Shown: piece after piece, positions 1 through 64,000 of the stretch
Layout of the letters: each line of letters begins with the position of its first letter
How positions within the stretch are numbered: the stretch's first letter is position 1
Source: Squalus acanthias
Lineage: Eukaryota
Direction of reading: 5' to 3'
Length of the DNA stretch: 64,000 nucleotides
NCBI GenBank assembly: GCA_030390025.1
Contig: CM059432.1
Span: 48,114,001 to 48,178,000, forward strand
Made by a program: the position numbers and the translations under genes
The notes under the pieces: model-generated
The model's database searches: none
What the model saw: only the letters and a program-made list of their open reading frames with translations
What the model was told of the DNA's origin: nothing

Positions 1-489
1 GAAAACTGACCGAGCTGGAAAACAAGAAAACTCTTCGAAGAAGTGGCTGATTTGGAAGAGGCAGAATTTACTTCATTAGAAAGAAAGCAAATTCAGAGAG
101 TAAGACTTTAAGGAATCTATTTAATCCCGTCCCCAATAAAAGATTTATTTTGCCTCAGGTCATATGAGGTAATACATTTCTGTTGCTCTCTGAGAACTTC
201 TCATTGACAGTCAAAGTAGTTGCTGTTATTTATTATCTCGCATCAGTTTTTCACATAAATATCATATAGTATCTCTTCAAGATCAAGCTCAAAATGAGCT
301 TAACTCAGATATGGAATTACTATTTAGTTGTTAGGTGGTGCATCATCAAACACTACATTAGCGAGTTGACTCTGTGACCTAGAAAGAACCAAGGTTTGGT
401 TGTAGGTTAGTGAATAGGTTGAACACTTAAAATTCAGCCCTGTCTAGAGAGTTTCTGAAAACAGGAACTCAATTCACTGTTACTAATAT

Positions 490-884
490 GGTAGCACAGT
501 GGTTATGTTACTGGACTAGTAAAATAGGCACCTGTACTAATAATCCAGAGATATAAGTTCATAATCCCACCATGGCAGTGGGGGAATTTACTATTCAATT
601 AATTAAATAAAAAGCTAGTATCAGTAATGGTGACCATGAAACTACCAATTGTTGTTAAAAACCCACCTGGTTCACTAATGTCCTTTAGGGAAGGAAATCT
701 GCCATCTTTACCTGGTTTGGCCTATATATGACTCCAGACCCATATCAATATGGTTGGCTCTGAAATGGCCTAGCAAGTCACTCCATTGTATTTAAGAAGG
801 CAGCTTCTCAAGGGCTATTAGAGATAAGCAATAAATGCTGACCTTACCAGCAATGCCCACATCCTGTGAAACAATTTAAAAAAA
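490..884 (+). mobile_element. tRNA-headed SINE-like element sharing both its 5' head and 3' tail with the LINE at 2334-6150
   Basis: Head GGTAGCACAGTGGTTATGTTACTGGACTAGT matches 2338-2370. Tail CTTCTCAAGGGC...GCAATAAATGCTG...GCCCACATCC plus A-run matches 6068-6150 and 47888-47968. Confidence 0.75.
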
Positions 885-1103
885 TCTAATTTACCTATTT
901 ATTGCAGTCTTTAATTGAGACATTGCATGCTTTGAGTGAAAATAAATGTCTATGGTTTTAATTATACTACAGAATAAATAACTTAAGCCAAGTTTAAATA
1001 ACTATTTGGAATTACGTAGCACAATGACAGCTTTACGTTTTGCTCTGTTACATCACTGTAGTTCACTGATTTCTAAGTTAACATACACAAGCTGTAGAGA
1101 TAG

Positions 1104-2148
1104 TGGGGGTTATTTTGGCCAAAGGGTGAAAACAGGCGCTAAATGGGTGCTGTGCTAATAAGAAACGCCTGTTTGAAAGTCCGGATTTAGCACGCAATTT
1201 TCGGGCTAATTGATGATTATCATGATTTGAACGTGCCTGCAGACACTAACCAGAAAGGTTTAGCACTTAAGTGCTGATTAGATGCAATTTTCGTGGAGCA
1301 GTAGATGTGGGGCCCTCGCACCCACTTCCACTGAAGGTGTGGAGTGCTTTGGCTGGCACACAGCAGCTGGTTTTAGGTTGGCTCAGGGACCGAAGGAGAG
1401 GGCGCACAGGTTCTTGGACGCAGCACTGGATGTCCTTGTGAAGGAGGTCCACAGTAAGAGGGATGTCCTGTACCCGCAGGGGGGAAGGACCTCACCTCGC
1501 CCTCCTGTCCCTCTCGCCTGCAGTAGCTGGTGCTGCTCTGCCTGAACTCATGTCCTCCACCCATTGCTCGTCCAGACCAGGGGGGACACCTAGCAAGATG
1601 CCCATGACAAACCACTCCCTTTCTCCTGGTGACTCCCACAAGGTGGATTAGCACTGCACTTACTCTTTTTAAGTCCTCAGAGAATTTCCGGAATAAATGT
1701 TGCTCGAGTGTTGGTGAAGTCATGACAAAGTGTCCTAGAAAGTCTCCCGATGTGTTTCAGAGGTCATCTTCACAGCTCCAGCAGCAATGATCATGAAATG
1801 GTGAGTATCTCTTTAAGTGGTGAGTATCCCTTTAAGTAGCGCTTGAAATTGACAGCAACACCGTGTTTACTCCCAAACAGTTGGTCACTGTTAAGAGAAA
1901 GCATTAGTTGAAGCGTTAGCCACCAAAATGCCGTGCAACCTCTTTACTGAGCGCTAGCAGGCATTTTAACTGGCAATCAGCTGTTTAATAAGCCTCTGGG
2001 TGGCCATTCCTAATGCTGGCTTCAACTCCTTTACCAAGATGGCGTCTTGCATTAAACGCAGGCCAAACCAGCGTTTCAGTTTAAGACCCCATCTTGGCCA
2101 TCACATTACCTCTTTAGTGCCCAAAGTATTCAGCGAAAACCTCCCCCA
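1104..2148 (+). mobile_element. Degenerate PIF/Harbinger element with Myb/SANT-like fragment
   Basis: Imperfect GGGGG...CCCCC termini. ORF 1282-1545 contains KERAHRFLDAALDVLVKEVHSKRDVLYP, similar to the Myb/SANT-like starts at 22746-23027 and 28033-28536. Confidence 0.6.
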
Positions 2149-2729
2149 GTATATACTATTAAAAAGGACCACTGCAGAAACCTTTGATTTTAATCAGATG
2201 AAACTTTCAATGTTGGATTCTTTTTAAGTGAACTAACTCTCACATTCTCCTGTTAAAGAGATGTCTGGTTTGTGGTGATGCAGTGGCCAGACCGAGTGTT
2301 ATATTGTACTTGTGGATACAGCTACATCAAAAGGGTGCAGTAGCATAGTGGCTATGTTACAGGACTAGTAATCACAGAGTCCTGGACCAATGATCTGGAG
2401 ATGTGAGCTCAAATCCCACCATGGTAGCTGGGGAATTTAAATTTAATTAAATAAATCTGGAATAAAAAAGTTATGAACAGCAATGGTGACCATAACATTG
2501 CCCTTTAGGGAAGAAAATCTGCCATCCTTACCTGCTCTGGCCTATATGTGGTGACTCTAGACCCACAGCAATGTAATTAACTGCCTTCAGTTGTACCAAA
2601 CTGCTAAAGAAAACAAATTTAAGAATAAAATTGGACAGATCAACCTCAGCACCAGCTTCACACACTTGACCCTGCAAAGTCCTCCTCACTAACATCTAGG
2701 GACTTGTGCCAAAATTGGGAGAGCTGTCC

Positions 2730-2841
2730 GAAAGAAAGACTTGCATTTATATTGTGCCTTTCATGACCACCGGATGTCCCAAAGCGCTTTACAGCCAATG
2801 AAGTACTTTTTGAAGTGTAGTCACTGATGTAATGTAGGAAA
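2730..2841 (-). mobile_element. Deu-SINE-like (SacSINE1-like) 3' tail inserted in the LINE
   Basis: AAGAAAGACTTGCATTTATA...CCAATGAAGTACTTTT...GTAATGTAGG. The same segment recurs at 26471-26581, and the opposite orientation at 24660-24810. Confidence 0.65.
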
Positions 2842-5251
2842 CAGACTAGTCAAGCAACAGCCTGACATAGTCATACTCACAGAATCATATCTTTCAGCCA
2901 ATGTCCCAGACTCCTCCATCACCATGTCCTGTCCCACTGGCAGGATAGACCCACCAGAGGTATACCACTGTGGTATACAGTCGGGATGGAGTAGCCCTGG
3001 GAGCCCTCAACATTGACTCCAAACCTCATGAAGTCTCATGGCTTCAGGTCAAGCATGGGCAATGAAAACTCCAGCTGATTACCACCTACCACCCTCCCTC
3101 AGCTGATGAATCAGTACTCTTCCATGTTGAACACCACTTGGAAGAAGCACTGAGAGTAGCAAGGGCACAGAATTTACTCTGGGTGGGGACTTCAATGTCC
3201 ATCACCAAGAGTGGCTCGGTAGCACCACTACTGACCGAGCTGGTCGAGTCCTGAAGGACATAACTATCAGACTGGGCCTGCGGCAGGTGGTGAGAGGACC
3301 AACACAAGGAAAAACCTACTTCATCTTTGTCCTCACCAATGCATCTATCGCAGATATATCTGTCCATGACAGTATTGGTAGCAGTGACCACCGCACAGCC
3401 ATTGTGGAGACAAAGTTCCATCTTCACACTGAGGACACCCTCCATCGTTTTGTGTGGCACTACCACCGTGCTAAATGGGATAGATTTAGAGCAGATCTAG
3501 TAGCTCGAAATTGGGCATCCATAAGGTGCTGTAGGCCATCAGCAGAATTGTATTCCACCACAATCTGTAACCTCATGGCCTGGCATATCCCTCGCTCTAC
3601 CATTACCATCAAGCCAGGGGACCAACCCTGGTTCAATGAGGAGTGCAGAAGAGCATGCCAGGTGCAGCACCATGCGTACCTATAAATGAGGTGCCAACTT
3701 GGGGATGCTGCAACATAGGACTACATGCATGCTAAACAGCGGAAGCAGCATGTTATAGACAGAGCTAAGCGATTCCACAACCAACAGATCAGATCAAAGC
3801 TCTGCAGTCCTGCCACATCCAGTCGTGAATGGTGGTGGACAATTAAACAACTAACGGGAGGAGGAGGCTCCATGAACATCCCCATCCTCAATGATGGTGG
3901 AGCCCAGCACATGAGTGCAAAAGATAAGGCTGATGCATTTGCATCTTCAGAAGTGCCAAGTGGATGATCCATCTTCGCCTCCTTCTGAGGTCCCCACCAT
4001 CACAGAAGCAAGTCTTCAGCCAATTCGATTCACTCCACATGATATCAAGAAACGGCTGAGCGCACTGGATACAGCAAAGGCTATGGCCCCTGACAACATC
4101 CCGGCTGTCATGCTGAAGACTTGTGCTCCAGAACTAGCCCACCTCTACCAAACTGTTCCAGTACAGCTACAACACTGGCATCTCCCGACAATGTGGAAAA
4201 CTGCCCATATATGCCCTGTCCACAAAAAGCAGGGCAAATCCAATCCAGCCAATTACTGCCCCATCAGTCCACTCTCAATCATCAGCAAAGTGATGGAAGG
4301 TGTCATCGACAGTGCTATCGAGCACCACTTACTCACCAATAACCTGCTCACCGATGCCCAGTTTGGGTTCCACCAGGACCACTCGGCTTCAGACCTCATC
4401 ACAGCCTTGGTCCAAACATGGACAAAAGAGCTGAATTCCAGAGGGGAGGCGAGAGTGAATGCCCTTGACATCAAGGCAGCATTTGACCGAGTGTGGCAGC
4501 AAGCAGCCATAGTAAAATTGAAGTCAAGGGAATCAGGGGGAAAACTCTCCACTGGCTGGAGTCATACCTAGCACAAAGGAAGATGGTTGTGGTTGTTTGA
4601 GGCCAATCATCACAGCTCCAGGACATCGCTGCAGGAGTTCCTCAGGGCAGTGTCCTAGGCCCAAACATTTTCAGCTGCTTCATCAATGATCTTCCCTCCA
4701 TCATAAGGTCAGATGTGGGGATCTTGTGCTGATAAGTGGCAAGTAACATTCGTGCCACACAAGTGCCAGGCAATGACTATCTCCAACAAGCGAGAGTCTA
4801 ACCACCGCCCTTTGACATTCAACGGCATTACCATTGCCGAATCCCCCACCATCAATATTCTGGGGGGTCACCATTGACCAGAAAATTAACTGGACCAGCC
4901 ACATAAATACTGTGGCTACACGAGCAGGTCAGAGGCTGGGTATTCTGTGACCAGTGTCTCACCTCCTGACTTTCCACCGTTTACAAGTCACAAGTCAGGA
5001 GTGTGATGGAGTAATCTCCACTTGCCTGGATGAGTGCAGCTCCAATAACACTCAAGAAGCTCAACATCATCCAAGACAAAGCAGCCCGCTTGATTGGCAC
5101 CCCATCCACCACCTTAAACATTCACTCCCTCCACCACCGGCGTACCGTGGCTGCAGTGTGTACCATCTACAAGATGCACTGCAGCAACTCACCAAGGCTT
5201 CTTCGACAGCACCTCCCAAACTCATGACCTCTACCAGCTAGAAGGACAAGG

Positions 5252-5564
5252 TGTAAGGGGGCGTGTCTCAGATGGTGCTGGTGCGAGGTTAGGCCTTCAT
5301 TGCCTATACTATTGCTTGCTCTGGTCTCCGGCCAGCCTTTTTGCAATAAGCACCTGTGAGTGGTTCGACCCACTCGCCCTTACGGTTCTGACACCTGGAC
5401 TTAGATGCAAGGAGCAGTAATGCAGAGAAAAACTCAAATAGACCCGGTTGAATAGTACAAAATGAAATCTTTATTGCATGGCGTCTAAAATCATGAAATA
5501 CATGTCATAGGCGCAAATCAAAGAGAGTACAAATATACACACATTCATAAAGCTTGGTCTATGG
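5252..5564 (-). mobile_element. LTR copy (U5 end) of the gag/env element family, truncated by the gap
   Basis: Starts TGTAAGGGG and is colinear with 33834-34590 (excluding the SINE) and 42322-42630. It interrupts the LINE at GAAGGACAAGG. Confidence 0.9.
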
Positions 5565-6035
5565 NNNNNNNNNNNNNNNNNNNNNNNNNNNNNNNNNNNN
5601 NNNNNNNNNNNNNNNNNNNNNNNNNNNNNNNNNNNNNNNNNNNNNNNNNNNNNNNNNNNNNNNNNNNNNNNNNNNNNNNNNNNNNNNNNNNNNNNNNNNN
5701 NNNNNNNNNNNNNNNNNNNNNNNNNNNNNNNNNNNNNNNNNNNNNNNNNNNNNNNNNNNNNNNNNNNNNNNNNNNNNNNNNNNNNNNNNNNNNNNNNNNN
5801 NNNNNNNNNNNNNNNNNNNNNNNNNNNNNNNNNNNNNNNNNNNNNNNNNNNNNNNNNNNNNNNNNNNNNNNNNNNNNNNNNNNNNNNNNNNNNNNNNNNN
5901 NNNNNNNNNNNNNNNNNNNNNNNNNNNNNNNNNNNNNNNNNNNNNNNNNNNNNNNNNNNNNNNNNNNNNNNNNNNNNNNNNNNNNNNNNNNNNNNNNNNN
6001 NNNNNNNNNNNNNNNNNNNNNNNNNNNNNNNNNNN
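5565..6035. other. Assembly gap (471 N)
   Basis: Run of N. Confidence 1.
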
Positions 6036-6193
6036 CTGCAGCGGTTCAAGAAGGCAGCTCACCGCCACCTTCTCAAGGGCAATTATGAATGGGCAATAAA
6101 TGTTGGCCTTGTTAGCGACGCCCACATCCCAGGAATGAATTAAAAAAAATTAAAAATCTAATGGGAGATTGTTTTATCGTGCAATTGAATTGG

Positions 6194-7490
6194 TAAGTGG
6201 TCCACATTGTCCAAGGCCTCATCGTGGATTTTGATAATCGGGGGGCAGTACTGTGTGGCAGGGGCAGGTTGGTAGAGGACCTTTGTCTTACGGATGTTTA
6301 GTGTAAGGCCCATGCTCTCATACGCTTCGGTGAAGGTGTTGACGATGGTTTGGAGCTCGACCTCCGAGTGTGCGCAGGCGCAAGCGTCGTCTGCATACTG
6401 TAATTCGACGACAGAGGATGGGACGACCTTGGATCTGGACTTGAGGCGACAGAGGTTGAACAGTTTCCCATTTATTCTGTAAATTAGCTCCACTCCAGCA
6501 GGGAGCTTACTGAGGGTGAGATGGAGCATTGCAGCCAGGAAGATCGAGAAGAGCATTGGTGCGATGACACAGCCTTGCTTGACCCCAGTCCGTACGTGAA
6601 TTGGGTCTGTGGTGGAACCATTGGTCAGGATCATGGTTTGCATGTTGTCGTGAAGCAGGCGGAGGATGGGGACAAACTTTTGAGGACATCCGAATTTGAG
6701 GAGGACACTCCATAATCCCTTGGGAGCCTACTGTCAGCAAGGGCAGACGTTGATGACAAAGTCCAACACCGCCTTCAGTGCGCCAGTGCAGCCTTCGGTC
6801 GTCTGAGGAAGAGAGTGTTTGAAGACCAGGATCTCAAACCCAGCACCAAGCTCATGGTCTACAGAGCAGTAGTGATACCCGCCCTCCTGTATGCCTCAGA
6901 GACATGGACCATGTACAGCAGGCACCTCAAAGCACTGGAGAGGTACCACCAACGCTGCCTCCGCAAGATCCTGCAAATCCATTGGCAGGATAGGCGCACC
7001 AACGTCAGTGTTCTCGCTCAGGCCAACATCCCCAGCATCGAAGCTTTGACCACGCTCGATCAGCTCCGATGAACGGGTCACATCGTCCGCATGCCCAATA
7101 CGAGACTCCCAAAACAAGTGTTCTACTCGAAGCTCCGGCATGGCAAGAGAGCCCCAGGTGGGCAGAGGAAACGCTTCAAGGACACCCTCAAAGCCTCCTT
7201 GAAAAAGTGTAACATCCCCACCGACACCTGGGAATCCCTGGCCCAAGACCGCACAAAGAGGAGGAGGCGCCGAACACCTCGAGTCTCTTCGCCAGGAGCA
7301 AGCGGAAGCCAAGCGGAAGCAGCGCAAGGAGTGCACGTCAACCCAAGCACCCCACCCACCCGCCCTTCAACCACCGTCTGCCCCACCTGTGACAGAGACT
7401 GTAGGTCCCGCATTGGACTCATCAGTCACCTGAGAACTCATTTTTAATGTGGAAGCAAGTCATCCTCGGTTCCGAGGGACTGCCTAAGAA
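6194..7490. mobile_element. RTE-clade LINE 3' part with 5' inversion (6194-6720 minus, 6721-7490 plus)
   Basis: The minus arm encodes GVKQGCVIAP...LQYADD. The plus arm encodes the C-terminus with CPTCDRDCRSRIGLISHLRTH and an (AAG)n tail. The two arms are adjacent in the uninverted copy at ~52570-52620. Confidence 0.9.
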
Positions 7491-8051
7491 GGGCTTTTCT
7501 TTCACAGGCTGTTGTCGGGAGCGACGAGACTGGAGGTCCTGTGAGTATTTGAACTCACTTTCGCGGGCTTTTCTTTCACAGGCTGTTGTCGGGAGCGACG
7601 AGACCGGAGGTCCTGTGAGTATTTGAACTCACTTTCGCGGGCTTTTCTTTCACAGGCTGTTGTCGGGAGCGACGAGACCGGAGGTCCTGTGAGTATTTGA
7701 ACTCACTTTCGCGGGCTTTTCTTTCACAGGCTGTTGTCGGGAGCGACGAGACCGGAGGTCCTGTGAGTATTTGAACTCACTTTCGCGGGCTTTTCTTTCA
7801 CAGGCTGTTGTCGGGAGCGACGAGACTGGAGGTCCTGTGAGTATTTGAACTCACTTTCGCGGGCTTTTCTTTCACAGGCTGTTGTCGGGAGCGACGAGAC
7901 TGGAGGTCCTGTGAGTATTTGAACTCACTTTCGCGGGCTTTTCTTTCACACGCTGTTGTCGGGAGCGACGAGACGGAGGTCCTGTGAGTATTTGAACTCA
8001 CTTTCGCGGGCTTTTCTTTCACAGGCTGTTGTCGGGAGCGACGAGACCGGA
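7491..8051 (+). repeat. Tandem array of ~7.6 near-identical 74-bp monomers forming the CR1 5' end
   Basis: Units start at 7491, 7565, 7639, 7713, 7787, 7861, 7935 and 8008 (partial). There are no spacers. Confidence 0.95.
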
Positions 8052-8482
8052 AGCGGACCAGGTGGGAAGCACCCAGGTGAACGGCATTTAAGGAGGGTGG
8101 TGGCTTAAACCCGAGTTCAGGAACTCCCACCCGCCCTCCTCCTCTAACCTACTAGTCTTTTAGCAGTCTAAAAACAGAGGTCACAAATTTTTTGGTCTCA
8201 GTTTCTTTTCAGCAGGGCAGGAACCGGGAGGAGCGGGAAGTCGGTGTAGGACCAAGGAGACACAAGACCGGGAAGTCAGCGAAAGACCAGGGAGGTAAGA
8301 CTAACTGGTAAGTACTTTCCTCAAACCTTCCTAGAAAGTAAAACTAAAACTAGTGGGATTTGGTTAGTTTAAAAAGGAATAAGAGGAGTACAGTATACAT
8401 TGGTCTAAGTAAGCTTCGGGAAAACAAAAGTCAATAAATAAACTAAAACTAGAAAATTAAAAAGTAATATAAGGGTTAAGTC

Positions 8483-9430
8483 ATGGCAGTAGAGCTCGGA
8501 CCTGTGTCATGCTCCTCCTGTAACATGTGGGAAATCAGGGACGCTTCCTGTGTCCCTGACAACCATGTGTGCGGGAAGTGTGTCCAGCTGCAGCTCATGT
8601 GGGACCGCATGACGGCCCTTGAGCTGCGGATGGACTCACTTTGGAGCATCCACGATTCTGAGAGGGTTGTGGATAGCACATTTAGTGAGTTGGTCACACC
8701 GCAGGTTAAGGCCAGCGTAGATAGTACATGGGTGACCAAAAGGCAGAGCAAGGGCAGGAAGGTAGTGCAGAAATCCCCTGGGGTTGTCTCCCTTAGCAAC
8801 AGGTTCACCGCCTTAGGTGCTGTTGTCGGGGGGGATGACTCATCGGGGGAAGGCACCAGCAGCCAGGCTCATGACACCATGACTGGCTCTGTTGCAAAGA
8901 AGGGAGGGAAAAAGAGTGGCAGGGCTATAGTAATAGGGGATTCGATTGTAAGGGGAATAGATAGGGGTTTCTGTGGTCGCGACCGAGACTCCAGGATGGT
9001 ATGTTGCCTCCCTGGTGCAAGGGTCAAGGATGTCTCGGCGCGGGTGCAGAACATTCTGGAGGGGGAGGGGGAACAGCCAGTTGTCGTGATACATGTTGGT
9101 ACCAACGACGTAGCTAAAAAAAGGGAAGAGGTCCTACAAGTAGAATTTAGGGAGTTAGGAGCCAAGCTAAAAAGTAGGACCTCGAAGGTAGTAATCTCTG
9201 GATTACTACCAGTGCCACGTGCTAGTAAGAGTACAGAGAACAGGATAGTTAGGCTAAATACGTGGCTTGAGCAGTGGTGTAAGAGGGAGGGTTTTAAATT
9301 TTTGAGGCATTGGAACCAGTTTTGTGGTAGGTGTGACCTATACAAAAGGGACGGTCTACACCTGTGCAAAGATGGAACTGATGTTCTCGGGGTAATTTTT
9401 GATAAAGCAGTTCGGGAGCATTTAAACTAG
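8483..9430 (+). CDS. CR1 ORF1p: Cys-pair zinc finger, coiled coil, SGNH/GDSL esterase domain
   Basis: Intact 315 aa with CSSC...CGKC, IVIGDSIVR, IHVGTND and DGLHL motifs. Confidence 0.9.
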   Translation: MAVELGPVSCSSCNMWEIRDASCVPDNHVCGKCVQLQLMWDRMTALELRMDSLWSIHDSERVVDSTFSELVTPQVKASVDSTWVTKRQSKGRKVVQKSPGVVSLSNRFTALGAVVGGDDSSGEGTSSQAHDTMTGSVAKKGGKKSGRAIVIGDSIVRGIDRGFCGRDRDSRMVCCLPGARVKDVSARVQNILEGEGEQPVVVIHVGTNDVAKKREEVLQVEFRELGAKLKSRTSKVVISGLLPVPRASKSTENRIVRLNTWLEQWCKREGFKFLRHWNQFCGRCDLYKRDGLHLCKDGTDVLGVIFDKAVREHLN

Positions 9431-9504
9431 TATGGCAGGGGGCTAGAAACCTATGTAGTGAAATAGAGGAAAGTGAAAGGCAGACAGAAATAAATGGTAA
9501 AAGG

Positions 9505-12372
9505 GTGAGGAACAAAAAACAAAGGGCCAAACTAATTCATAAAAAATGTGAGCATAAAAAAAGCCTGAGGGTTTTATACCTTAATGCGAGAAGCATCAGG
9601 AACAAGGTAGATGAATTAGCTGTGGAAATAAAGGTTAATAATTATGATCTAATTGGGATTACGGAAACATGGTTGCAGGGTGAGCAGGGCTGGGAGCTTA
9701 ACATACAGGGGTATTCAGTATTTAGGAAGGATCGACAAAAAAGAAAGGGAGGAGGGGTAGCATTGCTGGTAAAAGAGGGGATAAATGCAATTGAAAGGAA
9801 GGATATTAACTCAGTTAATACAGAATCTATATGGGTGGAGCTAAGAAATAGCGAGGGGAGAAAAACATTATTAGGAGTGGTATATAGGCCTCCAAATAGT
9901 AAAATAGAGGTTGGGGAGGGCATCACGAGGGAAATTAGAGAAGCGTGCAATAAGAGCACAGCTGTCATCATAGGTGACTTTAACTTACATATAGATTGGG
10001 CTAGCCTAATCAGTAAAAATAATGAGGAGGAGGAATTCCTTGAGTGTTTAAGGGATGGTTATCTGGATCAATATGTCGAGGAACCAACTCGGGAACAGGC
10101 TATATTGGACTGGGTACTGTGCAATGAGAAGGGACTAATTAGTAATCTTGTTGTACGGGGACCCTTGGGTCAGAGCGATCATAACATGATCGATTTCTCA
10201 CTCGAAATGGAGAGCGAAGAAATTGACTCAGAGACTAAGGTCCTGAATTGAAACAAGGGGAATTATGATGCCATTAGACGGGAACTGAGTAGGTCTGATT
10301 GGACAACGTTCCTGGGAGGACTGGAGGTAGATAAACAATGGCAAGCATTTAAAGATAGAATGACAAAATTGCAAAAATTGTTTATACCAATCTGGCATAA
10401 AAGGAAATCTAAAAAGGTGACTCAACCGTGGATAACAGGGGAAATTAGAGACAGCATAAAATCCAAAGATAGGGCGTATAAAATAGCCAAAAAAAGCGCC
10501 AGAGCGGAAGATTGGGAACAGTTTAAGATAGAGCAAAGGAGGACAAAGGGCTTAATCAAGAGGGGCAAAATAGCTTACGAAAGCAAGCTGGCGGAAAATA
10601 TAAAAACTAACTCCAAAAGCTTTTATAAGTATATCAAGAGGAAAAGACTGGTGAAAACCAAAGTTGGTCCATTGCAGTCAGATACGGGGGAATATATAAC
10701 GGGAAATAAGGAAATGGCAGACCAACTAAATGCATACTTTGGGTCAGTCTTTACGAAGGAAGACACAAAAAACCTCCCTGGGATATCGGGAAAAATAGGG
10801 ACATCGGCAAAGGAGGAACTGACGCAAATCAATATCTCTAAGGATATGGTGTTAAGGAAGCTAAAGGGATTGAAGGCGGACAAATCCCCAGGGCCTGATA
10901 ACATGCATCCTAGGGTACTGAAGGAGGTGGCCCTAGAGATAGCGGATGCACTAAGTATGATTTTTCAGAATTCATTAGACTCGGGAACAGTGCTCATGGA
11001 TTGGAGGGTAGCTAACGTTACCCCACTATTCAAAAAGGGGGGTAGGGAAAAAGCAGGTAATTACAGACCTGTAAGCCTTACATCAGTTGTGGGCAAAATG
11101 CTGGAGTCCATCATTAAGGATGAAATAGCGGAGCACTTAGCAAATGGGGACAGGATAGGACAGAGTCAACATGGATTTACAAAGGGTAAATCGTGCTTGA
11201 CTAATCTATTGGAATTTTTTGAGGGAGTAACTGGTAAAATAGATGGGGGAGAGCCAGTAGATGTGGTGTACCTGGACTTCCAAAAGGCCTTCGATAAGGT
11301 CCCACATAAAAGATTAGCATGGAAAATTGAAGCTCATGGGATAAAGGGGAAAGTATTGACGTGGATAGAGAACTGGCTGTCAGATAGAAAACAGAGAGTT
11401 GGAATAAACGGCTCATTTTCTGAATGGCAGGCAGTAACAAGTGGGGTACCACAGGGATCTGTCCTGGGTCCCCAGCTGTTCACAATTTACATTAATGACC
11501 TGGATCAGGGAGTCGGATGCAGCATTTCCAAATTTGCAGACGACACTAAACTAGGAGGGGGGGTGGGCTCAGAGGAGGAGACCAGGAAGCTCCAGAGCGA
11601 TTTGGACAGACTGGGTGATTGGGCGGATAAATGGCAGATGCACTATAATGTGGACAAGTGCGAAGTTATCCACCTTGGGTGCAGGAACGGGAGGGCAAAT
11701 TATTATTTAAATGGCAATAAATTGGGAGAGGGGGAAATACAGAGAGACCTGGGTGTTCTTGTACACCAGTCACTGAAGGCGAGCATGCAGGTGCAACAGG
11801 CGGTCAAGAAGGCAAACGGTATGCTGGCCTTCATAGCAAAAGGGTTGGAATACAGGAACAGGGATACCTTGCTGCAGCTGTACAGGGCACTGGTGAGACC
11901 ACACCTCGAGTACTGTGTACAGTTTTGGTCGCCTCATCTGAGGAAAGATGTTCTTGCCATGGAGGGGGTGCAGCGGCGATTCACCAGGCTGATACCAGGA
12001 ATGGCGGGATTGACCTATGAGGAGAGACTATGTAGTTTAGGGATGTACACACTGGAGTTTAGAAGATTGAGAGGGGACCTCATAGAAGTGTATAAAATTC
12101 TGACAGGTCTAGACAGACTAGATGCAGAAGGAATGTTTCCCTTGGCGGGTGAGAACAGAACTAGAGGACATAATTTAAGGATAAGGGCTAAACCATTTAG
12201 GACAGAAATGAGGGGGAATTTCTTCACTCAGAGGGTGGTGAACCTGTGGAACTCATTGCCACAGAGGGCAGTGTACGCCAGCTCATTAAATATATTTAAG
12301 AGGGAATTAGATATATTTCTACAGGCAAAAGGGGTTAAGGGTTACGGAGAGAAGGCAGGGACGGGATACTGA
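9505..12372 (+). pseudogene. CR1 ORF2p (APE endonuclease + reverse transcriptase) with one premature TGA at 10249-10251
   Basis: ORFs 9505-10251 and 10360-12372 share a frame. Motifs LNARSI, GITETW, GDFN, SDH, YLDFQKAFDKV, GVPQGSVLGP, KFADD. The paralog at 29763 reads VLNLNKGNY across the stop. Confidence 0.92.
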
Positions 12373-13764
12373 ATTGGAGGATCAGCCATGATCTCATTAA
12401 ATGGCGGAGCAGGCTCGAAGGGCCGGATGGCCTACTCCTGCTCCTATCTTCTATGTATCTATGTATCTATGTAAGAAGAATTGAAAAAGTGAATATTTTA
12501 GTTTGTCACTGTAAAGCAAAAAAATAGGACTCTACTATATTTTGACTTTGAGTTTGGAGAGATACTATATAATATATACTTGAAAAACTGATAAGAAATA
12601 TCTATATCTCACTCGTCTTTTTATCACATAATCATGTTATAGGAGGGCAATTTATTTACCCTACTTCTATCAACCCGAACATACCTCCCCACTTTTCCAG
12701 GAATTAAACTTGAATCCAAACGGCAAAACTCAACATTGGAAGCAGAAGATATGGGGCCCAAAACTCCAATCAGGAGCTGGGCAGAACAAAAGCAGATTGC
12801 TTCTATGGGAACCGGAAAATGGAGCGGAACCCGGTTCCTCCAAGATTCAGTATTGTTCGAGCAGCTGAGCAATTATCTGGTGGGAGCGAGAGGGCGAATC
12901 TTCCAACCACACCCCCTCACGCCAAGGGCGTATTTTCAGAAGAGGCCCCAGGTTACCCAGGGAATTCTGCTCAGTATATCATTAGCAGGCCTCCGTACAA
13001 CACTCGCCAGCTGAGACCCCAGAAAAGTCTCTAGAAGTCTTACAGTTAAAATTAAAGTAACTAGTCCTGGAGGGGATTGAGTATCATAACTTTAGTGACC
13101 CAGCACTCTCTTAGGAGCAATATTTCAATTATTTTCCTCTTTACTTTCGGCCCTTCTTTGGCACTGTTCCCATGTTCCTGGCTGCTGTCAGGGCAGGCGA
13201 TACTGATGGACCCTTACAGGCAAGAGTCGGACACTGAGTATGCAAAGTGGCCTATCCCCGCAATTTAAGACAGGTCTGGGTCTCCCTGCATGGGCGGACT
13301 TAGAGCCGGCTCCACCGCACTTCTGCTGGTGGAGTGGCCCAAATGAAATTTCATAAACATTTCAATTTATAACATTTTAAGTGACAACTATCTTTTATAT
13401 ATTGGCGTGCTTGCAAGGATATGTTCCTTTACCCTTTTGTCTCCTTTATTTAATTTCTTTTCTCCAAAGGGCCTTGCGATGTTTTGTACATTAAAGACGT
13501 TATATAAATGTAACTTGTTGCTGTTTTGTTTTGACATGGGCTGTGGTTTATTACAGTTACAGGAAATCATGACAGCTGTTTCGCTAAAAAAAACCTGTTG
13601 AGTTCCTTCTCTAATTACTAAAACAAAATTATAGCTCTGAGTTCCAACAGATGAGTAAGGAGTTTCCTGAAAGACTTGAAGTATGATTCTTTGTGATGAA
13701 GGGCTGCAAATAATGACTTTCTGCAGTGTAATTTTTCACATGTTTGTAACTGTGACTGAAGCAA

Positions 13765-13990
13765 AAGCAAAATACTGCGGATGCTGGAAATCTGAAATAA
13801 AAGCAGAAAATGCTGGCAATACTCAGCAGGTCGGGCAGCATCTGTGGAGAGAAAAACAGAGTTAATGTTTCAGGTCGATGACCTTTCATCAGAACTGGTC
13901 ATCAACCTGAAACGTTAGTTGTGTTTCTCTCTCCACCTGCTGAGTGTTTTCCAACATTTCCTGTTTTTAATTTCACATTTCCAGCATTTT
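13765..13990. repeat. Short fold-back interspersed repeat (possibly Penelope-derived)
   Basis: GATGCTGGAAATCTGAAATAAAAGCAGAAAATGCTGG...ACTCAGCAGG followed by its approximate reverse complement. A related piece lies at 27165-27240. Confidence 0.5.
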
Positions 13991-14379
13991 GCTTGCTTGT
14001 ATATACCTGCGTGTATGTAGGATCTTAAAAGCACAATAATCCCTCCCCTCCCCAGGAAAGGTTATACATGGGAACTTTACAGATGGAAATCAAAAAAGCA
14101 ACGGCTAAATTGTGGAAGGGGGAATAAAGTTATAAAATGATTAAACTAAGAGACCTGTGAACCTCATGCATCAGGAGTGAGTCACTCATGTTGGTTTAAA
14201 CATGTGACTTACTGTGGATGCAAATGATGATTAAACACCACTTTATGTATAGAGAAGGGCTGCAGTCTGCCTCACTCCTTGATGATAAACCTGACGTCCC
14301 ACCATTGCCCCGAATCCTTTCTAACCACTCGATCCCTACCGCCAGCGTGGCCCTATCGCCTGCGGATGAAAGCACCGGA

Positions 14380-14820
14380 TACCGGGCACCGAGGAGCAGG
14401 GCGTCCTCCCGTCTCGTACTTAAGCGTAGCGCCAAACCGTTTCGCTCAAGCCCTGCTGAGGCCCATCTCACTTGCTTTACCTGCTCCTTCAAGGGCTGCT
14501 GTCCAACTCCAACAGCGCTAACATGCTACCGCATGGGTGTTGCATTTACCACTACGCATGCGTGGCCAGGCCGAGGAGACGGTAGCCGAAAGAAGGCAAA
14601 AAAAAAAAAATCAGGTTTTACCAGCGGCGGCGCCGGAAGTGGAGGACAAATTGCTGTTTGGATGGTGAAAGTGCAGTGTGCAGGTACGGTACAGAGCATT
14701 TTTGATTATTTTTGGCCGACCCCCTGAAGTCGAAAAAAATCATGACTTTTCTGAATTGAACTGCGAGATCGCAAGTTGGAGTGAATTGTCATTAAAAATT
14801 ACATGTCTCGCGATTAAATC
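14380..14820. promoter_or_regulatory. Probable bidirectional CpG-rich housekeeping promoter
   Basis: Locally CpG-rich, non-repeat DNA. NRF1-like CGCATGCG at 14555-14562, ETS CCGGAAGT at 14633-14640, TCTCGCGA at 14806-14813. Outward-facing donors CAG|GTACGG (+, 14683) and CAG|GTAAAG (-, 14481). Confidence 0.6.
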
Positions 14821-16673
14821 ACGAGAGTTGGCAATACAGATACTCACTGTCTAGGCTCACACATGGTTTGTTTCAGACAGGTACTGGCAAGCTGCCAGTC
14901 TCCATGGGACCACAGTCCAACATGCATTCAGCATTTCCAGGAAAAGGGAGGAAAAAATCAGGATTGAGTAACATATGCATGCCTTTAAAATTGCAACAAA
15001 GGGTGACTAATTATTATTTGGAAAACAAATGTTCCATGAACAAAATGCACATTATGATATTGCTAGTTTATGGAAAGAAATCACCAATGCTGCGGTAAAC
15101 AAACACACATCCACCCACCCACACACAGCTTCTTTCTGCAATACTTTACTTTCTACTATGCACAGCAGGGTTAATATTAAGCTACTTCCCAAATTACCAT
15201 TCAGGATCAGCACAGGAACCAGAATTTCATACTGGTTGCTTGTTGACTCCACTTCATCATTGATATCAGTGGGGCGATTCCCAGCTCAGTGTGGAAATCC
15301 GCTTTTGGGGGGAGGGGGTAAATGACACCACAGCAAGAAAGGTATTTGTGTTTTATAATAAGAGGACTTCAGTTTAGAATTATATGCCCTACAGTAATGT
15401 TCATCTTTAAGCCGCGTCAGAAAATTTGTTAAATATTAAAATGGCTTTGGATCTGCAAATACAAAGCATGATTTGAACTTTTATCAGAACATTCATTCCT
15501 AATAAATGACATTGGATGGTGTTGAAATATATAATTTATTTATCAAGAAATCTTAGGCTGGATTCCATTCCATTGTGTACTTACACTATTTATGGTGGGT
15601 GCAGTGTCTGGCACCCACTGTGGTATGTGGCAATATTTGAAATGTGATTTATTGATCTTTTATGTGCCAGTCCACTGTGCAGTCACATACATTATGCATT
15701 AAAGTATAGCGATTCTAATAACTAACTTAAGATTGAAAAGGTCAGTTTTCTGTACTATTGTTTAAGCCAATAGAATGTGCAATAAAGAACAGTAACCTGT
15801 ATAAAAGGTTATTTATTCTACTGAAAGGCAAGTTGTAAAATACTGACTGGTTGGAAAATTAGGCCCCTCAAATAACTGGGGCCTGAGAGAGCGGAAAGCA
15901 GGTACATCAGTCGTCGGGAGTGGAGTATTTGTGGTGGATCTTGGGGTCCCATTGAGTTTCCATCCTGTTTCATTTCTACCCTAAATTCAGGTTGGGGGGA
16001 AGCTGACGAGTTTTCAACCTACGTCGGGGAGACTTATTGAGGGGAACCACTTGGGCTCTTGCAGTAATTATATCCATTGCACCTTTGTAAGACTTAATGG
16101 AATTCTCCCCACCTGAGAATTGGTGTGAGTTCCATTAAGGCCCCAGAAAAGGCCCAGAAAGGCAACAAGACAAAGGTAATGGATATCTTTATTATGGTGG
16201 CATTTTACTCCATTAGAAGCAGAAGAAATAATATTGGACCTTTATCTTCAGCCTTTTCTGAGCCTCAGTCTCACTCTAGCAGAGCAGCATGGTGCCACTC
16301 CAAGTTCCAGGTACAGTTTGGGGCAGGTGATTCTGAAGCACCCTTACTGCTGGGCACCTGTGCCTTCCTCCACGTGCAGCCGGGAGTTCCACTCTGCAAT
16401 ACTTGCACTGATGATGTGGGACTCCTGGAATTTTGGGCCTTAGATTTAACAGATGTCACATAAACTTTATGAGGATTTATATCACTGGCACTCATAATAT
16501 GGCATGGGGGTTAATTACAGCCCACCTCCCTTCCATGTGCCTCTGGGGCCCACTTCAGGGCCCACCTGGTTGTAAGAACTGGGATTTTGTTTTCCAGTAG
16601 CAGAGAGGAAAGAACTGCCATTAGGAAGCAACTATCTAAATAGCAAGTGAAAGGGTCTCTGTTAAAATTATGG

Positions 16674-17517
16674 GGGCTGGATTTTCAATGACCCGTGGAG
16701 TCGGGTTTGGAGGCATGTGGGGGGTTAAAGTTGCAGATTCGGGGGTCCCGACCCCATCCCGCCTCCAACCCGCCTCCATGCCAGTTTCGCTGGCGGCGGG
16801 TACCCGACCTGTACTGGGACCCGCCTCCCCGAGGCGGGAAGGGATTAGTGACAATAAACTGCCTGTTAACAGGTAGTTAACAGGCAGTTTTTTGCCTAAT
16901 CCCTATTTTGACGGCTGAAATGTGGGCTTCCCGACAGGTGGCAACCACGCCAAGTTATCGGGGCGGACCTTGGGTCTGCAGGGGTTGGAGGGGTCGATAT
17001 GTCCGGTGGGCAGGTGAGTGATGGGTGCATGTGTGCAGAGGTAAGTGTGTAAGGTAAGTGCTAAGTGTGGGAAAAAGTTTTACTTACCTTAACTTCCTCC
17101 TGCAGGTGTCAGCCCTTCAGTTCTCGGGAGTCAGAAATCTCACCGGCACAGAAAGCAGAAAAGCTGTGGTGCTGTCAAAAACTGCAGCCTTCTGCTTTCT
17201 GTGGTGGAATGATTTCTAACTCAGCCTGAGAGGAAGGACTCAAGTTAGAAATCATATTGTCAGTGTTTGACAGCTTCACAGAGCTGTCCAACGCTGATAT
17301 TTCATCTGTCAAAAGCTCTTGACAGATGAAATGTCAATCTGTGACGTCACCTGTTGCCGGGTGGCCCTTAATTGGCCTGCTGAGCTCGCTGGGCGGGCTC
17401 AACAAGGTCAATCAAGGGAAAATACAGTGGGTTGGCCACAAGTCGATGGAGGCGGGTCTACAACCCAAAAAGTGGGATTCACGACCCCAACCCGACCCCA
17501 GTATCAAAATCCAGCCC
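16674..17517. mobile_element. Harbinger-type MITE
   Basis: TIRs GGGCTGGATTTT / AAAATCCAGCCC. Ends are homologous to 19312-19973. Confidence 0.8.
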
Positions 17518-17832
17518 TAGGACTCTGTTACAAAAAAATTTGGCCCTGAAATTCTTGGGGCTTGCTCTACCAATGCAAGTGCGGTGGAGTGGAACCTCTG
17601 TCTGCTCCAGATAGAAGCCAGAGACCACATCCCAAATCCCAGGCACAGTATCATTCACATAACTGGGACAGGCGCGAAGTCTGCAAGGACACTTCAGTAT
17701 AGCATCCATCCTTATCCACTTGCTGGAAATCGGTGACCCACAGCCAATCTGCTAGAGATGCCCCAGGGTTAGGTTAAATTACCCCCTAACTGTCTGGTCC
17801 ACGCGTGTCCACATTGGTCTTAGTGGAAACTT

Positions 17833-20779
17833 ATAGAATCATAGAATGATACAGCACAGACGGAGGTCATTTGGCCCATCGTGCCTGTATCGGCTCTTTG
17901 TAAGAGTTAACCAATTAGTCCCACTCCACTGCTCTTTCCCCATAGTCCTGCAATTTTTTCCTCTTCAAGCATTTATCCAATTCTCATTTAGTAGGTCTGT
18001 CATGTGTCTACCCAGTTCACCAGTCTGTCTATGAAGTTTGTTACTCTCCTCCTCACTGATTACTACATTTCCAAGTTTCGTGTCATCTGGTAACTAGGGA
18101 TTGAATGCTAGCATCGCCCACATCCCGAGAACAATTAAGAAGTGAATCATAATGATCTGAAGAAATCATAGTTTATGGGATTAAAAGGGCAGTGGACCCA
18201 CGGGTATGAAATTGGCGTAGTGGTGAATGAAATTATTGAAATTATGCCCTGTGTACCCAAGTTAGGGGGAATTAAATACGTGGGGTTACGGGGGTAGGGT
18301 GGGATATGTGTACTGTGGGGAATAAAGCAGGGACAGGGTACTGGATTTGGATGATCAGCCATGATCGTATTGAATGGTGGAGCAGGCTCGACGGGCCGAA
18401 TGGCCTACTCCTGCTCCTAGATTCTATGTTTCTATGTTTCTATGTTTCTATGTTCAGATCATTAATATATATCAAAAGGAATAACTGTCCCAACACTGAC
18501 CCCTGGGGAACACCATTGTACACTTCCCTCCAGTCTGAAAAATATTCATTCACCACTACGCCAATTTCATACCCGCGGGTCCACTGCCCTTTTAATCCCA
18601 TAAACTATGATTTCTTCAGATCATTATGATTCACTTTTTAATTGTTCTCGGGATGTGGGCGATGCTAGCATTCAATCCCTAGTTACCAAGAAGGTGGTAG
18701 TGGGGCTTCTGTTCATACTATCATGGTACAGAAGGAGCCATTCAGCCCATCATGCCTGTGCCGGCTCTTTGGTAGAGCCACTTTGGTTAGTCCCACTCCC
18801 CCGATCTTTCCCCATTGCCCTGCAAATTTTTTCTCTTCGAGTATTTATCCAATTCTCTTTTGAATATTACTATTGAATCTGCTTGACCACCCTTTCAGGC
18901 CGTGCATTCCAGATCACAACAACTCACTGTATAAAAAATGTTTCCTCATGTCGCCTCTGGTTCTTTTGCCAATCACCTTAAATCTATGTCCTCTGGTACC
19001 AAGCCTTCTGCCACTAGAAACAGTTTGTCCTTATTTACTCTATCAAAACAGTTCATGATTTTGAACACCTCTAACAAATCTCCTCTTAACCTTCTCTGCT
19101 CTAAGGAGAACAACCCCAGCTTCTCCAGTCTCTCCATATAACTGAAGTCCCTCATCCCTGGTACCATTCTAGTAAATCTCTTCTACACCCTCTCTAAAGC
19201 CTTGACATCCTTCCTAAAGTGTGGTGCCCAGAATTGAACACAATACTCCAGCTCAGACCTAACTAATGTTTTATAAATGTTGAGCATACCATCCTTGCTT
19301 TTGTACTCTATGGGCTGGATTTTCATTGACCCATGGAGGTGGGTTTGGAGGCATGTGGGGGGTTAAAATTGCGAAAACTGGCGGGTGGGCACAAGTCCGC
19401 CTCCATCCGCCTCCACGCAATTTTCATTAAATCGTGTCTGCTGGTCCCGACTCTGTCCCGCCTCTAAGAGGCGGGATAGGCTGTTAAGGCCCTTAACAAG
19501 CACTAAATTGCCTCTATAATGCCATTTTGAAAGGCCTTTGTGATTTTAACCCTTTTTCTATGTGAAGCACGCCTGTTGTGAACCACGATTGTGAAACCTG
19601 GCGGGAGCACATTTGGATATGGATAGTTGACGCTGGCTGGCGCATATGTGGATGGATGGAGAGGACATATCTGGGAGTGGTGGTGTAAAAATATCTGGGA
19701 GCAGACTTAGGACTGCTGCTGCTCATTTTGCAGGTCCTCTCAGCAAAGGCCAGGCAGTGTTTGAAGACCTTCAATGCAGCAGCAATGATGACATCATCAG
19801 AGGCGACTTTCAGACTGAAAACACTAACTGGTTCATGGGTTCCCACATGCTGGAACTCAATTGCCCAATTAGGTGAAAATTGCATCAATCTCCCACATCC
19901 AATTGCAGTTGGGTGGATAACACAAAAAGTAGATGACACGACCCCAACCCGCCCCAGTATCAAAATCCAGCCCTATGCCTCTATTGATAAAGCCAAGGAT
20001 CTCGTGTGCCTTTTTAAGTCTTCTCAACTTGTCCTGCCACTTTCACTGACTTGTGTACACACCCCCAGGTCTCTCTGTTCCCGCGCTCCATTTAAAATTG
20101 TACCATTTTGTTTATATTGCCTCTCCTTATTCTTCCTACCAAAATGTATCACTTCACACTTCTCTGCATTAAATTTCATCTGCCATGTGTCTGCCTATTT
20201 CACCAATCCATCTATTTCCGCCTGAAGTCTGTTAGTATCCCCCTCACTGTTTACTATATTTCTGAGTTTTGTGTCATCTGCAAACTTTGAAATTATACCC
20301 TGTATACCCAAGTCCAGCTCATTAATATATATCAAAAAGAGCAGTGGTCCTAATACCGACCCTTGGGGAGCACCACTATATATTTCCCTCCAGTCTGAAA
20401 AACAACCATTCACCACTACTCTCTGCTTTCTGTCCCTTAGCCAATTTCGTATAAAATGCTGCTACTGTCCCTTTAATCCCAAGGACTTTAATTTTGCTTA
20501 CGTCTATTATGTAGTACTTCATGAAATGCTTTTTGAAAGTCTATATGCACGACATCAACTGCATGACCCTTATCAACCCTTTCTGTTACTTCATTAAAGA
20601 ACTCAATCAAGTTAGTCAAACATGATTTGCGTTTAACAAACCGATGCTGACTTTCATTTATTAGCCCATAATTTTCCAAGTGCCAATTAATGTTGTCTTG
20701 GATTATTGTCTCTAAAGGTTTCCCCACCACCGACATTAAGCTGACTGGCCTGTAGTTGCCGTATTTATCCCTCTCCCCT
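17833..20779 (-). mobile_element. Cluster of decayed minus-strand CR1 fragments with nested V-SINE tail and MITE
   Basis: ORF fragments GAPQGSVLGPLLFLIYIN...KFADD (20195-20416) and YMERLEKLGLFSLEQRRLRGDL (18973-19167). V-SINE 3' part at 18264-18452. Confidence 0.8.
19312..19973. mobile_element. Harbinger-type MITE with 3-bp TSD (TAT) inserted in CR1
   Basis: 12-bp TIRs GGGCTGGATTTT / AAAATCCAGCCC. TAT at 19309-19311 and 19974-19976. Removing it restores CR1 TTGTACTCTATGCCTCTATT. Confidence 0.9.
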
Positions 20780-23217
20780 TCAGGTGCTTAGAAAGGTCTG
20801 GAGGTGCCCTTCAATACTTACCAGCGAGGGAGCCCAGAATAATAGTGGTGTCTTGCATCCTGCACAACATTGCGCAGCAGAGAGGGCTGCAGGTGGACAA
20901 GGACCAAGGCGCTCATCACTCATCTTCAGATGAGGAGAACATTGAAGAGGAAGAGGAGGAGGAATATGAAAATGGAGCACCCATCGCCAGACCAGCCATG
21001 TACATTGCTGCCAGGGATGCCCTAATAGCTCAAGGGTTCAGCTAGTGGTGACTCACACAGGAAAACATCACAAATGAAATTCTCCAACCCACTCCCACCA
21101 CCAGCACCAACCCCACCACCCCTCTCTTTTCACTAAACATTCCTTCAACCATGTATCCACCCATTGCGCATCTGCCCAATGGGTCCCGTCATGTACTGAC
21201 ATTCATCATGAAAGAACTAAAAAGGTGAGTTGGTACCCAGGACGAAGTAATGGGCAAGACATGGAAGTAATGCTAAGCAATAAATTTTATGTGCCGTTAT
21301 AAGGAAAAAAAACTTAACAACATAACATTTTGTCAAACACCCATGTGCATACCATTTGTGAATTACAATAGCTTTCTCTTACGCTTCTTACCTCCTCCAC
21401 GTGGTGCATCCCATGTGGCTTCAGCAGAGGTTGAGGCAGGCTGCTCTGACTGCTGAGATGCTTTTGGCCTATGCCGTCTGGGTTTCGGAGCCCATGACGG
21501 CTCCGCCAAAGCTAGCTGGACCTGCGCCTGTGCAGGGGCAGACTCAACCATTGGGAGACGAGGCAGTATATCTGGTACTGGCTGAGGTGGGGGGCAACGG
21601 ATGAAAAGTGGGGGCTCTTTGAGTGGAATGCCCACTTCCATGTTCCCTTTCGCCATCATCCCTCTCCTGGGCCAGCGCCACATCAGTCCTACAACTCTGC
21701 TGCAGACCAGCTTGGTGGAGATCAGTGACGCGTTGTAAGGTCATGGATAAGGTATCTGTCATCTTGTTTAAGGCAGCAGACATGTTGCCATCCAAAATCT
21801 GAATGGCCATGCTAATGGTCTACATGGACACATTTGAGAGCCGTGCTTGAGGCTCCACAGAGGTGACCAATCTCTTCATGTCAGACATTCTCGCAATTAC
21901 CTGCACCACCAATCCACCAGTGATCGAGTTGGACTCTTCACTATTGTGAAGAGTTTGAGTGGCACGTCTGTCAGTACCTGGCTAAGTTGCTGATGTACCT
22001 CTAGCATGCTATTTCTCAACGATAGCCCCCGGGGTCCAGCATTTGTGTCCAGTACTGAAGTGCGAGTATTTGCACTGGTGCATGGCTGTACGTCCTGTGA
22101 TGGTGCACCCTCAGAAGGAATGAGGTCCTCTGAGGAATCGTCCTCATGCATGTCCAGCAACACTTGCTGTATGCGTAAAGGCCCTGGAAAACAAAAGAAA
22201 GGGATATGAATTTATTGTGGCAAAGTTCCGATCTTGACAATCACCGTACTCAGTCTTCTCTTAGTTCAGTCATTGATGAAATTAAGTCAGCATATGTGTG
22301 TCAGAGAGATTTGTAAATCTGACACCAGCTCTCTGCGTGTTTTGTTGTCTCTCCATCTCCGACTGAGAGGGGCACAGATGTGCCACTTATCTCCAGGACG
22401 TTCTCCTCTGCATCTGTGAGCTGGACTATTTGTGATGGACCACCTCCAGTCCTCTTCCTCTTGTGCTTTGCGCTCTTTTCTCCTACAAGGGGCGAAAAAA
22501 CAAACCTGTGAGTGACTGACGGTCAGGTATTCACCCGATGGATGTAGTGCATTTGGTGAGGGTGACGATGAGACAGATGCATCACATTGCATAAAGACTG
22601 GGGTAACAATGGATGGATAAATGGGGAGGTGATGAAGTGCAGAGAAAGTGAAGACTGGGTGCTGTGAGGAGTAATGTGATGGAATACGCTTGGCAAGACA
22701 GCGTGAAAGGTAGGGGGAGGGCTTTGACCAGAGGATTTAGGTGGATCAGCAAAAGTGCTCACTTTTCCTGACCTGGTCATTAAATTGCTTCCTGCAATGC
22801 ATCCAAGACCGGGGCACAATGCCTCTGCTGCTTACCTCCTCAGCTACCTCCAAGCATGTTGCAGGTTTCTTCCTCCCATTGCTGCGAAAAAGTATGCCCC
22901 TGCTTCTCCCGATTGTACCCAGCAATAATTCCAGGGATGTATCATTAAATCTGGGTGCTGCCCTTGCCCTCTGTGCATCCATCATAAACACCTCCTGGTT
23001 CCTCCAATTTCCATTTCTAAATTCCATTTAAATAGTTGAGTTCGTGTCATGCAGGTGCGAAACATGCACAGCTTGGAGATGCGAAACACTGAACTCAAAA
23101 TTTATTGCCTCAATCAAGCTGAAATCGGAGAATCCGACGCACTAACTTGACTTCCGGGTTTCATCCATGCTATTCCACCCCTCTCTCGGAAGCCGCCTTC
23201 ATATTAATATCGGGGCC
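20780..23217. mobile_element. PIF/Harbinger relic: transposase C-terminus (+, 20845-21045) convergent with decayed spliced Myb/SANT-like gene (-)
   Basis: VSCILHNIA...acidic tract...ARDALIAQGF is a typical Harbinger transposase end. RAAPRFNDTSLELLL...RSWMHCRKQFNDQVR is Myb/SANT-like, with a donor at ~22762. Confidence 0.8.
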
Positions 23218-23471
23218 TAAGAGTCAACCACATGGTATGGGACGGGAGGGCAGACCGGATAGAGGTGGCAGGTTGTCCTCCCTGAAGGACATTAGTGAAC
23301 CAATTTGCTTTTTCTTTATAAAGTACAAGAATCTGGCAGCTTACATGATTTTTTTTTACAACTTGCTATGTTGGAAATATGAATTCACAATCTCTAGATT
23401 GCTAGTCCAGAACTATAATGACTGCACAAACATACCGCATATGTAATACTAATCTTTCTATTTCATTTCAG

Positions 23472-23642
23472 TGAATGTTTCTGGATAATACAAAGCTCAG
23501 GCATGCAAACTGCTGAACTAATTGGTCTTATACCATATAATTAGACAACAAAATCCAACGTTGATTATGTTTGCGATCTCAAGGTGCTCTACTGAATCTA
23601 ATTATAACTCTAAAGAATGAAGGTGGAAACTGTACATTTTCT
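23472..23642 (+). other. Candidate host exon (5' UTR plus possible start MKVETVHF...)
   Basis: Branch point TACTAAT (23447), polypyrimidine tract and CAG| acceptor, CT|GTGAGT donor, ATG at 23617, in unique sequence. Confidence 0.4.
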
Positions 23643-25964
23643 GTGAGTTTAATACCATGCAGTGTCATTTTGGCATTAGTTGAAATATTTACACCTGCAA
23701 GTCTTTAACTCCAGGTACTCCGAAGCTAGCACGCATTAATTCTTGAACTGTATGCAATCCTAAACTAGCGCCTGTTCATTCAAGTGCAGCATAAGTAGTG
23801 TTTTGGATTTATGTGACACAAGTACTGGAAGATACTGAATAGAACATATGAGCAGAATAGATAGGGTGATCTATTAATGTATTATTAGCTGAGGTTAATG
23901 AGATGCAGTGTTCTTGGTAGAGTGCATTGTTATAGTTCCCATCGGTGTTCTATTTACCCTTGAGTATATTGCATATAGATATATTATGGGGCATGATACT
24001 ATCACTTCTACACAGTATAGTTTTGCTGTTGTATCTTAAATAATAATTTAATACCACGAATTATAATTAAGAGAATACCTCAAGGACAATACTAAATGAT
24101 GTTAACGATTCCATCAAATATTTAAACGGAGAGGACTAAAATGTTTCTTCACTAAATGCAAACATATTACCAGGTTAGATTTTATTTATAACTTTACTGC
24201 AAGTGAATTAAGAATTATCTAATTTTTCAACATATGTCTTCAGAAGTTTACAGAAAATCAATTTTTCAGATGTGTAAAGGAGGTTCTGAAGAAGGATCTC
24301 CACTTGAAATGTTAACCTACTATCTTTCCTCTGTTAGATGCTGATTGCCCTGCTATGGATTTCCAAGACTCTTTCTCTTCCTTGTAACCTATCTTCCAGC
24401 TATGCTAGTCTTAAAGATGTTGTTTGTCTCTTTATTGGGATTTTCATTTTCCTTGTCTGTGTTTCTCTTCTTATAATTTTGTATTTCCTAAAACTCATTT
24501 TCACAGCCATATTTCTTTTCGTAGCACTTGCCTCCAATCTTTACCCTGCGGCTAGTAGTTTCAATTTGGTGAAGTGGTGGCACCGTCACCACTGACTCAG
24601 AAGTCGGGGTGTTCAAGACCAACTCCAAGACTCGAGCACATAAAACACCAAAAGAGATTAGCTCATTGCTGTTTGTGGGACCTTGCTGTATGAAAATTAG
24701 CTACTGCATTTGCCTACAAAAAAAACCTGCAATTTTAATTTATTGGCTATGAAGTGCCTTGGGGAATCCTGTGGCTGTGAAAGGTGCTATATAAATGCAA
24801 GTCTTTCTTTCAAGGATTCTAGCTAAAACTTCACCCTTCCTCTTTCAGGCTGATTCTGTGTTATTATTAATATTAAACACTGTGATATTCAATGTTCCTC
24901 TGATGACTGCTCTTACCATTTTGTAAAACATATACTCCCTCTCATTCATTATTGCATACATTCTCTCCATCTTTTTCAAGGAGTTCTGACCAAGGGTCCC
25001 AACTCAAAACACTAACCCGCCTTTTCTCTTTTCAGATGCTTATTTTCTGGTTGAAATCCCAATTGGATGACTTACTCATTCATTGGTAACTTAGTCAGTA
25101 GCAGGAAGTACTTGCATAATAACAGGGGTATAAGTACACAATCCTGCACAGTCAGCAATAGGGCGATTGAAGTTGTAATATGCATGTGGCTAAGAAATTA
25201 ATGAGTAATTTAAGGTCACACCCTCTTAAGCTTCCTATTCAAACTTCCCTGGAGCTCACTGTGCATGACAAAGTGTCAAGTTGAGTAAGAAAAATTCTGA
25301 GGTAAAATCAGGATTTGGCAAAGAGTTTAACCAATGAAAAGAGGCACAAAGCTGCCTGCAGCACAAAGTACATCCAGATAAGATATCTTCACCTGAAGGT
25401 TTGTACAAGTTAATTGATATCACTCACATGACAAAGAAAACTCCACACAATCGAAAAGCACCGAGTGTGGTACATTTTACACTCAATGGAAATAGTTACA
25501 AAGTTAAATACACTAAATGGTATTAATAAATACTACGGTATCTCTGGATAACTCTGGTTACAGAAATTAATGGATACAAGGTAGTTCACATGTCCTTTTC
25601 TCTAATTCTCTTAACACTCAAGTTGTAAGGTGGGTCTAGCTGTGGTGTTAGTCAGTTCAAGTTTAAAATCATGCTGTAGTAGCTTAAACATATGTGGGCA
25701 CCACAAGTACGATAGCTGCCCACAAGATAGCCAAAAATAGAAATCACAAATCTAGGAATGCCCACTGGTAATTATAGTCCTATAGTCAATGAAAGCACAA
25801 CTAGATCTGTATTTTGCCTTGACAACCGGGAAAATTGGAGACAGATATTTGATTTACTTTTGTATAGAGGTCCCAAGGTATGTTAGCAAGGCAACCATTA
25901 ACGTCTGTGCCAATGTTTCTGTGGTGGTGGGGAGGATGTGTTGATCCTTGGGGTGAGGATCCTG

Positions 25965-26796
25965 GGGTAGAGTTTCTGTTCTTTTACATCAGTTATATCA
26001 GCACAATCCGGGCGGAACCAATGCAAAAAATTGGGGAATTTTAAACGTAAGTGAGTTACGCCCAAAACCACTCACACTCGAGTTTCTGCAATCTTTTATG
26101 CTAGTTCAAGATCAGTTCAGCTAAATCAAGCCCTGCCCACAAAACTGGCCACACCCCGAGGTCAAAATTGCAAGCTTCCGCTGATTGCGCTGGTTAGGGA
26201 AGGCTCTTCAAATTGCACTAATTTTCTTAGGAAGACAGGCACTAATAGGCACATTTTTAAAGTTTTTTCACATCAAAAAATATGTAATTTACGAAGAAAC
26301 TTACTAGTCTACACCAATGAAAGTAGTAAATGGTTCAGTAAAGTTTTTTTAAGTCATTTTCAGCGATTATAAATCAGGTCAGTCACAAGTGGAGGACTTA
26401 TTAAAATGCTTATTTTTTGTGATAAACCCATTTTCAGCTGTATTAATAAAAGTGGACCAGGTTACCACTAAAGAAAGAAAGACTTGCATTTATATAGCGC
26501 CTTTCACGACCTCAGGATGTCCCAAAGTGCTTTACAGCCAATGAAGTACTTTTGGAGTGTAGTGACTGTTGTAATGTAGGACTGTTAATACATCGATGAA
26601 TATGTTTTAATGGAAAGAAAAAAATAAATGATTACGTTCTATTACATTGCCCGGTTGCGCTGGTTCATGGAAGATTTTACGTTGGCGTTTATGCAAATTA
26701 ATTTTAGCGGAAACTTGAACTGTAACCTAACCAGTGCAATTTCGAGTGCATTTTGGGTGCAATTTCCTGATTGTGCCCAAAGCGGAAACTCTACCC
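25965..26796. mobile_element. TIR non-autonomous DNA transposon (probably Harbinger) with nested Deu-SINE tail
   Basis: Perfect 12-bp TIR GGGTAGAGTTTC / GAAACTCTACCC. SINE tail at 26471-26581. Confidence 0.75.
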
Positions 26797-29264
26797 GTTA
26801 TATAGGAACACCGAGCTGGTGTTGACCTGCTTTTTTCTTCTCCCAGGTTGGTAAGCTGCATGAGTCTGCTCTGGTTTGCCAGTATTTCATGCTTCCACTC
26901 TTAGCTGCTTTATCCCCTACCTCCCCAGCAATTCACACATTTTCGTAAATGTATTTAATTTCTTGATTATGCCTCCAATTATTTCATGTTAATATCACTC
27001 CAGCTATTTAACTTTACAGTCATTCTATTACTTCTCTCGTGTTTGTGTCGGTGTGTTTCTGTTTTTTTCCTCCCTCTTCCTTTTGTTCTGTTCTTTTTAT
27101 GTACTGTTCAGCTAGATCTTCCAGTTCTTAGAAAGGATTTACACTTGAAACTCCATTTTCACTGCAGATGCTGACTGACCTGCTGAGTGTTTCCAGCATA
27201 TTTTGTTTTTGTTTTCAGATCTTCAGCAAATAGTTTTTTGCTTTTTCCATAAAGGGCCTGTGAGTCCCAAGAGGTAGAAGTAGGCTGCATAAAAATGTGG
27301 AATAGAATCCGTAAAACCTTGTGGTTGAGGAAAACCAGTAGCAGAGCCCATTAAGTCACACAGAAGAGAGCACTGTTTGGCTAATAACCAGAAGAGTAAG
27401 GGCTACCACCTTGTAAGATAAACTAGCAGGGCAGAAGCCAATTAAAAGATGGCCAAAGAACAGTTACAAGTAGGGGACAGCACTGAATTAAATGTAAACT
27501 GTCAATGAGAAAAACAGAGGCAAGTTCATGGAAACCAAAAAGTGAAATACAACACCACAGGTGTTATAAACTCCAACCTGGGGCCATTACAACCAGTACA
27601 CAGCTGTTTTAGAAGACTTAGCTAGAAACTTGGCAGGCCAGGAGAGCTCAAAGTCACAAAAGCAGATAGTTCAGTGTTCAATGGAAGTCCAGGCAGATCT
27701 ACCCTATGTCTTGAAAAACCAGGAAAATTGAGAATAAGAATGTGATTTACTTTTGTATATTAATTTTTGCAACCAAGGTTGCCCTGTATTTTATATTGTG
27801 AACTAATATGTATTATCTACATTGAAAATATAGGCTGAGATTTTGCTCGCCAGTGCGACCAGTGTCGGTGTCAGGTCCTGAGCCCACTGCTGGCTCCATC
27901 CCGCTGTACAGAATGAACTTACCTTAATGGGGCCTATAAAGCCCGCCCAGCATGTTTCCTGGCACAATTAGATGGAGCAGGTCTGGTAACGTCATTCATG
28001 ACACGTCTTGAGCCGGTTTCCTTAAAGGGATCATGGCCACCTTACTTTTGATGTTTGTGCTGTCAGTGTTCTGCAGCATTGAGGTGCTGCAAGCACTGAC
28101 AATCACTGCACAGAGGTGCAGGGCTGCACCCAGGTTCTCCCATAACTCCCTCCATATGCTTAGAGAGGGAGTCAGAGCATGCAGGGAGGTCCTCTTCCCT
28201 ACGGATGGGCGGAAGAGACCTCCCCAGGAGACCAAGACAGCCTGGTTGCACATTGCAGAGGAGGTCACAAGCAGGGATGTCGTCAGGAGGACCTGGGTGC
28301 AGTGGCACAAACCCTTCAATGATCTCATTAGATCAGGAAACGTGAGTACAAAGCCACACTCACCTTCATCCTGCTGTGTCTCTCATCACATCCCCATCAC
28401 TCTGCCGTCCCTATCCTACTCCTGCACATCCTTAGTCACACCAACTTACCTTGCACCTCCACCCATCCCTCTCTATCTATCTACATTATCACTTCCCCAT
28501 CTCACCAGCCACCCCTCACACTCACCCTCATCCTAGTGCAACCATACCAACTAACAACACACAAGGGTAGCTACTTGGGTGTTTTATCCAATGTTCATGT
28601 AAAGTTTCTGTTAATGTGCTGTCAAACATTGAAACCTTTATTTTCAACTTTGCGTTCTTGGACAGATTTGTGTGCACCTTTGGAAGTGGCTTAGTGAGTT
28701 GCAGTGAATGGTGAGACATAACGGTACCCCCGCAATGGTGATGAGTGTGAAAGGAATGGCTTGGACATTGTAGGGATGCTTTATGGTGTTGGTGTGGGGT
28801 GGTGCCAACCTGGCGCATCATGTGGCAGCCAGGGTGTACAGCATCAAGTGAAGTAAATCTGGCCATGGTGAGGCCATCCCTGGCCTCCCGGGCAGCAATG
28901 CGATGATGTCCTCTGTCCTGTGCAGCATCAGGTGATTGTGCAGAAGGTTGGTGTTATTGTTGGTACTGCTGGTGTGCCTGGTGCTGCTGGTGTTGGGGCT
29001 GATCGTGGTCAGATTCTGAGAACCAAGGTGAAACAGTATAAACGGTGTCAATGATGAGAGAGGTTGTTCCAATGAGGAGACACTGGATGGAGCATTTGCT
29101 CCAAATACTTGCAGCCTGCATAAAGCTCAATCCGTGTTCCAAATGGAGTAAGCAACAGCTTCTGCGCTTGGAAAGTGAACAGCTGTGAGGTGGGAGCTTT
29201 TATAGCACATTTCAAGCTATCAACTAATCAGCTGATTCAATAGCCATTCAACTCCCACCTCAGG

Positions 29265-32200
29265 TTAACAGGCGTGATCCACGAGCAGCGTGGACCCCAT
29301 GGACGAGCACTTTGGAGGGGGAGGGCGAAAACGGGATGAGGTCCTAAAAGCAGAATATAGGGAGTTAGGAGGTAAATTAAAAAAGAGGACCTCAAAAGTA
29401 GTAATCTCAGGATTGCTACCAGTGCCACGTGCTAGTCAGAGTAGAAATAGGAGGATATTTTAAATGAATACGTGGCTAGAGGAATGGTGCAAGGGGGAGG
29501 GATTCAAATTCCTTGGACATTGGAACCGGTTCTGGGGGAGGTGGGACCAGTACAAACGGGACGGTCTGCACCTGGGCAGGGCCGGGACCGATGTCCTAGG
29601 GGGAGTGTTTGCTAGTGCTGTTGGGGAGGGTTTAAACTAAAGTGGCAGGGGGTTGGGAACCTGAGCAGGGAGACAGAGGAAAGGGAAATAAGGATAAAAT
29701 CTAAAGACAGGAAGGAGAAAAACAAAAGTAGAAGACAAAGAACTCAACGGTTTAAATCAAACATGGTCATAGTAAATAATAATTCATATAGGTCTGAAAG
29801 CGTTAAAAAAATAAGCCTGAAGGCTTTGTGTCTTAATGCAAGGAGCATTCGGAACAAGGTGGATGAATTAGCTGCACAAATAGAGGTAAATGAATACGAT
29901 TTGATTGGGATTACAGAAACATGGCTCCAGGGGGGCCAAGGCTGGGAACTCAACATCCAGGGTTATTCAATATTTAGGAAAGATAGGCAAAAAAGAAAGG
30001 GAGGTGGGGTAGCATTGCTGGTTAAAGAGGGGATTAACACAATTGAAAGGAAGGATATTAGCTCTGATGATGCGGAATCTGTATGGGTAGAACTGAGAAA
30101 TAACAATGGGCAGAAAACGTTAGTGAGAGTGGTATATAGAACTCCAAACAGTAATACGGAGGTTGGGGACGGCATTAAAAGGGAAATTCGAGAAGCATGC
30201 AGTAAGGGCACAGCAGTCATCATGGGTGACTTTAATCTACATATAGATTGGGCTAACCAAATTAGTAAAAATACTGTGGAGGAGGAATTCCTAGAATGTT
30301 TACGAGATGGTTTTCTGGAACAATATGTCGAGGAACCAACCAGAGATCAGGCCATCTTAGACTGGGTATTATGTAACGAGAAAGGATTAATTAGCAATCT
30401 TGTTGTACGAGGCCCCTTGGGTCAGAGTGATCATAATATGATAGAATTCTTCATTAGGATGGAGAGTGAAGTAGTTGAATCAGAGACTAGGGTCCTGAAT
30501 TTAAATAAAGGAAACTACGATGGTATGAGGCGCGAATTGGGTAGGATTGATTGGGGAATGTCACTCAAGGGGTTGACGGTGGATAGGCAATGGCAAACAT
30601 TCAAAGACTGCATGGATGAACTACAGAATTTGTACATCCCAGTGTGGCATAACAATAAAACAAAAAGGGTGACTCAACCGTGGCTAACAAGGGAAATTAG
30701 GGATAGCATAAGATCCAAGGAGAGGGCATATAAATTGTCTAGAAAAAGCGGTAGCCCTGAGGATTGGGAGCAGTTTAGGATTCAACAAAGGAGGACAAAG
30801 GGATTAATTAAGAAGGGGAAAATAGAATATGAAAGTAAGCTTGCTGGGAACATAAAAACTGACTGTAAGAGCTTTTATAGATATGTGAAGAGAAAAAGAT
30901 TAGTGAAATCAAGTGTAGGTCCCTTGCAGTCAGAAGCGGGGGAAGTTATAATGGGGAACAAAGAAATGGCAGCCCAATTAAATGCATATTTTGGTTCTGT
31001 CTTCACAAAGGAGGACACAAATAAGCTCCCAGAGATGTTGGAGAACATACGGTCTGATGAAAGGGAGGAACTGAAAGAAATCAGTATTTGCAGCGAAATG
31101 GTGTTAGGGAAATTGACGGTATTGAAGGCCGATAAATCCCCAGGGCCTGATAATCTACATCCTAGGGTACTTAAGGAAGTGGCCCTAGAAATAGTAGATG
31201 CATTGCTGATCATCTTCCAACATTTGATGGAATCTGGAACTGTACCCATGGATTGGAGAGCAGCTAATGTTACCCCACTATTCAAAAAGGGTGGTAGAGA
31301 GAAAACGGGGAATTACAGACCGGTAAGCCTGACATCGGTAGTGGGGAAAATGCTAGAGTCCATTATAAAGGATGTAATAGCTGAGCATTTGAAAAACAGT
31401 GACAGGATCGGACAAAGTCAACATGGATTTACAAAAGGTAAATCGTGCTTGACTAATCTACTGGAATTTTTTGAGGATGTAACTGGGAAAATAGATAAGG
31501 GAGAACCAGTAGATGTGGTGTATTTGGACTTTCAAAAGGCTTTCGATAAGGTCCCGCATAAGAGATTAGCGGGTAAAGTTAAGGCACATGGGATTGGGGG
31601 CAAGGTATTGACTTGGATAGAGAACTGGTTGGCGGACAGAAAGCAGAGAGTAGGAATTAATGGGTCTTTTTCCGAGTGGCAAGCAGTGACTAGTGGGGTA
31701 CCGCAGGGATCGGTCCTTGGACCCCAGCTATTCATAATATACATTAATGATCTAGATAAGGGAATTAAATGTAATATCTCCAAGTTTGCAGACGACACAA
31801 AGCTGGGTGGGAGTGTGTGCTGCGAGGAGGATACCGAGAAACTCCAGGATGATCTGGACAGGTTGGGTGAGTGGGCAGAAGCATGGCAGATGCAATATAA
31901 CGTGGATAAGTGCGAGGTTATCCACTTTGGTGTCAAAAACAGAAAGGCAGACTATTATCTGAATGGCAATAGATTGGGAGAAGGGGAAGTGCAACGAGAC
32001 CTGGGTGTCCTTGTGCACCAGTCGCTGAAAGTAAGCATGCAGATGCAGCAGGCGGTGAAGAAGGCAAATGGTATGTTGGCCTTCATAGCGAAAGGGTTTG
32101 AGTATAGGAACAGGGATGTCCTGCTGCAGTTGTACAGGGCCTTGGTGAGACCACACCTTGAGTACTATGTGCAGTTTTGGTCGCCTTATCTGAGGAAGGA

Positions 32201-32725
32201 TGTTCTTGCCATGGAAGGAGTTCAGCGAAGATTCACAAGGCTGATACCTGGGATGGCAGGAATGACATATGAAGAGAGATTGGGTCGATTGGGCTTATAC
32301 TCGCTGGAGTATAGAAGAATGTGAGGGGATCTCATCGAAACATATAAAATTCTGACAGGTCTGGACAAACTAGATGCAGGAAGAATGTTCCCGATGGTCG
32401 GAGAGTCCAGAACCAGGGGTCATAATCTACGGATAACGGGTAAACCATTTAGGACAGAAATGAGGAAGAATTTCTTCACCCAGAGAGTGGTGAACCTGTG
32501 GAATTCTCTACCACAGAAGGTAGTTGAGGCCAAGTCATTAAATATATTCAAGGATGAGTTAGATATATTTCTTAAAGCTAAAGGTATCAAGGGATATGGG
32601 GAGAAGGCAGGTACAGGGTACTGAGTTTAGATGATCAGCCATGATCTCATCGAATGGCGGAGCAGGCTCGAGGGGCCGAATGGCCTACTCCTGCTCCTAT
32701 CTTCTATGTTTCTATGTTTCTATGT
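29265..32725 (+). mobile_element. 5'-truncated CR1 LINE
   Basis: 3' half of the ORF1 esterase region, ORF2, 3' UTR and (TTCTATGT)n tail. Confidence 0.93.
29763..32624 (+). pseudogene. CR1 ORF2p (APE-RT) with a single late nonsense codon at 32322-32324
   Basis: 853-aa ORF continues in frame into 32385-32624. The RRM*GD position corresponds to RRLRGD in the 10360 copy. Confidence 0.92.
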
Positions 32726-33833
32726 AAAAGGTAGGTTTAAAACCATTATTAAGGATCTGTCAACAAGCCAATTGGGTCGCCCGCCTCTGCGGGTCGGGTC
32801 CGATCCGAGATCACAGATGCACCATTGGGAAAGGCATGTTTTAGCGGGATGACAGCGTATTCCCAACCTGCTGTCAAAAAAATCAAATTTTGCACCCGAC
32901 CCACCGCTGATCCCGCCCACTAACCCCCCCGGAAAATTCCGGCTATAGTTTACATTGTGCCACATAGTAGTATGACATGACTGATACCAAATCACTCATG
33001 CAAATCTTGAAGTGAAGCATAGCTTATCTGAATATTCAATTAAAAGATGAAGGGACACACAAAGTAAAATTGAAAGCTAATATTCGCAATTAAAAGAATA
33101 AATTTTGAATTTTGTATGAAAGCTTAAGATTATAAAAAAAGTGAACTATGTATGTTAAATGCTGAAAAAGTATTTCAGTAGTCAATGGGTTAATGTAGGT
33201 TTAAACTGGGATTATCATTTGAGAAATAACTTGATATACTTTTAAGAAAACATGAAGAGCTCCAAGCTATGAATATTTATAATGACTAGCTAAGCGTTTA
33301 ATTAACACTCTGACTCACATGAAAATTAATAGCAATCAAACCAATAGATAAAGGCTTAAAAGGGGGGGGGGACTGGAAATCATGAACAAAAATAGAAAAT
33401 GGTAAAAGTTCTGATTTGGCCCATGGCATCTGTGACAGGTCTAGTCCCTTAAACATTGCTATCCACTTTAATCCCATTTCTTTATTTTTCTCAGTGTTCT
33501 TTTACATTTTTCCTTATCAAATACTTTTCAATTCCCTTTTAAATTCTCTGCTTTAATAGCCATTTACAGTAAAGCATTCCATGCTCTAATAATCTTCTTT
33601 CTGAAAATTTGTCTTCTAATTTACCCCTTAATTCTTATGATCTGGAGACCATGCCCTCGATTTGTCAACCATTGGAAACAACCTTTCACTATTTACCCTT
33701 TCAAAACTTTCCATAATTTTGAAAACCTCTGTTAGATTCTGCCTTAAACTTCCCTATTCCAATGAAAAAAGATTCTGTTTTTCCGAGCCTTTCTTCATTA
33801 ATATAGCCTCTCATTCCTGGCATTATTCTAGTG

Positions 33834-35960
33834 TGTAAGGGGTTCGGTCGTGGGTGCTTGTGCGGGGTTAAGCCTTCGTCGCCTAATCCTATTGCTTGCT
33901 CTTGTCTCCGGCCAGCCTTGTTGCAATAAGCACCTGTGAGTGGTTCGACCCACTCGCCCTTACGGTTCTAACACTGGACTTAGGTGCAAGAGCAGTAATG
34001 CAGAGAAAACTCAAATAGACCCGGTTGAATAGTACGAAATGGAAATCTTTATTGCATAAGGGCAACACGGTGGCATAGTGGTTAGCACTGGTGCCTCACA
34101 GCGCCAGGGACCCGGGTTCGAATCTGGCCTCGGGTGACTGTCTGTGTGGAGTTTGCACATTCTCCCCGTGTCTGCGTGGGTTTCCTCCGGGTGCTCCGGT
34201 TTCCTCCCACAGTCCAAAAATGTGCGGGTTAGGTTGATTTGGCTATGATAAATTGACCCTTAGTGTTAGGGGGGGATTAAATATGTGGGGTTACGGGGAT
34301 AGGATAGGAAGGGATATGTTAGGGGGAATTAAATACGTGGGGTTACGGGGATAGGGTGGGATATGTGTTGGTGCAGGCTCGATGGGGATTCTGGTGAGAA
34401 AGCAGGGACAGGGTACTGGATTTGGATGATCAGCCATGATTGTATTGAATGGTGGAGCAGGCTCGATGGGCCGAATGGCCTACTCCTGCTCCTAGTTTCT
34501 ATGTTTCTATAACGTCCAAAATCATGAAGTACATGTCATAGGCACAAATTAATGACAGTACAAGTATACATACATTCATAAAACTTGGTCTAGGGTAATG
34601 AGGAACGCACGGCACATCGTAAAAAGGGGAACACATTATATTTATCCTTAATAAAACCACCCTCCCCTATCAATACCTACACTAATCTAGATTTGTAGGA
34701 TCGAGAAACATGCTCACCACTCGTGATACTTCGGAGAATTTTAAAGTGAGGCGCTCGGCTCGTTTCGCTGCAGCGCCTGACTGTCACGTGTTGAAAAGGG
34801 TCTCTGTACCCCACTTGTTTATCTGCTCTGCTCCGGCTAGCAGGCTGGATCGTCTGTTGTCATGAAGAACTGTGTAGAGCTCGGACACTTGGTAGAATTC
34901 AAACAAGAGTCTTCCTGTACCAGTTCGTGTAGTATTCGGTAAAACTCGAAGATGAGGTTTTACCGGTTCGTGCAGTAACTTATAGAGTTCAAAAATGGTC
35001 TATATATTTTCGGGCGCGGTCGGGGTTTACTGACCGCGGCGGCACGTGTAGTCTTCTTCTTCTCTTCTCGTCTCGTCTCGTCTCGTCTCTTCTGGCCTTC
35101 GGGTCCAGACACCGTTTACCGACCCTCGGGATGGTGCACCCGATCACTTGCCTTTGTTGAGGCGGCTCGTTCCGTTTGAGCTCCAACCAACATTCGAAGT
35201 CCAGCTCTCAAAAGAGCTTCAGCAGTCAGCAACAAGACAAGAGGTCGACTCCAAGTGGATCAGCGGAATAAGAGCCCGGAGAATAAGAGTTCAGCCCGAG
35301 TCAAAAGTCAGCAGAGATAAGAGACCGATGGACATTTGTTCAGTTAAGTTATAGTGCTGGGTTCCCTTATCTCCCGCCCAAATCTTAATGTTCATCTTTT
35401 GTAAAATCTTGGCGCTCAAAATTCCCAGTATGGGGTGATTCTGTCTGTAATGGGTTTCGGTAACACTTGTAACTGGCCAAATACCCGTTAATGTTTTTCC
35501 CATTGTGGAACCGGCTAGGAGCCTCCCTGACGGGGTTTTGGGGGCCTCCGAATACTTGTGTAAGCACCCGAGAATGGCTCTCTCATTGTAGAGCTGTGGG
35601 GAATTTGCGTATTGATGTATCTGGATGGGCCTTTGATTGCCCAGTACAATAGTCCTTACTTGTGCATGGAAAACGATTCCAGCACTTATATCTCTTGCTA
35701 TTGTGTCGAATGCAGACAGGTCGCATCCTGTCTTTATCAATGTTTGCTGAGTATTATCCAATCTTATACTGAAATGTTTATTCGAACGCCATCTTGTCTG
35801 CCCACTGAAAATTCTGGAAACTTCTGCCACGAGGTGTGGCGGCCATTTTACAGGCTTCTTGTGTCCCTTTTAATCATGACAGCATTTCGTTTAAATAAAC
35901 TGCTTAAACGAATCTGTATTTCTCTCGTTATTTTGAATCGTGATATTTGCGAACTTTACA
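33834..35960 (-). mobile_element. LTR-A: LTR with 4-bp TSD AGTG, carrying a V-SINE insertion
   Basis: TGTA...TACA termini. AGTG at 33830-33833 and 35961-35964. The flanks rejoin as an old CR1 (CATTATTCTAGTG|AATCTACACTGC). Confidence 0.95.
34060..34508 (+). mobile_element. V-SINE (HE1-like) with CR1-derived 3' tail
   Basis: A box TGGCATAGTGG, B box GGTTCGAATCT, V-domain-like GTGGAGTTTGCACATTCTCCCCGTGTCTGCGTGGGTTTCCTCCGG. Tail matches the CR1 3' UTR. ATAA is duplicated, and the insertion is absent from LTR-B. Confidence 0.9.
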
Positions 35961-36590
35961 AGTGAATCTACACTGCATCCTTACCATGGATCAATTATAT
36001 TTTCTTTAATGGGGTGCTGAGAACTGCATGCAATACTCCAACTGTGGCTCAACCAAAGTATTGTACAAATTCAACATCACTTCCTTCCTGTGTAGGTGTC
36101 AACCTTGGCTCAGTGGTAGCACCCTTTATCTCTAAATCAGAAGGTTGTGGGTTCAAGTCCCACCCCAGAGACATGAACACATAATCTAAGCTGACATCTC
36201 AGTGCAGGACTGAGGGAGTGCTGCACTTTCAGAAGGTGCCAGTTGTTAAGATAAGACATTAAACCGAGAATGGTAAGTCTGCCCTCTAAGGTAGGTGTAA
36301 AAGATCCTCTGGCATTAATTTGAAAATGAACAGGGAAGTTCTCCCTGGTTTCTGAGGGATCACCACTATTCTTTGTATAAGCACTTTCTTTTATTTTTGT
36401 ACTATCTCTCACCTCTTTTGTTGACCAAGGTTGTTTAATTACACAAGTAGAGCTCTTGCCCTTTAGGGAGTACAGGACTTGTATTCTACCAAATACTAAT
36501 TTGAACACCTCCCACTGTTTATCTGAAGTTTTATCCATTAACTATTCTCCCCAGTTTACAGAGGTCAATTTCTGCCTCATCCTTTCAAAG
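35961..36590. repeat. ~630-bp host flank duplicated at 43991-44620
   Basis: Near-identical (about 3 differences by eye). Old CR1 plus Deu-SINE-like head. Confidence 0.95.
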
Positions 36591-36765
36591 GCAGCCAAAG
36601 TCAAGGAAAAAAATAATCCAACAACTATTTTAAAAATACAAAAGTTAAAATAACCAAAAACAACTCTTTTAAAATACAAAGTTCCAAACTTGGTTACATA
36701 TCTTCATAACTAACAATCAATTACAAAACACACATGGGAAAATGGAGCGGCGTCATCTTGGCCGT

Positions 36766-39104
36766 TTACGCGGCGCTTTCCTCGTGCACGCGCACGTAAC
36801 GTTCTCTCCACTCTCCTGTGTTCTCCTGCTTTGTGAGGCGCTTGCCTCTCTTGCAGTGCACGACCAATAGGTACACTACAATTATTACTTGGCACACAAC
36901 TAAAATGTGGGAGGCTATCCTAATCCATGAAGGCACTTCAATATTGGTGAACAGATCCCACCACGGTGGGATTACTATGTCTAGAATTTCTGTCCCTATC
37001 TCGACAGTCTTTTGTTCTAGGGTGTAAAAATGTTTTTGCGATACCGCGACGGCTTTCAAAAGCTTGGTGAGGTGTTCAGGGAGAGGGGGAATGATGTATC
37101 CGAAATGCGCGACGAATCGCTGCAAGTCGGTAAAATTCTCTTTTACTGTTAGATGAACAGTGGATGGTTCAGGGATCGGGACAATTCGCTGCTGTGCCAC
37201 TTGAACTTCAGCCCTGGGTTTAAAACAGAAACTGCTGTCACTCACCGGACACCGGCTACGGCTTCCATGCTGGTAGTGTTGCGCTGCAGTGGTAACGCAA
37301 TATGTTCCACCCCCTATGTATGCCACCTGCGGAGGCACATGATCTTGTGTCATTGCCTCCATGGTGCAATTCATGGGCTTGGCGCCAGCCGTTCTGAACC
37401 CGCATTGTGGTGTTAAAAAGGCATTCAAGTGCTGGGGACACAGTATCATGTGTGCTCCCCGGCCACGACAACCCGATAGGTCTGTACCTGTCATCGTTTG
37501 CTCCCAGCGGATGACGTAAGGTGGGACCGCTGCGTAGCGAATGTGGGCTCCCCCCTGAATGACACCAATGTTCTCCACCCGATACACCGGGGCGGGCTTT
37601 GCTGTGTCGCCCAAGACCGGCATACGTAGTACTATACCCATGATGGTATGGTTTGACCGTCCGCAGTCCACGGGGACTGGGTATGCTTCTGAGGCTAGCC
37701 TGAGCTGGCACGGGCTTAATGCATTCTGAAAAGGGTGGAGCGCCTGCAGGTGTTTGTTACTTATCCAGGACGGGACCAAACCTTGTTTTAAATCCTCCAA
37801 ATTACTGCGGCCCTCGCCTAGTAACCATGCCCCGTATAGTACGCACACCTCGTTCTGCGCAGCTTGATCGGATGCATTCCGATCTTCCCTAATCAGGGCA
37901 TTTACCATTCTCGAATGTTTCTCCAGCTCTGCTATAATTTCCTTTAAGTGTAGCGTCATGGCCTGGTCCTCATGTAACTCAGACCCTACTACCTTGTTTT
38001 CGCTTGTGAGGATGCTTTTTAATTGTGTTTTTAAACCATTGATCTGGGTCTGCAGCTCCACGTTGTCTAGAGCGTTGACCACAGATGTCCCTGTATTAAA
38101 GGCAGTGAACATGTCGTTCACAACACCCCTTCTTTGTCTCCCCACCTGACCCAAAACTTCGTGTGGTGTGGTGTACAAGCTTGTTTTGTCAATCTCTGCA
38201 AAATCAAACTCGTAGAATTGTCTAAACATGTTTGTCAACAGGACCTGGTACAATTGTTCCGTCTCTTTGGGGCACCACTCTGGCAACCGCACCTCGGTGA
38301 GATTTAAAATCACCGAGGCCACCGCGTAATGTACCCCCTGAAATAGTATCTGGTCTGTTGGGACCAGTACCAAACCATTCCAGGGCCCCTTAGTGGTTTT
38401 AGGGCACCCTTCCTCCTGAGCCAAAACCACCGGAATCGTGGGCGGAGCCTTGCGTGGGCGCGTGATGAGTTCAGTGGCGTTTACCGGGATCGGAGAGTAT
38501 GGAGCTCCGCACCCCCTGGTGCTGACATCCCACCTCATCCCTTTCCCGTTATCCTGCCACTGGTTTACGAAAAATATGGATATACCCTTGGGGCAAACGT
38601 ACTTCGATCCCCACATACAAACATATATTCCCACCATTTGTCCCAACAGACTTTCAATTGTCCGTTAGTCCCCGTAATTGTCCGATGGGTATTGTTACCC
38701 AATCGCTCCCACTCGACCGAGGAATTTCTCATATTCTTGCTCAATTTCCGTAACCACCACCATCGGCTCAATGGGACCTTCCCATTGCATGTCAAACAAA
38801 TCCTTTTGCCGACGGTGACGCTGATTCTGGGTGCAATGATTCTCACTCTGGGGCACATCAAAGAAGTCTCTTTGTAGGCAAATCCGGATGCGCTGGAGTA
38901 TTCCATTGAATTCGTTCCCAGCCATCCCGGCCACCTTCCCTTGTGGAAATAAGTGGCGGTCTCCTCAGCCTTTCACTCCCCGGTCCCATCCGTCGCGATG
39001 GGGGCCGTGTCCCCGGAGCAACCAAACACAACGACATCCTTGGTGAGGCCCCGATAGGCCAATCCATATCCGATCGCTGCGAGCACTATCAGAATCCGTT
39101 CCAT
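36766..39104 (-). pseudogene. env: Envelope glycoprotein: signal peptide, Ig-like domain, F-type class I fusion protein, TM anchor (one TGA and one frameshift)
   Basis: ATG at 39104 reads MERILIVLAAIGYGLA. TGA at 38973-38975 is in frame with ORF 38565-38906, then a frameshift near 38640 leads into the 626-aa ORF. That ORF has furin site RQRR (38128-38139), heptad repeats, a Cys-rich region and TM IASHILVVCQVIIVVYLLVVHC. Confidence 0.85.
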
Positions 39105-39135
39105 CTTTCCTGGTTCCTGTGATCAGATAAAATGA
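39105..39135 (-). promoter_or_regulatory. Putative env splice acceptor and Kozak context
   Basis: Minus strand reads CATTTTATCTGATCACAG|GAACCAGGAAAG-ATG-G (A at -3, G at +4). Confidence 0.55.
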
Positions 39136-39380
39136 TGTAGCCAGCCTCCCAAGAGTCTCTGGCTTTTGTGAAGGGTGAGCGGGTCCCTTGACCTCGTCTC
39201 ACGTATAACGACATGTATGCTGGATAGACTTTAACTAATCCTATCTCTAACTCCCATCATTTATCTTTTACTTTTAAAATTAAACTACCAACTCACCAAA
39301 CTTACAAACTATAACTTAAACTTATAACTTATCCTTAACTTATAAACTGTACAGCGCCGCCCGTTCCCAGGGCGGCCTAC

Positions 39381-40493
39381 TCAAATTCTGCGAAGGCTGT
39401 TGCGAGCTTTTCCCAACGGTGGGAGGGCACTGACCCCTTCCTTTGATCCACCGCAGCCTGTCGCTGCTGCGCTGGGACTGGGATCTCCCTGGGCTGCCTT
39501 GACCTTGAACTTACGCCTGGGGGCGCGCGGGGGACTTGACCACACCTTCCTGGGCTTGGGTGTCCGACCTGACCTACGGAGGGCTACATTGGGCAAGATT
39601 TCCAGGGCCGACGGACCGGGTACTGAGACTTCCACCGTCGCGGCCTGTGGTCCCACCACAGCCGCTGGCTCCGTCTCCCCTGGCTCCGCCTCCCTGAACT
39701 CGGGATTTGCAGTTTCTGGTACCACCCTACTTGACCCAGTATGTGGTCCTCCACTCACAATCCCTACCTCCCCCAAGGGCAAGACTTCTAAGGCTGACGG
39801 ACCGGGTTCCGAGACTTCCACCGTCACGACCTGTGGTCCTACCACAGCCGCTGGCTCCGTCTCCCCTAGCTCCGCCCCCCTGGGCTCGGGACCTGCAGTT
39901 TCTGATTCCACCCTGTGTGGATCTCCGCTCACAATCCCTATCTCCCCTACGCTTGAGTCGAGGGCGAACCTTTCGTCCTCCGATCTCAGCACCTCTCCGA
40001 TCGGGTCACTATCTTGGTCGAGCTCCTCGAGCTCTTCCTCATCGGAATCCCAACCCCAAGAAAAGATCTTACACTTTCCTAGAATGTCCTCTCCCCTCAC
40101 GCAGGCTGCTTTACCGGTCTGTGTGCCCTGCGGTCCGACCCGGGGCTGCGAGTCCCCACTCGCAGGTCTGGCCCCTGTGGTTGGCCCCTGTGCACCCGGC
40201 TTATACAACTTGCACTGGTTTAAATCCTCAGACTCCCTGCTTCTGGCTACCCTGCAGGCTGCCTTTATATCTCTAAGCTGCCCTTCTAGCCCATCTATTT
40301 TCCCCATTAAGCGGGCGTTCTCCTCCCGTAAGGCCTGCTCTCTAAGCTGCCCTTCTAGCCCGTCTACTTTCCCCATTAAGCGGGCGTTCTCCTCCCGCAG
40401 GGCCTGCTCTTTTAACCTGGCCTCCTTACAGGAGACCCCCTCCTGTGCGCGTTTTCCTAGGGGACACAGGTAGGCAGGCTGCACCGGTTCTAG
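39381..40493 (-). CDS. ORF-X: unknown coiled-coil/acidic/repeat/basic protein in frame with gag
   Basis: 370 open codons directly after the gag TAA, with no ATG at the start of the frame. Frame-preserving internal duplications (69 bp; 58/62 aa). Confidence 0.65.
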   Translation of the reverse strand, partial: LEPVQPAYLCPLGKRAQEGVSCKEARLKEQALREENARLMGKVDGLEGQLREQALREENARLMGKIDGLEGQLRDIKAACRVARSRESEDLNQCKLYKPGAQGPTTGARPASGDSQPRVGPQGTQTGKAACVRGEDILGKCKIFSWGWDSDEEELEELDQDSDPIGEVLRSEDERFALDSSVGEIGIVSGDPHRVESETAGPEPRGAELGETEPAAVVGPQVVTVEVSEPGPSALEVLPLGEVGIVSGGPHTGSSRVVPETANPEFREAEPGETEPAAVVGPQAATVEVSVPGPSALEILPNVALRRSGRTPKPRKVWSSPPRAPRRKFKVKAAQGDPSPSAAATGCGGSKEGVSALPPLGKARNSLRRI

Positions 40494-42317
40494 TTATTGG
40501 GTACTGGTGGACGGGGTCATGACATCTGTGAGGCCGGTAGCGACTGCCACCCTTCCTTGCGAAATCATTAGGGTCCGCATGGCTCCCAACATTGATTCTA
40601 TCGCATCGGGATGGATAGGCACACCAGCTCCTTTCTCAGAGACAGGCGCTTGGGTTCGGGCTGCGGGAATTTTATCCCTGGACTCCTTCCAGGGGTTCCT
40701 ACAGTTCTTACGCCAATGACCTGTCTTCCCGCACCCGTAACAAGCACCACTGGCCTGTGGGGCGCGGTTTCCCTCCTGATGCCACTCCTTTTGAGCCGGG
40801 GCTGCGGGCCGTGCCTCATGCACCTTTCCCTTAAGGGGACGCGCTCCCGTGCTCCTAGTGTTCCGATACCCTATCGTGAGTCGATTTAGGACCGACTCCT
40901 CTGTTGTGGCGGGGTTAGTGGGATCAAACCACACTTTGGCCTGCTCCCTGACGGCTGGCAAACTGTTGGCTCCTAAACACCTGAGCCAGTGAGTTAAACC
41001 GACACCGTTCAAATAGGCGCGCGCTGGCGCACCTGGGCAGCTACGCTGGTATACTGGCCACAGCCTGTCGGCAAAAACCTTCGGGGGTTCTCCCTCCATC
41101 TCCACTGTCTGACCCAATCTAACGAACGGACCTTTGTCATCCGCCCCCAACACTTCTAGGACCTATTCCCTTAACTCCTCATAGGTCCTATTTTCCCTCT
41201 TGCTCTCGTCTGAGAGACACTGGAGGATCGAGCTATCTAATGAGAACAGCAACATTTTTGTCTTTTCCGCATCGTCGCAGCCATTAATTGCTGCGGTCTG
41301 TTCTACCTCCCTGAAGTGTACGGAAGGGTCGTCTGACTCAGACAGCTTCTGCACGTGACTAATCATTGCTCTCAGCTGGTGTGAGCTGTGAGGCAACACA
41401 AGCTGGTTCAGGACATCCCCGTCCTCCCCATTGGCTCCGTTCGGGCCCCTCTTGTGACCTGTGAGCGGACACAACGGTCCCGGCTTCGACACTACCTTTG
41501 GGGATTGTCCTACCTCGGGGACCTCCTCTTCTATTTCCACCACTTCCTCCCTTACCCAGGTTGCCGAATATCTGGGTGGCGCGGAGGGCGCAGTGGCAAA
41601 TACCTCCTCTGCTTTGTTTGGTAGGGATTTGGGGAATTCCCTACCCACCTGTGGCTGGTGTGCTGACGGGCTGATGAGGCACACCATGCCGTTTGCCTTA
41701 TTCAGGGCCTCTCTAAGGTTCCGTATCTCCTTCAGGCAAACACTGTGGTCGGCTCCCTCATGCTTATCTTCGAGGGCCATCTTATATGCCGCCCTAACTC
41801 CCTTCAAGCTTTCTTCTTGGGCTCTTATCTGGGTAGCTAGGCGGGCACACTGTTCTCTAATCCTACCCTCGTTTAACTTCGCTTCCGTGACCTGACACTC
41901 TAGGTAATCTATTTTAGCCTCATGGTGGTTGGCTACTATCTGGCGTTCCTGATGTAACGCATTCAAGGATGCGATGAGTTTTTGTCCTCCCGCGACCTTT
42001 TCCTCCATCTCAACTCCCAATTCCCTGATCTGAGCTGCCTGTGCTACAATGACCTGGTCCGAAAGTTGGACTTGCTTCTTGTAGCACATCAGCCAGACCG
42101 CTTTCTCTACCGACTTCTTGTGCTCTTTACTGCCTGTCCATTTGATGGCTGCATCTAGCGGACGCTTATCCATCAGCAGGTCACTTATCCATCTTTTGGT
42201 TAAGTTAACCTTCCCAAATACATAGTCGGCTATCCTCTCATCCATCACATTTCGCCCATTCACACCAGGGTCTAAAGCATTACTCTCTCGCTGCCAGTGT
42301 ACCTTCGTGGTCGCCAT
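40494..42317 (-). pseudogene. gag: Gag (coiled coil - capsid - CCHC nucleocapsid), ~607 codons, one in-frame TAG at 41163-41165
   Basis: ORFs 41163-42317 and 40494-41153 share a frame. MHR-like QTVEMEGEPPKVFADRLW. Zinc knuckle CYGCGKTGHWRKNC (C-X2-C-X4-H-X4-C) at 40701-40742. Confidence 0.88.
42299..42316 (-). promoter_or_regulatory. Primer-binding site, tRNA-Arg(UCG)-type
   Basis: TGGCGACCACGAAGGTAC lies 5 nt after the LTR end. It is complementary at 17/18 nt to the vertebrate tRNA-Arg-UCG 3' end ...GUCCCUUCGUGGUCGCCA, recalled from memory. Confidence 0.75.
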
Positions 42318-42321
42318 TTTC

Positions 42322-43990
42322 TGTAATGGGTTCGGTCGTGGGTGCTTGTGCGGGGTTAAGCCTTCGTCGCCTAATCCTATTGCTTGCTCTGGTCTCCGGC
42401 CAGCCTTGTTGCAATAAGCACCTGTGAGTGGTTCGACCCACTCACCCTTACGGTTCTAACACTGGACTTAGGTGCGAGAGCAGTAATGCAGAGAAAACTC
42501 AAATAGACCCGGTTGAATAGTACAAAATGGAAATCTTTATTGCATAACGTCCAAAATCATGAAGTACATGTCATAGGCACAAATTAATGACAGTACAAGT
42601 ATACATACATTCATAAAACTTGGTCTAGGGTAATGAGGAACGCACGGCACATCGTAAAAAGGGGAACACATTATATTTATCCTTAATAAAACCACCCTCC
42701 CCTATCAATACCTACACTAATCTAGATTTGTAGGATCGAGAAACATGCTCACCACTCGTGATACTTCGGAGAATTTTAAAGTGAGGCGCTCGGCTCGTTT
42801 CGCTGCAGCGCCTGACTGTCACGTGTTGAAAAGGGTCTCTGTACCCCACTTGTTTATCTGCTCTGCTCCGGCTAGCAGGCTGGATCGTCTGTTGTCATGA
42901 AAAACTGTGTAGAACTTGGACACTTGGTAGAATTCAAACAAGAGTCTTCCTGTACCAGTTCGTGTAGTATTCGGTAAAACTCGAAGATGAGGTTTTACCG
43001 GTTCGTGCAGTAACTTATAGAGTTCAAAAATGGTCTATATATTTTCGGGCGCGGTCGGGGTTTACTGACTGCGGCGGCACGTGTAGTCTTCTTCTTCTCT
43101 TCTCGTCTCGTCTCGTCTCTTCTGGCCTTCGGGTCCAGACACCGTTTACCGACCCTCGGGATGGTGCACCCGATCACTTGCCTTTGTTGAGGCGGCTCGT
43201 TCCGTTTGAGCTCCACCCAACATTCGAAGTCCAGCTCTCAAAAGAGCTTCAGCAGTCAGCAACAAGACAAGAGGTCGACTCCAAGTGGATCAGCGGAATA
43301 AGAGCCCGGAGAATAAGAGTTCAGCCCGAGTCAAAAGTCAGCAGAGATAAGAGACCGATGGACATTTGTTCACTATAGTTATAGTGCTGGGTTCCCTTAT
43401 CTCCCACCCAAATCTTAATGTTCATCTTTTGTAAAATCTTGGCGCTCAAAATTCCCAGTATGGGGTGATTCTGTCTGTAATGGGTTTCGGTAACACTTGT
43501 AACTGGCCAAATACCCGTTAATGTTTTTCCCATTGTGGAACCGGCTAGGAGCCTCCCTGGCGGGGTTTTGGGGGCCTCCGAATACTTGTGTAAGCACCCG
43601 AGAATGGCTCTCTCATTGTAGAGCCGTGGGGAATTTGCGTATTGATGTATCTGGATGGGCCTTTGATTGCCCAGTACAATAGTCCTTACTTGTACATGGA
43701 AAACGATTCCAGCACTTATATCTCTTGCTATTGTGTCGAATGCAGACAGGTCACATCCTGTCTTTATCAATGTTTGCTGAGTATTATCCAATCTTATACT
43801 GAAATGTTTATTCGAACGCCATCTTGTCTGCCCACTGAAAATTCTGGAAACTTCTGCCACGAGGTGTGGCGGCCATTTTACAGGCTTCTTGTGTCCGTTT
43901 TAATCATGACAGCATTTCGTTTAAATAAACTGCTTAAACGAATCTGTATTTCTCTCGTTATTTTGAATCGTGATATTTGCGAACTTTACA
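42322..43990 (-). mobile_element. LTR-B, 5' LTR (1669 bp)
   Basis: TGTA...TACA termini. TATATA at 43036-43041 and AATAAA at 42536-42541 on the minus strand. ~99% identical to LTR-A apart from the SINE. Confidence 0.95.
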
Positions 43991-45326
43991 CGTGAATCTA
44001 CACTGCATCCTTACCATGGATCAATTATATTTTCTATAATGGGGTGCTGAGAACTGCATGCAATACTCCAACTGTGGCTCAACCAAAGTATTGTACAAAT
44101 TCAACATCACTTCCTTCCTGTGTAGGTGTCAACCTTGGCTCAGTGGTAGCACCCTTTATCTCTAAATCAGAAGGTTGTGGGTTCAAGTCCCACCCCAGAG
44201 ACATGAACACATAATCTAAGCTGACATCTCAGTGCAGGACTGAGGGAGTGCTGCACTTTCAGAAGGTGCCAGTTGTTAAGATAAGACATTAAACCGAGAA
44301 TGGTAAGTCTGCCCTCTAAGGTAGGTGTAAAAGATCCTCTGGCATTAATTTGAAAATGAACAGGGAAGTTCTCCCTGGTTTCTGAGGGATCACCACTATT
44401 CTTTGTATAAGCACTTTCTTTTATTTTTGTACTATCTCTCACCTCTTTTGTTGACCAAGGTTGTTTAATTACACAAGTAGAGCTCTTGCCCTTTAGGGAG
44501 TACAGGACTTGTATTCTACCAAATACTAATTTGAACACCTCCCACTGTTTATCTGAAGTTTTATCCGTTAACTATTCTCCCCAGTTTACAGAGGTCAATT
44601 TCTGCCTCATCCTTTCAAAGTCAGCCTTACCTAAATTTAAAACCTTGGTTCATGACTCACACTTCTCCCTTTCAAACCTAAGGATAATTCCGAGGATAGT
44701 TAGACTAAAACATTGTGTAGTTCCAAGAATATTCCTTATCTGCCTTTTTAATCTTCAACATTTAAAGGTTAAATTATTTCTGCAGCTGTTATCTGAAGGC
44801 GTGTATTTGAAAGCTGAAAAGGACATTCATAAAAGAGCTAAATAGCCACCTGTACAAAAACAATACTCAACTAAAAGAGGTGTCTTAATATACTTAAATA
44901 GGAAATGCATTTAGATTAAGAAACCAGCTGCTAATATGTGCCACAACTACAGCAAAATTAGACATTAGAAATATTTCATTGCGTTGTTTATGGGATAATT
45001 CATCAGTGGACTGAGGAGTGGAACAATCACACGCAGAATGTAATGCAGGAGCAGTGAATGGAGCAGTTAGGTGAAGTGGGAGCTGGAGCAAGGATTGACT
45101 GGGACACCAGACACCAAGGTGAATCTGGAATGGAATGGGGTCAGCTTACTGTTATCTGGTAACTGAGAATGACAAGGTGTTGGGCCTGAGGAGGGTGCAC
45201 AAATTCCTGGGGCTGAAGCCAGGAGTGGAGGCATTATTAAAGCTGAGACTGGGAACAGAGATGTTCCTAGGGTTGAGAACACAAACAGACGTGTTGCTAG
45301 AGCTGAGGATGGGAGTGGTACTGAAG

Positions 45327-46250
45327 AGCATAAGAACATAAGAAATAGAAGCTGGAGTAGGCCATTCGGCCTTTCAAGCCTGCTCCACCATTCAATAAGA
45401 TCATGGCTGATCTTCTATCTCTTTACTAATACTGATTTCTTTAAGTTCCTCATTCTCACTGGGCCCTTGGTTCCCCAGTATTTCCGGAATGTTTTTTGTG
45501 TCATCTTTCATGAAGACAGATGCAAAGTATTTGTTTAATGTCCCTGCCATTTCCTTATTCTCCATTATAATTTCTCCTGTCTCTGCCTGTAAGGGACCCA
45601 CATTTACTTTCACTAATCTCTTCCTTTTTGCATACCTACAGAAGCTTTTACAATCTGTTTTATGCCTTACTAGTTTATTCTCATATTCTATTTTCTCTCG
45701 CCCTTCTTTGCTGAATTCTAAAATCCTCCCAATCCTCAGACTTACTATTCTTTTTGGCAACATTATAAGCCTCTTCCTTTAATCTAATACTATCTTTAAC
45801 TTCTCTTGTTAGCCAAGGTTGGACCACTTTTCTTGTGGGGTTTTTATTCTTTAAGAGAATGTATATTTGTTGTGAATTATGAATTATTTCTTTAAAAGTT
45901 TGTCATGACTTATTTACCGTCATATCTTTTAATCTAGTTTCCCAACCTACCTTAGCCAACTCGCCTCTCATACCTACGTAGTTTGCTTTGTTCAGGTTTA
46001 AAACCCTAGTTTCAGACTTAACAAAATCACTCTCAAACTCAACAAAAATTCTATCATATTATGATCACTGCTCCCCAGAGGCTCCTTCACTACAAGGTTA
46101 TTAATTAGCCCTGTCTCATTGCACAATACTAGATCTAAAATAGCCTGTTCCCTAATTGGTTCCTCGACATACTGATCCAGAAAACTATCTTGAATTCATT
46201 CCATGAACTCATCCTCTGCACTATTACTGCAAATTTGGTTTGCCCAGTCG
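45327..46250 (-). mobile_element. CR1 fragments (3' tail joined to mid-ORF2)
   Basis: KIEYENKL...KTDCKSFCRYAKRKRLVKVNVGPLQ, with a CATAAGAA tail at 45328. Confidence 0.8.
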
Positions 46251-46488
46251 ATATGAAAATTAAAGTCCACATATAAAATAGCAAATCCACTGATTTACCA
46301 TGAGCAATGCCATGTAAGATCCAATAGTACAATGTTAAAAAATGATACATCTGTTCCAACTTATAGATATAAGAATCAGCAAGTCTCCATAGCAATCCCA
46401 CTTTAAAAAAGACAAGAATTCCAGGCATTTTATCCTGTGTTTGGGACCTGTCGCCTGAACATAAATTAAACTCTCATTAACTCTCACT

Positions 46489-47968
46489 AACTTTCAGCCA
46501 ATGTCCCAGACACCTCCATTACCATCCCTGGGTATGTCCTGTCCCACCAGCAGGACAGACCCACCAGAGGTGGCGGCACAGTGGTATACAGTCAGGAGGG
46601 AGTGGCCCTGGGAGTCCTTAACATTGACTTCAGACCCCATGAAGTCTCATGGCTTCAGGTCAAGCATGGGCAAGGAAACCTGCTGATTACCAGCTACCAC
46701 CCTTCCTCAGCTGATGAATCAGTAATCCTCCATGTTGAACACCACTTGGAAGAAGCACTGAGGGTAGCAAGGGTACAGAATATACTCTGAGTGGGGGACT
46801 TCAATGTCCAGCACCAAAGTGGCTCAATGGCACCACTACTGACCGAGCTGGCCGAGTCCTGAAGGACATAGCTGCCAGTCTGGGCCTGCGACAGGTGGTG
46901 AGAAAACCAACATGAGGGAAAAACATACTTGACCTCACCAATCTACTTTTCACAGATGCATCTGTCCATGACAGCATTGGTAGCAGTGACCACCGCACAG
47001 TCATTGTGGAGACGAAGTCCTGTCTTCACACCGAGGACAGCCTCCATCATGTTGTGTGGCACTATCACCGTGCTAAATGGGATAAATTCAGAACAGATCT
47101 GGCTGCTCAAAACTGGGCATCCATGAGGCGCTGTGGGCCATCAGCAGCAGCAGAATTGTATTCCACCACTATCTGTAACCTCATGGCCCGGCATATCCCT
47201 CACTCTACCATTACCCTCAAGCCAGGGGACCAACCCTGGTTCAATGAGAAGTGCAGAAGAGCATGCCTGGAGCAGCAACAGGTATGCCTAAAAAATGCAG
47301 TGCCAAACTGGGGAAACTGCAACACAGGACTAAATGCATGCTAAACAGAGAAGCAGCATGCTAAGCGATCCCACAATCAACGGATCAGATCAAAGCTCTG
47401 CAGTCCTGCCACATCCAGTCGTAAATGGTGGTGGACAATTAAACAACTAATGTGATGGAATACTCTCCACTTGCCTGGATGAGTGCAGCTCCAACAACAC
47501 TCAAGAAGCTCAATACCATCCAGGTCAAAGCAGCCCGCTTGATTGGCACCCCATCCACCACCTTAAACATTCACTCCCTCCACCACCGGCGCACCGTGGC
47601 TGCAGTGTGTACCATCTACAAGATGCACTGCAGCAACTCGCCAAGGCTTCTTCGACAGGACCTCCCAAACCCACGACCTCTACCACCTAGAAGGACAAGG
47701 GCAGCAGAAGCATGGGAACACCATCAGCTGCAAGTTCCCCTCCAACTTACACACCACCCTGACTTGGAAATATATCGCCGTTCCTTCATCGTCGCTGGGT
47801 CAAAATCCTGGAACTCCCTCCCTAACAGCACTGTGTGAGTACCTTGACCACGGACTGCAGCGGTTCAAGAAGGCGGCTCACCACCACCTTCTCAAGGGCA
47901 ATTAGGGATGGGCAATAAATGCTGGCCTTGCCAGCGACGCCCATATCCCAGGAACGTATAAAAAAAAA
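46489..47968 (+). mobile_element. LINE of the 2334-6150 family with the RT core deleted at 47450/47451
   Basis: Colinear with 2891-3853, then jumps to the equivalent of ~5002. Complete 3' tail and A-run. Confidence 0.85.
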
Positions 47969-48237
47969 GCTCAATTGTTTCCTTCACCAAACAATTAAAA
48001 TCTGATTAATTTGAAGTATGGTTATTTACCAATTAGACTTTGTGGCCTTAGAGATGCAGCTTTTCCACAGAATAATACTTTCTGCATTATTAGGTATAAT
48101 ACAGTTGTCCTTGCAAAACAGTGTTTCTTCCTGCATACCATGAGCAAAACCACAGGAGATCCTTTAGAAATACATTAAAATTGCAGTTCATTCAGATGTT
48201 ACACCTTGTTACAGATTAAAGCAATCTTAAAACACTA

Positions 48238-49023
48238 GGGGGAAAAATTCGGTATCGCCCATTTTGTGGCGCTAATATCGGCCGGGCACAAAGTTTAGCG
48301 CTTGGCGCTAATTATCGCCTCCGACTGCAAAATTCGCCTCTATCGCCCCTGGAGGTGATTTGAGGCACCTCTCTTAAGGTGCAAACGTCAGGGAGCGGGA
48401 CGCTACCTCAGAACGCTACTGAAGCTCAGGCGATGCCAATTACCATGGAAGCCAGACAGACTGGCGCCGTCCAGTCCTTAAAGGAAAGGGGCCATCTTGC
48501 TGGCCAGCCACTCCCTGCTCATTGCAGCCTTGAATTTCGGCCTGACGAGACCTCAAAAGCAATTGTGTTGGAAGCACTAATGGATAGGCCCAGGGAAAGA
48601 GCTCAGCGCTTAGGAACCTCGAAAGTGGTGCTGAGGGCCACAACTCCTGAGGACAGCGTTAAAACCAAAAATTTTGCCGACAAGAAAAGGCAGGAAGCGC
48701 TCGCCTTTAAATAGTGCTCCCCCAGCCCCTTCCCGACTTGAAAACGTTCCCCTCTACCTGTCGTTCCTAGCGGCAGGCGCTAAGGCAGGGGGCGCGACTC
48801 AATATGTGGTCTGAGGCGCTACCGGGGCTTTGCACGCTTGACTGACATCACGATCTGCGGGTGCAGGAGATCATGGGGGTAGTTTTCAGCGCCGCCGCAA
48901 AACAACTGGTCAATTTCGCGAGGGGCGCTAAAATCGCCGCACTCAGGTGCTAAGTTCCTAGCGTCCCGTTAGCGCCCCCCTAAGGCGCTAAGGGGAGGCA
49001 CTAACCAACTGAATGTTTCCCCC
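48238..49023. mobile_element. Harbinger-type MITE (GC-rich), 3-bp TSD
   Basis: TIR GGGGAAAAATTC / GAATGTTTCCCC, with CTAG on both sides. Confidence 0.75.
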
Positions 49024-49364
49024 TAGGTGCTCTGAACGGCTGCCTGAAATTGACAATATAACAGCAACTTACATTTATGTAGCATTTTTAACATAAATAA
49101 ACATCCCAAGATACTTCACAAGTAAGCATAATAAAAATGGACAATGAGCCTGGAAGAGAACGATTAGGAAGGGTGACTGAAAGCTTGGTCAATGAGATGG
49201 GTATTGGGGAGATTTTTAAAAGGTGACGAGGTTTAGGGACAGAGTTCCAAGGATTAAGGCTGAGTCAGCTTGAAGCCATGCATCAATGTTGGGACAAAGA
49301 GTGGGATGCACAGGAAATCTGAGTCAGAGGAGCAGGATGCTCATCAAGGGATATAGGGCTGGAG

Positions 49365-49679
49365 GATCACAGAATCCCCACAGTGCAGATAGAGGCCATT
49401 TTGGCCCATCGAGTCTGCACCGGCACATATCCCACCCTATCCCCCATAACCCCACGTATTTAATCCCCCATAACACTAAGGGTCAATTTATCATAGCCAA
49501 ATCAACCTAACCTGCACATCTTTGGACTGTGGGAGGAAACCGGCGCACCCGAAGGAAACCCACGCAGACACGGGGAGAATGTGCAAACTCCACACAGACA
49601 GTCACCTGAGGCTGGATTTGAACCCAGGTCCCTGGTGCTGTGAGGCAACAGTGCTAACCACTATGCCACCGTGTTGCCC
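49365..49679 (-). mobile_element. V-SINE
   Basis: Reverse complement of the 34060-34300 head and V-domain. Confidence 0.85.
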
Positions 49680-51808
49680 TATTGGTCAAGGCCATAGAGG
49701 GACATACAAAAAGGACAAAAATTTAAAACTAATAATTGGGGAACAGGAAGATATTGTAGGTTCATTAAGGATGGGGGTAATGGCCAAGTGGGGCACAGTT
49801 CAGGAGAAGGTATGAGTTTTGAACGAATTGGAATTAATGAGGGTGGAAGATGGGAGACCAGCAATGAGAGTTCGAGAAGTAGAGTGTGGAAATGATGAAG
49901 GCATGTTTAAGGGTTTCAGTGGCAAAGAGGCTGAAGTGGTCAATGTTGCAGCAGTCTTGGTGATCAATAGGATGTGCTGTTGAACAGGATGCCAAGATTA
50001 TAAATGGTCTGATTCAGCCCGAGAGAGTGGATGGGGAGGGAAATGAAACCAGTGGCAAAGGAACAGAGTTTGTGGTGGTTGCCAAAGCTGGGGCTGGAAG
50101 TTGTGACTCATCCAAGACTGATGTTGGACAGCAGTCTAATAGAACAGAGGCAGTCAAGGGGTTGAGAAGTGATAAAAACGTACAATTGGGTGTTTTCAGC
50201 ACACATGTGAAAGCTGGCTCTAAATACTGGCTTAGCATCCTGCAAGGTACTCATACCTGGACGGAGTGATCACTGGCTCAGTGGTGGTATTCCTGCCTCT
50301 GAGTCAGAAGGGCTTTTTGCGTTCCACTCCAGATAGTCCCGACGAACGGAGACCGGAGCACCAGCTCGGAATTCTGGGTAGGCATCGTTACTTGCATCTG
50401 AAGGGTGTGGGTGCCCCCCAGTCCCCCATCGTAAAGGGTAGGTGGGGCTCTTTAGACTTGGTTATAGCCCATCTAAGAGAAGGTACTCCGAAGATTAAAA
50501 TCCGTGAGGTAGACAATGGAAAACCACCTCAGCTACTCATCCCTAGTATGTGGCTCAAGAATCTCATGTGTGAGACTTGAGTTATGCTCTGCCTTCGGGC
50601 AGAACACATCGCATGGACGAAATACTTCAGAGGCTTTTCAGCTTAATCTTGTTTTTATTGAATGCATGCTGCAGAGGTGTTTCAGTGTAGGAGTTTGTTT
50701 ATAGGTCACCTTGACACCATAGAAACAGCATTAAATTTAGTCTGCAGTAACAAAACAACCGCAGCATGAAGCTGTATGTTTCCCGACAGCAACTGGAACT
50801 GCAAGTTTAATAAGTAGATTGAATAATTTTGCGTGAAGCTCTTCTGTTTTGTACGGTTTATAGGAAGATTGTGAAGAAGTTGTTGATGTGATGTAGCATA
50901 TTTCTTTGGGACCCAAAATTCACAGCCCTTGCGGTGCAGTCCCAGCATAACTCTGACAGGAATCCAGAGGAAGGATTGCCGGGACCCGGCCTTCCCAGAA
51001 CTTTCTGCAGGGCCTCATTAGGGGTAGAGCCTCCGCCAGCCCCAGACACCGCCAGCAGCATAGACAGGTAATGGCCGAGATGGGGACTCTCAGGTTGGGA
51101 GTTGCCGTGTACCCGGCCCAGAATGAGATCAGTGGATGTATAGAGAGAAAGCAGACGTATCGATCTGCCAACCGGCAGAAGAGGGGCCCAACTTGGGGGG
51201 TTCAGGCCTGGACTTGTCATAGAGGCCTGAAGATCTTTTCAAGTACAAGTTTTCCTCGGACCCGTTTTAAAAGGGGGCAATGGCCACACTATGGAGATGT
51301 TTCTGAAGGAGGCAGGCACCTCCCTTCAGTGAAAAAACAATATCACAGCATTTGTTAATGTAAAGGGGACTTATCACAAGATTACAGATTGTAGCAACTA
51401 GGAGCTTGCAACTCCCATCTGGAGTAGTGTATCCCTGTGATTTAGCCCTGCAGTCCGTCAATCAAAACATCAACCCAGAAAGACTACGGCTTAGAAATTC
51501 GATAAGGCCTGAAAACGGGCGGTGCCACCGACCGCAGGGTGAGATTTGCTCGCGGCCATAAAAAAAAATCGCAGGCAGCATGTTATTTTGGTGATGCCTG
51601 CTGATTTGAATGAATTCAGCGCACAGCCGAGTGACCAATGCGCTGCTTCAGGCCGTGTGCTCAGCAGGAGGCCCAATGTCGCATCCCTATAGCGTCCCTG
51701 GAGCGAGGCTGCCTTTTCTTAAAGCAAGGCTGTCATTTTAGAAAGCAATCTCGATCCCTTAAAGGGGAACTGCCTTTTGAAAAAAAGAATTAAAAATCAT
51801 TCAAAAAT

Positions 51809-54800
51809 CTTCTTCTTCTTCTTAGGCAGTCCCTCGGAACCGAGGATGACTTGCTTCCACATTAAAAATGAGTTCTCAGGTGACTGATGAGTCCAATGCG
51901 GGACCTACAGTCTCTGTCACAGGTGGGGCAGACGGTGGTTGAAGGGGCGGGTGGGTGGGGTGCTTGGGTTGACGTGCGCTCCTTCTGCTGCTTGCGCTTG
52001 GCTTCCGCTTGCTCCTGGCGAAGAGACTCGAGGTGTTCGGTGCCTTCCCGGATGCTTCTCCTCCACTTTGTGCGGTCTTGGGCCAGGGATTTCCAGGTGT
52101 CGGTGGGGATGTTGCACCTTTTCAAGGAGGCTTTGAGGGTGTCCTTGAAGCATTTCCTCTGCACACCTGGGGCTCTCTTGCCGTGTCGGAGCTCTGAGTA
52201 GAGCGCTTGTTTTGGGAGTCTCGTATCGGGCATGTGGACGACGTGACCCATCCATCGGAGCTGATCGAGCGTGGTCAAAGCTTCGACGCTGGGGATGTTG
52301 GCCTGAACGAGAACTCTGATGTTGGTGCGCCTATCCTGCCAATGGATTTGCAGGATCTTGCAGAGGCAGCATTGGTGGTACCTCTCCAGTGCTTTGAAGT
52401 GCGTGCTGTACATGGTCCATGTCTCTGAGGCATACAGGAGGGCGGGTATCACTACTGCTCTGTAGACCATGAGCTTGGTGCCAGGTTTGAGGTCCTAGTC
52501 TTCCTCAGGTGACCGAAGGCTGCACTGGAACACTGAAGGCGGTGTTGGACTTCGTCATCGACGTCTGCCCTTGTTGACAGTAGGCTCCCGAGGTATGGAA
52601 AGTGGTCCACGTTGTCCAAGGCCTTGTCGTGGATTTTGATAATCGGGGGGCAGTACTGTGTAGCGGGGGCAGGTTGTTAGAGGACCTTTGTCTTATGGAT
52701 GTTTAGTGTAAGGCCCATGCTCTCGTACGCTTCGGTGAAGGTGTTGACGATGGTTTGGAGTTCAACCTCCGAGTGAGCGCAGACGCAAGCGTCGTCTGCA
52801 TACTGTAATTCGATGACAGAGGATGGGACGACCTTGGATCTGGACTGGAAGCGACGGAGGTTGAACAGTTTCCCGTTTGTTCTGTAAATTAGCTCCATTC
52901 CAGTGGGGAGCTTACTGAGGGTGAGATGGAGCATTGCAGCAAGGAAGATCGAGAAGAGCGTTGGTGCGATAGAACATAGAACATAGAACATAGAACAGTA
53001 CAGCACAGTACAGGCCCTTCGGCCCTCGATGTTGTGCCGAGCATTGTCCGAGACCAAGATCAAGCTATCACACTCCCTATCACTCTGGTGTGCTCCATGT
53101 GCTTATCCAATAACCGCTTGAAAGTTCCTAAAGTGTCCGACTCCACTATCACAGCAGGCAGTCCATTCCACACCCCAACCACTCTCTGAGTAAAGAATCT
53201 ACCTCGGACATCCCTTCTATATCTCCCCCCATGCACCTTATAGTTATGCCCCCTTGTAACAGCTGCCTCTACCCGAGGAAATAGTCTCTGAACATCCACT
53301 CTATCTATCCCCCTCATCATCTTATAAACCTCTATTAAGACGCCTCTCATCCTCCTCCGCTCTAAAGAAAAAAGCCCCAACTCCCTCAATCTTTCCTCAT
53401 AAGACCTCCCCCCCAAACCAGGCAGCATCCTGGTAAATCTCCTTTGCACTCTTTCCAATGCTTCCACGTCCTTCCTATAGTGAGGTGACCAGAACTGCAC
53501 ACAATATTCCAAATGTGGTCTCACCAAGGTCCTGTACAGTTGCAGCATAACCTCACGGTTCTTAAACTCAAACCCTCTGTTAATAAACGCCAACACACCA
53601 TAGGCCTTCTTTACTGCTCTATCCACTTGAGTGGCAACCTTCAGAGATCTGTGGATATGAACCCCCAGATCCCTCTGTTCCTCCACGTTCCTCAGAACCC
53701 TGCCATTGACCCTGTAATCCTTATTCAAATTTGCCCTACCAAAATGAATCACCTCGCACTTATCAGGGTTAAATTCCATCTGCCATTTTTCGGCCCAGCT
53801 CTGCATCCTATCAATGACACAGCCTTGCTTGACCCCGAATTGGGTCTGTGGTGGAACCGTTGGTCAGGATCACGGCTTGCATGTTGTCGTGAAGCAGGCA
53901 GAGGATGGTGACAAACTTTTGAGGGCAGCCGAATTTGAGGAGGACACTCCATAATCCCTCATGGTTGACAGTGTCGAAGGCCTTTGTGAGGTCAAAGAAG
54001 GCCATGTACAGCGGTTGGTGCTGTTCCCTGCATTTCTCTTGTAATTGACACGCGGTCAAGATCATGTTCATTGTGCTCCTTAGTGGGCGGAATCCGCATT
54101 GCGACTCTGGGAGGAGCTCTTCAGCCACTGGGAGAAGGTGATTGAGGAGGATTCTTGCGATGACTTTCCCTGTGGCAGACAGCAGGGAAACTGCTCTGTA
54201 ATTACCGCAATCGGACTTGTCACCTTTCTTGAAGATGGTTACAATTACGGTGTCTCTGGGATCCCCTGGCATGCTCTCCTCCTTCCAGTTAAGAGAAATG
54301 AGTTCATAATTTGTGCCAGTAGTGCTTCTCCGCCATGCTTTAGTGCCTCGGCAGGGATTCCATCTGCTCCTGAGACCTTGTTGTTCTTCCGTTGTTGGAT
54401 GGCCTTTTCAACCTCATGCCGGGCTGGGGTTGTGCTGAGGTGGTGGCGGGTAGCATGCTGCTGGATGGAGTTGAGAACACTTGCGTCGAAGACAGAGTCT
54501 TGGTTAAGGAGATCTTCTAAGTGCTCCTTCCAGCGGGCACTGACTGCCTCCCTGTCCTTGATGAGTACCTCTCCATTCTTAGCCCGCAGTGGGGTAGGAC
54601 CTTGGGTGCTTGGGCCATAGGTGGTCTTGACTGCGCTAAAGAATCCACGCACGTCGTAGTTGTCAGGTAGCTGCTGGATCTCCTGCGCTTTCTCCACCCA
54701 CCATCTGTTCTTTAGGTCGCGAGTTTTTTGTTGGACCTCGGCCTTCAGGCGTCTGTAGAGCTGCTTTCTTGCTCTCGAGTTGTGTTGCTGTTTCCAGATC

Positions 54801-54878
54801 AGGAATACCTTGCGCTTGCGGCTTATTAGCTCCTGGATCTCCTGGTTGTTCTCGTCGAACCAGTCTTGGTGTTTCCTG
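51809..54878 (-). mobile_element. RTE-clade LINE, 5'-truncated, interrupted by a CR1 fragment
   Basis: GNYRAVSLLS, PESQCGFR, FFDLTKAFDTV, LQYADD, C-terminal CPTC...HLRTH and an (AAG)n tail. Confidence 0.92.
52970..53813 (-). mobile_element. CR1 3' fragment nested in the RTE
   Basis: WQMEFNPDKCEVIHFG...LVRPHLEYCVQFWSP, with a (TTCTATG)n tail. Confidence 0.92.
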
Positions 54879-54959
54879 GGGCAGTCTCTAGCCCATAGAG
54901 CTCAACTGGCTTCTGAAAAAATAACATTAAAAATCATTCCAAATTAGACAGTCTTCAGC

Positions 54960-56510
54960 TCTTAAAACTGAACTGCCTTCTGCACGTAAAAAATGGTAAA
55001 AGTGCTTCAGCACTGACACAAATGGCTCAACAGGCCAAGGAAAGGGCACCCAGGGTCTCGGATGCAGCACTCCAGCTTTGTGCAGCAGGTCAACACTGGA
55101 AGAGAGGTCCTCTACCCACAGGGACCAGGAGGCCCTCCAGAAAGAAAGATGTGGGACTAGATCGTCGAAGCCGTTACTGCCAGCAGTGTTGTCCTCACAA
55201 CCTGGCTCCAGCATCCAAAGAAGTTTCATGACCTCAGACCAGAGGTCAAGAACAGTGAACACATCTTCAAAAGCCATCTCCTACCAACTGCACCACTAGC
55301 CTCACACATTGCTCAATGCAGCTCCCCACATCCATCACTCACCTACCAACAATCTCTACCAAACACGAGGCACACCTCACATTCCCAGCTTTACCTCACC
55401 CCCTTGGAGGAGACGGTGCTGGTCATTTTGGCAGGGGCATGGCTGAGCCCGTGGTGGGCTGAAAGAATACAAGATGCTGGTATCCTCATACATTATCCTC
55501 CTTCTCACACCAGAAGAAGAAGAAGAAGAAGAAGAACGGAAACTATGGGCTGCATTTTGTGAATGGAGGCGAGTTGGAGGCGGGACAGCTGCTTGTCATG
55601 TCAATGTCCCGCCTCCATCCTCGCCTGACCAACTAGAGGGATTTTCCCCTGATTGAGCTTGTTAAGCCCGCCCTGTGGGCTCAGCAGGCCAATTAGGGAG
55701 GAAGTCACTGACAGATCACGTCAACGTCAGACGTGCTATCTGTCAAGACTTCTTGAAAGAAGAAAGTACAGTGTTTGACAGCTCTGTGAAGCTGTCAAAC
55801 ACTGACATTCTCTTTAGTTTGATGAGTCCTTGTGTTGAGGACTCATCAAACCTTTCAAATTTGTAAATTTCACATGTCTGTAGGAATGGAGGTTCCAACA
55901 GCCATTCTTTGAAACTGACAAGCAGGATGTCGGCACTCCCGATCCACTGCGGCTAAAGGCTGTAGGAAGAAAACAAGGTAAGTGAACACTTTTTTAAACT
56001 TATCACTCACCTTGCATACTTACCACTCCACACTTGCACCCATCACTCACCTCTACACCTTACTTCCAGGTGCCTCCGACCGCTGCAGACCTCCTCCATG
56101 TCTCCTCCAACCCAGCGGGGTTCTCCGAGGTCACACTTTAATAACTTTTTTACTGTATTACACCAAGCCACTACTTCTATAAAATATTTTTAAATGTCCA
56201 AAAGCTGAAATCGAAACTTACCTGAAAGATGTGTGTGTCCCTTTAAGAAGTGCTGACAGCATCTCTGCAGTACTGCTGTACGCACGTTCTTCCGTGCTTG
56301 GTTAGGAGAGGGCATAATGGCGTGCAGCGATGTCCAAAATCACAGTCATGCGTCAAATCAGGCAATGCGCGCCAATTGACACCACGATCTGCAAATTTGA
56401 ATTGGAGAGGCAAGCACTGGCAATGACAGTACTATCGACCTCTCCAAAATGGCAGTCGCTGTGTCCCACACTGGAAGCGGGCGGAAGTGAGGCGCCACTA
56501 TTTTTTGAAG
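54960..56510. mobile_element. Decayed Harbinger-related sequence with Myb/SANT-like start
   Basis: MAQQAKERAPRVSDAALQ at 55022. Parts resemble 16674-17517 in reverse. Confidence 0.5.
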
Positions 56511-56548
56511 AAATATGGGGGTAAAAATTCATTTTTTGAAGAAATATG

Positions 56549-57215
56549 GGGGTAAAAATTCACTTGGTTGCGCCTCCCATTAGCGCCTTAAGAGGGCGCT
56601 AATGGGGCGCAAAGCCACTAACGCCCGGGCGCAGCGATGTTTGCGCCGCTCGAGAACTTAACTTGAGATTGTGCGGCGGCGCTAAAACTTACCGCTGCGA
56701 CCACCTGCGCGCGCAGATTGTGACGTCATTCCATGGTGCAACGCCCTTGTGGCGCCCCGTAGCGGAAATTGAGTGGCGCCCCCTGCCTTACCGCCTGGCG
56801 CTTAGCAGAGACTGTGGGAGCTGCACTCTGAGCTCTTTGCCTGGTACTCTCCATTGTTCTTTCCAGCACATTTGATGTGCAAGTCTCTCCAGGCCGAGAT
56901 TCAAGGCTGCAATGAACAGGATGTGGATGGAAAGCAAGATTAACCATCCCCTTTAAGAACTGGCCCGTGCCATTGTGTGTGTGTTCCATTGCTGACTGAC
57001 ATTACATGAGCTTCGCCAGCGCTCCGAGTTAGCGCCTCACTGCTCGGCCTTTGCGCCTTAAGAGAGGTGTGCAGCGCCTGCTTTAGCGCTCCACTCACCT
57101 CCCGGGGCGGTAAAAGTGAAGTTTCCTGTCAGTGCCGATAATTAGCGCCAGGCGCTAATATTTGCGTCCGGACGATATTTGCGCCCCAAATGGGGCGCGA
57201 CCTAATTTCTACCCC
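56549..57215. mobile_element. Harbinger-type MITE, TSD ATG
   Basis: TIR GGGGTAAAAATT / AATTTCTACCCC. ATG at 56546-56548 and 57216-57218. Related to 48238-49023 in the opposite orientation. Confidence 0.75.
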
Positions 57216-57776
57216 ATGGTGTTAACGGTCAGCGCTAAGGTAGGGAATTTCCCGGCCAGCAGGTGGGAGTTTTGGAGTCAGATTATCCTTCTAGGATTTT
57301 ATAGAGACACTGGCTTTGAACAAAGGTCCCACCTTCTGGGAACACAGAATGCGTTGCTGGGGTAACAAAGGAAGTCACAAAGGAAGGTGAACAGAAGATG
57401 AAATTCCCTGGAGAAAATGAAGCTCAGGAGTAATAATAAACAACAAGTTTCTAGAGGAATGAAGAGACCAGAGAAGAGAATGACTGCAGCTAAAACAAAC
57501 TACTGTGAGTACTGGTATTAGGCAGACAGAGACATTGGAAAGAACAGCAGTTCCCCTTTTGGGTTGGTGTGAATTATATCTATCTGCCTTCTCACAATCT
57601 CCTCAAGAGGAAGCTGGTAACTTGCTTAATTTAAAGACTGAAGCAGAGTGGAAGCAATTATTGGATGAAAGGCAAGAAATGCAGAAGTGCGGCTCAGTAG
57701 TAGCACTCACACCACTGAGTCAAAAGGTCATGGGTTCAAGCCCCACTGCAGGACCTAAGCACATGACTGCACAGTG

Positions 57777-58626
57777 TTCAGTTCCATTCACAACTCCTCA
57801 GATAATGAAGCAGTCCACGCCCGCATGCAACAAGACTCAGGCTTGGGCTGAGAAGTGGCAAGTAACATTCTGGCCACACAAGTGCCAGACAATGACTATC
57901 TCCAACAAGCAAGAATCTAACCACCACCCCTTGACATTCAATGGCATTACCATCTCCGAATCCCCCATCATTAACATCCTGGGGGGCCACCATTGACCAG
58001 AAACATAACTGGACCAGCCACATAAATAATGTGGCCACAAGAGCAGGTCAGAGGCTGGATATTCTGCGACAAGTGTCTCACCTCCTGACTCCCCAAAGCC
58101 TTTCCACCATCTACAAGGCACAAGTCAGGAGTGTGATGGAATACTCTCTACTTGCCTGGATGAGTGCAGCTCCAACAACACTCAAGAAGCTCAATACCAT
58201 CCAGGACAAAGCAATCCGCTTGATTGGCACCCCATCCACCACCTTAAACATTCACTCCCTCCAGTACCAGCGCGCCGTGGCTGCAGTGTGTACCATCTAC
58301 AAGATGCACTGCAGCAACTCGCCAAGGCTTCTTCAGCAGCACCTCCCAAACCCGTGACCTCTACCACCTAGAAGGACAAGGGCAGCAGATGCATGGGAAC
58401 ACCATCACCTGCAAGTTACCCTCCAAGTTACACACCATCCTGACTTGGAAATATATCGCCGTTCCTTCATCGTCGCTGGGTCAAAATCCTGGAGTACTTT
58501 CACCACAGGGACTGCAGCAATTCAAGAAGGTGGCTCACTACCAACTTCTCAAGGGCAATTAGGGATAGGCAATAAATGTGGCTTTGCCATCGACACCCAC
58601 ATCCCAGGAACGAATTTAAAAAAAAC
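57777..58626 (+). mobile_element. 3' fragment of the 2334-6150 LINE family
   Basis: KAQVRSVMEYS...AWMSAAPTTLKKL and the same 3' tail. Confidence 0.85.
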
Positions 58627-59686
58627 CTAGGCTGACACTTCAGTGCAGCAGTGAGGGTCAAATCAAATACTGATTCATATCTTTACCATTCCTTCATTGC
58701 CCATAAGGTTTCCTTTTTCATTTTGCACCCCTACCTTTCCCTTAACTATTCTTTTACTTATTGTGTTATTATAAAGTCCTTTACTATTTCCCTTTATATT
58801 ACCTGCCAGTCTTTCTTCATATCCTTTCATAGCCTTTCTAAACATTTTTTCTCCTCCTCTATATTTTCTATAATGCATTGATTTTCTTTTGTGTTTTTAT
58901 CCATAGATTTGTCATTTATGTATCATAGACCTATTGTTTGCCCATCTATTTCCTTACCCACAAGCCTTTGAAGACTTCCTTTACTCCTCTCTATAAATAA
59001 TGAAGCAAAGTATTAATTAAGAAACCTTATCTGCCATAATGATCCCTCCATGCTCTCTGGGTGGCACCACCCCCTCAAAGATTCTTTTTCTCCTAATGTG
59101 TTTATAAAATATTTTCTATTTCCTTTTTTTAATACTCCCTCTTCCTTCCTAACCTCTCTTTGTTTCTAATTGTTATATTATTTCCCATGACTCTTCTTTG
59201 TTACCGGCTTTAACGTTGTTGTGTACTATTATCACCTTTATTTTCTATGAATTCATGGAACTACAACTCTAGACACAGGAGGGTCAATTTTAAGGGCTCC
59301 AACCTAGTGGAAACAGGGTGGTAGAGATCCAAAACTGGTGTCAGGTCACTTAACGCCCTGTTAATGCTGGCATTATTACTGAAGTCTCGAGGTTAAAGAG
59401 GAAGGATAGGTAGACTTGCTTTTTCCAATGAGAGAGCGAGAGAGAGAGAGAGGAAATAAGAAGGCAACTTTTAAAACCTACATATAACAGCTTGGTGGTA
59501 GAAAGAGAAAGAAAAGAATAAAGACGTGGGTGACCTACCTATTGGATTGCTAAAGCAGTGAAAGGGATAAAAATAGCTATCAGGTGGAACGACTGCTTGA
59601 TAATTTTTTTGGGTGTTGCTATTTTCAAAGTACCACCTGTAATAGCTAATGTCTGTTTGCTGGGATGAGAAAGAGAACAAAATCAA

Positions 59687-60198
59687 AACATAGGAACATA
59701 GGAACAGGAGTAGGCCATTGAGCCCATCGAGCCTGTTCTGCCATTCAATGAGATTATGGCTGATCTGCGACCTAACTCCATATAACTCCATATCCCTTAA
59801 TATCTTTGGTTAACAAAAATCTATCAATCTCAGATTTAAAATTAACAATCGCCGTTTGCGGAAGAGAATTCCAAACTTCCACTACCCTTTGTGTGTAGAA
59901 GTGTTTCCTAATTTCACTCCTGGAAGGTCTGGCTCTAATTTTTCGATTATGTCCCCTAGTCCTGGAATCATCAACCAGCGGAAATAGTTTCTCTCTATCT
60001 ACCCTATCTGTTCCCCTTATTATCTTGATAACTTCAATCAGATCACCCCTTAACCTTCTAAATTCGAGGGAATACAATGCTAATTTGTGTAATCTCTCCT
60101 CGTAACTTAACCCTTGAATTCCGGGTATCATTCTGGTAAACCTACGCTGCACTCCCTCCAAGGCCAATATATCCTTCCTAAGGTGTGGTGCCCAGAAC
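59687..60198 (-). mobile_element. CR1 3' fragment
   Basis: ALEGVQRRFTRMIPG...FYTQRVVEVWNSLP, plus tail. Confidence 0.88.
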
Positions 60199-60634
60199 TT
60201 ATTTCTCCACTACTACTGCTGCTATTCTGGGGAAGGGAAGAGGGATGAAGTGATGGGTGTGTATGACTGTATCAAAAAAAATAGTGAAGTAAACACAAAA
60301 GAATTCTGTACTGCCTAAGTGGTCCAAGTGCCTGGCAAAGATTTCCGCAACCCACAAAAGCATCATCTTGTCAACTACCTCTTTTTTTTCCTTCTCCCGG
60401 ATTGCACAGCCTTTGAAATAGAACCACAATTTCTTGTTGATACTAATTACCTGAATCGTCCTAGCTAACTACTTAATTGTGACAGCTGAGGGATTTCTCA
60501 TTAAAAGGAAAGAATTAATTATTAACTTTTTGTACAACATTTCAGAGAAGTAGAGTTCTTTCCTTGGAGCATCTTCCAGCAGCTAGCTAAAAGCTGGGTG
60601 CCAGCTGGGAGTGGGCAGAGCTACTACTGCCTCT

Positions 60635-61246
60635 CAGGGCCGGTCTTACGGGTGGGCGACCACCCAGGGCGCTGTGGTCAGGGGGGCGCCATGGTCAAGA
60701 GGGTCTGACATTAATGGCATCTTTCTCTGTGAAGAACTTGACTATCTCCAAAGTCTGCTTCCAATGGACTGTAGTGCTCCACAAGAAGTGCAAACTTCAA
60801 GTTTCAAGAGCAAGTTCCCAAACACATGGATAGCGCTCAGGATCCTGTTAACCATGTCCGTATCGGTGGCGAGCAGCGAACGGAGCTTCTCAAAGTTGAA
60901 GCTCATAAAAACATATTTGCGATCGGCCATGGGAGACAACAGGTTGTCTGTGCTGGCCATCCTGTCTATCGAGAATGATGTGGCTCAAAATATCTTGGTG
61001 AACAAAGTTTTTTATTTGTTATTTTTATTTATTAGTTTAGTGTTTAATTTAATATTTAGTTTATTTGTCACTTAGCTATAATGTTATTTTTTTATGTCTT
61101 GTATCATTTATTATTTAAATTATAAAATTCTTTTGAAATTACAGCTTTATTTCTGAAACTTTCGCTCATACTACTATACACTTAAACTCAAAGAGTGCCA
61201 AAATACAAGTTCGCCCGGGGCGCCATTTTCCCTAAGGCCAGCCCTG
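60635..61246 (+). mobile_element. Non-autonomous hAT transposon retaining the C-terminal dimerisation-domain segment
   Basis: TIRs CAGGGCCGG / CCAGCCCTG. Perfect 8-bp TSD CTGCCTCT (60627-60634, 61247-61254). FPNTWIALRILLTMSVSVASSERSFSKLKLIKTYLRS. Confidence 0.92.
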
Positions 61247-61450
61247 CTGCCTCTGATCCTTTTACTTCCTTACCTAGAAGCATGGTGTACAATGCAATGT
61301 TCAACTACTATCTGAGCCTGCCTCGAATATGCCTAAGATAATTCAGGGGCTCTTTGACCTGCCTACAGAAGCAAATGTAGACTTTTAGATGAGTCAGATG
61401 TTGTTTGTGCATAGAAAGCCAAGCCTTTAACCTGACCCTGGGGCCTGAGC

Positions 61451-63204
61451 TGTAAAGTTTCGCAATTATCGCGATTCGAAATAACGAGATAGAAGCAGAT
61501 TCGTTTGATCAGTTTATTTAAACGAAATGCTGTCATGATTAAACAGGACACAGAAGCCTGTAAAATGGCCGCCGCGCATCATGGCAGAAGTTTCCAGAAA
61601 CACAGTGGGCAGACAAGATGGCGTTCGAATAAACATTTTCAATATAAGACGGGGTCATACTCGATAAGCACTGATAAAGACAGGATGCAACCTATTTGCA
61701 TTTGTGACAATAGCAAAAGATACGAGTGCTGGAATCGTTTTCCATGCACAAGTAAGGACCATTGTACTGGGCAATCGAAGGCCCATCCAGACACATCAAT
61801 ACACAAATACCCCCACGGCTCTACAATGAGAGAGACATTGACGGGTGATTAAACAAGTATTCGGGGGCCCCCAAAACCAGTCAGGGAGACGATTCATACG
61901 ATCCTGGCTGGGTCAACAATGGGGAAAACATTAACGGGTAGTTGGCCAGTTTCAGGTGCTACCGAAACCCGTTAAAGACAAGAATCGCCCCATGCTGGGA
62001 GTTTTTGAGCGCCAATATTTCACAAAGGACAAACATTAAGATTTGGGCGGGAGATAAGGAAACACAGCACTATAACTATACTGAACAAATGTCCATCGGT
62101 CTCTTATCTCTGCTGACTCTTATTCTCCCGGCTGGCCTCTTATTCCCTTGATTCGACTCTTATTCTCCTGACTCGCTCGATCGCAGGCTGAAGCTCTTCT
62201 CTAGGGCTGGACTCTGTTGACTCTGGACTTTTAGCCGTACTGGACGGTTATTCGAATGTTGGGTGGAGCTCAATCGGAACGAGCTGCCTCGACAAGGGCA
62301 AGTGACCGGGTGCACCATCCCGAGAGTCGGTAAACGGTGTCTGGACCCGAAGGCCCAACAAGACAAGACGAAATGACAAGAAAAGAAGAAGAATCCACGT
62401 GCTGCCGCGGTCAGTAAACCCCGACCGCGCCCGAAAATATAGGACTCATTTCTTGAATTCTACGGGTTATTGCACGAATCGGTTTTGGGTCCATCGAATT
62501 CCTCATAACAACAAGAAAGACTCTTCATTGAATTCTACTGACAACTGGTGCCGGTACAGGAAGACTTTTCTTTGAGTTCTACAACCGGGCCCGAGTTCTG
62601 TCGAGTTCTTCATGACAACGGGGAGCCCGGCCTGCTTGCCGCAGCAGCGAAGATAAACAAGTGAGGTACAGAGACCCCTCCAAACACGTGACAGTCAGGC
62701 GCTGCAGCGAACGAGCCGAGTGCCTCACTTAAAAATTCTCTGAAGTATCACGAGTGGTGAGCATGTTTCCCGATCCTACAAATCTAGATGTAGTGTAGGT
62801 ATTGATAGGGGAGGGTGGTTTTATTAAGGATAAAGTATAATGTGTTCCCCTTTTTACGATGTGCCGTGCGTTCTTCATTACCATAGACCAAGCTTTATGA
62901 ATGTATGTATACTTGTACTCTCGTTAATTTGCGCCTATGACATGTACTTCATGATTTTGGACGCTATGCAATAAAGATTTCCATTTCGTACTATTCAACC
63001 GGGTCTATTTGAGTTTTTCTCTGCATTACTGCTCTCGCACCTAAGTCCAGTGTTAGAACCGTAAGGGCGAGTGGGTCGAACCACTCACAGGTGCTTATTG
63101 CAACAAGGCTGGCCGGAGACCAGAGCAAGCAATAGTATTAGGCAACGAAGGCCTAACCCCGCACCAGCACCGTCTGCGATACAAGCACGACAAAACCCCT
63201 TACA
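61451..63204 (+). mobile_element. Solo LTR (1754 bp) of the gag/env element family, TSD GAGC
   Basis: TGTAAAG...CCCTTACA termini. GAGC at 61447-61450 and 63205-63208. Diverged reverse complement of LTR-B. Confidence 0.95.
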
Positions 63205-63819
63205 GAGCTTAGGGTGTCTGATGTTGTGCCACTAGCAGGTGGCTTGGGGCCTGGCCCCTAAGTTTTGGAGTCTTGGGAGATGCAAGAAAGGTTGTCCTAA
63301 ACTACTGCCTTCCCCCACCCAGGTAAATATACTGTTGAGAATCACCAATTGGAACAGTTCCTCATCAGGTTCAATCACTAGTGATGTTAATAGCGCTTAA
63401 ACACTCGATGTGAAGACAGTCATTGCAAGCCTAAATATCAATCACAACAGATAAAACTATTACAAGAATCTCAGTACTGAATGAAGGGTAGTACAGGAAT
63501 CAGCGCTCTGCGAGCTCAAGCCAATTGGATCCTGGAATGGGAAATGAGGGTCTACTATAGTCACTTCACTATAACTATATGTGGCTATCTTGTTGGCCCA
63601 CATTTTAAGCCAGAGATATTGGGCATCAAGTAAGTGGTGCCAGACTACTTGCTCCATTTCTCTCTGTTCACAGACATGCCACTTCAGCTGTACCTCTGTG
63701 TAATGATGTGGAGCATGCATGCTTCTTTGACAAGTCTTTCATCCATTGGAATACCATCAATACCAGCAACTAAATGGTCTTTGTTAGGGATTTTGATTTT
63801 AGACTGAATCACAGTATCA

Positions 63820-64000
63820 GCTGTGGCTCAGTTGGTAGCACCCTTGCCTGTGAGTCAGACGGTTGTGGGTTCAAGTCCCACCCTAGAGACTTGAGCACAA
63901 AAATCTAGACTGACACTCAGTGCAGTGCTGAGGGAGTGCTGCACTGCCGGAGGTGCTATCTTTCAGATGTAGACGTTAAACCGAGGCCCCGTCTGCTCTC
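63820..64000 (+). mobile_element. tRNA-derived SINE head (Deu-SINE-like), cut by the window end
   Basis: TGGCTCAGTTGG A box and GGTTCAAGTCC B box. Similar to 36105-36290. Confidence 0.75.

Follow-up and report, generated by a model that had tools for sequence, protein, structure and literature searches.

How did a retrovirus-like element with gag, env and no enzyme genes come to lie in the genome of Squalus acanthias, and how could such a form have multiplied? The stretch analysed here, called the window, is 64,000 nt of contig CM059432.1. Our answer, held with high confidence, is that the window carries one copy, dead and rearranged, from a large branch of an endogenous retrovirus (ERV) family; that branch is non-autonomous, lost its enzymes and likely spread by way of a pol-bearing relative. 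Pol-less proviruses with gag and env that use helpers are already known, the chicken EAV-HP among them; the present family is a large new example.

Extent and state of the element in the window

The element occupies 33834-43990 on the minus strand, more than the range first proposed (36591..43990), which held the 5′ LTR and the internal part and missed the 3′ LTR. Its order on that strand is 5′ LTR, Arg-tRNA primer site, gag, ORF-X, env, 3′ LTR (Table 1); all features listed in the original prediction were found, on the minus strand.

Table 1. Features of the element and its flanks, in minus-strand order
Feature	Position	Strand	Remarks
CR1/L2-like LINE fragment	43991..44631	-	original 5′ flank, insertion target of the provirus; LINE-type reading up to the LTR
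Upstream target-site copy CACG	43994-43991	-	last 4 bases of the LINE 5′ flank
5′ LTR, TGTA...TACA	42322..43990 (1669 bp)	-	98.7% (1452 bp) and 97.8% (226 bp) identical to 3′ LTR
Primer binding site TGGCGACCACGAAGGTAC	42299..42316	-	complements tRNA-Arg(TCG) 3′ end plus CCA, 17/18
gag	40494..42317	-	ATG overlaps the primer binding site; TAA at 40496-40494
Pro-pol frame start (beginning of ORF-X)	40462..40493	-	11 codons (32 nt), in frame right after gag stop
Filler	40221..40461	-	241 nt; replaces 3619 nt of protease-RT-RNase H-integrase
Pol-frame 3′ end, acidic repetitive tail	39381..40220	-	~840 nt; C-terminal 279 codons of ORF-X
env	36766..39104	-	signal peptide, 330-aa N-terminal subunit, RQRR, 453-aa predicted F-like fusion subunit with anchor
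3′ untranslated region remnant	36597..36765	-	~267-270 bp further, with purine tract, in other copies
LINE fragment, second copy	35961..36596	-	636 bp; 3 mismatches in 635 against 5′ flank
3′ LTR, TGTA...TACA	33834..35960	-	interrupted by 449-bp insertion at 34060-34508
Downstream target-site copy CACT	33833-33830	-	beyond 3′ LTR, followed by the remaining LINE

The LINE-type reading of the 5′ flank ('...EPQLEYCMQFSAPHYRK...RMQCRFT') extends up to the LTR, and in all three other LINE copies within the window the two flanks of the insertion adjoin each other. LINE homology upstream of 44626 continues at the 5′-flank copy only and not at the second copy, which arose by local duplication of the 5′ flank and took the place of the polypurine-tract region. 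It is because this 636-bp flanking LINE was duplicated before the 3′ LTR that a 2.3-kb repeat appears in self-comparison; the whole repeat as an LTR was ruled out, the LINE reading running on across it. The LTR termini agree with the TG...CA ends from which integrase-mediated insertion had been argued, while the accompanying 4-bp duplication, CACG/CACT, holds at only three of four bases here.

The primer binding site begins five bases past the 5′ LTR end and, as had been claimed, pairs with a tRNA, that of a tRNA-Arg(TCG) gene which this genome contains (L033:1448-1521); the pairing with this tRNA plus CCA is 18/18 in three other copies. In Gag, a coiled-coil part at the N-terminus is accompanied by an MHR-like stretch and a single CCHC knuckle. 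The knuckle predicted earlier is present (C-X2-C-X4-H-X4-C; Pfam zf-CCHC E 5.9e-4), scoring 20.3 bits, just below the 20.8-bit cut-off, while the MHR-like stretch (Q..E......F..RL) was recognized by eye only. An AlphaFold model of the capsid from a 7-sequence alignment is all-helical, with a mean pLDDT of only 42.7.

In the window, an in-frame TAG at 41165-41163 interrupts gag, and env is broken by a TGA at codon 44 (38975-38973) and a frameshifting 13-nt deletion near 38632. The purine tract ACAGGAGGGAC, found in other pol-less copies and in a pol-bearing copy, was not found in the window copy, where the LINE duplicate stands in its place. Since gag and env are broken and the tract is replaced by the 5′-flank duplicate, the window copy is dead, rearranged and unable to move.

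ORF-X and the loss of pol

ORF-X (40493-39381) is open in the window copy and had been described as filling the place of pol. At precisely the position of the filler, complete relatives from this genome have protease, RT, RNase H and integrase. Internal bases 1-1860 and 2102-5715 match a pol-bearing copy at 95.1% and 95.7%; between these two blocks the relative has 3619 nt extra, with the domains RVP, RVT_1, RT_RNaseH_2, RNase_H, Integrase_H2C2, rve and an SH3-like domain. Both ends of ORF-X match this relative, one its pro-pol start and the other its pol 3′ end. ORF-X is not a novel gene; it consists of the first 11 and the last ~279 pol codons, which the filler links in frame. In pol-bearing copies the tail sits after the integrase SH3-like domain. 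The label ‘ORF-X’ should be replaced by that of a pol remnant.

The predicted absence of protease, RT, RNase H and integrase was borne out, a Pfam search finding no pol domain in the window copy and these enzymes being absent from all filler-bearing copies. As for decayed pol in 39105-40493, there is no Pfam pol domain there, yet the ends of ORF-X are pol-frame remnants. The filler holds two 69-nt tandem units and encodes heptad-like repeats. Compared with two pol-bearing copies, it gave nothing beyond chance words of 9-13 nt (E >= 0.15), and its peptide had no match at E <= 0.01 among longer proteins, leaving no family or homologue found. A Pfam match of ORF-X to Rab11-FIP3 (E 0.022) looks like coiled-coil noise.

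Two pol-bearing copies were read through, one of which has a nested insertion of ~5.7 kb in pol. In the complete copy gag and pro-pol are both in frame 1 with a TGA between them, and gag, pro-pol and env alone make up the large frames of the forward strand, with none between pol and env or after env; accessory ORFs were not seen among stop-to-stop frames of >= 90 aa. Its cis signals are TGTA...TTACA ends, a primer binding site of 17/18 and the same purine tract. Gag, env, LTR ends and primer site are common to the pol-less and pol-bearing forms at ~95% identity (95% for the window gag against that of a pol-bearing copy). In all five pol-bearing copies whose env was examined, env is broken. Pol-bearing elements that share the LTR ends and primer site, which the original prediction had proposed to look for, thus exist in the same genome and have gag and env in common as well, so that a candidate helper is at hand. 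Its partner being a complete gag-pol-env virus, the pol-less form is not half of a two-component system, as had been suggested, and is therefore to be regarded as a deletion parasite of a whole virus.

As the aligned blocks show, the pol-less form originated by deletion from a complete parent (LTR, Arg-tRNA primer site, gag, in-frame stop, pro-pol, env, LTR), which lost 3.6 kb with protease, RT, RNase H and integrase core and gained the 241-nt filler in frame. Because the filler replaced the pol core in frame, the order in the deleted form is gag, stop, X, env. It keeps the LTR ends, primer site and purine tract of the parent, and its gag and env are open in many copies.

A possible product of this arrangement is Gag-X, which would arise by occasional read-through of the gag UGA like Gag-Pol in the parent. 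Folding of 101 nt from the gag stop, by a method that does not cover pseudoknots, gave nothing convincing as a read-through structure (z-scores -0.56 in the window, -0.82 in a pol-bearing copy and -2.23 in one type-A copy). Gag-X might be a functional new protein, made of a captured coiled coil and the integrase tail, that aids particle entry or interferes with the helper. Although their indels differ, all variants examined (types A and B and the window form) do keep X in frame behind the gag stop; X is open in 7/8 type-A copies, where gag is open in 4/8; its N-terminal part has a dN/dS of 0.33 in type A; and the filler is foreign to the parent virus. We nevertheless think this function unlikely, given a dN/dS of 0.61 for the tail in type A and ~0.8 for both parts in type B, and a filler peptide whose searches returned neither a family nor a homologue. 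The idea that ORF-X was specially preserved once inserted was rejected, since the one disabling event against ~4.5 expected from the gag and env rate is not significant (Poisson p ~0.06), and the stretch is G+C-rich. The region may also persist for cis signals, such as an env splice acceptor.

Spread, selection and parallels with other pol-less proviruses

With the whole internal region as query, 8 colinear copies came up at 87-91% and at least 11 others at 93-96%. Every colinear copy fetched has identical breakpoints and the 241-nt filler, and so have 40/40 scored genomic matches, which are 94-98% identical in the filler and spread over many contigs. A filler-specific 22-mer had 1304 matches (control 0) and an RT 24-mer 2157 (control 0), both counts being of k-mer matches with up to 2 mismatches and not of curated copies. 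The gag-ORFX-env structure without pol is thus recurrent, as its shared junction, the 40 scored matches and the 22-mer count attest. It had been foreseen that if most members carried pro-pol the locus would be a one-off; by these counts pol-bearing members are at least as numerous, but the deletion recurs all the same. A single provirus that suffered a private pol deletion after insertion, of no significance for the family, would suit a dead, rearranged copy with numerous pol-bearing relatives. We reject it as almost inconceivable in view of the shared junction, the filler matches and other copies that have their own flanks and duplications.

Three exact filler matches on one contig are spaced 19,390 and 19,389 bp apart, and because of this regular 19.39-kb spacing some filler matches are taken to be segmental duplicates. 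The copies as a whole could have spread as DNA in this way, through segmental or tandem duplication, instead of being reverse transcribed and integrated. This is highly improbable, however: the 40 scored matches lie on many contigs, the examined copies differ in their flanks and in LTR-pair divergence (identities 96.1-98.7%), and the divergence among copies, 3-8%, goes with dN/dS far below 1. Copies also have their own 4-bp duplications, CCTA/CCTA (exact) and TAAC/CAAC (3/4) in two other complete copies, so that two of the three sites checked, the window included, match at 3/4 bases; a third other copy examined has a truncated 5′ LTR.

In the reading that we favour, the LTR would drive transcription of pol-less RNA, which would be packaged into particles also holding Gag-Pol from a pol-bearing relative active in that cell; tRNA-Arg would prime its reverse transcription, and the helper integrase would insert the product. 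Insertion of pol-less DNA by that integrase would account for the 4-bp duplications, and co-packaging of pol-less and helper RNA for recombinant copies. The original prediction of a non-autonomous element with a helper agrees with the absent enzymes and the presence of pol-bearing relatives; the borrowing itself, mobilisation in trans by helper proteins, we infer from the shared sequences.

Do the gag and env of the pol-less genomes serve those genomes? In 8 type-A copies dN/dS is 0.24 for gag and 0.11 for env, and env is open in 8/21 pol-less copies. The env tree shows exchange with the helper, and so the low values may stem from pol-bearing genomes: type-B pol-less and pol-bearing env interleave, in four mixed pairs with supports of 0.86-0.97. 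The pol-less form could accordingly be an ordinary defective rider of the ETn or bovine D-type kind, its gag and env conserved through re-import from the helper. The window copy is itself a mosaic of type-A filler with helper-like gag and tail, one pol-bearing copy carries a type-A-like tail, and segment distance matrices correlate only weakly (r 0.05-0.62). The type-A env, on the other hand, forms its own clade (support 1.0), and the filler, without counterpart in the helper, has diverged about as much (4.6%) as gag (5.5%) and env (5.2%). Moreover, no shorter forms without gag or env were seen among 28 loci scored, in a search biased towards full-length forms because its query was the whole internal region. 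Re-import is a serious contender, its probability somewhat short of even.

We give a rather small chance to a true satellite retrovirus, whose own capsid and predicted F-like envelope would be under selection in pol-less genomes, with enzymes from the helper and Gag-X imitating Gag-Pol. Were it one, Gag-X would draw helper enzymes into its own particles or damp the helper, and a long-lived virus parasite would account for about one third of the family's 3,500 copies. Since gag and env stayed open in the defective form, which sets it apart from the classic cases in mouse and cattle, comparative genomics can test the question. The family offers a clean and very large natural case of a retrovirus whose own deletion mutant lives on it as a parasite (~1300 filler against ~2150 RT sites), in a little-studied host group and with both partners and their recombinants preserved side by side.

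EAV-HP (ev/J) has gag and env without pol, is regarded as replication-defective and helper-dependent, occurs in ~10-15 copies per genome and has rarer pol-bearing relatives (PMC3747184). The shark family resembles it in lacking pol beside gag and env and in having pol-bearing relatives, and differs in its ~1300 filler matches, in a predicted F-like Env where this alpharetrovirus-like bird virus has an ordinary retroviral Env, and in its in-frame filler and pol-tail ORF, features unreported in the portion of the EAV-HP account cited. ETn/MusD, IAP I-delta-1, RecKoRV/KoRV-A and, in cattle, ERVK[2-1-LTR] D-type/C-type are trans-complemented morphs, in which the deleted form shares LTRs with the autonomous morph of its clade and can outnumber the helper (PMC10924933). 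The shark form is like them in lacking the enzymes, in having the LTR ends, primer site and purine tract of its pol-bearing relative, and in showing one deletion junction in many copies at different sites, with their own duplications in the two checked. In the excerpt cited those morphs are described without functional genes, whereas shark gag and env are often open with low dN/dS.

Env fold and related retroviruses

The 783-aa Env has RQRR at 327-330, helical stretches from 333 to 444 and from 681 to 712, and a C-terminal anchor at 731-755, and from its structural model it is predicted to fold like paramyxovirus F, in keeping with the F-type envelope originally proposed. Foldseek against the PDB gave 245 matches at E <= 0.001, with hPIV3 F (1ztm) at E 1.9e-12, probability 1.00 and TM (target) 0.51. 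In a wide VIA-align search the top 9 were all F proteins (Z 9.8-11.2, 280-355 residues aligned), and foamy Env scored Z 8.1-8.4. The core of the model has pLDDT 75-92 with a mean of only 58.5, the N-terminal 234 residues having no confident model. At the sequence level, Env matched no Pfam family and the query Env had no match to PF00523 (fusion glycoprotein F0) at E <= 0.1; the protein or its profile against PDB sequences gave nothing beyond coiled-coil noise. Atlas leads were weak (an unnamed chordate cluster at 0.84 and, at 0.75, a cluster containing 19% Baculo_F), and Baculo_F was matched by 1/33 Env relatives (E 0.0011).

Lokiretroviruses are ERVs of fish and amphibians whose Env resembles paramyxo- and pneumovirus F and matches PF00523 by sequence, E 2.2e-7 (PMC7947760). 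PF00523 was matched by 0/33 shark Env relatives at E <= 0.01, the shark family has no smc gene, and the lokiretrovirus abstract does not name cartilaginous fishes among the hosts (PMC7947760); membership in lokiretroviruses or errantiviruses, two groups that the original prediction had brought up, is unsupported. Foamy-virus Env has been linked to F fusion proteins (PMC11468914). With paramyxovirus and pneumovirus F and foamy Env the shark Env shares a signal peptide, a short N-terminal part and a basic cleavage site followed by a long heptad helix, then, in the model, probable beta-rich domains, a second heptad and an anchor; it differs in having no sequence-level match to them, and its fusion activity is predicted only. 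On this predicted model a cartilaginous-fish ERV family joins the retroviruses with F-fold Env (foamy viruses, lokiretroviruses and, from predicted models, epsilonretroviruses), which bears on the idea of old F-like fusogens in retroviruses.

Epsilonretroviruses have gag and pro-pol in one frame split by a stop codon, and accessory ORFs, cyclin-like and others. The shark family is like walleye dermal sarcoma and epidermal hyperplasia viruses in its fish host and in this arrangement of gag and pro-pol, and for Env its model matches those predicted for theirs (Foldseek BFVD, E 6.6e-10 and 4.4e-8). It differs in having no accessory (cyclin-like) ORFs, in its tRNA-Arg primer and in a shorter Env (783 aa against 1159-1317). 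Among solved structures its RT is nearest the gammaretroviral one, MLV/XMRV RT (E 7.7e-63), followed by foamy (7.3e-56) and Ty3 (5.5e-41).

ORF-X and the missing pol

The genome was searched with the internal region of the window copy, and 28 of 8374 first-look candidates were scored, giving 44 matches. Among these 28 loci, eight (type A) are colinear with the window across the full 5.7 kb at 87-91% identity, and at least eleven (type B) are colinear too, at 93-96% and apart from small indels; five loci match only internal bases 2100/2102 to 5715-5720 and encode RNase H and integrase directly upstream. One complete, pol-bearing copy was read through and has the layout LTR, PBS, gag, TGA, pro-pol in the frame of gag, env, purine tract and LTR. 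Identity between the window and this copy is 95.1% over bases 1-1860 and 95.7% over bases 2102-5715, and the window lacks the 3619 nt that lie between these two blocks. This stretch encodes RVP, RVT_1, RT_RNaseH_2, RNase_H, Integrase_H2C2, rve and an SH3-like domain. The original prediction was right in finding no protease, RT, RNase H or integrase in the element.

ORF-X had been described as a long open ORF that fills the pol slot. In the complete copies the pol frame continues into what are the last 279 codons of ORF-X and uses the same stop codon, and ORF-X therefore consists of three pieces (see table): it is a pol remnant plus a filler, the stretch standing in place of the enzymes. No counterpart of the filler was found in the parent virus or in the protein database. 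In one pol-bearing copy (loci L012 and L031, G000:C20:46116799-46131434) pol is interrupted between the RT connection and RNase H by about 5.7 kb of unrelated nested sequence.

gag, ORF-X and the initial part of env all lie in one reading frame. As for the proposed Gag motifs, the CCHC knuckle was found, and the MHR-like stretch is recognized by eye only. The tRNA PBS was confirmed: in the window copy it is complementary to the 3′ end of tRNA-Arg(TCG) plus CCA at 17 of 18 positions, in three other copies at all 18, and the single exact genome match of the tRNA-end pattern lies inside a tRNA-Arg(TCG) gene. The gag ATG at 42317 overlaps the PBS (ATGGCGACC...), in the same place as in other copies, which would leave almost no leader between U5 and gag; the Met at this start is conserved across type A, type B and pol-bearing copies.

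Features of the window copy (window coordinates), with dN/dS among type-A copies
Feature	Position	Strand	Description	Type-A dN/dS
LTR starts (TGTA)	43990 and 35960	minus	shorter than the full repeat	
LTR ends (TACA)	42322 and 33834	minus		
Internal region	42321-36597	minus		
PBS	42316-42299	minus	five bases past LTR	
gag	42317-40494	minus	one CCHC knuckle; broken by TAG at 41165-41163	0.24
ORF-X	40493-39381	minus	uninterrupted frame	
ORF-X piece 1			11 codons, start of pro-pol	
ORF-X piece 2			241-nt filler, two 69-nt units encoding heptad-like repeats	
ORF-X piece 3			acidic tail lying after integrase in pol-bearing copies	
X N-terminal part				0.33
X tail				0.61
env	starts 39104	minus	signal peptide; TGA at codon 44; 13-nt deletion near 38632	0.11
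449-bp insertion	34060-34508		within 3′ LTR (lower repeat copy), from self-comparison	

Recurrence, coding state and recombination

The pol-less gag-ORF-X-env structure noticed in the window is a recurrent one. All colinear copies share the filler and a left breakpoint about 35 nt past the gag stop; in type B there is a single 69-nt unit, 22 nt are deleted from the gag end and the right junction differs slightly, and X remains in frame behind the gag stop. With the filler alone as query, 40 of 40 scored matches, on many contigs, were 94-98% identical. A filler 22-mer occurs 1304 times in the genome at two mismatches or fewer (reversed-pattern control, 0), and an RT 24-mer around YVDD occurs 2157 times (control, 0), both figures being k-mer counts and not curated copies. 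Three exact filler matches on the same strand of one contig (G000:C1, at 115478979, 115498369 and 115517758) are spaced by 19,390 and 19,389 bp, which suggests a tandem segmental duplication containing a pol-less copy; a few filler matches would therefore be segmental duplicates. Three further copies had their ends fetched: one has an exact target duplication (CCTA), one agrees at three of four positions (TAAC/CAAC), and one has a truncated 5′ LTR. LTR pairs of the copies compared are 96.1-98.7% identical, and the insertions thus differ in age.

The complete copy and the pol-less copies have LTR ends, PBS and purine tract in common. Pol-bearing elements of the kind expected for a helper are thus present in the genome, and the idea of a non-autonomous element with a helper, which started from a real observation, is supported. 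The further suggestion that the element is half of a two-component system fails, the partner being a whole virus and ORF-X a pol remnant.

Coding state was judged against natural reference frames. Intact env is found in eight of 21 pol-less copies (two of eight type A and six of 12 type B, the window copy being broken) and in none of the five pol-bearing copies examined; within type A, gag is intact in four of eight copies and X in seven of eight. The dN/dS values in the table were obtained by the Nei-Gojobori method within the eight type-A copies, at dS of 0.08-0.18; the type-B values are 0.30 (gag), 0.22 (env) and about 0.8 (X). Although confined to pol-less genomes, the filler has diverged by 4.6%, much like env (5.2%), gag (5.5%) and the tail (5.6%), and the pol-less form has therefore long replicated as one unit.

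Type-B and pol-bearing sequences intermingle in the env tree. The pol tail of one pol-bearing locus (L024, G000:C5:74125374-74132020) groups with type-A pol-less copies (supports 1.0 and 0.91), and this copy may be a recombinant or may stem from an older lineage of helpers. The window copy is itself a mosaic, with a type-A filler and helper-like gag and tail. The interleaved env sequences, the type-A-like tail and the mosaic window copy together show that parasite and helper recombine frequently, which is the expectation for co-packaged retroviral RNAs. Given this recombination, selection on gag and env may have acted in the pol-less genomes or in the helpers.

The envelope, the parent virus and known systems

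Full-length natural env encodes 783 aa, with a signal peptide, RQRR at 327-330 and, in its 453-aa C-terminal subunit, an anchor at 731-755. It has no sequence match in Pfam or PDB, and relatives turned up only in a set of 51 database representatives, the nearest of the named ones being those of skate (77% identity) and sawshark. In the AlphaFold model, built from an alignment of 33 sequences, mean pLDDT is 58.5; residues 235-310 and 400-650 are confident (about 75-92) and the N-terminal 234 residues are poor (below 50 for most). In the N-terminal subunit (window 38700-38830), where the model is unreliable, Pfam gives a weak Ig_3 match (E 0.038).

In a Foldseek search of PDB with this model, paramyxo- and pneumovirus F proteins came out on top (hPIV3 F, E 1.9e-12; 245 matches at E ≤ 0.001). 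An independent all-against-representatives alignment placed nine F proteins first (Z 9.8-11.2), followed by foamy-virus Env (Z 8.4 and 8.1). Matches among predicted viral structures included glycoproteins of mononegavirus-like arthropod viruses, baculovirus F, paramyxovirus F0, foamy Env (3.3e-5), and the Env proteins of walleye epidermal hyperplasia virus (6.6e-10) and walleye dermal sarcoma virus (4.4e-8) (BFVD Q9WHI8, A4GTG3). The original call of an F-type env is thus upheld at the level of the modelled fold, and epsilonretroviral Env may also belong to the F-like fold class.

The nearest solved structures to the parent RT are those of MLV/XMRV, then foamy virus, then Ty3, and the parent has the retroviral double RNase H arrangement. 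To judge from its gag-stop-pol layout, fish host and Env fold it may be an epsilon-like class I virus, but no accessory ORFs were seen in it. F-like Env is described in lokiretroviruses and foamy viruses (PMC11468914), and lokiretrovirus Env is reported to match PF00523 by sequence (PMC7947760). Membership of the parent in the lokiretroviruses is not supported: of the 33 Env relatives here, 0 match PF00523.

This kind of element is already known. Chicken EAV-HP proviruses are likewise gag-env elements that lack pol and depend on a helper, described at about 10-15 copies with rarer pol-bearing relatives (PMC3747184), and defective morphs outnumbering their helpers are well described for ETn/MusD, IAP I-delta-1, RecKoRV and bovine ERVK D/C types (PMC10924933). 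No published description of this family was found in literature searches on lokiretroviruses, on non-autonomous or trans-complemented ERVs, and on cartilaginous-fish ERV env; a preprint on anamniote Env deals with gamma-type Env only. The new aspects are the group of hosts and the retroviral lineage concerned, the scale, gag and env genes that were kept and are apparently under selection, and gene flow that can be seen between element and helper.

Two skate 'uncharacterized proteins' (P0001, P0052) share 77% identity with Env across half of it and 59% with Gag at 98% coverage, and related elements are therefore present in other elasmobranchs, annotated as genes.

Integration site and rearranged 3′ end

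Self-comparison of the window aligned the repeat at 33834-36596 with that at 42322-44626, with 98.9% identity across 2088 bp and 97.8% across 226 bp. LTRs with the predicted TGTA...TACA ends were located in both, on the minus strand, and each is preceded by a 636-bp piece of a CR1/L2-like LINE. The reading frame of this LINE reaches the LTR ('...RMQCRFT') and picks up straight after the 3′ LTR ('RIMPGM...'), and the two halves are contiguous in all three other LINE copies of the window; the provirus therefore inserted into the LINE. Its target duplication is CACG/CACT.

LINE homology beyond 44626 (upstream) is present at the 5′ copy only, and the 636 bp of 5′ flank was later copied in front of the 3′ LTR. 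The duplicate stands where other copies have about 267-270 bp including the purine tract ACAGGAGGGAC. A single repair event could have produced this arrangement if the copying began in the other LTR, ran left into the adjoining flank and was closed by end joining.

Part of the 449-bp insertion is 92.9% identical, in inverted orientation, to 49430-49680, while matches to the rest of it lie at 32591-32715 and 45335-45412; the insertion is probably a short interspersed repeat that arrived after integration. The assembly has a gap of 471 N at 5565-6035. More copies of the LINE family that hosts the provirus lie at 10261-11985, 19018-19296, 30513-32411 and 53267-53584, and the composition profile shows strong GC skew in two of these four regions.

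Follow-up and report, generated by a model that had tools for sequence, protein, structure and literature searches.

Fusion proteins of the paramyxovirus-F type (class Ib; F-type hereafter) require an attachment module that is either separate or inserted. According to the accessible text of PMC11468914, the F proteins found in paramyxoviruses and pneumoviruses come without an attachment module, and foamy virus Env bears an RBD of non-Ig fold, whose insertion point lies upstream of the furin site and which binds heparan sulfate; N-terminal or inserted receptor modules on the F-type scaffold are discussed in the same text. The Ig-fold domain II of F belongs to the core and is not equivalent to the head considered below. 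Lokiretroviruses, in the accessible part of PMC7947760, resemble the family described here in an Env with a signal peptide, basic cleavage site, fusion peptide, coiled coil, transmembrane segment (TM) and F-like core opening with G-P-x-x-G-[IV], as well as in a Pol with a tether and second RNase H. However, the signal-peptide-like stretch runs straight into the core in 22 of the 23 lokiretrovirus Env consensus proteins (supplement of PMC7947760 inspected by eye; one of the proteins is partial). Gamma-type Envs can carry an IgV-like domain at their N-terminus (RBD-C and the SIRP-like RBD), and the accessible part of bioRxiv 2024.03.17.585361 gives evidence for RBD transfer and host capture among them, one RBD being SIRP-derived; their fusion core is unrelated to the F-type.

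The window analyzed here, a stretch of 64,000 nucleotides of the Squalus acanthias genome, carries on its minus strand a dead, pol-deleted copy of an endogenous retrovirus, which is an ordinary insertion in itself (Table 1). The two LTRs are 98.3% identical when the insertion of ~450 bp is excluded, a 4-bp target-site duplication lies on both sides of the 3' LTR, and gag contains a single internal stop (41163-41165). The 636 bp before the 3' LTR are 99.5% identical to the flank before the 5' LTR and replace the end of the 3' untranslated region; other family copies part from the window sequence at ~36602. Unequal recombination, or a local duplication that followed insertion, would agree with this arrangement, which could also be an assembly artefact. 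Among 12 longer stretches of the family, mostly picked because they were open, the pol gene was found in four and a 789-codon frame in eight. Pol is mostly missing from L031, L032, L034, L035, L037, L038, L040 and L042, several of which keep an open env, and such copies presumably constitute a non-autonomous gag-env subfamily borrowing Pol. A short repeated coiled-coil-like piece is located at the junction of the pol deletion. Elsewhere in the window, we observed additional LTRs belonging to this family (61451-63171 on the plus strand, resembling a solo LTR, and 5269-5564; ~85% and 91-94% identity), LINE-like endonuclease-RT ORFs that are CR1-type by eye (29616-32624 on the plus strand, with 902 codons open at 29616-32324, and 9556-12478), and a tandem array of ~7 near-identical copies of a 74-bp unit (7417-8082).

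Table 1. Features of the retroviral copy, in window positions; amino acid (aa) numbers of Env are those of open copies.
Feature	Position	Strand	Basis or remark
5' LTR	42322..43990	-	TGTAA...TTACA ends; self-comparison and inspection
3' LTR	33834..35960	-	Interrupted by ~450 bp of other repeats (34060-34508)
Primer-binding site	42302..42316	-	15 nt, complementary to a tRNA-Arg(TCG) gene of this genome at its 3' end, CCA included
gag	40494..42317	-	Long coiled-coil-like stretch (by eye), one zinc knuckle
pol remnant, bulk of pol deleted	39381..40493	-	Residues 79-370 correspond to the C-terminal 292 aa of full Pol, 91%
Host-flank copy	35961..36596		636 bp, same as flank before 5' LTR (43991-44626)
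env	39104 to 36766	-	Translation
env start and signal-peptide-like stretch, aa 1-16	39057..39104	-	Translation; L066 and L067 are hydrophobic here too
N-terminal arm, aa 17-84	38853..39056	-	Conserved in the family; pLDDT mostly <50
Premature in-frame stop	38973..38975	-	Translation
13-nt gap, shifts frame within Ig domain	38628..38633	-	Absent from 29/29 other copies
Probable Ig V/I-set domain, aa ~85-183	38569..38852	-	Cys/Trp motifs; Pfam and profile matches below threshold; structural matches tied among IgSF families
Linker, aa 184-237, second half Pro/Thr-rich	38407..38568	-	dN/dS 0.36-0.61
Predicted F-type (class Ib) fusion core	36766..38406	-	Motif, furin site, helical repeats, TM, short tail

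The initial annotation held that the N-terminal half of env is hidden in the window by one stop and one frameshift. All the pieces it listed are present in the translation: the signal-peptide-like start, the stop, LxC (B-strand Cys codon at 38789) and WWW (the C-strand Trp cluster, 38762-38754) lie in one minus-strand frame, and GxYxC (38631-38617; F-strand Cys at 38619) is read in the same frame as the 632-aa fusion ORF (38664-36766). The TGA stood as proposed, while the frameshift placed near 38640 is in fact the 13-nt gap ~10 nt away. This gap occurs in no other copy among the 29 compared, and 27 of these have a sense codon at the position of the stop, which is shared by L003 and L013. The best 40 genomic DNA matches (96-97% identity, the window itself aside) are ~13 nt longer. 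By hand count, a single frame spans the start region, the two Ig strands and the beginning of the core, or stays open to the locus edge, in 19 of the 29 loci, 10 of these 19 frames reaching the edge. The upstream frame is thus joined to the fusion ORF and belongs to env. The protein reconstructed at ~780 aa has 783 aa in open copies, and its cysteines are 61 residues apart (106 and 167); the ~57 residues counted earlier reflect the shortening by the gap.

When the Ig stretch was matched against the genome and the 150 top-scoring matches were inspected, 29 proved by hand count to lie in a 789-codon stop-to-stop frame; ranking by score favours intact copies. Two genome searches yielded 3,396 and 5,447 candidates, neither figure being a copy number. 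The two LTRs of a copy agree at 98.2-99.0% in the five copies measured, which marks the family as young. Altogether, this retrovirus family is very abundant and young, and its intact copies encode a single Env of 783 aa, which the window copy is incapable of making in full. As for expression, no RNA run was listed as carrying the stretch; seven sequencing runs, the kind of which was guessed, have it in short contigs.

The Pol of full copies (represented by that of L041) follows the gag stop in frame and has the order PR-RT-tether-RNase H-IN, which is common to canonical retroviruses too. An F-like Env is present as in lokiretroviruses, yet it is shared by the foamy and walleye virus Envs. By eye, the RT bears LPQG and QYVDD, as do SnRV and other retroviruses, whereas the lokiretrovirus rows read CPFG and IYVDD. 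We do not assign the family to lokiretroviruses, given these RT motifs and the report of lokiretroviruses in none of six chondrichthyan genomes (PMC7947760, accessible part). Troyka was ruled out by the TG...CA ends and the 4-bp target-site duplication, as far as the accessible description of that group goes. In the RT tree, which comprised no lokiretrovirus reference, the family was placed inside the dual-RNase-H clade (100/100), outside a subclade of more distant Pols (100/98), and in a polytomy with P0085. The RT is 44% identical to that of P0085, which resembles by eye the SnRV row of the lokiretrovirus supplement; higher identity, 51-53%, is seen with amphibian and coelacanth Pols. SnRV has an Arg-tRNA primer site and a coiled-coil Gag. 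The stop between gag and in-frame pol and the single zinc knuckle are shared with SnRV (accessible parts of PMC1224870 and PMC13517186). A difference from SnRV is that no accessory ORF was seen after env. An SnRV-like lineage, CmiERV lineage I, is reported in elephant shark (PMC4422223, accessible part). On these comparisons, the family is probably a basal SnRV-like retrovirus with an Env of the lokiretrovirus/foamy virus type.

The part of Env behind the linker is predicted to be a paramyxovirus-F-type (class Ib) fusogen. The core starts with C-P...G-P-x-x-G-L, a motif shared with the relatives, and has the furin site RQRR (38139-38128, minus strand; residue 327 in the open copy) ahead of the fusion-peptide helix, helices predicted at residues 333-444, and a TM near 36920-36850 (minus strand; 19-residue hydropathy peak of 2.6 at residue 734) followed by a short tail. 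The structure model predicts an F-like fold for the ectodomain core, so that the predicted fold and the furin-cut two-subunit layout are those of foamy virus Env and the F proteins (PMC11468914, accessible part). No Pfam family was found for the core of the window ORF. Unlike gamma-type Envs, this Env has no CX6CC in the TM part, and its sole CXXC sits in the Ig B strand and not in an SU C-domain. In BFVD, the model strongly matched the Envs of the walleye epsilonretroviruses WEHV-1 and WDSV (Q9WHI8 and A4GTG3; E 2.2e-12 and 3.8e-9), which differ in being 1159-1317 aa long. Therefore, fish retroviruses with long F-type Envs exist, and the model suggests that F-type Envs are spread wider among fish retroviruses than the foamy viruses and lokiretroviruses alone.

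Ahead of this core, aa ~85-183 are probably an Ig V/I-set domain, as judged from motifs, profiles and models. The open copies present Cys106, Trp115-117, Cys167 and a complete F-strand tyrosine-corner motif in canonical order and spacing. We wrote the patterns after the sequence had been seen and shuffled the N-terminal 221 aa of an open copy 20,000 times: this B-Cys/C-Trp/F-strand pattern never came up, and the weaker one that the window shows came up in 6 shuffles. Ig_3 was the best Pfam family for all seven members of a tight alignment, yet it scored 17 bits against a cut-off of 30, and no Ig family reached its gathering score. The best PDB match of the profile was the IgV domain of CRTAM, covering nearly the whole domain with E 0.052; the profile including the flanks gave no match across the Ig stretch. 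Single-sequence PDB searches gave no match for the 632-aa ORF and only matches of E of at least 0.13 for a 135-aa piece. A beta-sandwich born in the virus, without any capture from a host and Ig-like through convergence or a bias of the models, would agree with scores that stay below threshold throughout and with the low pLDDT of the predicted head, but it accounts poorly for landmarks in a canonical order and spacing that none of the 20,000 shuffles gave and for separate methods converging on the Ig superfamily, and we deem it improbable.

The earlier view of a captured Ig-like module thus stands for the probable fold and is less secure for the capture. The closest host IgSF domain was sought among 1.84 billion representatives and no host IgSF protein was found at E<=0.001. 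If the Ig head goes back to an IgSF domain captured long ago from a host, it would by now be too diverged to trace; we retain this reading because of the fold and the precedent on gamma-type Envs, no donor gene having been found. The CRTAM match, together with the SIRP-like domain known on Env (bioRxiv 2024.03.17.585361, accessible part), could also mean that the virus took over an IgSF ligand (CRTAM/nectin-, CD200- or SIRP-like) from its host, and that this domain dampens immune cells and takes no part in entry. The similarity to CRTAM is not significant, however, the structural matches of the head are tied among dozens of IgSF families, and no close host paralogue came up among the 1.84 billion representatives, which makes a role as an immune ligand hardly likely.

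The Ig stretch is under purifying selection. Its identity is 64-66% between subfamilies with saturated synonymous sites, and its dN/dS (Nei-Gojobori, few pairs) is 0.15 between the older copies L066 and L067 and 0.05-0.26 among young copies, while the linker is among the least constrained parts of Env. The N-terminal arm is 54-60% identical between distant subfamilies, and L066 and L067, which are divergent subfamilies, keep the hydrophobic N-terminal stretch at the same position. Within the head, the Ig domain varies least between young copies, which agree at 98-99% there and at 93-96% in the arm. Such conservation would also be expected of a structural cap or intramolecular chaperone of the pre-fusion trimer, attachment then being left to the arm or the core, and the eight Trp and the extra Cys of the domain (103, 153 and 175) could tie it to its neighbours. 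On the other hand, 22 lokiretrovirus Envs and the relatives P0039, P0050 and P0052 do without any head, and a variable Pro/Thr linker separates the Ig domain from the core; we therefore hold a cap to be unlikely, if less so than the two readings above.

The search of 1.84 billion representatives returned 51 matches, of which the longer ones were compared. The nearest named env relatives are from skate and sharks, and a head of this Ig type was also found in records of skate, sawshark and whale shark. The core begins at residue 20-23 in the head-less P0039, P0050 and P0052 and at residue 150-238 in the other longer relatives, which have heads. The head of P0014 (bamboo shark), which has relatives in the same Squalus acanthias genome, carries the UniRef name "Ig-like domain-containing"; in a single-sequence PDB search it gave matches of E of at least 0.049, five of the nine rows being antibody heavy chains. 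That of P0036 is V-set-like with no cysteine pair (Pfam E 0.045) and had no match in the same kind of search. Further head types are a frog type and a Cys-rich type. In the core tree of 14 rows, midpoint-rooted with three long branches and leaving out fragments and L068 (no core-motif match), the type with the Cys-rich head was sister to this family (100/99), and P0036 and the head-less P0039 grouped weakly (83/84). The Cys-rich head of the sister clade shows no detectable similarity to the Ig head. Profile-profile comparison of five head types, a run on very shallow alignments to which P0014 did not belong, gave no significant similarity (Probab <=2%), and P0001 and P0014 matched weakly (E 0.02). 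The heads may thus go back to a single ancient, diverged Ig head or to separate ones.

At the level of sequence, the head is a variable module on a shared core. As a tentative proposal that we rate below the attachment role of the present head, a large and little-described group of shark and amphibian retroviruses may use the F-type core as a chassis with exchangeable heads, several of which would be Ig domains captured independently from adhesion or immune genes of the host. The heads concerned are the present one, those of the P0014/L062/L063 type and of the P0020/P0049 type from frogs, and the Cys-less V-set-like head of P0036, with sister lineages having a Cys-rich head or none. Other retrovirus families of the same genome (L062 7121-9472, L063 6649-7983, L064 and L068) have the F-type core with different N-terminal heads and their own pol, ~38% to this one; the env frame of L062 is open over 784 codons. 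Mantella aurantiaca (P0049 cluster) and Pelodytes (P0020) have F-type env genes whose head may be Ig-like, and a frog genome contains many near-identical 677-aa F-type env genes annotated as uncharacterized. In P0004, P0005, P0012 and P0037, env pieces are fused into host gene models (Niban-like, zinc finger, cadherin and F-box), which are probably annotation chimeras.

Altogether, we lean towards reading the front end of this Env as a probable Ig V/I-set domain ahead of the predicted F-type core and as a likely attachment head. Cleavage by furin at RQRR would leave the arm, the Ig domain and an F2-like part as the surface subunit on the trimer. The Ig domain, which is basic (17 K/R against 6 D/E), might, on its flexible Pro/Thr linker, have a glycan or an adhesion molecule of the IgSF as its ligand, doing the job of the separate H/HN/G of paramyxoviruses or the inserted RBD of foamy viruses.

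The openly accessible literature that was covered contained no description of an Ig domain on an F-type retroviral Env, and such a head appears undescribed. The arrangement had been called unusual for a retroelement envelope at the outset; this needs narrowing to F-type Envs, for which no example was found, given the IgV-like RBDs known on gamma-type Envs (bioRxiv 2024.03.17.585361, accessible part). Because one genome offers thousands of candidate copies and many open frames, and a skate, a sawshark and the whale shark have relatives, the evolution of the head can be traced on a fixed core. If our reading is true, an N-terminal Ig domain would be a further solution to attachment beside the foamy virus RBD and coronavirus S1, and the capture of domains by Env would extend from gamma-type to F-type envelopes.

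What the first reader, a model, noticed from the sequence alone, without database searches (positions are those of the whole stretch)
36766..38400. Envelope core has F-protein architecture, not retroviral SU/TM
Seen: furin site RQRR, then GVVNDMFTAFNTGTSVVNAL and a long heptad region. About 400 residues of ectodomain with a Cys-rich block and second heptad precede the TM, followed by a short basic tail. There is no CX6CC or immunosuppressive motif. Known: this long post-cleavage subunit is typical of paramyxo/pneumovirus F and baculovirus F/errantivirus Env. The 626-codon stretch is uninterrupted, so the fusogen is close to intact.
Basis: partly seen in the sequence, partly recalled or inferred. 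Interest (0 to 1): 0.7.

Follow-up and report, generated by a model that had tools for sequence, protein, structure and literature searches.

The report
F-type envelope of dead shark retrovirus
This envelope gene of a dead, polymerase-less retrovirus in a shark- or ray-type genome is predicted to fold like the fusion protein of measles- and RSV-type viruses, a design already known from foamy viruses and lokiretroviruses and here seen in a further, apparently undescribed envelope family.

Summary
The motifs are real: RQRR, then a 453-residue subunit with about 400 residues of ectodomain, a Cys-rich block, one TM, a 31-residue tail and no CX6CC. An AlphaFold2 model (pLDDT 68) matches paramyxo/pneumovirus F in 36 of 36 Foldseek rows shown (best E 6e-11); VIA Z 10.7 to Nipah F, 8.2 to foamy Env. 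Two corrections. (1) 'Not retroviral' is too strong: foamy Env shares this fold and walleye epsilonretrovirus Env models also match; 'not gamma-type' is what holds. (2) The core is open but the gene is broken: a stop and a frameshift cut off the signal peptide and a probable Ig-like head. The carrier is a gag+env provirus without pol or its own 3' LTR; the open core fits neutral decay (p 0.17-0.27). Relatives occur in sharks, a skate, coelacanth, eel and frogs. Lineage is untestable without RT: snakehead-retrovirus-like is likelier than lokiretrovirus. New variant of a known kind.

The parts
42322..43990 (-). 5' LTR, 1669 bp, with inverted TGTAA...TTACA ends
42299..42316 (-). Primer-binding-site-like 18-mer starting TGG, 5 nt behind the LTR, overlapping the gag start; tRNA-Arg identity is recalled, not tested
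   Evidence: its first 15 bases occur in two ERV papers (search listing only)
40494..42317 (-). gag: no Gly2, N-terminal coiled coil, capsid, one CCHC zinc knuckle (about 40698-40748); broken by a TAG at 41163-41165
   Evidence: 59% identity over 597 columns to skate protein P0006; zf-CCHC E 7e-4
39381..40493 (-). 370-codon acidic/coiled-coil frame in frame behind the gag stop, where pol should be; no enzyme domain
   Evidence: weak likeness of residues 41-83 to the Gag coiled coil, E 2e-4
38976..39104 (-). True env start with signal-peptide-like segment, cut off from the rest by a TGA at 38973-38975
38610..38840 (-). Probable Ig-like domain in front of the F core, interrupted by a frameshift near 38630
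   Evidence: Pfam Ig_3 E 0.038-0.057 here, 0.0027 in relative P0070, all under the curated cut-off; fold test inconclusive
38128..38406 (-). F2-like subunit (residues 87-179): long strands 98-121, helix 133-155, ending in the furin site
38128..38139 (-). Furin-type site RQRR
   Evidence: RX[KR]R at this place in P0012, P0013, P0017
38065..38127 (-). Putative fusion peptide (residues 180-200), mildly hydrophobic, low model confidence
37786..38064 (-). Heptad repeat A / long helices (about residues 201-293)
37225..37470 (-). Cys-rich beta block (residues 399-480), F domains I/II; C433, C456, C480 invariant in 10 of 10 aligned relatives
36985..37083 (-). Heptad repeat B helix (residues 528-560)
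   Evidence: aligned to the C-terminal helix of post-fusion F (1ztm, 8tve)
36862..36918 (-). Transmembrane anchor (residues 583-601)
36766..36861 (-). 31-residue cytoplasmic tail (KRGKR, YVRV) and stop
36597..36765 (-). T-rich 3' untranslated remnant, cut off at 36597 before any polypurine tract or 3' LTR
35961..36596 (.). Host DNA (with a SINE) duplicated at 43991-44626, 4 differences in 636 bp: mark of a tandem duplication
33834..35960 (-). Solo LTR of the same family with AGTG on both sides (4-bp target duplication) and a SINE inserted at 34056-34508; 19 differences in 1669 bp to the 5' LTR

Best explanation
The stretch encodes the fusion core of a retroviral Env of the F-type ('class Ib') design shared by paramyxo/pneumovirus F and foamy-virus Env. 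In the ancestral virus (steps inferred from family knowledge, none shown by experiment): the signal peptide led the precursor into the ER; it trimerised; furin cut RQRR into an N-subunit (probable Ig-like attachment head, Pro/Thr stalk, F2-like strands and helix) and a 453-residue F1-like C-subunit, the two staying interwoven in domains I-III; on a trigger (receptor binding by the head and/or low pH) heptad A extended, threw the fusion peptide into the target membrane, and heptad B zipped back to a six-helix bundle. This copy no longer does so: the signal peptide is cut off by a stop and a frameshift, gag carries a stop, pol is absent and the 3' LTR is lost. It is a decaying member of a helper-dependent gag+env family of cartilaginous fish, most likely (about 0.6) of the snakehead-retrovirus-like branch.
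For: Shown: motif layout; model with confident F2 strands and Cys-rich core; Foldseek PDB 233 matches at E<=0.001, 36 of 36 rows shown are paramyxo/pneumovirus F, best 5.9e-11; VIA 49 of 50 rows F and 1 foamy Env, best Z 10.7 (rmsd 5.1, 292 aligned), foamy Z 8.2 (rmsd 5.7, 273 aligned); Foldseek-independent search: 8 of the top 9 rows are F or foamy Env; atlas features 0.93-0.96 to Gypsy/Baculo_F/Fusion_gly clusters; profile of 40 relatives finds foamy Env first, E 0.0014. Lesions. No pol domain in the three element frames scanned. Three lesions missing the 621-codon core by chance: p 0.17-0.27. SnRV-like Gag traits (no myristoylation, coiled coil, one zinc finger) as listed in PMC2717909 passages match the window's Gag.
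Against: No Pfam family at E<=1 and no PDB sequence hit at E<=10 for the protein itself. Z-scores are modest (8-10.7), TM-scores 0.2-0.38 and rmsd large; one unrelated coiled coil reaches Z 8.2. pTM is 0.52 and 196 of 632 residues are under pLDDT 50, including the fusion peptide. AlphaFold may lean to solved F structures. A smaller profile (10 rows) found no viral hit, and the third hit of the larger one is a HERV-K TM piece (E 0.026). The Ig head is unproven. No SnRV sequence was compared (retrieved none).
Confidence: 0.85

Rival explanations
1. Same fold, but the element is a lokiretrovirus derivative (like the pol-less BHIKHARI elements of zebrafish), which would extend lokiretroviruses to cartilaginous fish.
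For: Loki Env has signal peptide, RXKR, fusion peptide, coiled coil, TM and similarity to PF00523 (PMC7947760); pol-less loki derivatives with coiled-coil Gag exist (bioRxiv 2024.03.25.586437 passages); relatives occur in eel, coelacanth and Xenopus, which host loki; by eye the F2 start resembles the loki GP.SG.VL pattern (not computed).
Against: Loki RT found in 0 of 6 chondrichthyan genomes, among them Chiloscyllium punctatum, Rhincodon typus and Scyliorhinus torazame, which hold this env family; in the loki Env starts shown the F2 strand follows the signal peptide directly, whereas here about 230 residues intervene; the window's Gag has a CCHC knuckle, not seen in the one loki Gag C-terminus shown whole; no PF00523 hit.
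Confidence: 0.12
2. The element is an env-bearing Ty3/gypsy retrotransposon (errantivirus-like) with a baculovirus-F-type Env rather than a retrovirus.
For: Top atlas hits for Env are Gypsy/Baculo_F clusters, for Gag Retrotrans_gag/Ty3_capsid clusters at 0.86-0.91; baculovirus F in BFVD ranks 9, 11, 14, 27; relative P0035 hits Baculo_F at E 0.0011, under the cut-off.
Against: A survey found no intact vertebrate elements homologous to invertebrate errantiviruses (bioRxiv 2023.10.26.564294 passage); all named sequence relatives are vertebrate; a whale-shark gene model joins this env to an RNase H piece (Pfam E 4e-5) whose best PDB rows are MLV RNase H, though not significant (E 0.47).
Confidence: 0.1
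3. The open core is a host-domesticated fusogen (syncytin-like) or restriction factor kept by selection.
For: 621 codons without a lesion while gag and the env 5' end are broken; a fortuitous ATG lies at the frameshift (residue 10 of the frame).
Against: The insertion is young (LTRs 1.14%, duplicated flank 0.63% apart); chance explains the open core (p 0.17-0.27); no signal peptide is attached (best 10-residue hydrophobicity 1.6 behind that ATG against 2.7 at the true start).
Confidence: 0.04
4. The fold match is an artefact of long helices plus a generic beta core; the protein is a divergent gamma/beta-type TM or no fusogen.
For: No sequence-level family hit; coiled coils fill the lower ranks of the wide search; marginal HERV-K TM hit.
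Against: F alignments span 270-380 residues over both subunits, helix-only rows at most about 130; the one orthoretroviral TM row (HIV gp41) has Z 5.3 over 91 helical residues; C-subunit of 453 residues without CX6CC; two methods that do not use the model point the same way.
Confidence: 0.04

Closest known systems
Paramyxovirus and pneumovirus fusion protein F (PF00523; PDB 1ztm, 8dmj, 8tve, 6apb)
   Same: Predicted fold over residues 94-560: F2 strands and helix, furin site, N-terminal fusion peptide, HRA, Cys-rich domains I/II, HRB, TM, short tail.
   Different: 7-17% identity, no Pfam hit; about 230 extra N-terminal residues with a probable Ig-like domain (F has none and relies on a separate attachment protein); more polar fusion peptide; carried by an LTR element.
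Foamy-virus Env gp130 (PDB 8rm0/8rm1; PMC11468914, passages and section 9 read)
   Same: Retroviral Env with the F core; best sequence-profile hit (E 0.0014 over the Cys-rich block); Z 8.2; 4-bp target duplication as in foamy-like ERVs (PMC5210030 passage).
   Different: Foamy Env inserts a large RBD inside the N-subunit and has a membrane-spanning leader; here the F2-like part is about 90 residues without insertion and the extra domain sits in front. Gag here has a Cys-His box, which foamy Gag lacks.
Lokiretrovirus Env (Wang and Han, PMC7947760; parts 1-3 of 4 of the text, supplement part 1 and search passages read)
   Same: Signal peptide, RX[K/R]R, fusion peptide, coiled coil, TM; F-like; LTR element of fish and amphibians.
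   Different: Not found in 6 chondrichthyan genomes by RT; no N-terminal extension in the Env starts shown; PF00523 detectable there (2.2e-7) and not here; no pol here to test.
Snakehead retrovirus (SnRV) and clade Huo ERVs (PMC2717909, PMC6001957, PMC4977317 passages; PMC4422223 part 1 of 2)
   Same: Gag without myristoylation, with coiled coil and one zinc finger; in-frame stop behind gag; SnRV-like ERVs are known from elephant shark.
   Different: No direct sequence comparison possible; pol absent; SnRV Env fold not examined here.
Epsilonretrovirus Env (WEHV1 Q9WHI8, WDSV A4GTG3; predicted models in BFVD)
   Same: Fold match E 1.4e-10 and 2.1e-7; lack gamma-type hallmarks (PMC9967133 passage).
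   Different: About twice as long (1159-1317 residues); low TM-scores (0.16-0.29); model-to-model evidence only.
Baculovirus F / errantivirus F-type Env (PF12259, PF07253)
   Same: Same design; top atlas clusters and BFVD hits.
   Different: Invertebrate hosts; no Pfam hit for the window protein.

Membership tests
F-type (class Ib) fusogen | Furin site followed directly by an N-terminal fusion peptide | tested here: met
   RQRR 176-179, apolar-leaning segment 180-200; hydrophobicity modest
F-type (class Ib) fusogen | N- and C-subunits interwoven in domains I-III with a Cys-rich beta core | tested here: met
   Model residues 94-560 align to F residues about 26-484; predicted model only
F-type (class Ib) fusogen | HRA and HRB helices, C-terminal TM, short tail | tested here: met
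   HRB from the model only
F-type (class Ib) fusogen | Sequence membership of PF00523, PF12259 or PF07253 at the curated cut-off | tested here: not met
   0 families at E<=1; none of the three among the 25 of 41 families shown for 40 relatives
F-type (class Ib) fusogen | Signal peptide in frame with the ectodomain | tested here: not met
   Present at 39104 but cut off by a stop and a frameshift in this copy
F-type (class Ib) fusogen | Homotrimer | not tested
   No complex prediction was run
F-type (class Ib) fusogen | Membrane-fusion activity | not testable with these tools
Gamma-type retroviral Env | CX6CC and immunosuppressive domain in TM (PMC9967133) | tested here: not met
   None in the 632-codon frame; CX6CC in 1 of 8 long relatives, and there at the membrane anchor
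Lokiretrovirus | RT in the loki clade; dual RNase H; CGIN1-like integrase | not testable with these tools
   No pol in the element; no host genome held
Lokiretrovirus | gag-pol-env between two LTRs | tested here: not met
   pol absent, own 3' LTR lost; pol-less loki derivatives exist, so this does not exclude descent
Lokiretrovirus | Env with detectable similarity to PF00523 | tested here: inconclusive
   Fold match yes, Pfam hit no
Lokiretrovirus | Sequence or tree affinity to loki Env/Gag | not tested
   Compared by eye only; the tree holds no loki row
Foamy / foamy-like retrovirus | Gag without Cys-His box (PMC5210030) | tested here: not met
   One CCHC knuckle
Foamy / foamy-like retrovirus | RBD inserted inside the N-subunit of Env | tested here: not met
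   F2-like part 87-179 has no room for it; alignment to 8rm0 covers 273 residues across 139-852
SnRV-like retrovirus (clade Huo) | Non-myristoylated Gag with N-terminal coiled coil and one zinc finger (PMC2717909) | tested here: met
   Gag starts M-A-T; coiled-coil-type weak Pfam rows at 80-200 and zf-CCHC E 3e-6 in P0006; traits are not exclusive to the clade
SnRV-like retrovirus (clade Huo) | pro-pol in frame behind the gag stop | tested here: inconclusive
   In-frame 370-codon frame follows the stop but holds no enzyme domain
SnRV-like retrovirus (clade Huo) | RT grouping with SnRV | not testable with these tools
   No pol; scans of viral contigs retrieved no relative
Immunoglobulin superfamily (N-terminal head) | Ig beta-sandwich with B- and F-strand cysteines | tested here: inconclusive
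   Ig_3 E 0.0027-0.58 in 3 proteins, V-set E 0.045 in P0032, all under cut-off; model pLDDT 36 and no meaningful fold match

The most novel reading that the evidence does not exclude
The F-type (class Ib) envelope is the ancestral retroviral Env: foamy viruses, lokiretroviruses, walleye epsilonretroviruses and this shark/coelacanth/eel/frog family all keep it, and gamma- and beta-type SU/TM are later replacements. This family adds a third way of attaching a receptor-binding module to the F scaffold, a captured Ig-like domain in front of F2, beside the internal RBD of foamy Env and the separate attachment proteins of paramyxoviruses.
Probability: 0.3. Interest if true: 0.75.

Novelty: new variant of a known kind. 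Interest (0 to 1): 0.45.

Why it matters
Wang and Han list four scenarios for the origin of retroviral Env and cannot choose; a review passage treats the epsilonretrovirus Env as a recent replacement of a gamma-type ancestor. An F-type Env family spread over cartilaginous fish, coelacanth, eel and frogs, invisible to Pfam and to gamma-type screens, is direct material for that question, and young many-copy elements make it easy to study by computation. The copy itself is dead and gives no sign of host use. F-like retroviral envelopes as such are not new.

Tried and rejected
Sequence searches of the protein against Pfam and PDB found nothing; a 10-row profile found no viral chain. The model of the N-terminal part of natural relative P0070 was too poor to use (pLDDT 36); its fold searches gave no match at E<=0.001 and best Z 4.8, with no Ig listed near the top: no evidence either way. 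A profile of N-terminal pieces hit only the Niban part of a chimeric gene model. No host genome is held, so copy number and pol-bearing relatives could not be examined. Metagenome and viral-contig scans with env, Gag, P0022 and two primer-site patterns gave no relative: 0 of 33, 0 of 8 and 1 of 10 stretches, and tblastn with 9 proteins plus two profiles over all 64 loci found nothing. Sequencing runs: 20 runs of 8 studies hold 0.08-0.49 of the words, no RNA holder listed, none laid, so expression, copy number and the duplication junction stay unchecked by reads. Rejected: reading 33834-36596 and 42322-44626 as a 2.3-kb LTR pair; the shorter unit has inverted ends, AGTG flanks 33834-35960 on both sides, a third copy ends at the same base with its own GCTC duplication, and no purine tract precedes either candidate 3' LTR start (purine share 0.55 and 0.15). 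Rejected: the ATG at residue 10 as the real start (it lies at the frameshift; relatives continue upstream in the other frame). The tree (quick method, 20 rows, four long branches, no outgroup) places the protein with skate and sawshark relatives but says nothing on lineage. In print: 0 papers held all of epsilonretrovirus, Env, paramyxovirus, AlphaFold, fusion glycoprotein; searches listed no description of this family; subscription papers, Repbase and bioRxiv supplements were not visible, and the last 18 of 318 pages of the loki supplement were not read. PMC12690878 held none of my six terms.
Full report
1. Observation. The minus-strand frame 38664-36766 is open for 632 codons; the longest frame in 2000 shuffles averaged 101 and never passed 270. 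It holds RQRR at 176-179, the quoted peptide from 180, a 453-residue subunit behind the cut, seven cysteines in 399-480, one membrane anchor at 583-601 and a 31-residue tail; CX6CC and CXXC are absent from this frame, as are my recalled immunosuppressive-domain patterns. A simple heptad scan flags three windows in 176-259 and none near the anchor; the second heptad rests on a predicted helix at 528-560. So the anatomy is right.

2. The gene is not close to intact. Relatives show that env starts upstream: skate proteins P0002 and P0004 and sawshark P0028 align first to another frame (39104-38604, 54-71% identity) and then to the long frame from 38631. The start at 39104 carries a signal-peptide-like segment (10-residue hydrophobicity 2.7); a TGA at 38973-38975 and a frameshift near 38630 separate it from the core. 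About 621 codons of the long frame are genuine; its first residues and the ATG at position 10 are by-products of the frameshift.

3. The element. A 1669-bp LTR with inverted ends (42322-43990) is followed by a primer-site-like 18-mer overlapping the gag start (tRNA-Arg identity recalled; the motif occurs in two ERV papers, listing only). Gag (59% to skate P0006) has a coiled coil, capsid and one zinc knuckle, and one internal stop. Behind its natural stop runs a 370-codon frame without enzyme domains; there is no pol. After env the element breaks off at 36597. Next come 636 bp of host DNA that are repeated beyond the 5' LTR, and then a solo LTR flanked by AGTG on both sides. The simplest history (inference): one provirus, a tandem duplication that broke in its 3' untranslated region, and collapse of the other copy to a solo LTR. 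The LTRs differ at 19 of 1669 sites and the duplicated flanks at 4 of 636; with the assumed rates in PMC4422223 my arithmetic gives about 2.6 to 26 million years, a loose range since one LTR is a recombinant. Three lesions would all miss a 621-codon core by chance with p 0.17-0.27, so the open core is no sign of selection.

4. Relatives. The protein has no Pfam or PDB sequence hit. An exhaustive search gave 46 proteins at E<=0.001, 12 at <=1e-30. I looked up 20 of the 46: 18 are named, from sharks (Mustelus, Chiloscyllium, Heterodontus, Heptranchias, Scyliorhinus, Rhincodon, Pristiophorus), coelacanth, eel and frogs (Pelodytes, Mantella with 16 near-identical members, Xenopus); 2 are unnamed contigs. 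The nearest is the skate Rhinoraja (82% over 280 columns; quick tree), so the host is very likely a cartilaginous fish. The core cysteines are conserved (C433, C456, C480 in 10 of 10 rows).

5. Fold. AlphaFold2 with 40 sequences gave pLDDT 68, pTM 0.52, confident over about 85-160 and 270-500, poor over 1-84, 167-201 and 501-531. Foldseek: 233 PDB matches at E<=0.001, all 36 rows shown paramyxo/pneumovirus F, best 5.9e-11. VIA on those: 49 of 50 rows F, best Z 10.7 (post-fusion Nipah F, rmsd 5.1, 292 aligned), and foamy Env at Z 8.2 (rmsd 5.7, 273 aligned). A search independent of Foldseek put F or foamy Env in 8 of the top 9 rows, one coiled coil at Z 8.2 over 96 residues, and HIV gp41 at rank 36 (Z 5.3, 91 residues). 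Among predicted viral structures the top rows are lispivirus-type and other negative-strand-virus glycoproteins, a fish filovirus putative glycoprotein, baculovirus F, and the Envs of walleye epsilonretroviruses WEHV1 (E 1.4e-10) and WDSV (2.1e-7). Two methods that do not use the model agree: atlas features 0.93-0.96 to Gypsy, Baculo_F and Fusion_gly clusters, and a 40-row profile whose best PDB hits are foamy Env (E 0.0014, 0.0062), then a HERV-K TM piece (0.026) and henipavirus F (0.46). Against: scores are modest, a 10-row profile found no viral chain, and the fusion peptide is rather polar.

6. How it worked. By analogy with F and foamy Env (PMC11468914 section 9): signal-peptide entry, trimer, furin cut, interwoven subunits, trigger, HRA extension, fusion-peptide insertion, HRB zippering. 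Layout and fold are shown by sequence and prediction; trimer, trigger and activity are inferred. About 230 residues lie between the signal peptide and F2. They give weak Ig hits (Ig_3 E 0.038-0.057 here, 0.0027 in P0070; V-set 0.045 in P0032; UniRef labels P0013 'Ig-like'), and relatives show a D-x-G-x-Y-x-C pattern, but my fold test was inconclusive. I put the Ig fold at about 0.7 and a receptor-binding role at about 0.5. A pol-less gag+env element must borrow enzymes from a helper (established knowledge of non-autonomous ERVs).

7. What it works like and what it is. It works like a class Ib fusogen. It is not a gamma-type Env (CX6CC/ISD absent; PMC9967133 passages). It is not 'non-retroviral': foamy Env has the same core. 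Lokiretrovirus: possible, but loki RT was found in 0 of 6 chondrichthyan genomes, three of which hold this env, and the loki Env starts I saw have no extension (by eye). Foamy-like: Gag has a Cys-His box, which these lack (PMC5210030 passages). SnRV-like: Gag traits match those given for SnRV in PMC2717909 passages, and SnRV-like ERVs are known in elephant shark; no SnRV sequence was compared. My odds: SnRV-like 0.6, loki 0.12, gypsy-type 0.1, epsilon-like 0.1, other 0.08. Earlier unchecked notes of this scan on the same genome reach similar readings, some with RT in hand; they raised my lean to SnRV-like but are leads, not independent support.

8. Novelty and verdict. F-like Env in vertebrate retroelements is published for loki (PMC7947760) and foamy viruses (PMC11468914). 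I found no description of this family or of an F fold for epsilonretrovirus Env (open-access text only). Other papers seen as passages: bioRxiv 2024.03.25.586437, 2023.10.26.564294, 2024.03.17.585361, PMC4977317, PMC6001957, PMC12440569, PMC9040795; bioRxiv 2021.11.23.469661 parts 1-2 of 6 (gamma- and beta-type screens only in the parts read). Verdict: real, F-type, dead copy; new variant of a known kind; interest 0.45.

Noticed in passing
window 5252-5564, 33834-35960, 42322-43990, 61451-63204: Four copies of this LTR within 64 kb (the first cut by the N gap at 5565-6035; the last a solo LTR about 84% alike with a GCTC target duplication): the family is dense here.
   Followed up: partly
window 39381-40493: 370-codon frame in the place of pol, with a repeated coiled-coil unit weakly like the Gag coiled coil (E 2e-4) and an internal duplication 39591-39773/39777-39947.
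   Followed up: partly
window 42299-42317: The gag start codon overlaps the primer-binding-site-like motif; skate Gag P0006 starts with the same residues.
   Followed up: partly
window about 38800-38790 (frame 38972-38640): A CXXC (CLTC) in the probable Ig B strand, kept in P0002, P0004, P0028, P0070; likely an extra intradomain disulfide rather than the gamma-type isomerase motif (inference).
   Followed up: no
window 36790-36801: YVRV, a YXX-phi sorting-type motif, in the cytoplasmic tail, also in skate P0002.
   Followed up: no
BFVD rows: Walleye epsilonretrovirus Envs (WEHV1, WDSV) and a fish filovirus putative glycoprotein match the F-type model; not found in print.
   Followed up: partly
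P0012, P0023 (Mustelus, Pristiophorus): A sister env clade carries a different, Cys-rich N-terminal domain in place of the Ig-like one: heads seem to be swapped on the same F core.
   Followed up: no
P0003, P0005, P0028, P0035: Shark gene models fuse pieces of this env to Niban, cadherin-related, zinc-finger and F-box proteins; exonisation or annotation artefacts.
   Followed up: no
window 7417-8082: Tandem array of a 74-bp unit, copies up to 99-100% alike.
   Followed up: no
window 8480-12474 and 29328-32727: Two LINE copies 79% alike with long endonuclease/RT frames (902 and 706 codons).
   Followed up: no
window 60587-61075: Frame that by eye resembles the C-terminal dimerisation part of a hAT transposase (recalled, not tested).
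   Followed up: no
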